From Hydrolagus colliei (lineage: Eukaryota), in the NCBI GenBank assembly GCA_035084275.1, contig CM068763.1:10912001-10976000 (forward strand): DNA of 64,000 nucleotides, written 5' to 3'. Position 1 is the stretch's first letter; each line of letters opens with the position of its first letter. The notes beneath the pieces were generated by a model. The model was not told the origin of the DNA and did not search any database. It saw only the letters and a list, made by a program, of their open reading frames with translations. Position numbers and translations under genes: made by a program. Shown here one piece after another: positions 1 through 64,000 of the stretch.

Positions 1-492
1 GGAGGAAGGGGAGAGGGGGAGAGGGGAAGAGAGGGGAGAGGAAGGAAGGGGGGAGAGGGAGGAGGGGGACAGGGGAGAGGGGTCAGGGGAGAGGGAGGAA
101 GAGGAGAGGGACAGGGGAGATGGAGGGAGACAGGGGAGAGGGAGGGGTGGGGGAGACAGGGGGAAGGGAGTGGGCGGTACAGAAGAGAAGGAGGGGAGGA
201 GGATGGAGACAGGGTGTGGAGTGGGGGAGACATACAGACAAAGACAGACAAAACACACCAAGAGAAAACAAGAGAAAACATGCAGGGACTTTCTCTTTAA
301 GGCTCAGCTATCATGCAGAGGATCTAGTTTCAGAGTGAGAGGGAGGAGGTGGGGGGGAGGGGGGGGGGGGGGGGGGAGGGTTATACCGGATGTGTCATTG
401 AATGTGTGAATCTGTATATTTGCAAACCACACATATCAGAAGCCAAACTGTTAGTGACACAGTATTGCACCAGAACTACATCAGTGTGGGGG

Positions 493-526
<34 letters not shown>

Positions 527-1421
527 CTTTACTACCTCAAATGCAAGTACCTGTATTATTATTATTATTATTAACACATTACACAGGCTGGTGTTAGTGA
601 TTGAGTTAGTGATTCTCTGTGGATCGCCCCCAAAAATAATCTGTTTCTTGTATTCAGTTTAGGATTTATATCATTAATTAGATTGATACAGATAGAGCTA
701 TAACAATAATACAGATAGATCTGTAATAATAATAATTATATAGATATATTGCCCCCAAAGGCACTATAACAGGCTGGAGTTTAGTTATTTTAAATAAGGC
801 TTCTCTATATGTGTTTCTGACTTGACAAGGAGGTGAGTGTGGCTGGTGTGGCTGTGAGAGTCTCTGTGTCTGTGTGTGTGAGTGTATGTCTGTGAGTGTG
901 TGTCTCACGACTGTGAGTCTCTATGTGTGCCTATGAAGCAATCTCCACTCGTTTGTGTGTGTGTGTTTGAGTCTCTAAGTACTGTACGTGCATGTGTCTG
1001 TATGCCTGTGTGTGTGTGTGTGTGTGTGTGTGAGAGCGTGTGTCTCGCTGTGTGTCTCTGTGTATGTGAGAGAGCCTGGCAGACAGTTTATTATATCAAT
1101 AATATTTTAAAAGAGTCGTATTTGAGTGTGGCTGAGAGGAGGCAGCGAATTTGGTGCGGGAAAACAGTGAAACAGTGGCAACGTTTTACTGCGTTCAATC
1201 TTAATATAGAAGCGAAACTGACAGAGAGTTCCAAGGACATTAGACTGAGAACAGACAGAGACTGTTCATTCCTGGCAAAGTTTTAACACAAGTGATCAAC
1301 CATTTCCTACAGTTGAGAAATTGCATCTTTCTGTATTTACAAAGTTAAAAGAAACAGTGAAAGGTGGAGATGGTCCCGGTGTTTACCAGGTGTCGTTGTT
1401 GCTTTTTGTTGACAGGTTGAC

Positions 1422-3848
1422 ATGAGACAAAGTGGGATGAAAACTCTTCTGCCTGTTTTGGTGGCATTTGGCTTCAGATTAGTGGTTGGTAAGTATCTTT
1501 ATTTGGTAGTTTTTGTTCCCTTCCGACCTGTTTTACACGAGGAAGGTTTATTGTTTGAGGATTACAAGATGAGCTACGTTTAGTAATAGAAGGTGAGGAA
1601 GTGTGTACAGTAGCCACTGTTGTTAGAATGAATTTCTAGACACAAATGATCATGTTATAACAGGGTGGGCATCTAGTTACTGCAGTAAACTGATAACTGG
1701 ACCCCAGCTTAACTTGTCAATAACACTTAAGTCATCATGCTGTCAGTGGCAACAATTATTTTTGTATTTATACTTAACCCGTCACTCAGGAAACTCTTCA
1801 CTAAACCTTATCCTTGGAGCGCCACATAAGTGCAAGTCCTTACTGGACTAATTGGAAGCTCACCAGATAATAATAATAATCTTTGCATTTGATATAGTGC
1901 TTTTCACATCTTACCGATGTCTTATCGATGTCTCAAAGCGTTTCACAAATGTATTGTAAAGTGAATTGACTATACAGCATATATACATATACACACAGAC
2001 ACATATATGTGGGTGAAACACGGCAGCCAATTGCACACAGCAGTGCCCCTACAAACAGTCACAAGTACACAAAACATCAAGTCCAAACAGATCTCCCTCC
2101 CCGCACCCAACCATCCCATGTGTCTCTCAAGTTGTAATATCCATCAAAGGGACACATGTGCTTCACTGAATAATCTCATGTTCTGACCCAGCTCATCAAT
2201 ATAATGTGTCCACAGCTGGATTTGAAGTGCGCGTCTCAAGAGAACCAGTAATTGCTATCCATGGACACTATGCAATTCTGGGATGCAGTTTTACTCCCAG
2301 TGGAACGTCAACACAGGGCGTTGTGATCACCTGGCTGCGTGAAGACACTAAGGAGACAGTTTACAGTTATTACTACAGCAAACACCAGCACAGTGTACAC
2401 AGTCCTCGCTATGTAGCACGGACCAGTCTATTCCCGGAGGAGATTATAAAGGGAAATGCCTCATTGATACTCAAAGGAGTGCGACCAGAGGACAGCGGAG
2501 AATATGGGTGTTATGTCAGCACAAAAAGTGAAGATGCCAAAGGAACAATCTCTCTACAATTCGCAGGTACATGTTTATTCACTCCGAGACATTAAGTCTG
2601 GATGAACGACATTATACAAATAGAAGTTGTATTTGTGTCACTTTTCACGGAATATACCGTCAAGTGAATTGACTGTTTACTTTGCTGGTGAAATGCGGCA
2701 GCCAATTACTCACAGCAGCGTCCCCAAAAACAGTCGTGGACAGGGTCGTGTTGGTGGTTGGGGGGATAGCTAGGGGTGGGATTTGGAGTTCAGATTTATT
2801 TTATTTATGTAGCATTTTAGAGCGTCCAGAATTTAGACATTCAGAAATACATTCATTTCTATGATTGTTATTTATTCAAGAGTAAATTTAGATCGCGGTG
2901 GAATCTCTTCCCCTACAAAGCTTTAACAATGTAATATTAGTGAGGCTATAATACAATATAAGTATAACATTTGTCATTAAGACTTTTCCAAGTTCATTAT
3001 CACTGCTTGTACCTAAAGACTGTTGTTCTATTCCCCAGCATATTACAGGGAACCCATTTTATCGATCCAATTAGGAAAAAATGCAACACTTTTTCGATTT
3101 GAATCCCAAGGCTTCCCTCAAGCTGTTATTTCCTGGTTCGATGAACAACACAAGGATATTTCTTCGCAAACGGACACTTTTTTCCAACGGAATGCAGACG
3201 GCCTGTATTCAGTGAGTAGCACTCTGGAAATTGCTGACACGAGAGCAAACTCTTCGAAATACACATTTACAATAAGCAATGACGTCTTGGGACAATCACT
3301 TTCCAGGACATTTGTATTGACTTCAGGTGAGTTATTTTACCCGAACTCTGCAATCCGTGAATCTCTCCATTTCCCAATGCATGGCTGCACATTCTGTTCT
3401 CTTGCACTGTCACTTAAGTTCTGGGTACACATTTCGCCCACACAATGTACAATCAGTACACATTACAGTGTATTTTCCAGGAAGTCTTGACAACATTAGG
3501 TTCAAATTACTATATATATTTTAAAAATGATTGTGAGAAACTACTACAAAGCTCAGCACTGAAAGCACGGGTCATGGAATAAAATAGATTTATTTTGTGT
3601 GTTTTACAGAAATCCAAAAGGAAACAGAATCGCCTGCCATTAGAAATCGCTGGATACCGGCAGTCATTCTCATGTTTATTGAATTAATAGTCATTTTAAT
3701 TCTGGTGATGGTGCTGTTCATAAAGCATCGTAACTCAACAGAACATAAGAAATGCCATCAAAATGGACAATGGACGACACCACAAAACCGTCAACCACAT
3801 TGTACTAATTTGAACCCCAGCACTGTCTGGCCTCCAGATGTTCTGTAG
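1422..3848 (+). CDS. B7-family/butyrophilin-like type I membrane protein (signal peptide-IgV-IgC-TM-tail), CD276/VTCN1/HHLA2-like, ~314 aa
   Basis: Exons 1422-1488 (MRQSGMKTLLPVLVAFGFRLVV), 2216-2566 (IgV: ILGCSF..ITWLRE..RTSLFPEEIIKGNASLILKGVRPEDSGEYGCYV), 3039-3326 (IgC-like: YYREP..QGFPQAVISW..NADGLYSVSSTL) and 3610-3848 (TM WIPAVILMFIELIVILILVMVLFI plus tail). All introns are GT-AG and phase 1; the 945-nt join is open. A possible non-coding exon ends at 832 (GAG|GTGAGT). Exact orthologue not determinable here. Confidence 0.88.
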
Positions 3849-4098
3849 TTGTTTGGAAGGATTGGTTGCATGGACACAAAGTATGATTGAAACCAAGCAA
3901 TCTGATGGTCTATTTTATGAGTACTGATATAACTCATGCTTGTTGTTGTCATGTGACTCAATGGTTAAAGCACTCGCTTTACAAATGAGAGATCTGGGTT
4001 CAAATCCAGGCAGGTCAGGGCGAAAGTGCCAAAGAGAGAGAAAAACAGCAAAATAGCTTTAGTTGCCACCGTAAGGTTTCACTTTTACACTCACCTGA

Positions 4099-5021
4099 TG
4101 TTCTACGAATCCCGAGATTTAGAAACAAAGTAAAAAATAAATGGCGCGTGTTTCAGTCGTCAATGTACTGTTCCAACCACCATAGACTTGCCTTCGATTG
4201 ATGGGTGAGGTGAAGCCCAGAGGTGATCAAGGTCACAGGTATGGACAGGCTTTAAGTCTACTTCTGAACAACTGAGGAGATCACAGCCAAACACGAACTC
4301 ACAGCACCTGCAAATGATGAAATGGAGTGAGCAAAATCATCCATATATACAACTAATTGTATTGTCTCACAAAGATCAGTCAAACTAGCAACAACGATCG
4401 ATCCCACAGGGCTCCCATTACCCAAGGTTCAGATTCTTTCCTTTCACCACCACAGAGAAACACCATTGCACATGATTTACAGTCCATCCAAAGGACAATT
4501 GCAGACTTTCAACCTTCAGCTGACTTAACTACTCACTCAGAACCAACTCAGCCAAGTTAACAATTCAGCAAGTCAACAACCCCAACTGTGGTCCCAATTC
4601 CGCCTGACCCAAGGGAACTCCACTGAACTCCCATTAATATCATTAGACAAGACAAAGAAGATGTTATAATATCAGAGATGAGGGTTAGGTTTGGACTGGT
4701 CAAAGGTCAGGAGGATTTCTGGATATATTTGGGAGAGAAGTCCAAGAGTTAAGTTAGAACTGTTAGACCTGCAATATCAGTGAGACCTGTTAGACCTACA
4801 GGACAGTCCAGATAAGGTCAAGTATAGCAGCAGACAGACAGAACACCATCTTGAGATCAACCGACGTTCGATTCAGTTGAATCCTGTTTTAACCGGTAGT
4901 ATACCTCTGTATTTTAACCAGTCTGTATTTCACACTATATGAGATTATTTATTAAAAACCGTACCTTTCGTTGAGGATTGTTGGGTCATCGTTTGAACTC
5001 TCGGGATCGGAAATCCCAACA
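4099..5021 (+). mobile_element. Candidate solo LTR
   Basis: Begins TGTT..ATCCCGAGA and ends TCTCGGGAT..AACA (imperfect inverted termini). ATTAAA at 4951 is followed by a U5-like tail. It lies between a SINE head (3955-4025) and a SINE tail (5028-5097). No clean TSD; boundaries uncertain. Confidence 0.35.
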
Positions 5022-5207
5022 AGCGTGTACTGTGAAGCTCTTTGAGACGTCTCGAAGACGTCAAAAAGCGCTATATCAAATGCAAGGATTATTATAAATA
5101 TATCTGCGCGCACAGCACCCCCCTCTGTAGAGAAGCCACATTACAGTGTCCGACAGACATACAGCACACCCAGGAGGCATTGAGAAGACATTACAACAAA
5201 CGCAAGG

Positions 5208-5222
5208 TTTATTTTGTTTATT
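5208..5222 (-). terminator. Tandem AATAAA poly(A) signals, probable FUCA1 3' end
   Basis: TTTATT at 5208-5213 and 5217-5222 (AATAAA on minus), about 1 kb downstream of the FUCA1 stop. Confidence 0.4.
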
Positions 5223-5564
5223 GAAATGCACACAGTAAACCAGGCTGACAGACTCATAACACCAGCTAGCTATTTGGGTCTTAAAAGACTTCCATTGCCT
5301 TCCAAGTAACAATGAAGCACTTTATAATAAGAGTTCTACGAGATGAAAATTTGTTCTTTTAAACAATTATAAGAATTATCAGCAAACGACACACATGGTC
5401 AATTATTTTTTGTGAAAAAAAAGTATTATTTAAAGTATTCCTTTAAGTATTTTCCGTGAATAAACAATAAGATCTTCCCTTTATGTGGCGGCCATCACAC
5501 AAGACATTGCACAGCGGCCAAACGAGTGGGAGAGAGAGCAGCGATCGGCAGGGGGAGAGGCGTA

Positions 5565-5900
5565 GCTCCTGTAGCTCAGTGGTTAGAGCAGTTGCTTTAC
5601 AAGCCTTAGAATTTTCGAATCCAGGCAGATCAGGGCAGAACTTTGGGCAAGTTTCCTTTCTCCGCACGCCTAATAATAATCCCCCACCCACCTCAGCCAC
5701 CGAAAAACAAACAAACGCAATAATAAAATTGGTCATTTCAACCCACGGCTGTGGGGGACGCTGCTGTGCGCAATTGGCTGCCGCGTTTCGCCCGCAAATA
5801 TACAGTCAATTCACTTTACAGTCTATTCTGTGAAGCGCTTTGAGACGTCGATAAGATGTGAAAAAGCGCTCTATCAAATGCAAGGATTATTATTATTATT
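5565..5900 (+). mobile_element. tRNA-derived SINE (dominant family), near full length, antisense in the FUCA1 3' region
   Basis: A-box TAGCTCAGTGG, B-box-like TTCGAATCC, body CTTTGGGCAAGTTTCC..CAATTGGCTGCCGCGTTTCGCCC, tail AAGCGCTTTGAGACGTC..CAAATGCAAGGATTATTATT. Confidence 0.9.
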
Positions 5901-6197
5901 ATGTTGCTCATCATTAAATCATGCTTCAGTAAGCACTCGCAAATTTAGGAGGAAGAAAAAGTTAAAAGACGCAAGCCCGAAAATCTGTTTGCTGCCGTTA
6001 CTTGCTTCGATCCACGCAGTAACTTGCAATACAAATGTCATGGCAGTCCAACGCAGTGTTTCAGATTAAGTGAAAACCCGTAGAGTTCAGAACCCAGCAG
6101 CCACGATAGGAAATCTAGCAACGTATCCCATCATCGCAAAGCCCGAGGGATGATGGCCACCCAGTGTTTCCCCTCTGCAGAAAGCGCCTCCCATCGC

Positions 6198-7804
6198 TTA
6201 GGAAACGCCATCCAGCTTCACCGTCCAACCCAGCCGCGAGGGCAGCGTAGACCAGGGAACAGACGAGAGCAGGACGGAGATGCCCTTGGGTGAAGAACGA
6301 GTCCACTTCAGCGGTTGCGCGACTCCCAGCATCGTCACCTGGACAACACCGAACGGAAAGGGTTAACGGCTCATCGAGCCACTCAGACATAAAACCCACG
6401 CAATGTGTTTAGCTCTATATGTTTCTCACTGTTCAACCTTCTACCCTAATAACAAGACGAACTCGGGTTTGATTCCCAGGCGGGCGAAACCTTTTCCATG
6501 TTTCCTTACTCCACACATACGCCCAGCAGTGTTTACCTAGCAGCGAGCGGGAACCAGCTTGTTGGTCGATTGTCAGATTCCTGTAACGTTTCTGTGGGTA
6601 ATCTCGATCCCTTCAAAAATGTTTTTAAAATATCAATAATAATTTGGCCACTCAACCCGCGACTGTTTGTCGGACGCTTCCGTGCGCGGTCGGCGGCCGA
6701 GTTTCACCCCCGAAACAGCCAGCCAATTCCCCTCACACTATATTCTGTGAAGCACTTTGAGACGTCTCAATTATGTGCTGAGGTGCTATCTCAAATGCAA
6801 GTATTTTCACTCGGATTATTAACTTGTGTGGGAGGAGAGGGAGGGGGGGGGAAGTGGGGTGGGGGTGGGGGGGTGGTGGGTGTTGGGGGATTGGAAGAGA
6901 AAGCAGATAAAGAAAGTAAATAGAATCCACTTGCGTTGGTTGCTGATGTGACCTTTGGTGATTCCAGTGTTAGAGTATTTGACTCCGGCCAGGATAGAAA
7001 CGTGGCATAAACGGCTGACCCTTTCGAGGTGTACCTGGCAACAAAGAGAGAGACGCAAGCGTAGAAGTAGAGACCAACAGCAACAACAGCCACAAAAACA
7101 AAATGACACTTGTATAGCGCCTTTTAAGTTAGGAGGACGTCCCAAGGCGCTGGACAGTCACCGTGACAGACTCGAGCTGGGGACAGAGTAGGAGAGGGAA
7201 GGGTGGGGGGGGGCATTAGGAGTTGCCGATGGGACTATCGAAGAGGAGAAACTTGAATCGGGACTTGAAGGAGGCCGGTGGGGGGGGAGAACGAGGCGGA
7301 GGGACTGCGGGATGGACTTCGGGATATCGCACGCAAGGATCATTGCCATTATGATTATTATTTACCACACTGTGTCCGTAGAGTTCTCCTTCTGAACTCG
7401 CCAGGGCTTTGAGGAGTACACAGCTTCCCCGTTGACGCGCAGCCATTGCCCGAGGCCGCGCAGTCTTTCTTGGAAGACCGGAGCGATGGTACCCTCTTTG
7501 GTGGGACCAATGTTGAGCAGAAAATTCCCCCCGAAGCTGATGGTGTCCAGGAAGCTCTGCCAGACGATAAAACGTCGATCAAACCAAGAAGAGGAAGAGC
7601 AACGACAACGAACGGCAACAACAACTTGCATTCAAATAGCGCTTGACGGTGTCGGGAGTATTGGCTGCCGCGTTTCGCCCACCGATACACAGTCAATTCA
7701 CTTGGGAATCATTCCATGTAGCTCAGAGCGCTCGCCTTACAAGCGCGAGATCTGTGTTCGAATCCAGCCGTGCCAGGGCGAAACTTTGGGTAAGTTTCCT
7801 TACT

Positions 7805-7836
<32 letters not shown>

Positions 7837-10800
7837 CTAATAATAATCCTTCCAAAAAATACCACAATAATAAAATGGGTCATTTTCAATCCACAACTGT
7901 TTGTGGGGACGCTACTATGCGCAATTGACTGCCACCTTTCACCCACAAATACACAGTCAAACTCACTTTAAAGTACTGTATATACCGTGAAGCACTTCGG
8001 GACGTCTAGAAGACGTTAAAAAGCGCTCTATCAAACGCAAAGTTTACTATTAATATTTGCAAAAGCGCCTTGCAAGTCAGGAGGTCACAAACACACACAT
8101 ACATGGAGAATGGTAGGCAGGTCCATTAGATCGTTCAGCTTCATGTCTCTGCGATAGCCCCACGATCTCTTGTCGATCGAGGTGCACATTTCCCACTTGT
8201 GGTTCTGCAGCTTGGTTGGGCTGTACTTGTCGGCGCAGTTGAAGAATCCGCCATGTTTGCAGGGGCAGCCAATGCCCCAGCGATCATTAGTCACGACCGT
8301 ATCCTGGCCACAGAGAGAACGCAACATGGGAGACTTTTTTTTTCTACACACACACACACACAGACACACACACAAGCGAGGGAGAGAGCCAGGTTCAATT
8401 CCACGCAGGGCAAAACCTCGGACAAGTTTCCTTACTCCACACGCCTGATAACGAGCCCTCCCCCCCAAAAAAAAACAGTTTCATTTCGATCCACGGCTGT
8501 TTGTTGGGGGACATTCCGCGCGCAATTGGCTGCTGTGTTTCGCCCACATTTAAATACAGTCAATTCACTTGACAGTGTATTCTGTGAAACGCTTTGAGAC
8601 ACAGTCTAGAAGGCGTGGAAAGCGCTCTATCGAATGCAAGGATCATTATTATTATTATTATCACCCCCAGTCCAGGAACACAAACAGAGCTGAATACATC
8701 TCAACAACAACAACTCGCGGGCAAATCAAATCAGGCCTTGACCTAATTACCTTGACGGGGCTATCGTTGTAAAGCCAGGCCAGAAATTCAGTGGCGTTCC
8801 AATAGGAAGGTGGTGCCTCCCATGCTCCGTCTGACCAGATTACCTCTGGTTTGTACCTGGGGGAAACAAATACATTCCCTTACCTACTCGACTGAAACCA
8901 TATTGGGGGGAAAAAAAAATACACAGTCACCGCACTTTACAGCAGGTTCTGTGAAGCGCTTTGAGACGTCCTCCCGACATTAAAGGTTCTGGACCAAATG
9001 TGAGGATGAATTAATGACTGTTATTATTATTATCATCATCAGGAGTCTAGAAGTCCTGTAGCTCAGTGGTTAGAGCGCTCGCCTTACAAGCACGAGACCT
9101 GTGTTCGAATCCGGGAGGTCAGGGCCAAACCTTACTCCGCACACACACGCGCGCGCCTAATAATAATCCCTCAAAACAAATGGTCACTCGAATCCACGAC
9201 TGTTTGTGGGACACTGCTGCCGCGTTTGGCCCACAAGTGTACAGTCAATTCACTTTACAGTGTAATCCGTGAAGCGCTTTGAGACGCCTGGAAGACGTGA
9301 AAAGCGCTATATCAAAATGCAAGGATTCTTATTATTATGAACTTAATGAGTTTCGGCCGCGACGGTAATGAATTACCTCATGACCAATTCGTAGAGTTCC
9401 GGCAGGGTTTTCCTCTTGACAAACTCCTGAGTCCTGAAGCCATTCTTTTTGTCGTTCAAGTACATAGGGTTGAACCATTCCAGCATGGAATGGTACAATC
9501 CGTAATGGATGCTCCTGTCCATTCACAAAGGAGTACATTAAAACAAAATGGTTGATTGGTGTACCAAATTTGAGAACAGTGACCAAATATTGCCAACACC
9601 TCACCCACCACCATGTCAGTACAATATTACAGCGAATGCATTAGAATAACAGACATGAAAATGGAAGTACAGTAGTGAAAGACACGTGATCTGTTAGACC
9701 GCTCACTTCTCTTGCAAGGTTAGGTAACGCATCGCAAACACAGCAATTCCAAAGTTCAACAATAAACTTTCATGGGGGTGCAAGTCAGCAAATCATGAAT
9801 TGCCTCTGCTTTAGTCAACCGTTTAATTGTCCCAAAGGGTGCCAGTTTCTCGTGAGAATTTGACAACACTGCACTCAACTGTCGAGAACGTAAATGACAG
9901 TACGACAACAACAAAATTAACAAATTTTACGGAGCGCCTCGCACGCTGGGAGGACGTATCCCAAGGCGCAGTAACTGTGTTCAATTTCGCTGCCGCGCTT
10001 AGCCCACAAATGTACAGTCGGTTTTCCTTCCCCCTCCCCCCCCCCCCCCTTTCTCTGGTCCCTACCTTGGGACGTTGTTGTATTCTGTGAAGCGCTTTGA
10101 GACGTTGATAAGATGTGGAAAGCGCCATATAAATGTAAGGATTATTATTATATTGTATAACTGACGACAAGCAATGGGTCATACCAACCGTTTTCGTACT
10201 GCAGTTGCCAGATCTCCTACCAGGTCTCGATGGGGTCCTGTGTCAACTGAGTTCCAATTCCAGGACACAGGAGATGGCCAATTGGTGAATCCCTCATGGT
10301 GTTTGCTGGTCAGAACCACATACCTAGAGCATGGAATAGACAGGCGGTGATCGCGGAGTTAAAAAATCAGCAAAACATGATTAAGGAAATCCAAACTGTT
10401 CCAATACCAGTTTGACTGGAAACCTTCAACTTAATCCACAATCACATCATAATAAATCCTTACAATGTATTGGGCCGGAAGGCAGCCTCCTCGGGCCTGA
10501 CATCCTGTAAATACTGTATGATAATCATTGCGTTTGATATTTGTTATACGCCCAAAACAAAGGCAGAACAATTCACTTTCGCAGCATATTCCGTGAAGCG
10601 CTTTGAGACGTGAAAAGCGCTATACCAAACGCAAGGATTATTATCGTGGACTCCTGTAGCTCAGTGGTTAGAGCACTCGCTTCGCAAGCGAGAGGCCCGT
10701 GTTCGATTCCAGGTCAGGGCGGAACGTTGGGCAAGTTTCCTTACTCCACACGCTGAATAATATTCCCTCGAAAAAAACATAATAATTAATTGGTCATTCT

Positions 10801-11924
10801 CAATCCATGACTGCATTGCGCCAGTCATATAAAATGAAGGATTATTATTATTATTATTATAATCTTTATCATCATTATTATTCACATCTTCTAGACGTCT
10901 CAAAGTACTTCACAGAATATACTGTAAAGTGAATTGACTGTGTGTATATTTGTGGGCGAAACGCAGCAGCCAACTATGTACAGCAGCGTCCCACAAACAG
11001 TCGTTGTTTGAAAATGACCAAGTTATCATTGCTTTTTTTTGGAGGGATTATTATTTGGGGTGTGACGTAAGGAAACTTGCCCAGGGTTTCACAATGAAAT
11101 AACAATTATTATTATTATTATTATTATTGTTACAACAACTTGCATTTATATAGTGCCCTCACTCCACGCCGGACGGCGTCTCAGAGGGCTTCCCGATAAC
11201 AGATCCCGGGGCCGAGCCAGGGACGGAAGAGGGGAGAAGGTAACCGATAGCGCGGTCGAGAAGAACGGTCTTTAGCTGAGACCTGAAAGTAGGAAGAGAG
11301 GGGTGCGGGGGGGATGGAGTGGGGGGGGGGGGGAAGCGAAGGGAATGAGGAAGGGATTCCAGAGCCTCGGGGCGTAGTGGCTGAAGGCATTATTATTATC
11401 CTCATCCTTACCCTACCTGGCTGGTTGCCCCGTTTGCAATGGGGAAGTGGATATACATTTACAGCAACACACTAATTATATAACTTAAAACATTATACGG
11501 ATTTTCGGAAGGGAGGGAGGTAGACAGGGTAGATACAGACAGACAGATAATCAATCAGTCACCTGGCCCCTGATGCCTCGAACAATTCTGCCCACTGATC
11601 CGGATCGAAGAATTCGGCTGTGAATTGCGAGGCGAAGTCCGCGTACGTGAAGCCAGGCTTGTAGTTCTCCTTCATGAATGCCATGATGTCGGGTCTGTGA
11701 ACATCTTGCCAGTCCCACCAGAACCATTCGCTGACAAAGCTCGGCACGGAGAACACCCCCCAATGGATGAAGATGCCAAACTTGCCCTCATCGTACCACT
11801 GGGGCAAAGGTCTGGCATCCAGGCTGGCCCAGTCTGGTGTGTAACGAGGGGTGGCCTCAATCCCTAACCAGAGAGACAACCAAACACAACACCCACAGCT
11901 CACAAATCTCAGCATCTTTGTCAT
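6198..11924 (-). CDS. FUCA1: Lysosomal alpha-L-fucosidase (GH29), 8 coding exons, ~457 aa
   Basis: Exons (minus): 11924-11563, 10323-10189, 9514-9377, 8856-8751, 8303-8103, 7556-7366, 7034-6935, 6338-6198; the 1374-nt join is open. Peptides [42 protein letters not shown] (nucleophile Asp), [10 protein letters not shown] (acid/base Glu), [31 protein letters not shown]. Internal exon sizes 135/138/106/201/191/100 match recalled human FUCA1. FUCA1 rather than FUCA2 is supported by sequence and neighbours. Confidence 0.93.
7075..7330 (-). mobile_element. L2 LINE 3' fragment in FUCA1 intron 6
   Basis: Minus strand encodes [21 protein letters not shown] (L2 ORF2 C-terminus), then the tail GCGCCTTGGGACGTCCTCC..AAAAGGCGCT and a (TTG)n-like end. 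Confidence 0.75.
7713..8052 (+). mobile_element. tRNA-derived SINE with internal (CA)n expansion
   Basis: Same head, body and tail as the family consensus; (CA)n at 7805-7835. Confidence 0.85.
9053..9338 (+). mobile_element. tRNA-derived SINE
   Basis: GTCCTGTAGCTCAGTGGTTAGAGCGCTCGCCTTACAAG..GTTCGAATCC head and family tail. Confidence 0.85.
10570..11090. mobile_element. Cluster of SINE pieces in both orientations (FUCA1 intron 1)
   Basis: + tail 10570-10645, + head/body 10650-10830, - body/tail 10860-11090. Confidence 0.8.
11110..11390 (-). mobile_element. L2 3' fragment with the second tail type (ACGCC-GTCC-GGCGT stem-loop)
   Basis: Minus strand TTTCAGGTCTCAGCTAAAGACC (FRSQLKT) and tail CTCTGAGACGCCGTCCGGCGTGG..GCACTATATAAATGCAAGTTGTTGT. 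Confidence 0.7.
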
Positions 11925-14347
11925 CTCACACTCTTTATTTTCTTCTCTCTCACACACACACACAAAACACACACTTACTTCCTGAAACTGTAGCCAAAGA
12001 GGAAGTACTGTATTAACAATTCCCCTGAATTTCCTGCTAGTTTTTTCTTGTCTACCCCTTTCTCTCCTCTCCTCTCCTCCCCCCTGCACTGAGATCTATT
12101 GCATTACCATTTAAAAGCCTTGCCCACCTCCCCCTAATGTGTTGTCTTGTCAAAGGCAACTTCACTGCCCTACCCACCCCCCCCCCCCACTCTCACACTA
12201 TCCCTGCAGCTGTGACTGTATGGATCTCTCTTCACAACCAGGAAGTGCTTCGAACTTTGTTGTCAGAGCGAAAATATATAAACCCACTGATCTGTGGAAC
12301 GTGATTTGCAGACAGTCACAAGACAGGGAATGAGTTGCCTTTGAGAAGCCTCCCCCTCTGATGATAATTAACTCCTGACTTGCTTTGGAAACGCCTTTGC
12401 AGCACATTTTGTCCCCATTTTTTCTCAAATAAAAAGCATTCCTCTATAGTGTTGGAAGTGAAAATAATAATAATAATTAAAAAACAATTAAATAATAATA
12501 ATAATTAAATAACAACCCTGGCATTTGCATCAGCTCCTTCTGATAATCCTTGCAATAATAATAAATTGCAAGCGCTTTGAGACGTCGATAAAGTGTGGAA
12601 AGCGAGATATTAAATGTAAGGATTATTATTATTATTATAATCTGAGCATTTGATATAGCGCTTTTCACGTCTTCTAGTCTGTATAGTCTCAAATATACTG
12701 TAAAGGGAATTGACTGTATATTTTGTGTGCTGGGAGGTGGGGAGGGAATGTGGCAGCCAATTGCGCACAGCAGCGTCCCCACGATCGGTCGTGGATTGAA
12801 TTTATTATCCTTTTTGAGGGATTATTATCGGCCTTACCCAGGGTGTCGCCCTGCCTAGAATCGAACCCGGGTCTCTTGAGCTACCGGACTCCATCCAATG
12901 AAAATCTGTGTGTGTATCTTGGAGACGTTCTCAAAGCGCTTCAAGGAATACACCCTCAAGCTCTCCGGGCGTGAAGTGCACTATATAGAAGATGCAAGTT
13001 GTCGTCCGGGTGTAGTGACTGTGTATTTTGTGGGCGACACATGGCAGCCAGTTGCGCACAGCTGCGTTCCACAAACAAGTCGTGGATTTCAAAACAAGGA
13101 GACACGCACTTCCTTGTCGTGGTTTTCTTTCCCGATCAGCCGAATGTCTGCCATATGCAGAAACCCTTTCATTTAAAAAGAGTTCAAAGAGTCCGATTCC
13201 CCAGCCCCCGACTTGAAAGGCGCTCTCTATAAATATAATTTTATTGTTGGTGTGGCTGTTGCTTATTCCAAACACAACTGGGAGCTTACACCTCCGTGCA
13301 AACCAACCACCCAACCAACTAACCAACCCTGGGAAATAATCTATTCCTGGATCAGAAAATGTGACATTTTCTCCCTGCTCACCTAATCCTAGTGAGTATT
13401 AAAGAGTGCGAGATGACAAGAGTCAAGGCTTGGAGATGTAGAGCTCGTGAGGTTGGGGGGTGTAACTTGCTGCGATCGAACCAACTAAAATCACATAGTT
13501 TGCCATCGAAAACAAAGGCTGGCTGGCTTCCAGCAGCAAGTCTAATCAGAACTACCCCAACAGGTACGGAGTTGTTTACAAGGAAAACAGGACGTGTGGA
13601 CGAGATGAAATCACTGCTCCCATGATTAGTCTGCCCTCCCAGTCCTACCTGTCAGCTTTAGCTAACTTAATCGTCATAATAATAAGACTTCTTCTCTGTC
13701 ACTCTGGACCTACCTAGCTTAGAACCTGATAACCGATTTGTGTGGTGGGGGGAATTTCAGATTTCCAGCCATCTGCAATACTTTTGCCGTACTATTTTAA
13801 GGACTGTATTTTCAACTGAATGAGTCCCCCCCCACCCCCCAAAATCACCAAGCAACCTTTTTAATAATAATAATAATCCATGCATTTGATATAGCACTTT
13901 TCATGTCTTCTAGATGTCTCAAAGCGCTACACAGCATATACCGTTTTGAATGTATATATTTGTGGGCGAAGCTTGACAAACAATTGAGCACAGCGGCGTC
14001 CCCACAAACAGTCGTGGATTGAAATGTTACTGCCATGTTAACCGAGGAGATAAAGAGATGCACAGAACCAGGGAACATTTAGTCGTTTGCAATACCCTTG
14101 GATACCGCAAACCAGTGTTTTTGCTTTAATTAAAAAAAGAACGTTTTAAAAAACACACACACACACGCACACACACACGCACGCACACACGCGCACACAC
14201 ACGCACACACAAGAACAGTTTCCTCAATCTCGATGAACGCTCTTCATTTTATCATAAATCTGGTCTTTGTCATCCGCGTCGTCCAGAATTTCGTGGACCG
14301 CGTTGACCTCGTTGCGCCCGGATCCCTCTCCCCCCGAGCTCAGTATC

Positions 14348-16574
14348 TCAGTCTCCCTCGGGCTCGGCGGCGGAAAGCCACCCGGATTCTCTGTCGCTCT
14401 CGTGGAATTCCGCCTCGTGGTCAGGCCCGGGGTCCAAGTCGATGGGTCCGTTGTGGTGGACCGAGTTCATCAGGCTCACGCAATTGCTGCACAAACCGTA
14501 GCGCTTCCCGTGCTGCTGGATGATTTTAGCCGCCGCTCCGCCAAACGACTGCCTGCAGACTTTGCAGTTCAGCAGCTTCCCGGACTTGTGGATCTGGGAG
14601 TGTTGTGTTGGGAGGTGGGGGGAGGGTAGGGTGGTGGGAGTGGGGGACAAGACAAAAAATATGCACGGATGAGAGGTGGACATGAAAGCGCGGCTCTCGT
14701 AACCGCTCTGGGGAACGAAGGAAGGGTTTGGCGGGCAGGCGACCCGAGTGGGAACAAAGCCAACACAGGAGGAATCTGAAACAAAGACAAAAGTTGCTAA
14801 ATGGGGGGGGGGGGGGGGGGGGGGGGAACTCAGCAGGTCAGGCAGCATCCATGGAGAGAGGAAAAAGAGTCAACGTTTCGGGTCCACAACGAAGGGTTGA
14901 CTCCTTTTCCTCTCTCCATGGATGCTGCCTGACCTGCTGAAATCCCCCCCCCCCCCCCCCCCCCAGCAACTTTTGTCTTTGTTTCAGACTCCCAGCGTCT
15001 GCGGCGTTTTGCGCACAGGAGGAATCGAGCGGCGCTTACAGTGATGACGTGGCTGCGGAGATGCTCCAGTCGGGTGAACCTCTTTCCGCACGAGTCGCAG
15101 GGATAAGGCCTCTCTCCGGTGTGCGAGCGAAGGTGGCGTTTCAGGTCGGATTTGCGCTTCACCGTATGCGTGCAAAACAGGCATTTGAACCTGGTGTTCG
15201 GCAGCGTGCCGCACTCGCCTGCAACGAACCAACAAACGCTTTCACAATCGTTATAATCCGCAGCAAGCTTCACAGTTCACTTCACTTCTCACTGTAAAGT
15301 GAAAGCCCAAGGGCGAAACCTTGGGCAAGGTTCCTTACTTCACACGCACGCACACACACACACACACAATACACACATGTGCGCCTAATAATAATGCCTC
15401 CGAAAAAAATCACACGATGATAAAATTTGGTCATTTCAATCCACGACTGTTTGTGTGGGTGGGGGGGGACGCTGCTGTGCGCAATTGGCTGCCGCGTTTC
15501 GCCCACAAATATATACAGTCAATTCACTTTACGGTATATTCCGTGAAGCGCTTTAAAGCGCTGTATCCAATACAAGACTATTACTATTTAAGTTGAAAGT
15601 CGAACAATATTAAAAAAAATCCCAACAGCGCAATTTTAAGGCCGTGCCTCTGGATATCCACAAATCCGTCTCCCACTCTCACCCGAACTGTCCCCGCTCC
15701 AGTCGCCTACGACTTCCACAATCGTGGGCATGGGCGGGTACTGATCCTCGGCCTTCTGCCCTCGGCCGGGCTGGCGTACGGACTCCGGATCTTTCCTCAC
15801 CGGTGCCCAGATCAGCGGAGGCAGCAGCTCCTGCTGGTAGCCATGGGAGTGATTGGTTTGGCAATCCTCCTTTTTCTCCTCGGCCCGCGAGCCCAGGTCG
15901 GCTTGTTCGGACGCCCTGGGGGACGAGGCCAGGCCCACGGCCTGGAAGGCGGGCGTCTCGGAGGGGCCCTCCTCGTAAGTCCGACCCTCCGAGAAGGAGT
16001 TCCGAGGCTGGTCGGCCGCGAAGGAGAGCTGCGAGTCGGCGATCGGGTGCTGAGAGTCGAAGCGGCGCCAGGAATGTCCCAGGGCCCCGCCGGAGTCCGG
16101 AGGGGGCGGCTTCTGCGACTGAGCGGGACCGGGACCGTTGAACCCGGCCCCCCTCTTGTGGCCGGAGCGGCCGAAGTAGCGCTCCTCCTTCTCGCTGATG
16201 TCCAGCGAGGATTTGATGAAGCCTTTGCAGGCGCCGATCACGTCGGTCATCTGCAGGTAGCTGGCGGCCGACATCACCTCGATCACGTTCTGGCCGCTGA
16301 GCGACAGCCGGCCCGAGTACACGAAGTCCAGGATGGTCAGGAAAGCCTCGGCCGAGAACACGTCGAAGGTGGCCACGGCCGCCTGCCCTCCCTCCTGGGC
16401 TCCGTGCAGCAGCAACATCCGGAAGTAGCCGCTGCTGGCGAACAGGACGTTGCGATGGGCCTTGAAGACCCTCCCCTCCACCACGATCCGACAGTCGCAG
16501 AATATCTCCTGCCTCCGCTGTTTGTTGAGGTGCTCGAGCAAGCGGGTTTGGTGGGACAAAATCTCCATTTCCAT
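14348..16574 (-). CDS. ZBTB8A: BTB/POZ and C2H2 zinc-finger protein ZBTB8A (~438 aa as read; C-terminus possibly frameshifted)
   Basis: Exons (minus): 16574-15683 ([54 protein letters not shown]), 15218-15040 (two C2H2 fingers, HTGERPYPC linker), 14593-14348 ([21 protein letters not shown]). All introns GT-AG and in frame. Confidence 0.88.
14777..15013. mobile_element. Palindromic non-autonomous element (Penelope-like by inference) with 13-bp TSD in the last ZBTB8A intron
   Basis: Inverted arms 14775-14874 and 14896-14988. Flanking direct repeat CACAGGAGGAATC at 14764-14776 and 15014-15026. Confidence 0.75.
15300..15590 (+). mobile_element. 5'-truncated SINE in a ZBTB8A intron
   Basis: AGGGCGAAACCTTGGGCAAGG..family body and tail. 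Confidence 0.85.
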
Positions 16575-16664
16575 AGAGGAACCTCCTCTCACCCCACCGC
16601 CCACCGCCCACCGCCCCCTCCACCACCTTTTTTTTTTTTCGCAGCCGACCCTGTCAGCAACCAC

Positions 16665-17085
16665 AACAAGAACATAAGAATTAGGAGCAGGATTAGGCCA
16701 TTCAGCCCCTCGAGCCCGTTTCCCCCCCCCCCTCCCCCCCCCTTCATTCAATAAGAACACGGCTGATCTTCTAATCTAACTCCACCTGCCTCCCCACCCC
16801 CCCACCTCCCCACCCCACCCCCACCCCGCCTTATCCCCATATCTTTTAATCCCTTAATCCACAAGAAATCTGTCAATCTCCGTCCGGAATATGTTCAAGG
16901 ACTGACCGAGCAGCTACAGGCCTTTGGGGTTAGAGAATTGCATCCATTCACTACCCTCTTGAGTGAAGAAGTTTTTCCTCAACTCAGTGTGAAACGGCTG
17001 GCCCCTAATTTTAAGACTGTGACCCCCCCCCCCCCCCCCGCCCGACCAGGGGAAACAGTCCCACTGTCTACTCTGTCGTACCCCT
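16665..17085 (-). mobile_element. CR1-type LINE 3' fragment
   Basis: Reverse complement of the CR1 ORF2 end and 3' UTR (AACTTCTTCACTCAAGAGGGT..ATCAGCCGTG..GGCTCGAGGGGCTGAATGGCCTAATCCTGCTCCTAATTCTTATGT). Confidence 0.75.
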
Positions 17086-17339
17086 TAAGAACAAAGACAA
17101 CTTGGATTTACAGAGTGCCCTCCGCTCCGCGCCAGACAGCGTCTCAGAGCGCTTTACAATAACAGATTCCCCCCGAATGTGACCGACAGTTAAAATGACC
17201 AATTTTATTATTGTGGGTTTATTTTGTGTGTCCCTATATTTCGCCCCCGCAGTGTCACCCCGTAATGTTGGGCTGTATTTTGGGGGGATAATGAGGATCT
17301 GGTGGGAGTTTTTGAGCTACAAATATATTTTAATTTCTC

Positions 17340-17815
17340 AACCCTCAGCCCTCCCCGCAACACATACACACACATCCCCCACAAACACACACCCCACCCA
17401 CATGCACACACATCCCCCACAAACACACACCCCACCCACATGCACACACATCCCCCACAAACACACACCCCACACACATCCCCCACTCACATACATACAC
17501 ATGCCCCCCACACACACATACACACACATCCCCCCCTCCCACACACATACCCCACAGACACATCCCCCACATACACACAACCCCCCACAAACACACACAT
17601 ACACACAACCTCCACACTCCTACATACACACAACCCCCCCCATCACCCCCCCACCCCACATACAAACCCACAAACCCCCACCAACACACATAATACACAC
17701 ACACACCGCAAACACATACATCCTCCACCCATACACACACACCATCCAATACACACACACACTCCCCCCCTCCACCCACACCCGGATCTGTCTGTCTCCT
17801 ACACAAACACACAGA
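17340..17815. repeat. (CA/CCCA)-rich low-complexity tract
   Basis: Degenerate tandem ACAC/CCCCAC units. Confidence 0.9.
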
Positions 17816-17914
17816 CAACACTGAACCCAGATTGTCTGATGCCCCCCTAGGTGAGGGAGGGGGGGGGGGGGGGGGGGGGGGAGAAGCTGTAGGTTTAGGT
17901 TAAATAATGATCAG

Positions 17915-18400
17915 GTTTACCCCCCCACCCATCCACCCTCCTCTACTCTCCCCCTTTCTTCCTCTCCACTCCCCCACCCCCTCCTCTTCACTCCCCCACC
18001 CCCTCCTCTCCCCACCCTCCTCTCCCCCACCCCCTCCTCTCCCCTCCCCACCACCCCTCCCCATCTCCTCACCCTCCTCTCCCCACCTCACCCCCACCTC
18101 CCCTCCCCATCTCTCTTCTCACCCCCTCCTCTCCCCCCCCCCTCCCCCAACCCTCTCCCTCACCCCCCCCCACCTCCCCTCCCCATCTCTCTTCTCACCC
18201 CCTCCTCTCCCCCCCCCTCCCCCAACCCTCTCCCTCATCCCCCTTCCCCCCCCCACCTCCCCTCCCCATCTCTCTTCTCACCCTCTCCCCACCTTCCTCT
18301 GCTCTCCCTCCCTCCATCCATCACCCCCCCCCCCCCCCCCCTCCCCTCCCCTACTCACTCTCCCCTCTCTCCCCCTCACTCACCACCCTCTCTGTTCTCT
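17915..18400. repeat. Polypyrimidine (C/T) tract with a ~70-bp unit repeated about three times
   Basis: CCCCCACCTCCCCTCCCCATCTCTCTTCTCACCC recurs three times. Confidence 0.85.
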
Positions 18401-18649
18401 GTGTCCTTCTCCAGCTCAGATTTACTCCGCGATCCCACCAGGGTCTGATTTCCGACCCGGACGTGCTTGTAAATATATATATATATATCTCTCTCTCTAG
18501 TGAATGTGTGTGTGTGTGTGTGTTAGAGTTAAACCCCCGGAAGGGACTTCAATGTGAAACCCAACACCAGGTCCAGATCACTTCTCCCCCAGTTAACTCA
18601 CTCTCTGCCACCAATACAATTCAATACAGTTCACAGCTCCTTGTTAAAG

Positions 18650-19125
18650 CATTGTGTGTGTACTGTATACATGTGTGTGTATACTGTATATATGCGTGTG
18701 TATATTACTGTATATATGTGTGTATATTACTGTATATATGTGTATATTACTGTATATATGTGTGTATTACTGTATATATATGTGTATATACTGTACATGT
18801 GTATATACTGTATATACGCATGTGTAAATTACTATTTGTGTGTATATACTGTATATAGGTGTGTGTATACTGTATATAGGTGTGTATTACTGTATATATG
18901 TGTGTGTATTACTGTATAGATGTGTGTATATACATATGTGTGTGTATATACTGTATATATGCATATGTATATTACTGTATTTATGTGTGTATATGTGTGT
19001 GTATACTGTATATATGCATGTGTATATTACTGTATATATATGTGTATATACTGTATATATGTGTGTATATTACTGTATATATGTATGTGTGTATACTGTA
19101 TATGTATATATGTGTGTATGTGTGC
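18650..19125. repeat. AT-rich minisatellite (TATTACTGTATATATGTGTG-like)
   Basis: About 20 degenerate ~20-bp units. Confidence 0.9.
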
Positions 19126-19139
19126 AGGTTGCTCTATAA

Positions 19140-19400
19140 CTCCCTTCCTCATTCCCTTCCTCACTCCCTTTGCTTCACCTCTTCCTAGTTTCAGGTCTCG
19201 GCTAAAGACCTCTCTGTCCGACCGCGCCTTCAGACACCTTTCTCCCCCCCTCCCCCCCCCCCCCTCCCCTCCTCTCCCCCCCCACCCGCCCCACTCCGGC
19301 TCGGACCCCAGGAATTCCGCCATTGTGAAGCGCTCTGAAACCGTCCGGCTTGGAGCGCGCTATATATAAAAATCAAAGTTGTTGTTGTTGTTGTTGTATG
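19140..19400 (+). mobile_element. L2 3' fragment (second tail type)
   Basis: TTTCAGGTCTCGGCTAAAGACCTCTCTGTCCGACCGCGCCTTC (FRSRLKTSLSDRAF), then GAAGCGCTCTGAAACCGTCCGGCTTGG..(TTG)n. Confidence 0.7.
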
Positions 19401-19799
19401 TGTGTGTGTGTGTGTGTCTTTAATTTTTTTGGGTGGGGTTGTGGGGAAAAGAGAGACATTGAACAATGGAATGACTTAACGACCACCCAATTCTCTCTTC
19501 CCTTCCCTTCCCTTCTCTTCCAAATAATCCCTCCCCCTACCAACCCCCACCACCCACCCTCTCCCCCCACACACACACAATACTGTAATAAAATTGGTCA
19601 TTTCAATCCACGGCTGTTTGTAGGGGGGGAACGCTGCTGTGCGCAATCGGCTGCCGCGTTTCGCTCACAAAATATAGTCGAATTCACTTGAGAGTACATT
19701 CCGTGAAGCGCTTTGAGATACAGTCTAGGAGACGTGAAAAGCGCAATATAAAAGGCAAGATGAGCACCTGTGTACAATAAGAACATAAGAATAAGGAGC

Positions 19800-20012
19800 A
19801 ACATTGCATTTATAGGGCGCCTTTCGCGTCAGGAGGATGTCACAAGACACTAAACAGTCAGGGAAAGGGACGCGAGCAAGGGAGAGGGGCAGGTTAGGGG
19901 GTGGGGGACGAAGAGTTGGGAGGGTGGCACAAGGCATGATCGAAGAGAAGGGTCTTGAGACCGGCCTTGAAAGAGGCGAGGGAGGGAGGGCAAGGCGACT
20001 GTGGGACAGAGA
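19800..20012 (-). mobile_element. L2 3' fragment
   Basis: Minus strand TTTCAAGGCCGGTCTCAAGACCCTTCTCTTCGAT (FKAGLKTLLFD) plus the L2 tail. Confidence 0.7.
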
Positions 20013-23000
20013 TTGGTAAGCTCGTCATGCTTACTGCATTTTTGATAAGAACGCCTTCTCATCACATGCTCAGGACACATATCTGAAAAACAGCTTTGTG
20101 GGTTTGACTTTTTTTTCACATCCGCGCAAATGGAGAGGACCCGGGTTTGATTACCGGGATGGGAGCGAAAGGTTGGGCAAGTTTGCTTAACTCTACACAC
20201 GCCTATTTACCTGGAGGTTAAGCAGGAACCCGGTTGCCAGTCAAATTGGAAGATCTGGAAGCCGTGATAAGTCGATGCACGCATTTTATTATTGCTATTA
20301 TTTATTTACTTATTTATTCAGTGGGCAAAGAACAAACACAAATTTTATTGCTTCAGGATCACAGAGAACCTGACCTGCATCGCAGTTCTATTTATAATAA
20401 TAACTTAATCATGAACTGAGTAGATGGAAGGATTCAATTTTTAATACACGTAAGATTCTTAAATTTAAACACGTAAATTTAACAATCTTGCTCAGGATGC
20501 CTATTTAATGATAGTAATAATAATAATCCTTGCATTTGCTGCAGCGCTTTTCATATCTTCTAGACGTCTCAAAGTGCTTCACAGAATATACTGTAATTTT
20601 GTATATTTGCTTTAGTAGCAAATAAATATTTTTAATATAAATAGTATAAACATATAAAATATAAATTAGTTTTATTAGCTGCTGCAGCGCTATAAGAATT
20701 AATGAAACTGCACCACTAACAACTTAGTAAAGAAAATAATTCCTTTAAATTTTACTATGCAGAATATTTTATTGTATAGTGTAAGATTCTAGTTCATGCA
20801 ATTTTGTGATTACATTTATTTTCTGAAAGAGACAAAAAACCAGCTTTTTCGTTAGTTTGAAAAAATTTAAATAACATTTAGGCTTCTCTGACAGCCGAGC
20901 GGGTGAAGTCGCTGCCTTTTGCAGCATCAGGAAGTCTCGGCTAGATGCTGTTCGCTGATATGTCACAAGTGCGGTTGAGTGACGATGCTACAGATGGCAT
21001 ATCTGTGTCGTTGGGTTATGAGAGAGGGGGTGTGGAGGGGGAAAAAATAGGCTGAAATACCTGCCCCCCACCCCACAGTCGCCCCCCCACCCCACAGTCG
21101 CGCCCCCACTGAAAATAATAGTAATCCTTACATTAGAAATAGTGCCTTATCACTTCATTAAGACATCTCAAACGTCACAGAATGTACTGGAAAGCAAATT
21201 GACTGTATATTCTGTGGACAAAACGCAACAGCCAATTGTGCACAGCAGCGTCACGCAAATATCTGTGGACTGAGTGACCAAATTATTGACATTGATTTTT
21301 TTGAAAGCATTGTGACCCTGATATATATATGTGTGGTGAGAGGCAAAAACGCTAGTATAAATGATGTCGGATGACAACAGATCAAGCTCAATTATGATGG
21401 ATCCTATCATAATAGCCCATCAAGAAACACATAGAAACAATTGTTCTCTTGCACTAGGTACCAGAAGGCTGCCAGCGCCCATGGGACTGTACCTAGCAAG
21501 TCACAACAGGAGGGGAAGAAAAGTGACAAAAAAAACTCAACCAAACGATACAGTACATGGCTTTATAGCTTCGTGTCATCCAGATTGTACGAATCAAGAC
21601 AACCAGAGATTAATTTCAGTGACAGTTACAACCACATAAATGTTGTATTCCGTTTATAGACATCTCATTCTCCAAAAAGGCTTGTGTAAAGAAATTGAGG
21701 ATGAATTAAAGAAGCCATTCACTTGAGTGGGTTATCTGCCAAATCGCATTGACAACCTTTTTAGCAGCAATGGATCACACATGTGTAAAGGTTTTAAAGA
21801 GGGTTCAAAGGAGGTCAGTGGTTGGGCGTTTGATGAATTTGTGCTCTTCTATTCCATGATATGGCCCTTTTTTATTGTACATTTGAACTGCAGGGTAAAA
21901 GGCGTGGACTGAATGACCATTGAGTGACCAAAAACTTATTTTTATAAAATACTTTATGCTCATCCATTAGAAGAATATCTCATTATTGTTTTATTCTTGT
22001 TGTGTTCTAAATGAGATATATTGTGGGCAAATTCTGTCCAGTGGACCCACTCTCAACAGACACTGGGCTGTCTTATAAGCATTTCACATTTGATCCGTAA
22101 AAATGAGCAAACAGGGAAGACTTTAATCTCAATGATTTATGCCTAATCGAACCCAGATGCCCTTGATAAAAAGAGCCTATGGCAACCCACTTCATCATCC
22201 AGGAACCGTCGTCTGTTCAGACTCCTAATCAGAAGAATATATGAAATATATGGTCAAAACAAAACTCAGTGTCACTGCAGATTGGCGAACTGACACACTT
22301 TCAAATTAAACAATATGGCCCTTTTTATCCAGTTTCCAATCAAAAAGAAAAAAAAGTGTTGATTCTCAGTATAACCTAGAAGCAATTTTTTTTACAACAT
22401 ATTCAAGTACATTATATCACAACCTAGTCAGTCAGGTATAATCAAAAAAAATAGATTTAAAAACGGCCAGTTTCTCGGCCAAACATAATAGACCAGACAA
22501 CGTCAACATAACATTGAGCAACAGAGAGAAGTTTCCATCCTATGATTAAATTGTGACACACAAAAACAATGAAGGGCTGAACGGGTGAGGGATCAACAAC
22601 AGCAACAGTCACAGCCCCTCAGGCAAGTCAAATGTGAATGTCAAAAAACAACAATTACTGAAGTTTAAACATGACAGGTACTGTCTATCCATGAACAACT
22701 TCACTTTTAAGACACACAAAATACTTAATTTTAGTTAGCTAGCCCGGAGGACATTTTCTTTTTTAAACTTTTCTAGCCCTTCACCTTTCATTATACGAAG
22801 AACAGCACTCTTCAAAATCTCTATACTGTATAGTTAGTGTATATTCATTTTGTAGATCCATGTAGTCAAACCCACAGGCATGAAATCAAACTAAAACATG
22901 TACATTGAAAAATAAATCACCGATCAACAGAAAACATCGATAATGTGAATGGTTATACATTCTAAACATAAAGACAAGTGCTGGCAAACATTCCTTAATT

Positions 23001-23899
23001 GCTTAGTGTCCCTCCCTCCCTGACAAGCCCCACATAGGATGTTATATTATGGAACTAGTTATTCAGCATTACACACACACACATAGCTAATCCAGTGGCT
23101 CTGGCGCCTGAAAAAAAAATGTAGGAACCACTGAAGTACAGATTTTACTCACCCATAGGACCACCAATACAACAATATCCACTATGTACAAGTTATAAAA
23201 CATCCATGTTAATCAATAAGGAATACTTAAATGTCTGTCACCAAGAACGCCATGATCTTTTAATGCTACTAAAAAAAAGTACGTATTTATTCAACCCACA
23301 GAATCTTAAATGCTTTGATCTTAAAATTCATAATTATAATATATCGTTGGCGCAGTCCAAATGACTGTTGACTTTCGACTTCTTGCTCAGAACTAGTAAT
23401 TTAAATTATTACCAGCCCTGTTGTGTTTACGTCGAATTTCCGTTGGGAACTCAAGTCTGTGTGTATTAGCGAAAATATTTCTCATCAACAAAAAATTCAA
23501 CAACTTGCATTTAGATAGCGCCCTCCACACGTCCCGGAGTATTCAACAAATAAACAAACATAAGTTGTCTAGCCATCATAGTCTGAATAAGAGACTGTCT
23601 CCGATATTCTGCTAGCGTACAAAATCTCACTTTGGTTTTACCAGCAGAGATTTTTGTTGCAAGAGTTAACAAAGGATGAAGCTTCCTGCCTTCTCCTCCA
23701 GTCAGATTTGGCAGTCACTTCTAGTGCTTTCATCTCACGTTTTACCTGGTCACTTGAAAGAGGGCAGAGGTTCTTTCAAGTGACCCGATATCTTAGTCAG
23801 ACACCAGTGAAGGATCCGCAGTGTCTGCAATTTCTTTGGCCTTTACGTTTCAAACTATACATGATGGTACACAGCTGCAATTTTTTTTAAACGTGGTGC

Positions 23900-24145
23900 T
23901 CAGCGAACACGTGCGACCCTCAAATCTGGAACTCTCTTCCCCCAAAAGGCTGTGGATGTTGTATCCATTCTAATTTTCAAGACTGAGGTGGATAGATATT
24001 TGCTAAGTCGGGGTATAAAAGGGATACAGGACAGGGGTGGATAATTGGGAGTTGAGGTACAGATCAGCTATGATCTTAAGAATAGCGGGCAATAGGCTCG
24101 ACGAGCTGATTAGCCTACTCCTGTTCCTGGGTTCCCATATTCCTG
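23900..24145 (+). mobile_element. CR1-type 3' fragment, antisense in the ZBTB8B 3' UTR
   Basis: TGGAACTCTCTTCCCCAAAAGGCTGTGGATG..TTCAAGACTGAGGTGGATAGAT..CAGATCAGCTATGATCTT..CCTACTCCTGTTCCT. Confidence 0.7.
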
Positions 24146-24169
24146 GAAAGGAAATGGTTAAGGGCGGCA

Positions 24170-26890
24170 CTAGATGAATCCTTCCCCGTCCTCCAAGTTT
24201 CTCTGAATCTGCTGCTTGTCGTCCACATTATCTCCCGCAGATTCATTCTCTTCGCTGGACTCTATGTACACAGGCCAGCCTGGGTCCTTGTCTTCCTTCT
24301 CCTGGTTGTCTAAAACCTGCTCATTCTGGCTCAGGTTGACTGGCGATGACTCCTCATTGGTAGTCATTACACAGGTGCAGCCCTCGCAAAGACCAAAGCG
24401 CCTTGCTCCGTGCTGCAGGTTGCTGATAAATGTTCTCCTACATCCCTTGCACACAATCGGTCTGTTGGAGCGATGTACCTAAGGAAGAGATAGAAGGCAA
24501 CAAGCTCATTTCAATTTGCTGACAAACCGGTCGGTTGGTTTAAATCCGACAGGGCGTAGAATAGATTTGCAATGTCACAGTCAGTTTACATCTTCAAAAG
24601 CTTTAGATTTCTGGAAAGAAACACCTAATGTATGTTGAACAAGACAATTTGGGGTGACCATCCATGCTAAATTGAGTGGCTGAGTTTGAAATGGTTTTGG
24701 GGCCAGTAAACCGAAATGTATGAAAACGTATTCTGCAATTTGCATTACAATACAACATGACAATTTACTTTATGGCATCTTTCAGGTCAGGAGAACAACA
24801 ACAACAACAAATTACATTTATAGAGCACCTTTCACGTCGGGAGGACGTTGCACAGGAGGCGTGTGACCCGAGCTGAGAGGGGAGTGTTTGGGAAGGGGTG
24901 AAACACGAAGGGGAGGTCGAAGAGTTCGGGGTGGAACAAATTTGACTCATCATGTTTTTAAATTTTTTTGTGAAGGGATTATTACTTCCAGTCAATCAGC
25001 TAACAACCAGGTTCCTACTTACTGCTAGGTAAAAGAAGCGGGCGTGTGGGGGTAAGGAAATTTGCCCAAAGCTTCGCCCTGCCCGGGAATTGAACCCAAG
25101 TCCTCTTGCCTGCGAGGCGAGTGCTCTAACCACTGAGCTACAGGACTCCGTGGTGGAATAGGAAGGACCTAATATGACGGTTATTCCAGGATCTCAGGAA
25201 GACGTGACACTTTTACTCACACTTAAAGCGTGGCTGCGGAGGTGCTCCAGTCTGGTGAATCTCTTTCCACAAGTCTCACAGGGATACGGCCTCTCGCCGG
25301 TGTGTGAGCGCATGTGTCGCTTCAGTATACCTTTCTGCTTCGCCGTGTAGGTACAGAACGGGCACTTGTAGATCTTTTTTGGCACAATGATCCCGTTCCC
25401 TGGAAACAGAAACCGAACACACTTTCAAGAGGCACAGCCGCAGAGAGATTCAGACAAAACCACGATACGAAAAAAATAATAAGAATAATCGATCCAACAA
25501 TACGGTTATTAGTAAGTGAATAACAAACGGCTTGTACAAAAACAAACAAACAACCACAAAAAAATCAACCCTCGAACACAATGCAATCACTGCTGGCAGG
25601 TTAAAGGAATAGTTTGTTAAAAAGTAATTCTTTGCAACTGTTCAAAGAGGATTCATAGCCTTAGAGATGGTAAAGCTCAGAAACAGTCCATTCGGCCTCT
25701 CACAAAGACCAAAGCACAGGGTAGAGAAAGGAGAATTGTTTAGTGCAGGATTGCACATTGCAAACTATCACTTTTACTCGGCATGGGAAGATGTACAGAG
25801 AGAGGAGAGAATAGATTTTATTGGACCGGCTGAATATTTCAATTACAGCTGCAGTACTTGTCTGAATGTGTTAAATTATAGTTTTAGAATTTCAAATACT
25901 TTTAATAGATATTTCCCCCCCCACCATCATTACTGTTGCTGATGTGATCCACTTGAATGTTCGTTAGACTATCTCACCTGCATCTTCCCCATACCAGTCA
26001 CTTTGTACATCCATCATATTGGAGAAAGACCCTCCACCATCCTCTGAACGCCCTCCAACTCCTCTGGAAAAATGTTGGATTAGTTCTTCCTTCCGCTGAA
26101 CATTCCCGGTCCTCAACAAAACCTCCAAGAACTGCTTCATCTGATAATTCTCGTAGGCGATTTCTATTGCTGGGGTGGACTGCAACCTCTCCTCTACCTG
26201 ATCCGCGGCGGAGGTGGGAAACTGACGGAATCGTTCCACGGATTCCACCTCGTCCTCATCGTACTCAACCTTGGGTTCTGGAAGTTTGGGTAACGCCGGC
26301 TTGTCAGGCGAGAGGCTATCCTGATCTTTCTGGGCCAGATCAATTGAATGGTAAACCTCACATTCATTCCAAGAGAGTCCCTTGTTCCGATCAGGGCTGG
26401 ACTCCTTCTGCTGAACCGAGGACTGATTCCTGCAGTAATTAACAGCTTCCGCAAAGACTGCTACAGTCCCGCCGTTCTCCACGTGGTTGCAGTTATCATC
26501 CTTCTCGTCTTTTACACTGATATCGAGGGCAGATCTGATGTACAATTTGCAGAAGCTGACCACGTCAGTCATCTGCAGGTAACTGGCGGCCGACATGACT
26601 TCAATAACATTCTTGCTGCAAAGGTTTAACTTTCCAGAATACAGGAAGTCCAAGATAATGGAAAAAGCATCGGATGTTACAATGTCCAGGGAGGCAGTGC
26701 TGGGACGCCCACTATCGTGGATATAATGGATCAGCAGGGCTCTGAAGTAACCACTGTTGGCAAATAGGATATTGCGGTGTGCTTTGAAGATCCTTCCCTC
26801 CACAATGATGCTGCAGTCACAGAAGAAGTCCTGCTTCCTCTGTTCATTCAGCTCCCCCAGAAGCTTAGTGTAATAGGACGAGATCTCCAT
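24170..26890 (-). CDS. ZBTB8B: BTB/POZ and C2H2 zinc-finger protein ZBTB8B (~466 aa)
   Basis: Exons (minus): 26890-25978 ([52 protein letters not shown], diagnostic of ZBTB8B; acceptor gives exon start 26930), 25399-25221 (two C2H2 fingers), 24478-24170 ([13 protein letters not shown]..). The 1401-nt join is open. A putative non-coding exon 1 ends at 29605 (AAG|GTATTT). Confidence 0.92.
24985..25150 (-). mobile_element. SINE, long-core subfamily
   Basis: tRNA head plus an extra segment TTTTACCTAGCAGTAAGTAGGAACCTGGTTGTTAGCTGATTG that most copies lack. Confidence 0.8.
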
Positions 26891-27619
26891 CTTTCATCGG
26901 CGGGTGTTTGCCAAGGGATGCGTCTTTGATCTGCAAAATAAACGACATCACAGATAAAAGAGAGGTTTGTCCACTGGAGGACAGTTGATGGGAGATAAAA
27001 AAAAACATTGTTCCTGGGACACTGTTGTCTGATTTCAAGCACCCAGTGGTAGTTGGAGCGTCCTCCCGATGTGAAAGGCGCTCTATCAATGTAATTTTGT
27101 TGTTGTTATCAGATCATAATTCCCAGCTATAACATAATACAGTAAATTCAAAGCTCCCTTCACTCTACAACTTTACAACGCAAGTCATCTCCACTCACAG
27201 AAATACCGTACCACTAGTGGTGCATTTGTTTCCGTCCATTTTTCTACATCGGTTTTAACCCCCGGCCTTACTGAGCCGAGATTGTCGATTTAATGCCGTT
27301 TGTGTTGAATTGTGGCCAGTGTTGAGCTTTCGGCCCACTCACACAGGAAGATGGGTGAGGCTGGCCAAATGTATTTCATATGCATTCTTAAGAGCCAGGG
27401 GAAAGAGGAAATGTTCAGCCTACCAGTCTAGGATAGAATTAAAAGAAGAAAATAGGAGTCATACCAAGTACACGATTGTCCTTAGCAACATTTAATATTA
27501 TAATTGTAGCGATGTATTTAAATTAACACTGGTGCTGTGTTAGAGAGAAACAATTGTCCTATTGTTTTATGATTTATTTTCAGTCAACTGCATGTGAACT
27601 CAGCTGCATCTGGGTGGCG

Positions 27620-27935
27620 TCCTGTAGGGTATTGGTTAGAGCACTCGCCTCACAAGTAAGCGGACACGGGTTCAATTCCAGGGTGGGGCAAAATCTTAGG
27701 CAAGTTAAATTATTCTACATGCCTGTTTACTTAGAAATAAATACTAGCCCGGATGTTAGTCAACTGGCAGATGGCTTCCCAGAGGTAATAAACCCCTCGA
27801 AGAAAACAAAATGTAGTCACTCAAGCCATGACTGTTTTTGGACAACGCTGTCTGTGCGCAATTGGTTTTGCACACACAACGGACAGTCAATTTGCTTTAC
27901 AGTATATTCTTTGAGCGACTTTGATAGGTTTCAAT
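27620..27935 (+). mobile_element. Diverged SINE, long-core subfamily
   Basis: GTCCTGTAGG..GGTTAGAGCACTCGCC head, extended core and diverged tail. Confidence 0.7.
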
Positions 27936-28494
27936 GACATGATGTATCCCCCCTCTAAATTATTCTACAGCTATGCAGATTTTTGATAGAGCACAAAGTT
28001 CACTGTATCAAGCTTACAGTTAAGTTGCTCAGCTCACATGGACTGAAAATATTCAACTGTTACTGTTATAGCATTCCAGTGGAAAATATTGTACAGTCGA
28101 ACCTGTCAAAGCTGTTAAAACACCAACGCAAATATTCTTATGCAAAAAATAAATAAAGATACCCACTCCATTTGGGTAAATGAGTTCATCAAAAAAAATT
28201 AATCAATAGAACTGAAGTCATGCAGAGGGAAATACACAGGCAAAGGGACAGAGACACAATCATAATCCTTTTGATTTGCATTTGATATGGTTCCTGATTG
28301 CGTCTCAGAAGCACTTCACCAAACATAATGTAAAGTGAATTGACTGTATACTTTGTGGTCAAAACACAGCGGCCAATCGCGCACAGCAGTGGGCTCAGCC
28401 GTGGATTCAGTGACCAAATTATCATTACGTAGAGAGAGACACACGCAGACAGACAAACAGAGAGACACACAGATAGATAAACAGAGAGAGAGAG

Positions 28495-28645
28495 ACACAC
28501 AGATATTTATTAGGTCAGCATATGAAAGGATATGGGGGCAAGGGTGTGTGGGTGGGTAACTGGACTTGAGGTACAGATCAGCCATGATCTTAAGAGTAGA
28601 ACAGGCTCAAGGGGCTGAATGGCCCACTCCTGTTTTCTAGTTTCT
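28495..28645 (+). mobile_element. CR1-type 3' fragment
   Basis: AAGGATATGGGGGC..TGAGGTACAGATCAGCCATGATCTT..GGCTCAAGGGGCTGAATGGCCCACTCCTG. Confidence 0.7.
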
Positions 28646-29779
28646 TTGTTTCTATCACACAGGGCTTTGAATGGGGCCAATTCTGATATTTTTAATATAA
28701 AAAAATGACTATTTTCTGAGGAGAGATCAATGTGGCTATGACATCACAGATCCTTTGTTCAAACCATAAAAAAAGAGGCCTTGGATTTCATTCATTTTGT
28801 GGGTGGGAGAGAAGGGAAGGAAGTGGGAGGATTTAAACACTTCTCTCGTAAACCCCCCCCACCCCCCACATACCCTCAACCTCCTTTTTTTTAAATCGAG
28901 AAACAATCACCAAGAGCTGGGAATACAAAAAATAAAAAGGGGGGGGGGGGGTCAATAAATAAGTCGATGCAATGAAGCACACATCACGAATGAAATTACA
29001 TTAAAAATATAAATTAAAATATATATATATATATACACACACACACGCACAGTATATAAAAATATACGTTTCAAACTGACACAACTGTCTGGCTTCCAGA
29101 TCCCAACCCCCCCCAGGATGAGTGAGTGGGGGGGGGGGGGAGAGGGGGCGGAGAGTGGGGGGGAGGGGGAGAGTGGGGGGGAGGGGGGGGGAGGGGCATT
29201 TTGAAGACGCCTCGAAGACGTGATAAGGAGTTATATCAAATGCAATTATTATTATTATTATTATATTTACACCAGGCTTCAACCTCACCTCAGCGGCCCT
29301 TCATTCACTCGCGCCCTTTGAGGGGGAGGGTAGTGGTGGGGGGGGGGGGGTCTTTAAACATTCGCCACCCCACCCCCACCCCTCCTCTCTCTCTCTCTCT
29401 CTCCCTTCCCTACAGTTAACTCGTTAATGTCTGAGGTAATTAATCAACACAGACACACAAAAAAATAGATCGTCGCGTTTGTTAATTACCTTTCAAACGG
29501 CTTTCGTTGAAGAGGGAGTCAGTGGGGGGGGGGGGGGGGGTGAGGGGGAGGGAGGGGTGGGGGGAGAGGAGGGGGGGTGGAAAGAAACAAAAATAAAAAA
29601 ATACCTTTCTCTCTCTCTCTCTCTCTCTCTGTCTGTCTGTCTGTCTCTCTCTCAGTCTGTCTGTCTGACCGTCTGTCAGTCAGTCAAGTCAAGTCCTGCC
29701 TCCCTTCCCCCGCCCCAACCCCCCACACCTCTCCGGCCTGAACAGCCCGCGCCGCCCACCCGCCAACCGAGCTTCATAC

Positions 29780-30290
29780 CGGAAGCCACACCCCCCCCTC
29801 TCCCCCCCCCCCCCTCCGATTGACAGCCCGAGCAGCCAATCGGAACGCAGAGCGTAGAGGGGTGGCGGTGTCCTCAACCAATTCGTGTCGGGGATGATGG
29901 CGGGTGGGTGGGAGGGAGAGGGGAGTAAGGGCGGGACTTCAGTGAGAGACGGCTGCCTGCCAAGCGCGAGAGGAGGGAGGGAGGTTGGAGGGGTGGGGGG
30001 GGGTGACGGTGACCGCGCTGGCCGCTGGGAATTGTAGTTTTTCCGGTTAGTCACGTGGTCGCAGGTGGGAGTAAAGGCGGACGATGAGAGCGGGGGAAAC
30101 GGAACTACAACTCCCAGAGAGCAGTGCGGGAGATCGTTTCTGGTTCCCGCCCATTTGCCGACGCTGACAGTTGTGACCTCCTGACTTTTTCCGAACTGGC
30201 CGCGCCAGCAACCGCCTAGCAACTCGCCTAGCAACCGCCTAGCAACCCGCCTAGCAACCGCCTAGCAACCAGCGCCCAGAGGAGGTACCA
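29780..30290. promoter_or_regulatory. CpG-rich, probably bidirectional promoter of ZBTB8B
   Basis: CCGGAAG (ETS) ~29780, CCAAT at 29836 and 29878, ACTACAATTCCCA on minus at 30026-30038, ACTACAACTCCCAG on plus at 30104-30117 (ZNF143/THAP11 type), GTCACGTGG E-box at 30050, CCTAGCAAC (RFX half-site) array at 30204-30270; high CpG content. Confidence 0.75.
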
Positions 30291-30299
30291 CCCGCCGTA

Positions 30300-30680
30300 A
30301 AACAACAACAACAACAACACTGCTGATGACGATCATCATCATCATCATCATCCTTGCCTTTGCTTTCCCCACAATCAAAGTTTACATTTGGGTTCGGGAG
30401 GACGTCCCAAGGCGCTAAACAGTCAAACAGGGGTTGGGGTGGGAGTGGGAGTGGGGGGAGGGGGAGGGGGGGAGGGTGAGGGAAGAAAGTTGGGGTGAGG
30501 CACGGTGGGTCGAAGAGGAGGGTTTTGAGACCGGCCTTGAAGGAGGTGAGGGAGGGAGGGGGGAGGGAGGGAGGAGTGGGGGGGGGGAGGGAGGGAGGGA
30601 GGTGAAGCGATTTTGGGGGGATGGAGGGTATAGGCAGAGAGGCTGAAGGCCCGATCGCTAACGGTAGGGCGGTGGGACAG
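30300..30680 (-). mobile_element. L2 3' fragment
   Basis: Minus strand SLTSFKAGLKTLLFD and tail GCGCCTTGGGACGTCCTCCCG. Confidence 0.7.
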
Positions 30681-30899
30681 GTCACAGGATTCAGTGCCTT
30701 ATCATGTCTTCGATGACGTCTGACATCGGACCTCATGGTATATACTGTAAAGTGTAGTGACTGTGTATCCTGCGGGTGAAACGCAGCAGCCCTGGCTCCG
30801 ATGTAAAAATGCATACGATGACGACAACAACAACATGACACTTGTCCAGCGCCTGTCACGTCGGGAGGACATCTCCCAAGACATGCGGTGGCGAAGGCC

Positions 30900-31115
30900 T
30901 GGGTCAGGCCTGACTCAATTGGTAGCGCTCTCGCCTCTTACGTCGGAGGGTTGTGGGTTCAAGTCCCTACGTTAGGATTCAGAATCACATTAAGGTCTTC
31001 AGGTGACCCAACCATTGCCAGCGCTGGGGGGAGTGCTGCGTTGTTGGAGTTGACGTCCTTGGGGTGAAGGGGGTGGGGGTTAAACCGAGGTCCCGTCTGC
31101 CTGTTTGGGTGGACG
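30900..31115 (+). mobile_element. Ancient DeuSINE-like (SacSINE1/AmnSINE1-type) fragment
   Basis: tRNA-like head GACTCAATTGGTAGCGCTCTCGCCTCT..GGTTGTGGGTTCAAGTCCC, then GGGAGTGCTGCGTTGTTGGAG..TTAAACCGAGGTCCCGTCTGCCTG, resembling the recalled Deu-domain consensus. Confidence 0.65.
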
Positions 31116-33119
31116 ACGACGACAACAACTTAAATTTATCATAGAGCTCCTCACGCAGGTTTGCATCCCAGAGCGCTTGGAGGATGTGATTCTAAGGGAC
31201 ATTGCTGCGTGCAATTCGGCTGCTGTGTTCACTTTGAAATTCACAGCCACTCACTCCCACTTTACAGTAAATCCTGACATGAAAACCGATGCATTATATA
31301 CCAAATGCAAGGATTTTTATTCGGTAAATCTATCACTAGGTGGCACAAAAGAGCCAATGCCATTATCGTGGACAGGAATGAGCCTTTTGAATTTTAGAGG
31401 TGGTGGCTTTCTTAAAGACGGCCCATAAGAGGTTAATGAATAACTAAATGCATCCTTTCTAATGGCCATTCATTAAATGATTTACCTTAATGTTTATATG
31501 AGGTACAAACCAGCATTTTTCATGCTCTCAATACGTCTACAGCACCTGAAGATGATCTGCCATTGCACGGGTCAAAAACAAAAGTGCACTGACCAGCGCT
31601 TCAGCGGGGATGAGGGAATTGTGTCGTTTATGTTTGAAAACTTTTTAAGTGTATGTAAAACTGGAATAATATATTCTTAACACTTTCATAAAATAATCAG
31701 TTTTCTGTTAGTCCCTTCCCTTAATACAACAACGACAACAACTTCAATTTATACAGCGCCCTGCACGCCGGACGGCGTCTCAGAGCGCTTCAAATAAAAA
31801 GATTATTTTTCATTATCTGAAAAATCAGAGGCCAAACTAAAGGAATGAATGCGCATTATAGTAATACTAACTGTAGTTAGTTTATCTGCTTGAAAATGAG
31901 GATAACTAACCAGTTTGTTTAGAAAGGACTATTATGGAAATGTTACTGTAGCACTCTATTCACTGTGCAGTCACTCCTGTTGATTTACGCTGGAATTGAA
32001 AACAGATTTGAAACATGTACTCAGCGTGGGAAACATTTAACAACTTGAATTTTTTTTTTACAAGACGCAGAATTGCAAATAAAATTCCTCAATCAACCAG
32101 CAGAACCACAATAACGTGACCAAGACAGATTCGTCTAAGTTAAAACTTTGGGGCCAGAGGCTTTGAAATTTCTCATCTTCATTTATAAAAAGGTCAATAT
32201 CTCTCCAACTTAAACCAAAACAGAAAAACAGCTAAAGTTGACTATCCGGCTGTACTGAACATTACATTAATAATAATAATCCTTGCATTTGATCTAGTGC
32301 CTTATCACGCCTTTGAGATATCTCAAAGTGCTTCATAGACTATGTAAAGTGAATTGACTACATTTTATGGGCGAAACAGTTATAAATTTGCATGACTAAA
32401 TTTAAAATAAAATTAGAATCAGCAGTCTTGCGGCTAAAGAATCTATCTTTACAAAACAGCTTACAAAGTTCAGTCTTTATATGGCAATTCAGATTACACT
32501 CACAAAGCTTTTTGTGGAAAAAATTATATTGTCTTGCTTTTATTTACTGTGTATGTGAACATATTATTTCCATCAACAACATATGAGATATTGTATATGA
32601 AACGGAGACTTTATACAAACTAAAATACAAAGCATACAGTTTTCAAAGTATTCCAACAATCATTCGCTAAATGAAAACAAATAAAATAGCTACAGCTGAG
32701 TTTAACCTCGAACAGACTTATCTTCGTGGGGCAGAAAGTTTTGTTTTCGATCACGCACTTGCATTGAAAGAGCAATAAAGCTACTCATTTATTGGAGTAC
32801 CTATTTTCTGTAATGTACACTATGAAATCCCAGTGAAAGAGAATTCAATAATATTAATCTTTCGACATGGCGCTATCTGTGGTTGACTAATTCTGTATGT
32901 TTTCAGCTCATTGAAAAAAATATCAACACATGATAATCCTAATAACAATAATGATCTCTGCATATAGTACAGCACCTTTCATGTCAGGAATATGTTCCAA
33001 TGCATTTCACCAAATATATTGTAAAGTGAAGTACCATTTTGTGGATTAGTTTCACAAAATATATCGTCAATTCCCTTTTTACAGTATGTTTTGCAAAGCG
33101 CTTTGAGACGTCAAATGCA

Positions 33120-33462
33120 AGGATGTAAGGTGGATTCGACAGGGTGAATAAGGAAAAACTCTTTCCACTGATGGGCAAACTCGTGGTCACAGATTGAAAA
33201 CGAAGCAGAGGGGAGCTGAGGAGAAACTGTTTCACTCAGCGGGTTGTTTGAATCTGGAATGCATTGCCTTGAAAGGTGTTGGAGGCTGATTCGATAACAG
33301 CTTTAAAAGAGAATTAGATCTTTATTTAGGAAGAACAGGTCTGTTAGGTTATGGGGAGAGAGCTGGGCAGTGGGATTGAGTTGCTCTATTCAAAGAGCTG
33401 GCACAGACGTGATGGGCTGAATGGCCTCCTTTTGTGTTGTAAAATTCTATGATTCTATGATT
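33120..33462 (+). mobile_element. CR1 LINE 3' end with (ATTCTATG)n tail
   Basis: Encodes remnants FDRVNKEKLFPL..CFTQRVV..WNALP..FKRELD and ends ATTCTATGATTCTATGATT, the CR1 octamer tail. Confidence 0.85.
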
Positions 33463-34389
33463 ATAGTATTTGTTCTGACGAGGTGTCAGGAGAAGCTATT
33501 AAGTGAAGGGCATCCAAAATTCTTGCTTGGTTCTGACTACCTCAGTCCAACCATCAGTGGCCAAGGTTTCAGCCACAAAACTTCGGTCTCTTCATCCTTT
33601 AAAAATGGAGTGTGATGATCCTACCTTTGATCCTTCTGCAAATCCCAATTTAGTTTGTTACTATAGAATCTGTTTACACCATATGTTAAGATTTAATCTG
33701 GTGAAGAATTAGGTAAAGATGGGTCTAATGAAGCAAATTGTGAACTATATTCCTTTGCGGTTTGGAGGCAGTTAAAGCCGGAGACATTATGAGCCTGCTT
33801 TTGCAGGCTATTGTCTGATGTGGGTTGAGAATACTTATGCTTTGAAGATTCCCTTTTAAAACAATCTTCCTTTCAAAGGGGAACCGCTCTGGTAATTAGA
33901 ATCCGATGTCATATCCGCAAAACATGAAAAATATGACATTTTTAAAAAATTGGTCACTCAATCCACGACTATTTGTGGGACGCTGCTGTGCACATTTGGC
34001 TGCCAGGTTTTACCCGCAAAATATACAGTGAATTCACTTTACGATATATCCTGTGAAGCGCTTTGAGACGCTTAAGTGACATGGTAAGATGCTGTATCGT
34101 ATGCAAGACTCATTATTATTCATTGTTCCCTGCGATCTGAGTACATTAATAATCGCTAAAGCGTTACATTCTATTTAAAAGAGAATTTTTTTTAGGGTTG
34201 TTCAACCCCTGTTGAAGATTAACATATAATAAATACTTTTGACCATAAATCTATTCTGATTTATTTCCATTAAGTATTTATAAAGGAGAATTCCAATTTG
34301 GAAATGGATTTAGTGCAGAAGATCACAGTTGTTAACAATTAATTATATACCTTTCATTGTACAATTGGTGGCCGTGTCTCTTCATCCAG

Positions 34390-34500
34390 CAATCCCTGGA
34401 ACCCTCTCCCTCAATCCCATCCACCTTCAAATCCCACCTAAAGACCTTCCTTTTTGATGGTGCTTATGGTCACCTCGCTCCTTCCTCAACCCTTGGATTT
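34390..34500 (+). mobile_element. L2 ORF2 C-terminal fragment
   Basis: PSTFKSHLKTFLFDGAYGH. Confidence 0.6.
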
Positions 34501-34809
34501 GTTCCATTCATTTTCGAACATGATTACTGGAAAAGGAACAGTCATTGTGATCTTCAAAAACAACCCTGGAGTTTTGTGGTCAGTTGTGAGAATCTCACAG
34601 CGAGTCATGTTAGAAGTAGGAATAAAACTTTGTTTCCCTTGACATAACCCACTGGTAACATCTGTGCTAAGAGACACACCCTCATCAGCAAAACCAAATT
34701 CATTTCACATGGAACATTTGTGAGCTTGCACAGCAAGAACAATTTTACGAGTCCAAACGGCATTAATGACTAGGATTCAATGACGCAGGCCAGTGTAAGG
34801 TAGTTAAGT

Positions 34810-34920
34810 TGCAGATGAAATGTCATCAACCTGAAATGTTAACTCACACTCCTCTCCATAGATCCTGCGTGACCTGCTAGAAATGTGTTCCTAGACATTT
34901 CTGTTATCATTTCAGATTCT
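34810..34920 (+). mobile_element. Single arm of the palindromic element family, with a degenerate hammerhead-like core
   Basis: CAGATGAAATGTCATCAACCTGAAATGTTAACTC..CTCTCCATAGATCCTGCGTGACCTGCT..TTTCAGATT, homologous to 14896-14990. Confidence 0.55.
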
Positions 34921-34969
34921 CCTGAAAATAAAATGGGAATATTCTGTTTTTAAAAAAAATAGATGTTAA

Positions 34970-35270
34970 GTCCTGTAGCTCAGTGGTTAGAGCACTCGCC
35001 TTGCAAGCAAGAGACCTGGGTCCAATTCTTGGCGGGGGCGAAACCGTGGGCAAGATGGCTTACTCCACACGCCTGATCATAATCCCTAAAACAAAAACAA
35101 TAATGATTTGGTCACTCAATCCACGTCTGTTTGTGGGGGACGCTGTTGTGCGCAATTGGTTGCCACGTTTTGCCCACAAATATAGTCCATTCACTTTACA
35201 GTATGTTCTGTAAAGCCGTCTAGAAGATGTGAAAAGTGCTGTATCAAATGTACGGATTATTATTTATTAT
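34970..35270 (+). mobile_element. tRNA-derived SINE, full length
   Basis: Head, body and tail all present. Confidence 0.88.
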
Positions 35271-36919
35271 CACTGTAAAATTTTAAATCCACATTGGATT
35301 CTAGTTACCAGAGCAGTTCCCCTGGCCTGAGTTGCCCCCCCCCCCGCCCCCACACAAAACTAGCCTCAATTTAATCTGGTAAATAAAACAATAATGTGTC
35401 CCCAAAACCCCCTTCCGATAGTGATCAGCTAGGCTTTGACATTCTAATCAGCACATTCATCCTCCCTTCAAACTTTCCCACAGCTTGAGCTGGTGCTGGG
35501 AATGTGTCATCGGTGGGGGAAGGAGCGCATGTCTCCTTATCTACCAGAAAAGGCTGCCTCTTGATTGGAAATGACAACAAACAAGAGTGAATGGCCTTTC
35601 TCTCCTGGCACGTTGTTGCAATAAGACCTTGGCTGGAAGCCGTTGGTGGTGAGGCTGAGACGCATTGTGATTGTGAGTGTGAAGGTCCTGGGGGGTAGAG
35701 AGGAGTGAGCCGAGTTTTGTAATCGGGACATTACGTTCCCTGGCAGGAGCTCAAGTCCTGAAGCTTCTCTGCACTTTGCAACAAGCGCAATGTAAAATGT
35801 TGCACAATTAATCCCAATTAAAAAAGAATTCCATCGTCCGTTAGCTTTGCAGAATTGATCCAATTGACTAGGTTTCTACAGTTCTTTAGAAAATCCACAA
35901 CAATTCAAACACAGTCAATCCTCTTTCATGGTGTATTCCATGAAGCGCTTTGAGATGTCTCAAAGACCCGATAAGGCACTGTGTGAAACGCAATAATTAT
36001 TATTAAGATTTCTTCACACGGAAGATGCGGTCCCTGTTCTTGTTCAACCAAACCCAAACAGAGTTGACGCTAGGTTAATTATCTTCAGCCTCGAAGAGAG
36101 ATGATCCATCGCAGAAATGAGTCCAGAGAATGGATTAAAATTAGACTGGGAGGGGGTGGGGGGGTTTGTCAGAGATCTGAACGACAGCAGCGAGGTGGAG
36201 AAATAGCCTCTTCAGGTTTTATCAGGTTCCTGGTTTTGCTTCATCTCAACAGCTGGAACCTGCTTTAACCTTATCAAATGCGATGATGTGGTGCAGACGT
36301 TGGCATTTACATCCACGAGAGGTTCAGTCTCATTGTCACTCTGCAGGAAGATATCATTGTCGTTCTGTGCAGTCACGTTGTTACTTCCCAAGCTGGTGAA
36401 ATGTTGACATTCCTCACCTCAGCACCAGATAACAAAGTGAAGCACGAAAAGGTCATTAAATATTTCTTTCGTCGTTTGTACCGGTTATTGATAATGATAA
36501 TAATAATCCCTTCGAAAAAGAATTGTAATCAATTGGTTGCCGCGTTTCGCCCACAGACTGTACTGTACGGTCAGTTCACTTTACAGTATGTTCTGTGAAG
36601 CGCTTTGAGACGTCTTGAAGACGTGGTAAGGCGCTTTAACAAATACAAGGATTATTATTGAGAGGAACAATGTTTCGGTTAAAGGAACATGTTACCTTGG
36701 GTTTGCCAGGTTTTCACGAATAGCTGTAAATCAAAAGTGGTCTTTAAAGCAGTCAAAGTGACAGAATTCACAGAATAAGCCTAATGCTGTTCACCAGTTA
36801 ACGAGAGCCAATTAAGCCTTTTTGTGGGTGGCTGTTAAATTTTAATGGTGGAAAAAAAAGACCCATGCAGTTTCACGAGCAACAGTCCCAGTATTTTACT
36901 CTCCATATTCCATCATAGA

Positions 36920-37075
36920 AACATAAAAACAGGAGTAGGTTGTTCAGCCCCTCGAGCCAGTTCCACTATTCCACTATAAGATCATGGCTGATCTGTAACT
37001 CAAGTCCAAATTCCCACTTTGCCCCATATCCTTTAATGCCCTGACCTAACAAATACCTACCCTGAACTCTACCAA
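36920..37075 (-). mobile_element. CR1-type 3' fragment
   Basis: AGGAGTAGGTTGTTCAGCCCCTCGAGCC..AGATCATGGCTGATCTGTAACTCAA. Confidence 0.7.
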
Positions 37076-37369
37076 TAATTGGCCAGAATGTTTGTTTGGA
37101 GAGCACACTGGAGATTAAGATGTCTTACATAGCCCTCATGCATGGCACACACTGCAATATCCCACTGTTCCCTGTTGCATATCTTATTGTTTCACTGTAC
37201 ATTAAAGCACATTGTTTGAAAAGCAGTAAAACAGTAAGAAAATATCCAGATCGTAACAAAATATACATTAATGTGGGATTTCAGTTTCTTCGCCCAGCAA
37301 TTAAATCTCTCGCTTTTACATGAAACCCTAAATTACTTGTTAAATTGGAAGACAGGACCATTCATTCAT

Positions 37370-37635
37370 AATCCAGGCAGGTCATGGCGAAACCTTGGGC
37401 AAGTTTTCTTACTCCACACACCTAATAATAATCCCTTTTAAAAAAAATAGTAAAATTTGTCATTTCAATCCATCACTGGTTGTGAGACATTGCTGTGCGC
37501 AAATGGCTGCTGCGTTTTTACCCACAAATGTACAGTCAATTCACTTGACAGTATATTCTGTGAAGCGCTTTGAGACGCCTAGAAGACATGAAAAACGCTA
37601 TATCAAAATGCAAGGAGTAATTTAATTATTATTAT
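37370..37635 (+). mobile_element. 5'-truncated SINE
   Basis: Family body and tail. Confidence 0.8.
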
Positions 37636-38055
37636 TAATTGTCCTCCTCACTGGATGGTTATAGAGTATTCCAATTGATTATTTGGACTAAATATTTATT
37701 AAGGGTGTGGACGTTTACACAGCTCCGGTTTCTTTGAGGTACAGTTTGTTTTTTGTGTTCTTTTCTTTCTGTTTCCTGAGAACAGATTTGTGAAGAATTG
37801 TTCGAGTGACACATTTCGCTCGGCTCTCATATGTTTGCTATTGTTCCAGTCAGAGTCAAATAAACAAGGAGGAGACATAAACAAACATGTTGAGTGTGGG
37901 AAAGAAACAAGCCCAGCCAGATCAAAGAAGCAAGTCAAATATAACACCTTAATCCTGTCCAAAAATGTATACTGCTATCAACTGGACTTACTTGTGTTTA
38001 GCTATCCGTGTCAAAAAAAATTTGGACTGTTGGCTGGGTGGGCGTCTGACAAATG

Positions 38056-38388
38056 GAGTCCTGTAGCTCAGTGGTTAGAGCACTGGCCTCGCAAGCGAGA
38101 GTCATGGATTAAATTCCAGGCAGGGTGAAACCTTGGCCAAGTTTCCTTCCTCCACACGCCTGATAATCCTCATGAAAACCCCCCACCCACCCCAATAATA
38201 AATTGGTCATTTCAATTCACGACTATTTGTGGGGGGGGGGGGGGGGGATGCTGCTGTGCGCAATTGGCTGCCGCGTTTCGCCCACAAATATAGACACAGT
38301 CATTTCGCTTTACAGGGTATTCCGTGAAGCGCTTTGAGACATCTAGAAGACGTGAAAAAGAGCCATATCAAATTCAAGGATTATTATA
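38056..38388 (+). mobile_element. tRNA-derived SINE, full length, with poly-G expansion
   Basis: Head, body with a G-run at 38231-38247, and tail. Confidence 0.88.
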
Positions 38389-38599
38389 CGTGTGGAAGTC
38401 CGTCACCGTTGCTTCGGAGATTCCAAACCAAGGTTTGGTTTCCACGCATCCCATCTACACATGGAAATTCCAGAGAAAGATTGTTGGAATGGAATGCTAA
38501 CTCTCTATCCTGCCCTCCTAATTGCAGAATATATAAAACAATATAATGAAACCGTGATGTTTTGCTTCTGGTGTAAATCAGACTCAATACATTTTGCTG

Positions 38600-39430
38600 T
38601 CTTGTGTGGCATGAGAATAATAACTCTTGTATTTCAGATCGTGCTCTATCGCATCTCCGAGACGTTTCACAAAGCGTTTCAGAGAATATACTGTGAAGTG
38701 AATTTGACTGTGCTGCATATTTTGTGGGCAAAACGCAGCGTTTCAGCCGCGAATCGCATCCAAATCAACTCACATCCTGTGCTTCACCAACCCTCCGTGA
38801 CTATGTATTTTGGCCACTAATCTTTTCGTGCCCACTGCCAAATTTCACTGCACAGCCCGAAATTAAATCTGCTGGGTAAATTATATGGAATACAATTTGA
38901 AGTTTCCCCTCCTTTGTGGTTCTTGACAGAGAAATAGTCAGATATCCTTACTGATGTCTAGGGACGGCTTAGTACACATTCTAACCACTTCTCCCATAAG
39001 ATAATAATAATAATAATCAAATAATAAGCATTTGATACAAGGATTTCACATTTTATCGTCGTCTCAAAGCGCTTCACAGAATATACTGCAAAGTGAATTG
39101 ACTGTACGTCTGTGGGCGAAACAATTTGTGGCAGTCAATTGCGCACAGCCGTGTCCCCACAAACCGTCGTGGATTGAAATGAAAATGTTTTATTATTGTG
39201 GGGTGGGTGGGGGGGGGGTTTGAGGGGCTATATTAAGAATAATAATCATAATCCTTGCATTTGACAGAGCGCCTTATCGCCTCTTCGAGACATCTCAAAG
39301 CCCTTCACAGGATGATATTGTAAAGTGTAGTGACTGTGTGTTTTATAAGGTTGAAACGCGGCAGCCAATTGCGCACGGCTGATGTCCCACCAACAGCTGC
39401 GGATTGAGTGGCCAAATTATTGATTTGTGA
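38600..39430 (-). mobile_element. Three minus-strand SINE body/tail pieces
   Basis: 38600-38760, 39000-39230 and 39240-39430. Confidence 0.75.
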
Positions 39431-40516
39431 TTTTATTTAATTTGAATATAATCATGTTTAATAATCCTAGCATTTTGGATATTAGCGCCTTATCACGTCT
39501 CAAAGCCCCTGGGATGGTGGGGTGGGGTGGGGTTGAGGAGAGGACACTCTGTGAAAGTGGACTGACTGCATTTTCTGTGGCCGATGGAAACATGAGGGAA
39601 GATGTGAGGGAGAGGTTTTGACAGGTGAAGGGAGGCGGGTTTGATGGATGTCACGGATCTCCGGCTTCAGCAGTTTCTCACGCCGGAGGGTCAATGTTCT
39701 GTTCACATCACCAACCAGTCTGTGGGCTGCCTCACTCTAACCTAGTGGTTAATTTGCTCACAGTGGTTGAGAAGTAACAGCAGCAAGAGAGACACACACA
39801 CACACACACGCACCGCTCTTGTGAGAGGAGACGAGAGAAACAGGGGGGAGAGAATGTGAAAGTGGAGGGTGGGGGAGAGCGGGGGTGGGGAGAGAGACAG
39901 ACGCAGAGGGAAAACGTGGATCGATGTTATTTGACAGGAGTTGGACAATGAAAGCTCAGAGGGAGAGACTGGGGCTGAACCACAGAAACGCTGTCAGAAG
40001 AGAACCAGTCAAAGTGACCACATGAGAGAAACAAGAAGAGACTTGCAAAGGAGTGGGCGTTGGGTGGGGGTGTGTGTGGGGGGGGGGGGGGGGGGGGAGG
40101 GGAGAGAAAAATCTAACAGCTCACAAACAAACCCTCGAGCTCGTCACTGGCAACTGGGAACAGCTGAGAAAGGACTCCAGTCAGTGACAGAGAGCGAAGC
40201 GAGCGAGGAAGAGAGAACAGAGTGTACAGACACAGACAGACAGAGAGAGCGCGCGCGAGAGAGAGAGAGCGCGCGTGAGAGAGAGAGAGAGACAGAAAGA
40301 AAGAGAGAGGGAGAGGACTAGAGAGAGGAAGAGGAACGAGAGAGAAAAAGGGAGCATTAAAAACCAACCGGAATCTCCTACACTTCGACGAGAAAACCTT
40401 TCGGTATCAAGGCAGAAGGTCGGTGTGGAGAGGCAGGCTTGGAAACGTGTGGTATCTCTCGAATTTCACTTCAAACTCTGGTTAAACTCACTTCGAGTCC
40501 CAACATCTCACTCAGC

Positions 40517-42016
40517 ATGAAGCGATTCTGCGAGGAGGAGAACTGGAAGAGTGATGCGGAAGAGTTGATAGACGTTGGCAAAGAGGAGAACTATTGGTGA
40601 GTATTTTATTTTCTGTCCGTCCTCTTATCGCTCTCAACCCTTCGTGCAATAATAATAATCGTGATCATTCTTATCGCATCGTTAAGACGTCCCAAAGGGC
40701 TTCACAGAACATAGTGTAAAGTGAATTGAGTGTGCGTTTTGTGGGCGAAACGCGGCAGCCAATTACACAAGGCAGCGTCCCTCAGTCAGTGATAGATTGA
40801 GTGACCACATTGTAATATTTTGAAGGGATTAATACCCTGCCTAAAGCGAACTCAGGTCCATTCCCAGCAAGTGCTCTAACCACAGGACTCCACTCAAACA
40901 ATCCCAGTCATCCACAGCAAACTCTTGTGAAGCACTTTGCTTGAGACGCCCTTCTGATGTGAAAGGCGCTTCATCTGAACGCAAGATGATCAACTTCAAC
41001 GGTGTGAGTTTTGTTGGGAAATCTAGATTTTAAATTGTCTTCCGCCACCCACCCCCCACCCCCCACACCCCGTACCCCCACACCCCCCCCACCCCCCTTC
41101 CGTCCCTCCCCCACCCAAGCGGATAATCGCAGAGTGAATTTGTTAACAAAATAAATCCTACGCTTGTGTCAGAGGTTTGCGAGGACTATCGTGTTTGTGT
41201 CGCAGTAGAGTTACAGCTCTACCTCCCAGATGCGGTGGTGTTCCCAGCATTCTAAATACGCTTGATCTTTTAACCGCATAAAGCCTTTGGGCCTGTGGGC
41301 AAACATAATGTTTGCCAAAAACACTGTGACCTCCCCTTTCGGGGATGGGCATGATGGGTATTTGTTGGACTAACTATAGGGAGGCTGAGGTCCAGCCGGT
41401 GAAAGCTTCCCCGCAGTCATCCCCCCAAAACACACAGTCACTACACTTAACCGCAGCTGGGTGGTTAGAGCGCTCGCCTCGCAAGTAAGTAGGAAAGATT
41501 AATGGATTGCTTTGGGATTGAAATGAAATGTCATGAACGAACGGCGTCCCCGTGTGAGTGCGTTGATGATACACGTAACTATACAGTAATAATTGGGTCG
41601 CACAATTCACGACTGTTTGTGGGGGGGGGGACGCTGCCGTGCGCAAAATGGCTGCGTGTTTTCGACCACAAAAATACAGTACAGTCAATTCACTTTGCAG
41701 TGTATTGCGTGAAGCGCTTTGAGACACAGCCTAGAAGACGTGAAAAGCGTTGCATCCAATGCGAGGATTATGATTATTAATATTTTTCTACATTTTTCGT
41801 CCGCTTCGTTGTCTTGCAGTCAAGTGTCCAGTTCAATTTCAGCCACCGCAACTCCCCACGTCCTGGCTCGGAAAAGAAGGCGCGGGGTAAGGATATCTCT
41901 CCGCTGAGAGCGACCCAAATTGCTTGTTTTTTTATTCCCAGTACATTTGTTGACCTATCTCTGGCTATTATTATTCTATCTTTGGCAACTTTCCTTACTC
42001 CACACACACACACACA

Positions 42017-42062
<46 letters not shown>

Positions 42063-44140
42063 CTCTGTTTACCTAGTACTGTAGCAAGTTAGTCTTTTGG
42101 CAGATCTGTCTATATACAGAGGCAATAAACTCTTTACAAAAAATTGCTGTACTATAAATTGGTGGGATGCTTCAAAATCGGCTGCCGCGTCTCACCCACA
42201 AAATGTACTCAAGACGGTTTGTAATCTGTGAAGGCCTTTGAGACATCTTGAGGACACGATGGGGTGGCTGGCTGTATCAAAATGCAAGGGATCGTCTTAT
42301 TATTATTATTCTCGTCATCTATTTAAAATATAACGAAATACGTTTCCTTGTAGATTATAGAAAAGAGGCGGCGGGATAGAATTAACAACAGCTTGTCTGA
42401 ACTCCGGCGTTTGGTCCCGACAGCCTTTGAAAAACAGGTAATTTCACCTCAGATGAGTGTGATTTTCAGCGTTCAGCAGACGTACCAACAGTTTATCCTC
42501 GAACAGGCAGCGTTCGGAATATCCTGGTACATTACACAGCTCTGTGGGACACCGCTGTGCGATTGTCTGCTGTGTTTCACCCACACAATCCGCAGCCAAT
42601 TCACTTTCACGGTGTATCCTGTGAAGCGCTTCGAGACGTCTCAACAAGGTGATAAGGGGCTTCTTATCGGGAGTGGTTAGAGCGCTCGCTCTACAAGCGT
42701 GAGACCTGTGTTCGAATCCAGGCAGGTCAGGGCGAAACTTTGGGCAAGTTTCCTAACTCCAGATAATAATCCGTCCAAAAAAACAACAACACAATAATAA
42801 AAATTGGTCATTTCAATCCACGGCTGTTTGTGGGGGACGCCGCTGTGCTCAATTGGCTGCCGCGTTTCGCCCACAAACATACAGTCAATTCACTTTACAG
42901 TATATTATGGGAAGCGCTTTGAGACGTCGACAAGATGCGAAAAATGCTGTATCAAAATGCAAGGTTGATTATATTATTATTATTATTTGTTTCCTTATTC
43001 TGTCGCACAGGGAACTTCGAAGCCGGAAAAAGCAGAGATCCTACAGATGACGGTTGAGCATCTGAAACTACTCCACGCAACAGGAGGGAAAGGTAACACA
43101 GGAAAATGCAACACACACACACACACACACCGCAGTGTCCAACTTCAGCCAGTCTCATGAGTCCCTTAAAAATATAAAGCAACGTCATATTAAATAGCTC
43201 GAGCACAAACAGCCCTAATGGTGTTGAGGAATTCTCTACCCCCCCAAAAGGCTGTAGATGCTCAGTCAGTCCTTGAACATATTCAAGACTGAGATTGATA
43301 GATTTCTTATGGATAACGGGATTCAGGGATGTGAGGATAAGGCGGGACAGGTGGAGTTAGATTAGAAGATCAGCCGTGATCTTATTGAATGGCGGGGGGG
43401 GGGGGCAGGCTCGAGGGGTCGAATGCCGCACGATATACTGTAAAGTGTAAAGTGTAGTGACTGTGTATTTTTAGAAAAGTCCGCCCCTTATGATTTGCGT
43501 TAACCCTGACACTCTGCTGTTCTCTCTCCGGACAGGTTACCCCGAGCCCGGTTTGCTGGCTGTGGATTACCGGAGCGTGGGCTTCAGGGAATGCCTGGCC
43601 GAAGTCATGACCTACCTGGGCTCGCTTGACCAAGGCGAGGGTAGTCACGGTTCCAATCCGCTGAAGGACAGGCTCGTGTCTCACCTCGCCAACTGCGCGT
43701 CCGACACCGAACCCACCCCAGCTCCAGACCGGGCCTGGGCCTGGGCTTGGCCTTGGCCCTGCCGCCCTCTGACGGCTTTACTGCCGCGCGCCTGGGAGGC
43801 GGCTCGACCGCCGAGGGGAGAACTCGCCCACCGCGACCGTCTCCCCGCCGAGTTGTCGCGGCGCGGGGCGTGGCCCGGCCTCACCTCCGCCTTCCCCAGC
43901 GTCCGGTCAAACGCGGCGTCGTTACCCGGCCTCACCGCATGCCTGGGGATGAACTCGCCCTCGCCGTGTCCCCCCTCCCGTCTCCACGCCGTGCGTACGG
44001 CCGACCCGGCCGGCCCTCTGTCCCTCGGGCCCTTCCAGCCCGCGTCGCCCTTCAGGCTCCGCGCGTTTGAGCAGACGAGGAGGAGCCCGGGCGCTCGCAA
44101 AACCAACAGATCGTGGACAACCGAGATCGGAGCTTTCTGA
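40517..44140 (+). CDS. HEYL: Hairy/enhancer-of-split related with YRPW motif-like bHLH-Orange repressor (~305 aa)
   Basis: Exons 40517-40596 ([26 protein letters not shown]), 41820-41886 (..ARKRRRG), 42354-42437 ([28 protein letters not shown]), 43011-43092 ([27 protein letters not shown]), 43536-44140 (Orange [20 protein letters not shown]; ends SWTTEIGAF*). The 918-nt join is open. HATGG, AWPW and a degenerate YxxW favour HEYL over HEY1/HEY2. Confidence 0.9.
42671..42987 (+). mobile_element. tRNA-derived SINE in HEYL intron 3
   Basis: Near-consensus copy; the tail ends ~25 bp before the exon 4 acceptor. Confidence 0.88.
43215..43425 (+). mobile_element. CR1-type 3' fragment in HEYL intron 4
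   Basis: CAAAAGGCTGTAGATGCTCAGTC..TTCAAGACTGAGATTGATAGATTT..AGAAGATCAGCCGTGATCTTATTGAATGGCGG. Confidence 0.7.
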
Positions 44141-45787
44141 ACCCGTCCAACGGGATTGCGAAACACAACCAGCCCCGGGGACGCAGATTATTATGTAGTC
44201 TTGCCTGACACTCGTCAGTGTTATTGTTGTTGTATCACCTCACGCTCATTAAAGCCCAAATGTTTTTGCGTCTCTATATTCTATACTTCCGTGTCCCTAT
44301 CAGGTTCTTCTGAGTCTGTTCCTCTGTATCTTATAATCCTTGTGGCGTTTGAGACTGCGCCTTCATATACACCAACCAGCGTTTCACCGTCAACCCCGCT
44401 AGATTGAGACTCGTACTTTTCAACGAAACTTGGGTAACAGCAGAATAGGAGAATTCTGTAAATATAGAAATAGCAGAATAAATAAAATAAGGAAAAGGAG
44501 GGAGGAAAGGGATATAAAAAAACTGCTTAGAATAGTAATAACAACAGTCAATCTTGTATTTGCTACAGCGTCTTTCACATCAAGAGAGTGTCTCAAATCG
44601 CTTCACAGGGTACATTACAAAGTGTGACTGTTTTTTGGTGGGTGAACCCCCAAATTTGTGGACAGCGACATCACAAACAGGCATGAAGTGACTGAGCAAG
44701 GGCTGAAGGGAGGGAGAAAGACTGGAATGACGGGGGGTGGGGGGGAAAAAGGTGGTTACACGGGTACATTAAATTCTGACACTGAATCAGGACGGTACTT
44801 TCTGATACCAACCACACTGAACGAGCGCTGCAACCACCAGTAAGAGTTCAATCGCTGGGAGCTTTGACCTAAAGGTGTCAGCAGCTGAACAAATCAAATG
44901 TAAAAATAATAATAATAATAATCCTTGCATTTGATATAGAGCTTTTCACATCTTATCGACGTCTCAAAGCGCTTCACAGAATATACTGTCAAGTGAATTG
45001 ACTGTGTATTTGTGGGCGAAACGCGGCAGTCAATAGCGCACAGCAGCGTCCCCCCTCCACAAGCAGTCGGTGGATTGAAAATGACCGGTTTTTATTTAAT
45101 TGGGATTCTTTTGGACGGATTACTATTCGCAATCGCCACAAGAGAAGAATAGAGCTAACTAAACTCGGTAACTTGCCGCTGGGCAAATCGGTTGGATTAC
45201 GTTTGGCTTTTGGAAGAGATCAGATTAATTTCCAAAGCACTGCAGCCAACTCATCATTCAGAGAGAAGACTTGAGAACCCCAGAGTGGCTGTTGGGGTGA
45301 CCGCGAGGGAGGTGAACCAATTAAAACTGCACAGTTTGCCACCGAGAATACTGTCTGGCAAGCTTCCCACAGCTTTTATGCAAGGATTATCATTGTTATA
45401 TTATTATTATTGTCAAGGGTTGTTAAGGTACAAATGAAACAATTATTACATTATATTTTTATATGATTATTATTAAAGGTTATGAAGATGCAAATGCAAA
45501 TATTATTATATTATTATATTATTATACTCTATTGTTGTATTATTATATTATACAATATTATATTATTACATTATTCTTTTATTTTATTATATTACATTAT
45601 TAAGGGTTATTAATGTGCTGATGGTGGCAGGCTCTCAGTGAGGCTGCAGTGTCCACACCGGCCACTGGGGGGCGGCAGAGAGAGAGACAGAGAGTGTCGT
45701 AAAGTCTGATTTTTACAGCAGGCCGTAAAGTGTGACTGTCAGTGGGGGAGGGGGTGGCCTTCCGGAAGGACAGAGAGAGAGAAGGTG

Positions 45788-46200
45788 NNNNNNNNNNNNN
45801 NNNNNNNNNNNNNNNNNNNNNNNNNNNNNNNNNNNNNNNNNNNNNNNNNNNNNNNNNNNNNNNNNNNNNNNNNNNNNNNNNNNNNNNNNNNNNNNNNNNN
45901 NNNNNNNNNNNNNNNNNNNNNNNNNNNNNNNNNNNNNNNNNNNNNNNNNNNNNNNNNNNNNNNNNNNNNNNNNNNNNNNNNNNNNNNNNNNNNNNNNNNA
46001 NNNNNNNNNNNNNNNNNNNNNNNNNNNNNNNNNNNNNNNNNNNNNNNNNNNNNNNNNNNNNNNNNNNNNNNNNNNNNNNNNNNNNNNNNNNNNNNNNNNN
46101 NNNNNNNNNNNNNNNNNNNNNNNNNNNNNNNNNNNNNNNNNNNNNNNNNNNNNNNNNNNNNNNNNNNNNNNNNNNNNNNNNNNNNNNNNNNNNNNNNNNN
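45788..46200. other. Assembly gap (413 positions, N except a lone A at 46000) just upstream of the MACF1 ATG
   Basis: Seen directly in the sequence. Confidence 0.99.
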
Positions 46201-46212
46201 TCCACCCTCCTG

Positions 46213-46378
46213 ATGTCAAGCTCGGATGAAGAAGAGAGTGTGAGTGAGAAGTCTGGAAGTCTCTCGCCATGTCCTGGCGATACATTGCCTTGGAATCTCT
46301 CCAAACACCAGAGGTCCAAGAGACAGAGGCAAGATTCGGTGTTGGACCCAGCAGAGAGAGCAGTCGTCAGAGTGGCTG
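46213..46378 (+). CDS. MACF1: Microtubule-actin crosslinking factor 1, alternative first coding exon (MSSSDEE type)
   Basis: MSSSDEEESVSEKSGSLSPCPGDTLPWNLSKHQRSKRQRQDSVLDPAERAVVRVA, then G|GTAAGA (phase 1). Matches the recalled human MACF1 N-terminus (GSLSPCPPGDTLPWNL..DSVLDPAERAVVRVA). Downstream common exons were not found in the window. Confidence 0.9.
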
Positions 46379-49296
46379 GTAAGAGATTTAATCTCTCCTA
46401 CCCCCCCCCACCCCACCATCCCACCCCCACCTTCTAACATAGTATCTTTAGCAAGTGGCATCTTAGCTTCTCCCCCCTCCCTTTAACCTCTTTAGCAATC
46501 AGCTTCAAATTGGTTCTGTCGTTAATTTATATTAATATTGCAAAAAAAAAGGGATGTGTGTGGGGGAGAGGAGGGGGGGTGGGGGGGGGAGAGGAGTGTG
46601 AGGGGGTGGGGGGATAGAGAGACAAAAATATATATAATCAGCCCGTGGGGGGGGGGGGGGGGGGGGGAGAAATAATTCAATAGTCCAGCTCATCAAATAA
46701 ATCTAAACTCAAATAAATGGAATGAAATCAAAGGCAATGGCAAAAGGCAAAGGCAAGAGTGATTTATGTCTTAAACTCCCCCACACACACACACACACAT
46801 ACACACACGGGCAAGGTTTTATTTTAAGAAACAGAATTCATCAAATGGACATTCATGGTCAATATATTTCAGTCAAACTCTCCCGCACCATCCCAACCAT
46901 CCCAGAGCTGAAAATCATTTGAGGTTGGGGTTTAATGGTCTAGTTGACATTCCTTTAATTTTTTTTTCCTTTCCCCGCACAACCCCCCCCCCCCTTCCCC
47001 CCCCACCTTGCAATACCACACCAATGCAACACACCACACAACTGGTTGCCACAACGTGGATTTTACTATGAGCGCAAAGAACTTCCAATCGAATCTATAG
47101 CCAGAGGCATGGAATTTAAGAAAGATTAGACTCATTCAGTCAGTATCTACTCAGCCCTTAATCCTTTTCGTGATCTCGTCTCCTGGGCTGAATTAAGATG
47201 TATTTTCTAGTCCCCATAGGAGTAGATCAAATGTCGCGTGTGACAAATATCAGACACTAACTTCCATCCTTCCACCCACCCATCCATCCACACACCCACT
47301 ATCAGGATATAACATGTCGATAGGTTGAAGGTATAGCCAAATGCCTCTGTTGTCATGGTTCCCACTGACTTGGGACCAGTTTCCATGTCTAACGCTGTCT
47401 GAAGTCTTACAAATGGAACCCCTGCCTGCCATCACCCTCTCATTTTATTCCTGAACCACATTCGGCGAAATAAAAAAAATTCCCAAACTCCAGTTCTCCG
47501 CATCCATAAAAGATCTGGCATCCAAAGGAAAATTGAGCGGCATTCATAAATATATATATTATTTTGCTATAAATATGTTACAAATATATAATGTATGTGA
47601 GTATGTATAAAATCCTACTCAGGGTTTCTATTTGTCTTTTTAAAAATAGGCAGTAATTGCTGTATCGATTTTTTTTCATTCTTGAACGTGGCGTGCATAA
47701 AATGTAGAGGGATCTATATCGGTTGGCAACAAAAATCGAATTAATGGTGTGTTATAATCCTGAAAAAACACGACTGGTTATCAGTGTGTCGACTGTGGCA
47801 TCAAATTCTTAAAAACATCATTCAACTAAAAATGTGTTTTAAAAACACACACACACTGCATTCTAATATATCCTTCCCTTCCACATATGGGTGCGTCACG
47901 TGGGGGGAAAATAAATACTGGAGTATTGTAGTGATCCTGGAAAATAATCCCCATTTATAGTATTTTCAAACAAAGCTCGAGGATGAGATTCAGATATTTT
48001 TTTTAAAAAATGCGTTCGGTCACCGTGAATTCCAAAACGCAAACACGCCTGTTTGTGGGACGCTGCTGTGCGCAAATTGGCTGCCGCGTTTTGCCCCCCC
48101 CCCCGACCCCCCAAAACACACAGTCACTCCGCTTTACAGCGTAATTGCCGTGAAGCGCTTTTGAGAAGCCGATGGCGACGGCGGCACGATGAGGCACGGG
48201 ATCAAAAATCATTATTGTTTTTGTTATTGTCACATTGTCATTTATCGCAACGGCGTCTCGCACGCCTGAAAATGAAACAGGCAACAAACGCAAGCCTCCT
48301 CCGTCAAATAAAATAACCGCCCGAAACAGGGGTGAGGCCTGAGCATCGCGCCTGATCGTTAATAATCCTGAAACACGAACCCGAGTTTGATGAGCAGCGT
48401 GCGTTACAGACATACTCGCCGTTCCTTGTCAAGCGCGTCGATTTCCTAATGCTACATGGCTTCTCCCACTGTTCATTCGTGTTGCCGTCAAATCGTTCAT
48501 TATTATCATAGTTTGCGCTCCGTGTGAAACGGCATTGGGTTTGCCCCCCCCCTCCCCCCACTCTCTCATTTGCCTCCCTCCTTCCCTTTCGCACTCACCC
48601 CCCCCACCCACCCCCACCCCACCACCACCCCGGGTTCGATGCCTGACTCGTAATTTTAAACCGGGTTGGTCACTAACGGTTAATTAAAGTTAATGCAAAG
48701 CACTGATTTTTCAAATAAAGACCGGGTGGAATCGAGGTCAGGATTGTCCTCGCGTTAATCCCCCCTCCCGAACCAAAAGATATCAGGTCAACAGGGTACA
48801 GTACAATACCGTACAAAAAGGGAATCCACTGATTGGTCTTGACTTGCGTCCGAAATGAGCAGCGGTTGGGGTAGAGAGTTTGGGGCGGCATTTTTGATCA
48901 ATATTTATTGTCTTCCGAAAGTTGTACGATGGTTTCTGTCGGTTGGAATGATGGATATCTCGGCACCCAAAACATAAGAGTATTGGGACTGATCAGAAAT
49001 AGTAAGCTTGTGGTCTCTTTGTTTCAATCTGGTCATATATATATATATACAGTATACAGTATAAAGTAGGCTCGTCCTTTTTTGTGTGTCTGCTGATTTT
49101 ACAATAGGGCGAGTGTTTTTCGATGTACATTATAATATGTCCACCAAACTCTTTTGCTCATCATTTCTGGCTACACCTAAACATGGGAGGGGATCTTTTA
49201 ACGCCCGCCTGATAACCTATTTTATTGTCAGACTCTCTCTCTCTCTCGCCCTCTCTGTGGAGGGATGCGCTCGGTTTACCTAAGTCTGGAGAGTAT

Positions 49297-49524
49297 TAAT
49301 AATAAATAATAATAATAATAATAATCCTTGTGTTTGATACAGCGCTTCTCACATCTTATCGACGTCTCAAAGCGCTTCACAGAATATACTGTAAAGTGGA
49401 GTGACTGTACATATTTGTGGGTGAAACGCGGCAGCCAATTGCGCACGGCAGCGTCCTCCACACACACAGCCGTGGGTTGAAAATTTTATTATCGGGGTTT
49501 TTTTTGGAGGGATTATTATTAGGC

Positions 49525-49557
<33 letters not shown>

Positions 49558-49662
49558 TAAGAAAACTTGCCCAAGGTTTCGCCCTGACCTGCCTGGATTC
49601 GAACACAGGTCTCTCGCTTGCGAGGCGAGTGAGTGGCTCTAACCACTGAGCCACAGGAGAAT
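49297..49662 (-). mobile_element. Full-length SINE with 12-bp TSD
   Basis: Flanks TCTGGAGAGTAT (49285-49296) and TCTGGAGACTAT (49663-49674). Confidence 0.9.
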
Positions 49663-51242
49663 TCTGGAGACTATGAGGCGCAGGTTGGCGAGAGCGAAGG
49701 CTTGGAGTTGGGGTGGGTGGGAGGTGGGGGTGGGGGGGGAACTCGGAGTGTGCGTTGGGGTAAACGCTGGAGTCTAAGCAGCTGAAACCTACGTAGCTTG
49801 ACCATTGAGCGCTCGGTCTGGCCAAGGGAAGCTTTCCCACTGTGTGTGACTGGCTCGGACCCCACAGAGCTTTGATTTTCGGAGTTAACAAGAGGTGAGC
49901 GGGAGGATTCCCTGTTCCCCAGTGTTGGGTCTGAGTGGTGCAGTGTGATGGAGGAGGTGGGAGAGGCCACAGTCTAGTGCAGTGTAATACAGTATAGCAC
50001 AATACAGTACAGTGTAGAGCAGTACAGTGTAGAGCAGTATATTACAGTGAAGTACAGTACAGTGCGGGGCAATACAGTACAGTAATAAACAGTTCATTTG
50101 ATGGCAAACAGTTCATTTTTCACCCCAAAATGTTTCACTTGGAATGGAGTCTATGGCTGACATTTGCGTGAAAGTCGAAACAAACGCTTATTTGAATGTC
50201 TTATTGAGTACAGAAGTGGAGTACATTAATAAGTCCCTTGATTTCAAACCACGGCTGTTTGCGTGGGGGGTGGGGTGGGGGGGGAGTGGGGTAGGACGAC
50301 GACGATGACAACGCAATGCTGAGCGCAATTGGCCCATCGCGTTTCGCCCGCGAGTGTACAACACAGTCAATTCACCCGGCGGGTGATATTCTGCGGACCA
50401 CGAGCGCAAACGTTCGGCTCGTGTCGCGCCTTTTCACGTCGGGAGGAAGCGCTTTGAGGCGTCTAGGAGAAGGTGCGAAAAGCGATCCATCGAATGCCAG
50501 GGTCATGAGTGTTGTTTCTGCAGTATTGCAATAATCCAATGATATCAAATAGCAATAATAGTCCACAGAGCAGTGACCAGGGCTAGGCTACAGGCGGTGC
50601 TGTGTTCATTGTAGCCAAGGTTTGGGAGGTGGGGGGGGGGAGCTGAGAGAGAGAGAGGGAGGGAGGGAGGGAGTGTGTGGGGGGGAGGAGAGAGACAGAC
50701 AGACAGACAGAGAGAGAGAGAGAGAGAAAGAGAGCTGAGAGGGAGAAACAACAACTCCTGGGTATGTGTTTGGCTTGGAAGTGAGTCAGATTCCAGTGCC
50801 ACAGAGTCACTTTCTGTCTGTGTGTGTGTCTCTGTGTGGGTGGGTTTGAGGCAGCCATTCCCAACCCCCAAACCTCCCCCTCCCCATTCATTAGCAGCAG
50901 CCAAATACAGGGTTGGGGGGGGGGGGAGAGAGAGAGAGAAGGGGGGGTAACCAGGGTCCTCCTTCCCCACCAGCCATCCAGAGACAGCCCCCCACACTCT
51001 CCCACCCCCTTTCCTAACAGCTGAACTCACAGATCCCGACTCTCGTTGACTGAGTGAGTGAGTGCAGAGCAGAGGCTGAGAGACAAGGGAGGTGGGGGGG
51101 TGGGGGGGAGAAAGGAGAAGAAGAAAAGAAGAAGAGACAGAAGGAGAAGGAGGAGAGAGAGAGAGAGAGACAGAGACAATCAGACACAGGCGAGGAGAGG
51201 AGGAGAGAGACACAGAGAAGGCAGGAGAGAGATACAGAGGAC

Positions 51243-51405
51243 AGAGACACAGAGAAGGGAAGGAGAGACGCAGAGAGGGAAGGAGAGACACAGAGAGGGA
51301 AGGAGAGACACAGAGAGGGAAGGAGAGACACAGAGAAGGGAAGGAGAGACACAGAGAGGGAAGGAGAGACACAGAGAAGGAAGGAGAGACACAGAGAAGG
51401 AGGGA
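51243..51405. repeat. 20-21-bp minisatellite (GGAGAGACACAGAGAGGGAA), about 8 copies
   Basis: Visible tandem units upstream of the MACF1 MAGY exon. Confidence 0.9.
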
Positions 51406-51817
51406 GAGAGAGAGCCACAGAAGAAGGAGGAGAGCGAGAGATAGAGAGAGCTCCTTACCTCCCCTGCTCCCTTCCTTCCTTCCCTGTCTCCCTTTTCTCT
51501 CTGTCTTCCCCTTTTCCCTGGTTCCCTTCCCTTCCTTGGCTCATTCATTCATTCCCTCCCTCCCTTTCCTGGCTCCTTCTCTCTCTCTCTCTCTCTCTCT
51601 CCCCTTCTCTTCCCCCATTCCCCCCCCCTCCCTCCCTCTCCCCCCACCCTCTCTCTCTCTCTTTCTCCCCACCCTTCTCTCTCCCCCCCCTTCCCTATCG
51701 TTCCCCTGATCCATCTCTCTCTCTCTCTCTCCTTTCTCCCCTTCCCTCTCTCCCTGGTGGGGTGAGGTGGGGAGGGAGGGAGGGGAGGGGAGGGGAGGGG
51801 AGAGGGGGGACTGAGCC

Positions 51818-51911
51818 ATGGCTGGGTATGTGCCAGGACAGATGCCGACTAACTTCGCCGAGGAAAAGGAATTTGTCCAGGCCTATGAGGATGTACTGGA
51901 ACGATACAAAG
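51818..51911 (+). CDS. MACF1: MACF1 alternative first coding exon (MAGY type)
   Basis: Kozak GCCATGG; MAGYVPGQMPTNFAEEKEFVQAYEDVLERYK, then G|GTAATG (phase 1). QAYEDVLERYK(DERD) is the spectraplakin alternative N-terminus found in MACF1/DST. Same phase as the upstream first exon. Confidence 0.85.
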
Positions 51912-51934
51912 GTAATGTATATTGACTGTAATCA

Positions 51935-52365
51935 GTCATCACACACATACACACACACAGCCATCACACAGGGGGAGAGAGGAGGGGGAGAGAGAGGGGA
52001 GGGAAGGGGAGAGATGATAGGGGAGAGAGGAGGAGAGGGGGGTGAGGGAGAGAGAGAAGGAGGGAGGGAATGGGAGAGGAGGGGGGGAGAGGAGGGAGGG
52101 AAGGTGAGAGGAGGGGAGAGAGTTGGAGGGAGGGGAGAGGAGAGATGGAGGGGGAGAGAGATGGAGGGGGAGAGGGGAGAGAGAGGAGGGGAGGGAGAGA
52201 TGATAGGGGAGAGAGGGTGGGAGAGGAAAGGGGAGAGGAGGGGAAGGGGAGAGGAGAGGGAGGGAAGGGAGAGGAGGGGAGTGGGGAGAGAAGAGGGGAG
52301 AGTAGGAAAGGGGAGGGAGAGGATGAGGAGGAGGGGGGGGGGGGGGGGGGGGGGGAGAGGGGAGA
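51935..52365. repeat. G/A-rich low-complexity tract
   Basis: Degenerate GGAGA/GGGAG repeats and a poly-G run. Confidence 0.9.
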
Positions 52366-54739
52366 GACCCTTCAATGAAACCAAGTCCTCCCTCCCTGCC
52401 TTAGCCATTAGTTCCTACATCTTTACGATCCAAAGAAGCCACAATATAATAATATAACAATATTGTTAAACCTCATGTTGATCACGAGTTTCATTGATTT
52501 TATTATTTTCAATGTTATTCCCTTTCAATGTTATTCCCATACACATATTCCATGTGTATGTACATGTGTGTCTATACATGTGTGTGTGTGTGTGTGTCCC
52601 TGTATAGAGATATATTATTGTGCTCAGGTTATTAAGTGAGAGGCAGGGATGTGTGTTTCATGTATTTACTTGTGGTCGCATTCGGTGTCTTGATGACATT
52701 GGTGCTGTTTTGTTGTGTCTGAAAACGTCTGCACATATAATACACACACACACACACATGTAACACACAGAGAGACAACACACATAACAGGCGACAAAGG
52801 AAAGAAATATTCCTGTGTGTGTCTGTGTGTATGTTTTTTGTGTCTATTCCTCTCATTTTCTCCCTTTAAAAAAAATCCTTGGACGCCCTCTTTTTTTCTC
52901 TTTCCCTTTCTTTTCGGATTGATTCAGTTCCTGTCGGTTTTTTTTTATTGTCGCCACAATGACAACATTTCCTGCTGTAGGAAATCTCCCAAGGTTTTCT
53001 GCCTGTAACGTTAGCCAGTTTACAGTATATATATATGTGTGTATGTATATATATATATATATACTGTCACCCACATCTACAGAGAGAGAGACAGAGAGAG
53101 AGAGATATAGAGTTCGTGATGGCAGAATATTTTATAATATTATTATTGACTTGTGAGATCCACTGATTTCATTTGAATTGAATGTAAAATCTTCTTTGAA
53201 TGTGGTTGAATGTAGTGTGTGTGTGTGTGTGTTCACCGACTCATTTCTCTCACTGTGTTCTATTTTATTTATATCTATTAAATACCAATTTAAGAATCTA
53301 ATATATTATCTATCTCTCTCTCTCTCTATATAAATAAAAAATCCATCCATCTGTCTGCAAATCAAATGGAATTTGCAAAGAAGAATAAACACATTAAGAC
53401 TCCTTTATGGAATCGATATTATTGTTTTGTTTGGGGGGTATTTCTTGTGGGCTGGAGGGAGGGAGGGAGGGGAGGGAGGCGATCCTATTGAAGAAAAAGA
53501 TCCATAGTTAAGACAGATCTTAACCAACTCCCTCCTCGGTTTGATCTTAGGTGACTGATTCGTGTGACACGCAGCCATGGCTTCTATTGTATCATAATGT
53601 CCATGGGAAGGTGTGTCAGGGCTCAGCTGTTAGGGAGGAGATGGATTGGGTTGCAAGTTGGACTTTTAATGAGTGGGAGGATATATAAATACTGTGTGTG
53701 AGTGTGTGTGTGTGTGTGTGTTTCTGGCAAAGGGCTGCAGAGCTCAGTCTCAATTTCTTATTTGGGATTCCTTTTATTTGCTGGTGAGGCATGAATTCTC
53801 TCGGTCGAATGGGAACCTGGAATCGGATCAGACTGTTTTTTTTTCAACTGGGAGGAAATCAGATCAGTTTCCTTCCACCCGTTACCTAAATCATCCCACA
53901 AAAACCGCAGACTAAGAGGATAAGGTGCAATACAACACTCTCTGGCCTGCCTGTCTGCCCTTCATTATAAACCTCCCTCCCTCTCTCTCTCCCCCCCTCC
54001 CTCCCTCTCTCTCTCTCCCCCCCTCCCTCCCTCCCTCTCTCTCCTTCTGTGTGTTTTCGCCTCCAACAAGGAAATACAGTATATATCATGCAATAGATAG
54101 CAATGCAAATAGTTTTAATAGGTTACTCCTTGTCGCCAGGGAGATTGTTGAGTTTTTATAAAATATATATACATATATAGTATATATACACATACACATA
54201 TATATAGATATCTGTGGTTTGCAGCATGTAAAATTTAATATGCTTTTTTTCTTCACCTAGCCTACTAGCACTGAAATATTATATATACATATATATATAT
54301 ATTGTGTGTGTGTGTGAGAGAGATGGGTCGGTTAAAAAAAAATGTAGTATGATAAGTACATCCATTCCCTTTCCTAGCTCACTGACTCACTTGTCTGACC
54401 TGGAATGAAAGATGAACTTACTCATTAGCGTTGGGGAGGGGGGCTGGGAATTTTATGGGTCGCAACATGATGTGCGTTGGAATGAGAAGAAAGGTTTTTG
54501 CTGGTTCCAGAGATATTGATCTGTGAAATAATAATACTGGGAGCAGAAAACAATGGCCAGGACAGGCCTCTCTGTTGGAATCTCCTGACCTGCTCCACTT
54601 CCAGACACTATGTAAACCTCGGAAAGGGGTGGTGGGGGAGGGGGTGTTATTAGTAATAATACCTGCAAATTATTATTAATAATAAAAATAATAATAATGA
54701 TCCTTGCATTTGACGCAGTGACTCATATAACGCCTGTCA

Positions 54740-55060
54740 ACCCACGACTGTTTGTGGGGGGACGGACGGACGCCGCTGTGCGCAATTGGCTGCCGCGTTT
54801 CGCCCACAAAATATACAGTCACTTCGCTTCACGGTATATTCTGTGAATATAGAATACGTCTAGATGCGCGATACCCAATGCAGGGATTATTATTATTATT
54901 ATTATCAGGTCTTTCGAGATGTCTCAAAAAGCGCTTAGCAGAATATACTGTAAAGCAACTGTATATTTTGTGGGCCAAACGCAGCTGCTGTTTGTGCACA
55001 ACAGCGTCCCCGCAAACAGTCGCAGATTGAGTGACCAAATCATTATTTTTTTAATGGTTT
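54740..55060. mobile_element. Tail-to-tail inverted SINE pair
   Basis: + copy 54740-54905 and - copy 54905-55060. Confidence 0.8.
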
Positions 55061-57059
55061 TTGATACTAAACAAAGGACCGATAGTACTGCAGTTATTTT
55101 TAGGCCCCAAATACATGTTATTGCAATGGGTAATGTGGAGGTCGAATTTTGAAGTGAATCTCATTGTTTTTAAATGTCTATTTGAAATGTTTACCATGAT
55201 ACGATCGATCCCTACTTCTTCCCCAAAATATCTGCTTTGATACCTAATTCATTGAAGTAGGTAGTTCTGTCGAGTGGTATTTAGGTAAATCTCTAGCGGG
55301 GAAAGGTAACGCTGATGTGACCTCATCGGAATTAAATTCCGCGAGGATTATTTTTGATTTGTTACATGATCGGAATTGAATTTTTGGTTTTAAGAAAAGT
55401 TCGAAACAATTTTGGAAACGATCTTTTCGAAAAATCAAACCACAGCAACACACCTATTCCCTTCGCTTCAGACATCCAGGGTCAGGTTGGTTTGATTTTC
55501 AGACGTATTATCTAAGCTTATTATCTGTCCTTATCTTATTATCCAATGAAATGTGATAGACATTGATGCAAATCATTCTTCAATGCGCAATGGACTCTGA
55601 TTTGACTAAGAGTTCGATATGTTTTTTTTAATGCTGTTTTTATTTTCCAATCTATATATTAGATTTATACAGGGCTATATATAATATAGATTATATAGAT
55701 ATATTCCATACAGGGCTAAATCTCTGGCAAGTTTCCTTACTCCACACGCCTGATAATAATCTCTCAAATAAAACAACAATAAATCGGTCATTTCAATGCA
55801 CGGCTGTTTGTGGGGTGGGGTGGGGGGGAACGCTGCTGTGCGTAATTGGCTGCCGCGTTTCGCCCACAAATATATACTATCAATTCACTTTACATTATAT
55901 TCCGTGAAGCGCTTTGAGATGTAGGTAAGATGTGAAACGCACGATATCAAAATGCCAGGATTATTATTATTTATTACATATCTCTTCCTGTAGTTGAAGT
56001 AGCCATTTTCAGCGTGATGGTCTTCTCTTTGATGGCCTAGGTGAGGTTGGACACTTATTGTGGTGTGGTTGCAAGTTCGCACTCCCACTCAACAAACAAG
56101 TCAAAGCAGGAACTAACTGAGTCACGCCAGCCCTTGTATAATATTTTTTATAATTATAAAGTAGCGTGTTGATAATCTTCAATGATGACAATTAGACGTA
56201 CATAGTATATATATATATATATTCAAACATACAGTGCCTATAATAAAACTATCAGCCCAAACGATACTGATCTCGACACCCATATTTCACGCGCAAAACA
56301 TACAGTCGATTCACCTTACAGTATATTTTATGAAACGCTTTGGGACGTCTCGCAGGCACGGTAAGGCACGCGATCAAATACAAGATCATTCTGATTGTAA
56401 TTATTTATTAGATTTCCGATTTATCCCCACTCGTCCTTCATTCCACTTTCCCTCTACCCACTTGGGTCACTTTTTTCGGCTACGAGTCCTTTTGTGTGGC
56501 CCCTTAATCAAAAATATTTTATTACAATCCGTGTACACATAAATATATCTGCATGCACGTGCTTCACTGTATCAATCCACTCTGGGTATTTTTGATCTGT
56601 GTGAATGGCTAACTTTGCACCACAAAGTAACTTCTGTATAACAGTGGCATAGTTTTGATTTAGGTGTAGGACAGGACAGAATAATAACACCAGAATGTTT
56701 ACTTGTCTGTTTAGTTTAGTGAGACACTTTTGTATACTTTTGCAATTGTTACATGAAATAAATAAAGGTTGAAATTCGCCACTGTGCTGACTTTGCCCGG
56801 GTACGGTATTTGGCAGAAGTCACTCTGTGTAACACACAGAGATTGAAGCTGGTTTCTCGGTCTGAAAGGTACGAACGGGTTATAGAGTTAGACAGTGACA
56901 TTTCGTTTAGCAACATTTAATCAGTGGCTTCTGATGAAACTAGATATACTGAGAAAACACGATATGACAGTGAAAGGCTTCTCTGTTGTACTGTATTCCG
57001 GTAGACTGGAGTTATCACTACTGTACACAACTCGACAGCAAAAATGATTCTGCAACAGT

Positions 57060-57191
57060 TTAATAATAATAATAATAATAATAATACTCCTTGCATTTGA
57101 CATAGCGCTTCTCACGTCTGGACCCGCCTGGATTCGAACACAGGCCTCTCGCTTGCCAGGCGACTGCTCTAACCACTGAGCTACGAGACTC
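57060..57191 (-). mobile_element. Mini-SINE (tRNA head fused directly to the terminal ~45 nt of the tail)
   Basis: Minus strand ..GTTCGAATCCAGGCGGGTCCAG-ACGTGAGAAGCGCTATGTCAAATGCAAGGAGTATTATT. Confidence 0.75.
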
Positions 57192-57456
57192 TGCAGAGGG
57201 AGCTCTCTGGGACTGAAGTAAACATGTCAGGCAATGGAAGTTCTCCATTCTCTGTGGCGCTCTTCATCGTCCCATGAATAATAACGCTTGCATTTGATGT
57301 CGCGCCTTATCACGCCAGCAAGACGTCTCGGAGCGCTGCACGGAATGTGTTGTAACAAAAAAAAAGTGAAGTGACTGTGTATTTTGTGGGCGAAACCCGA
57401 GGTGAAACAGGCCCCTGTCATTTGAATATCAGAGCGGATAGTGAGATTCATTTGCG

Positions 57457-57568
57457 GAGCTCCTGTGGCTCAGTGGTTAGAGCATTCGCTCGCTTTACAA
57501 GCGTGAGACCTGTGTTTCGAATCCAGCCAGGTCAGGGCGAAACCTTGTGCAAGTTTCCTTACTTCACA

Positions 57569-57611
<43 letters not shown>

Positions 57612-57860
57612 ACATACATAATAATCCCTCCCCCAAAAAAACACAACTCGATAATAAAATTGGTCATTTCAATCCACGGCTGTTTGTGTGGGGGGGGACG
57701 CTGCTGTGCGCAATCGGCTGCCGCGTTTCGCCCACAAATATATACAGTCAATTCACTTGACAGTATATTCTGTGAAGCGCTTTGAGACACAGTCTAGAAG
57801 ACGATAAGAGTGCTACATCAGATGCGAGGATTATTGTTGTTTTTATAATTATTATTATTA
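57457..57860 (+). mobile_element. Full-length SINE with (CA)n expansion
   Basis: Head, body and tail; (CA)n at ~57570-57615. Confidence 0.88.
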
Positions 57861-59719
57861 GAGACAACTGACAACCGATCACCTGTCTGAATTTGACTAT
57901 AAATCTGCTGAGTGCAGTGCAATGATTGCAGGGTTGGGGAGGTGAGGGGAGGGGAGAGTGGGGCGAGGCAGGGAGACAGCAGCGTCAGAACTGAGCAGAA
58001 CAAAGTGTCCCGACTCCCCAACTCCAGTCACTGGCTCGAAACCCAGCCCTACCCCTGTCTGGCTTCACCAGCAGCCACACCCAGCAATGATCTGTCACCC
58101 ACAAGTTCCTAATGCATAACTTATTCCTGGCTCAGCCCTACCCATCTCCCCTAGGCTCCTCCAGCTCCACTGATTGCTTTTGAAGCAGTTGAAGGGGGGG
58201 GGGGGGGTTGAGTATTTTATATAATAAATGGGTGGCGGGGGTGGCGGGGGGGGGCGCTACTTACTCCTCACACGTAATAATAATCCCTCAACAAAAATAA
58301 CACGGTTGGGTCATTTCAATCCACGACTGTTTGTGTGTGTGTGTGGGGGGGGGGGGGGGGGGGGGGGGAACGCTGCTGTGCGCAATTGGCTGCCGCGTTT
58401 CGCCCACAAATGTACACAGCCAACTCACTTTTAGAGTGCATTCTGTGGAGCGCTTTGAGACACAGTCTAGAAGAAAAGTGAAAAGCGCTATATCAAATGC
58501 AAGGATTATTCTTATTATTACTTCTACTTTTTAAATGAATTGTGTGTCCCGTGATTGTGAAAATAATGTTGCGTAGTTTGTTTGGGTTTCTGATGGATTC
58601 CCCCACGATTCTCCCCCCCCCCCCCCGCTGTGCGTTTGCATCATTTTTAAATGATCTTTCTTGGAATTACAATGCAATAATAACAACCATTGTCTTCAAG
58701 TAATTCGCGTCACATTTGGATCGAGCGCCTTTCACATCGAGAGGATGTCTCGAAAAGGACTTCTGCGGGATGTGCCGTAAGGTGTGTTTGTTGGCTGCGT
58801 ATTTTGTGGGCGAATGGGACCAGTTTGTGTGCAGCGAGAGGCTGGAAGAACATGACCTAGTTTATCTGGACAGGACAATGGGAGGCCATCTCTCATTTCT
58901 ACCTCCTTTTGAGCTCAAGTAGTTTTCCCTGCAACTAACTCAGTCCCTAATTGTATAATAATAATCCTTCCATTTGATATATATATATGTATTGTATATA
59001 GTGGTTTTCGCTTCTTCTAGACGCCTGAAAGCACTTCACGGAATATACTGTAAACTAAATTGAGTGTACAATATATTTGTGGGCGAAACTCATATACATG
59101 ACATATTTATAAAACTAACTCAGCCCCTTCATGTGAAGAGTGCAATATTAATGCAAATTTTTGTTTTATGTTGTTTTATTGTTACCGTGAGGCTCGCTGG
59201 CCTACAGATCCCTGAATCTTATCCTTTTCCTTTGGAGGGAAACTACTGGGACATTTGCTGCTTCGCAGCTCTTTGGAACAGCCTCCATATCTCACTTATC
59301 TTGCCATCACGACCAGCATGAGCTGACTGTTTTAAGAGTAGTATTGGCTGCCGTGTGTCTTAATACAACTGGGCTGTATGTCACTGTGTGGTACTGAGCC
59401 TTCCGGTTTTAAACCCTTGTTGTCCGCCCTTTGCCGTTGAGATTGGCGATGCCGTTATCCTCAGTCTGGAAGGACGTGGTTGAGGAGTGGGGGGTGAGGG
59501 GGGGAGATATCTCGAGTCTCTGTTTCTTACCAGTTCATTCTACAAATAATAATATGTATTAATAATCCTTGCATTTGATACAATAGACCTCACGTGAAAG
59601 GCGCTACACAAGAGTCATTTTGTTTTTGTTGTTACACAATAAAACAAAAGCACTCTTCGTGTTTGACACGTTTACGAATGAAGCTGATACAAATGAAGCG
59701 AGACCTCGCTTAATCCTGC

Positions 59720-59870
59720 GAAAGAACATACATAAGAATTAGGAGCAGGAGTAGGCTGTTCAGCCCTTGAGCCTGCCGCGCCATTCAATAAGATCACGGC
59801 TGATCTTCTAAACTAACCCCACCTGCCCCCCGCCTTACCCCCAGATCCCTTAATCCCTTTATCCACAATG
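59720..59870 (-). mobile_element. CR1-type 3' fragment
   Basis: ACATAAGAATTAGGAGCAGGAGTAGGCTGTTCAGCCCTTGAGCC..AGATCACGGCTGATCTT. Confidence 0.75.
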
Positions 59871-60704
59871 GCTCATTATGATGGGCTGGGTAACAAGAAT
59901 ATTGCCTTATTAAGTCTTCTTATTTCTGATGTCCCAAATGACATAACTTGAATACCTACAGTGTACGCAGGGACCGATCGGAAAGACGAAAGGCTTGAGG
60001 CGAACAGCAGACCATCCTTCACAAAGGTTTAGTCCAAACGGCAGCGACAACCGGTTCAAAAAGAGTCGAGATATCGGAATTTGCCCCTCTTTGGCAGCCG
60101 GGTAAACAGCTTTATATAGCACGGCATTCCTGTCAAGTCTGAGATGACAACACTCCCAACGCAGTGGTGGGAATGCGCCACAGTTTTGTGAAATTCTTGT
60201 TGGATGATTGCAGCCATAAATGGGATGCCGCGCACTCTTTAAATAAAAAAACACTATGCTTTTAGACTTTGCTGAGGACCCAGCTCTTTATGCGCAAGTT
60301 TACTGTACAACCTTGTCGTCGTCGTTGTGTGCTGGACAAGTGAGGTTCGCGTCTTAAACGCCTGCGCGTTTCGCTGATTCGAATTGAAATGTGTATTGAA
60401 GTCTGCTCAGCGGCCACGCGTTCTAGATGTGGTATAAGTAGCGTAAGACTCATTATGTTAGGTGGGTTTGGTCCATTGTGGCTCTGCTTGTTGAGCAGGT
60501 CTGGACAAGTAATAATCCTTGCATTTCGTAAAGTAAAGGAAGTGGTGGTGGTGGTGGTGGTGGTGGGGAATGATACCCTCAAGGACATTTGGATTATTAT
60601 TCCAGTCCTTTACAATGGGATCTGTGTGTTGTCTGTAATACACTGAGTCAGGTATTAACTTGTACGTATTAACTTGCGTTTTTCTTGGAAGTAAGCATTT
60701 CGTG

Positions 60705-61043
60705 GAGCTCCTGTGGCTCAGTGGTTAGAGCACTCGCCTTACATGCGCAAGACCTGCGTTCGAATCCAGGCAGGTCAGGGCGAAACCTTGGGCAAGTTTC
60801 CTTCGTCCACCCATACACCTAATAATAATCCCTCCCCCAAAGAAACCACAATAATCAAATTGGGTCATTTTCAATCCATGACTGTTTGTGGGGGACGCTG
60901 CTGTGCGCGATTGGCTGCCACATTTGTTTTGCACACAAATACACAGTCAATTCATTCTACAGTATATTCCGTGAAGCGCTTTGAGGCGTCGATAGCATCT
61001 GAAACGCGCTATATCAAATGCAGTTATATTTATTATTATTATT
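60705..61043 (+). mobile_element. Full-length SINE flanked by a ~60-bp imperfect direct repeat
   Basis: Head, body and tail; flanks 60640-60700 and 61044-61109 are similar to each other. Confidence 0.88.
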
Positions 61044-62057
61044 ACACTGCATCAGGTATTAACTTGTGCCTTTGATTTGCCTTTCTTGGAAGCAAGGAAG
61101 CAAGCATTTGTTAGATTGACGGCGTTGATGAGGCGAAAGGCAGATGTTGAGAGGTGCTGCTGTGAAACTCGCAAATGCTGATTTAAGAGGTTTGTCAGTA
61201 GGTTTTGGGATGGGGCCAATCGAGTTCCTGTTAGGTCATCGGTTTTCAGCTGATTTTTTGTATCACATGCCATCGGGATTTGTCAAGCGCAATAATTGCA
61301 CACACTCACTCACTCACCCAGACCTGTCATAACTCATCCACTCTCCGCGTTAGGTCATAATCTTGCCTTTCGTTTCGACACCACTTTCTATTGTTCTCCT
61401 TATCCCGTCCGAACGCCCGGAATTCTTGCAAACGGTGGTCACATCGCAGGTGGGTTCGACACGCAGTTTTTATGGTGTGTGTGGCGTTTTTTTTTTTGAA
61501 AAAAACAATAAAGAGAGCCATGGGAATCTCCCCTCGAGGCTGTCTCGATGAATCAAGTGAGATTTTGTTTCTTAAGTTCCCGAACTTCAAAAGAAAAAAA
61601 AAATTGGCATCACACCTGGATTGTCAAGGAAATTAGGTCAGGTGGTGGTGGTGCGTGTGTGTGCCAGGAAAAAGATTAGATTTGTTCCTTTGAGGTGGAA
61701 TTGGCGAGAATGCCTTTAATTCAGACTTCACTGTTCTGCTGTGATTTACTAAGGAATCTGGAATCTTTCTCGTGTCATTAGTTTGATGAAGGCTTGATGG
61801 TTTGATATCTATTATTCAATCGCAAACATTGTAATAATCCTTGCATTTGATGTGACGCACTTTTCAGGTCGAGAGGACTTCTCAAAGCGTAGTGTTGTGT
61901 CTGTACACTTTGCGGACGAACGCCTACAAGTAGTTAGAAATGGTTAAGAATATTCGTAGATTCTTATTGGCAAAGCCAAATGTGTATTCTGAAAGTTTAA
62001 AACCTGATATTACAGAATTATCCATTTCAATTTACAGTTGCAGCGCCTAATCACGCC

Positions 62058-62440
62058 TTCTACTTAACCGATCTACTCTCCCCCTACACGCCCACCCGGA
62101 CCCTCCGTTCAACAGGACTTGGCCTGCTCCAAGCCCCCCGCCCGAACCCCCCCACCATCGGAGGCCGGGCCTTCAGTTTCTCCGCTCCAACCTTATGGAA
62201 TGCCATCCCTCAATCCCTCCGTTTCGTCTCTTCCCTTTCCTCTTTCAAGGCCGGTTTGAAGACTTTCCTCTTCGATCGTGCCTTTTGTTCCACCCCGAAC
62301 TCTTTTACCTCCCCTTCGTGTTTCACCCCTTCCCAAACACTCCCCTCCCAGCTCGGGTCACACGCCTCCTGTTCAGCGCCTTGGGACGTCCTCCCGACAT
62401 GAAAGGCGCTCTATAAATGTAAATTGTTGTTGTTGTTGTT
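62058..62440 (+). mobile_element. L2 LINE 3' end with intact ORF2 C-terminus and (TTG)n tail
   Basis: From 62061: YLTDLLSPYTPTRTLRSTGLGLLQAPRPNPPTIGGRAFSFSAPTLWNAIPQSLRFVSSLSSFKAGLKTFLFDRAF; tail GCGCCTTGGGACGTCCTCCCGACATGAAAGGCGCTCTATAAATGTAAATTGTTGTTGTT. Confidence 0.88.
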
Positions 62441-62820
62441 CAGGACGTCTCAAAGCTTCACAGAATATACTGTAAACTGAATTGACTGTATTTTGGGGGG
62501 TGAAATATATTCTTAAGGTTTCACTTCCTGTCTTTGACCTAATTCCGTTAATGACAGGTGATTAAACACCTAGTTTGAAGCAGGAAGTCCAGAGTTGAAT
62601 TCCTAGAGATCCTGAACGTTTCCCCCTGAACGTTTCGATGATTTTTATGAGGCTTATAAAAGAGATATAGAAATGTCTTTATTTGAAAAAAATCTCTCTG
62701 CTCTGGTTAAGTGGCTTGTGGGATTTTCTCGCCTGTAACCACATTTCCTGTAGGCTTTAGATTTTGTTGTTGCTTTTATTTTTAGACCGCGTCAAAAGCC
62801 ATTTTGACAACATACCGGTA

Positions 62821-63115
62821 ATAATACTAATAATCCTTGCATTTGATATAGCGCTTTTCACGCTCTTCGAGACGTCTCAAAAGAGCTTCACCGATTATAC
62901 TGTAAAGTGAATTGACTGTATTTTTGTGGGTGAAACGCGGCAGCCAATTGCGCACAGCAGCGTCCCACACAAACAGTCGTGGATTGGAATGACCAATTTT
63001 ATTATTGTGTTTTTTGGGGGGATGCCTTATTATTAGGCCTGTATGTGTGTGTGGAGTAAGGAAACTTGCCCAAGGTTTCGCCCTGACCTGCCTGGATTCG
63101 AAACACAAGTCTCAC
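62821..63115 (-). mobile_element. tRNA-derived SINE, partial head
   Basis: Near-consensus body and tail on minus. Confidence 0.85.
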
Positions 63116-64000
63116 TCATGCATGAGCTTACATCCTTGTCAAGTGCTTTGAGACGTCTCGAAGGCCCAATAAGGATTATTATTTTGTTATTGTATTATTA
63201 TGATTATTATTAATACTGTACTTGGGGAAGAATTCACCGACCTCTCTTGCCTCCGAAGGTGCTGACTCACTCTTGGGACACTGTTGGCCATCGGCCTTTC
63301 AGAATCTTGCTCAAGTAGCTACTCTCGAGCCTAGAATGTCAATGTCAGCAGATCATTCGATTGTGGGATTATTCCAACCACAGTCTTTCTTCAACGCAGC
63401 TGCACTATCCAGCAGAGGTCATTGAATAACATTTGTGTGTGTGTGTGTGTGTGTATACATGTGTGTGAATTCTTAACTGAATTTTCCCTTCCTGGTCAGG
63501 GAAACTGAGATTAATCATTCATCAGATACCAACTTGCTTGAGAGCTCTTAACGCTGCAGAAATTGGATTCCCCCCCCACCCCACAACCCTCACCCCCGCC
63601 CCCCCCCCCCCCCCCCCACCTCCTAGCACAAGAGCAATACTTTGAGCAAAGATAGCATGCCTAGAATTCATTTCCATTTTTAATTATTCACACAATCATT
63701 TACAGAAAGGGGGAATTTTTGCTTCTGGTGCGGAATAAATTAAAGCCTTGTATTGCGATCGCTCTTTATTCTGTGAATGAGGAACTGGCTTAACTAAACC
63801 TGCGAGCAACAGAGGAGAACGCACAATTTGTGTTGATTATTTTTTCACCTCCCCCCCCCACCCAACCTCTCTGTCCTAACAAGATACAAATCTAATTTCC
63901 TCCTTTTTGAAACTCAGAAGTTCCCGTTTTGTGCAGGTGGCCGATGAACATATTGTTAAAACGGCCCTTTAATCGACGGCTCGAGGCAATTGCGATCTGA

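Follow-up and report, generated by a model that had tools for sequence, protein, structure and literature searches.

The stretch of DNA analyzed here (the window) comprises 64,000 nucleotides from Hydrolagus colliei and carries a compact B7-like gene of four exons, all with AG/GT borders. The joined ORF is 945 bases in length and codes for a protein of 314 amino acids, which itself has no exact record in the databases searched. Genes for a fucosidase, a BTB-zinc-finger protein, and a HEY-like bHLH protein are its neighbors, and a tblastn search of the window revealed no further B7-like copy. The features of the gene are as follows.

1422-1488, + strand: exon 1, start and signal peptide (MRQSGMKTLLPVLVAFGFRLVV); ATG at 1422, GT donor at 1489-1490, ends in phase 1.
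2216-2566, + strand: exon 2, IgV domain; AG/GT flanks, Pfam V-set match, and alignment to the CD276 IgV domain.
3039-3326, + strand: exon 3, IgC (C2-type) domain without Cys; AG/GT borders, reading frame, pLDDT, and dN/dS.
3092-3094, + strand: F158 (TTT), hydrophobic site two residues before the Cys site; from column composition.
3095-3097, + strand: R159 (CGA), the residue under the CD276 B-strand Cys in the pairwise alignment; from phmmer.
3098-3100, + strand: F160 (TTT; exon residue F20), best assignment of the B-strand Cys position; from the profile alignment and sturgeon relatives.
3134-3136, + strand: W172 (TGG), invariant C-strand Trp of the Ig core; from column counts and the predicted strand.
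3266-3268, + strand: F216 (TTT; exon residue F76), F-strand Cys position; YTF aligned over YSC.
3610-3848, + strand: exon 4, stalk, transmembrane helix, and short cytoplasmic tail; AG acceptor, ORF to the stop codon TAG at 3846-3848.
3681-3683, + strand: E260 (GAA), glutamate within the transmembrane helix; from motif conservation.

The encoded protein has the characteristics of the B7/butyrophilin superfamily, including a V-set domain, a C-type Ig domain, and one transmembrane helix, with each Ig domain residing on its own phase-1 exon. The IgV domain matches the Pfam V-set model (E 1.2e-13) and keeps both canonical cysteines (C46 and C121), and its exon of 351 bases has the same length in Callorhinchus milii. 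AlphaFold predicts a helix at residues 250-286, which are encoded by exon 4. The transmembrane glutamate is part of the motif RN[RKQ]W-x8-[IT]E[FL], which is present in seven of the eight chondrichthyan members of the orthologue group. The four-exon layout, including the first and terminal exons, is common to C. milii, Chiloscyllium, and Hypanus. For sawshark P0010, isoforms lacking the IgC exon are predicted, and so transcripts may not always include the IgC domain.

Exon 3 is flanked by AG (3037-3038) and GT (3327-3328) and is in phase 1. When read from position 3041, it yields 95 codons, YYREPILSIQLGKNATLFRFESQGFPQAVISWFDEQHKDISSQTDTFFQRNADGLYSVSSTLEIADTRANSSKYTFTISNDVLGQSLSRTFVLTS, with no stop and no Cys codon, and each of the two alternative frames contains four stops. 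This in-frame translation bears out the statement of the first-pass annotation that the exon lacks Cys, and the open frame with its canonical borders agrees with its description of the frame as intact. The exon alone scores 26.2 bits (E 8e-6) against C2-set_3 (PF22705, butyrophilin-type Ig-C), which is the best-scoring Pfam model for the IgC domain, and the whole protein scores 23.3 bits. The exon does not reach the curated cut-off of 27 bits, a narrow miss that is expected because both Cys match states are lost, and the fold-level evidence is nonetheless positive.

The F-strand Cys position is unambiguous, since YTF matches YSC at TTT 3266-3268, exactly where it had first been annotated. This column holds F in 51, L in two, and V in one of the Cys-less domains examined, and C in all 19 Cys-bearing domains. 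The C-strand Trp column is W in 54/54 and 19/19 domains of the two groups, respectively. The B-strand Cys position was likewise annotated as TTT, at 3098-3100, but the ungapped strings given in its support (TITCSSYQGYPEA and TLFRFESQGFPQA) set the Cys over Arg rather than Phe, and the phmmer pairwise alignment to CD276 also places it over R159. Taken at face value, these alignments describe a Cys-to-Arg change on strand B and a Cys-to-Phe change on strand F, with the flanking Phe residues as bystanders and no hydrophobic pair. The resemblance of the A-T-L-x-R motif to the common V-T-L-x-C pattern fits this reading, as does the Cys-to-Trp spacing of 13 residues in human CD276. However, the R159 column varies and is largely polar (L15, Q10, R9, T6, S4), and this side chain probably faces solvent, whereas the F160 column of the 54 Cys-less domains is hydrophobic (F19, Y15, L12, V5, M2, S1). 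In the family profile alignment, the cysteines of all 19 Cys-bearing relatives fall on the F160 column and are followed by a one-residue insertion. Moreover, sturgeon relatives with the identical short turn (P0360-P0363) carry Cys exactly at the F160 and F216 columns.

The pattern of residues along strand B is informative as well. Exon residues F18 and F20 are hydrophobic and R19 and E21 are variable and polar, and the F158 column is composed of L26, F18, and V8 in Cys-less domains and of L16, I2, and V1 in Cys-bearing domains. We take PD-L1 and PD-L2 to have the same shorter Cys-to-Trp spacing as the window IgC domain, which also counts against an Arg replacement. Because the profile column, the sturgeon cysteines, and the residue pattern agree, F160 is the better B-strand assignment despite the pairwise alignment. 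The original placement is thereby supported, and we consider the exchange of Cys for Arg unlikely.

The nearest relative of the window protein is C. milii P0001, annotated as 'CD276 antigen', with 65% identity. Gene order and strands at the C. milii locus match those of the window, with the B7-like gene (+) accompanied by genes for alpha-L-fucosidase (-) and a BTB-zinc-finger protein (-). Judged by this arrangement and by the protein match, the window gene is the syntenic orthologue of the C. milii gene. At the Megalops locus, no informative neighbor gene was found within 10 kb.

In a phylogeny computed with the two trait (Cys) columns removed, the window and C. milii proteins group together (100/100), and a 43-row Cys-less clade (99/99) is sister to a 17-row clade of true CD276 proteins (100/100), with the joint clade supported at 97/84. 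The node uniting all Cys-less lineages has support of only 94/69. The window protein falls outside the CD276 orthologue clade and in the separate sister clade, and the catshark has its own true CD276 with both IgC cysteines kept. As placed by this tree, the window gene belongs to a sister family of CD276 and is not CD276 itself. The protein also carries the marks of this family, which are F160, F216, and W172, together with a B-C turn that lacks one residue relative to CD276.

Some teleost members (P0337, P0341, and P0359) are named 'V-set domain-containing T-cell activation inhibitor 1' by NCBI, and the gene could accordingly be viewed as the fish counterpart of B7-H4 (VTCN1) rather than as a relative of CD276. 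The fucosidase, BTB-zinc-finger, and HEY-like bHLH neighbors lend some weight to this view, as their human counterparts FUCA1, ZBTB8, and HEYL are presumably located on 1p together with VTCN1. We take human CD276 to lie at 15q24 beside NPTN and not beside a fucosidase gene. However, CD276 gives much stronger sequence matches than VTCN1 does, and human VTCN1 lies outside the clade that unites CD276 with the Cys-less proteins (97/84), as a long branch whose sequence was confirmed against 4gos only in its IgV part. Identity with VTCN1 is thus quite improbable, and we continue to assign the gene to the sister family of CD276.

An initial alignment of the window protein and its relatives had both cysteines missing in 10/10 sequences. 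With wider sampling, at least 54 IgC domains lack both cysteines, compared with 19 that bear them. The Cys-less domains come from sharks, rays, chimaeras, lungfish, coelacanth, bichir, sturgeon, bowfin, teleosts, and one turtle, the last being the single sampled match in amniotes. The change is not a notable event of this genome, as it is common to orthologues and paralogues across cartilaginous and ray-finned fishes, lungfish, coelacanth, and turtle. This spread implies that the family dates to early jawed vertebrates. An alignment of chondrichthyan orthologues has Phe at both sites in C. milii, Chiloscyllium, and Hypanus. A swap of 'Phe plus Phe' does not hold as a rule, however, since at the B site the family has any of several large hydrophobic residues, and at the F site a near-invariant Phe (51/54). 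The disulfide-free IgC domain is an ancient, conserved, and selected trait of this CD276-like family and is not specific to one genome.

The number of changes behind this distribution depends on the tree. A quick tree gave one disulfide change, and careful trees with more taxa and the trait columns removed gave two to three, so we make no claim that the disulfide was lost only once. In the tree, the sturgeon genes that carry the Cys pair lie nested among genes that lack it, and the pair may be evolutionarily switchable.

Could the loss of both cysteines be the first sign of relaxed constraint in a decaying gene? The moderate dN/dS of the IgC exon relative to C. milii (0.43) and the upper bootstrap bound leave some room for this reading (range 0.24-0.91, with values of at least 1 in 1.6% of resamples; the bootstrap covers two well-behaved pairs only, and dS reaches saturation in some of the comparisons between chimaera and shark). 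However, the corresponding value between shark and ray is approximately 0.19, and constraint on the IgC exon is no weaker than that on the IgV exon, for which the values are 0.40 and 0.17. The dN/dS comparison proposed at the outset thus indicates purifying selection on the IgC exon. Each of the four exons has an open frame and canonical splice sites, and the Cys-less state has been kept in dozens of species separated by hundreds of millions of years.

The predicted fold also argues against decay. AlphaFold assigns pLDDT values of 90-95 to IgC residues 141-236 and places F160 in strand B (155-165), W172 in strand C (169-173), and F216 in strand F (211-220). The best Foldseek fold matches of the model are the ectodomains of BTN3A1, BTN2A1, PD-L1, and B7-H6. 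In addition, a 925-nt Logan contig from skate encodes a complete 291-aa member of the family and is colinear with the protein, and it therefore represents a spliced transcript, so at least this relative is transcribed and spliced. Because dN/dS is below 1, conservation is family-wide, and the predicted fold is confident, the exon is not a decaying one. A pseudogene is largely refuted, given that stops, frameshifts, broken splice sites, and a dN/dS near 1 are all absent, and we judge it very improbable. The proposal that the domain had undergone a coordinated change to an aromatic core rather than decay therefore stands insofar as the domain is intact, under selection, and hydrophobic at the disulfide sites, but it does not describe an event of this genome.

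Sequencing or assembly error in place of true TGT codons is scarcely credible. Both TTT codons are indeed a single base from TGT, but Phe is encoded at each site (by TTC or TTT) in the separately assembled genomes of C. milii, Chiloscyllium, and Hypanus, and it also occupies both sites in approximately 50 further proteins. The proximity of each codon to TGT had been pointed out in the first-pass annotation, and although true, it applies to any Phe codon. Both TTT and TTC occur among the orthologues at the F160 and F216 sites, reflecting synonymous differences between species, and nearness to TGT is therefore uninformative about how recently the change occurred.

Among solved structures, the best matches by sequence are to CD276 (E 1e-54 and 1e-27). 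CD276/B7-H3 (4i0k, 9lme, 9ly6) shares with the window gene the order of signal, IgV, IgC, and transmembrane segments, with a separate exon for each Ig domain. The two proteins also have motifs in common, including LFP..GNASL in IgV and both AA-YY/YS-KP and QG(Y/F)P...W in IgC. However, true CD276 retains both IgC cysteines in every sampled lineage (catshark, coelacanth, lungfish, sturgeon, and teleosts), whereas the window gene has neither, and the B-C turn of true CD276 has one residue more. True CD276 is also far more conserved, with the catshark protein 59% identical to that of human, whereas the window protein differs far more from human CD276. Furthermore, true CD276 has an acidic cytoplasmic tail and a transmembrane segment that is free of charged residues, unlike the Glu-bearing helix of the window protein.

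The proteins annotated as 'CD276 antigen-like' are located in the same clade as the window gene. They include C. milii P0001, Heptranchias P0002, Chiloscyllium P0005, and Hypanus P0006, with further members in Amia (P0008), Acipenser (P0067), and Protopterus (P0070). Their IgC domains are Cys-less like that of the window protein and share its xFxF/YES-QG(Y/F)P and YTF motifs, although the cytoplasmic tail of the window protein is longer than in the shark members. Among close relatives sampled outside the Cys-less family, the IgC disulfide cysteines are kept in 19/19. The ectodomains of butyrophilins, PD-L1, and B7-H6 match the window model with target-normalized TM-scores of approximately 0.7-0.8 at only about 20-24% identity, but their IgC domains contain the disulfide. 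Butyrophilins also carry a B30.2 domain, which the window protein lacks.

Some Ig domains are naturally devoid of the B-F disulfide, among them domain 1 of CD2, domain 1 of CD58, and the I-set domains of titin and telokin. These domains form a stable beta-sandwich with hydrophobic residues at the disulfide site and a retained core Trp, as in the window IgC domain. The Cys-less reading of the exon is correct, but it is no new kind of biology. What differs is the setting, as CD2 and CD58 are V-set adhesion proteins and titin and telokin carry intracellular I-set domains, whereas the window domain is C2-type and extracellular and belongs to a B7-family ligand.

Our preferred interpretation, to which we assign a probability of roughly 0.88, is that the gene codes for a functional B7-family type I membrane protein from an ancient Cys-less sister family of CD276, in which a hydrophobic pair replaces the IgC disulfide. 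Exon 3 would form the membrane-proximal domain of the 314-aa protein, which is predicted to comprise a signal peptide, the IgV and IgC domains, a transmembrane helix, and a short tail. In place of the B-F disulfide, strand B would contribute a large hydrophobic residue (F160) and strand F the near-invariant Phe (F216), both of which probably pack with the retained W172 inside the beta-sandwich core. The domain is expected to fold in this disulfide-free form and is maintained by purifying selection. Presumably it serves as a spacer that keeps the ligand-binding IgV domain off the membrane, as is usual for B7 IgC domains, and the gene is likely to be expressed in H. colliei.

The family as such may be undescribed. 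A full-text literature search recovered no paper on Cys-less IgC domains in fish CD276-like genes. The conserved intramembrane Glu hints that the protein may pair with another chain whose membrane helix contains a basic residue. We offer as a tentative idea, and one with somewhat less than even odds, that an undescribed family with a switchable Cys pair and an intramembrane Glu constitutes a distinct lineage of fish immune-regulatory ligands with its own structural rule.

Annotation pipelines label members of this family as 'CD276 antigen', 'CD276-like', 'VTCN1', or 'butyrophilin-like 8', whereas the data show them to form a single coherent sister family of true CD276. The Cys-less IgC domain and the short B-C turn serve as its recognition marks, and delimiting the family in this way is relevant to inferring the immune checkpoint repertoires of sharks and fishes. 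The family also provides a natural series in which an extracellular C2-type Ig domain has functioned disulfide-free over hundreds of millions of years, with Cys-pair relatives available for comparison.

The B7-like gene consists of four exons whose splice sites are all canonical, and these join to form a 945-base ORF coding for 314 amino acids. A search of the whole window found no second B7-like gene. The exons are as follows.

1422-1488, forward strand: signal peptide exon
2216-2566, forward strand: IgV exon, with both canonical Cys present
3039-3326, forward strand: IgC exon, flanked by AG (3037-3038) and GT (3327-3328)
3610-3848, forward strand: exon for the stalk, transmembrane (TM) helix and tail

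In the frame that begins at 3041, the IgC exon has 95 codons with no stops and no Cys, and each of the two remaining frames carries four stops. TTT codons are present at 3098-3100 (exon residue 20, F160 of the protein) and 3266-3268 (exon residue 76, F216), and TGG for the core Trp (W172) is located at 3134-3136. The exon boundaries and codons reported in the first-pass annotation are therefore correct.

The protein matches the Pfam V-set domain (E 1.2e-13), and its IgC exon matches the butyrophilin-type C2-set_3 domain with 26.2 bits, slightly below the cut-off of 27. The closest solved structures by sequence are those of CD276/B7-H3 (E 1e-54 for the 4Ig form and 1e-27 for the 2Ig form), followed by butyrophilins and PD-L1. 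An AlphaFold model, made with an input alignment of 10 sequences, has pLDDT values of 90-95 across most of the IgC domain and assigns F160 to strand B (155-165), W172 to strand C (169-173) and F216 to strand F (211-220). When used as a Foldseek query, this predicted fold matches the ectodomains of BTN3A1, BTN2A1, PD-L1 and B7-H6.

The nearest protein to the gene product is the Callorhinchus milii 'CD276 antigen' (P0001; 65% identity). In C. milii, as in the window, the B7-like gene is followed by an alpha-L-fucosidase gene on the opposite strand and then by a BTB-zinc-finger gene, with order and orientations matching, and thus the two B7-like genes are orthologues. The remaining features of the window are listed below.

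About 5000-12100, reverse strand: alpha-L-fucosidase gene, first coding exon in ORF 11562-12095; position and strand as in C. milii
14833-16775, reverse strand: BTB/POZ-zinc-finger gene, presumably ZBTB8-like, with a BTB exon and a C2H2 finger exon (14833-15276); likewise next in order in C. milii
42354-42440, forward strand: HEY-type bHLH exon, with a probable downstream coding exon at about 43475-44140
2644-2738 (intron 2 of the B7-like gene), 5718-5902, 42672-42985, 57630-57841 and 62819-63090: example sites of a SINE-like repeat
1-400, 17200-19400 and 50500-52450: long purine/pyrimidine-rich low-complexity tracts and CA/TG microsatellites
45788-45999 (212 bases) and 46001-46200 (200 bases): runs of N separated by one base

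We take the fucosidase, ZBTB and HEY-type genes to be reminiscent of human chromosome 1p (FUCA1, ZBTB8, HEYL). The SINE-like repeat is interspersed in about 40 copies of roughly 100-330 bases over the 64 kb, and a tRNA-like stretch (about 3930-4030) lies directly downstream of the B7-like gene. The low-complexity tracts and microsatellites yield long spurious ORFs in several frames.

The lack of IgC Cys residues is not peculiar to this gene, contrary to what the first-pass annotation had implied. Both are missing in every sequence of a first alignment that sampled the elephant shark, five sharks and rays, a second sawshark paralogue, bowfin and a characiform. From a full HMMER search against 1.84 billion representatives, with the hits then aligned by domain, we obtained 54 Cys-less IgC domains. 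Members identified by name come from sharks, rays, skates and a second C. milii paralogue, from lungfish (several genes) and coelacanth, and from bichir, reedfish, sturgeons and bowfin, as well as from tarpon, eel, bonefish, arapaima, herring, characins, catfish, salmonids, carp and one turtle. Automatic names vary within one clade, including CD276, CD276-like, VTCN1, butyrophilin-like 8 and CD86-like (P0121/P0326, P0337, P0341, P0351, P0359).

At the F-strand site, the alignment assigns the Cys position unambiguously to F216, as had been proposed, with Phe in 51 of 54 Cys-less domains and Cys in 19 of 19 Cys-bearing domains. The B-strand site is less straightforward. The ungapped alignment in the first-pass annotation, like a phmmer alignment to CD276, sets the Cys over Arg159 (CGA, 3095-3097) rather than a Phe. 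However, three results favour F160, the codon originally named. When 19 Cys-bearing relatives were aligned onto a profile made from the family IgC domains, all 19 had Cys in the F160 column and a one-residue insertion right after it (CSS-y-RGYP or EG-w-FP versus FES-QGFP). Column composition also alternates as expected of a beta-strand: exon column 18 (L26/F18/V8) matches the L two residues ahead of Cys in the relatives, column 19 is variable and often polar, column 20 (F160) is F19/Y15/L12/V5/M2/S1 and column 21 is mostly E/T/S. Finally, the sturgeon proteins P0360-P0363 have the short turn of the family and carry Cys exactly in the F160 and F216 columns (ALLSCIS-TGYP ... YTCVL). That each TTT is one base from TGT, also pointed out initially, is uninformative on timing because a single base change turns any Phe codon into a Cys codon.

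With the human CD276 ectodomain as query, its sequence coming from the solved-structure alignment, we recovered true CD276 orthologues (58-62% identity) in sturgeon, paddlefish, teleosts, coelacanth, lungfish and a catshark. All have both IgC Cys, whereas the window's gene has neither. A 2026 survey independently reports CD276 from all gnathostomes and remarks on its unusual degree of conservation (PMC13262535). We built maximum-likelihood trees from V-C units after taking out the two trait columns. In them, the window's gene groups with C. milii (100/100) inside a 43-row Cys-less clade (99/99), which together with a smaller 'c' group forms the sister lineage of the CD276 clade (100/100). Support for the joint clade is 97/84, and it excludes human VTCN1, whose sequence was confirmed only for its IgV part (identical to 4gos). 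These trees place the gene in a sister family of CD276. We therefore reject its identification as CD276 proper, given its separate clade and the catshark's own CD276 with both Cys.

The node joining all Cys-less lineages is weaker (94/69), and the trees require two to three changes of Cys state because the Cys-bearing sturgeon genes (Acipenser 'CD276 antigen-like', P0360-P0363) are nested beside the Cys-less P0141 at 100/92. Either these sturgeon genes kept the Cys pair while other lineages lost it repeatedly, or they gained it back.

For the IgC domain, dN/dS between the window and C. milii is 0.43 (dN 0.151, dS 0.352; bootstrap 0.24-0.91, with 1.6% of resamples at or above 1), and between Chiloscyllium and Hypanus it is 0.19 (bootstrap 0.07-0.36). 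These values are close to those for IgV (0.40 and 0.17, respectively). The dS for window versus C. milii is 0.35-0.49, which makes a second chimaera the probable source of the window. The Phe codons differ synonymously (TTT in the window, TTC in C. milii, mixed in shark and ray). One public sequencing run yielded a 925-nt contig in which a complete 291-aa skate member can be read colinearly, and which thus represents a spliced transcript with the Cys-less IgC domain included. No transcript evidence for the window's own gene was found in the public sequence records searched. Inclusion of the Cys-less domain may not be obligatory in every transcript. In P0010 (Pristiophorus isoform X2), IgV is joined straight to the TM exon and the IgC exon is skipped, and shorter predicted isoforms are listed for Pristis (X3/X4) and Acipenser (X2).

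The TM helix (about 3651-3720) contains a glutamate, E260 (3681-3683). The surrounding motif, RN[RKQ]W-x8-[IT]E[FL], is kept in seven of eight chondrichthyan members of the orthologue group and is missing in the 'b' paralogues and true CD276 members compared. A buried acidic TM residue is often a sign of pairing with a partner chain.

The IgC domain is an intact, conserved and selected C2-type Ig domain, in agreement with the original view that it is not decaying. Both of its disulfide columns are occupied by hydrophobic residues, W172 of the core is retained and the B-C turn is one residue shorter than in CD276. The two disulfide columns of an Ig fold lie opposite each other across the sandwich. 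F160 and F216 probably pack against W172 in place of the cystine, which would allow the domain to fold without oxidative cross-linking and presumably serve as the membrane-proximal spacer for the IgV domain.

Ig domains that likewise lack the B-F disulfide have long been known, including domain 1 of CD2 and of CD58 and the I-set domains of titin and telokin, and the window's gene adds a new orthologue to a set of proteins that public databases already contain. Our search of the full-text literature, whose coverage did not extend to the main 2009 fish B7 review, found no description of such a family. What is possibly new is a rule at the family level, wherein a sister family of CD276 across jawed vertebrates has a disulfide-free IgC domain.
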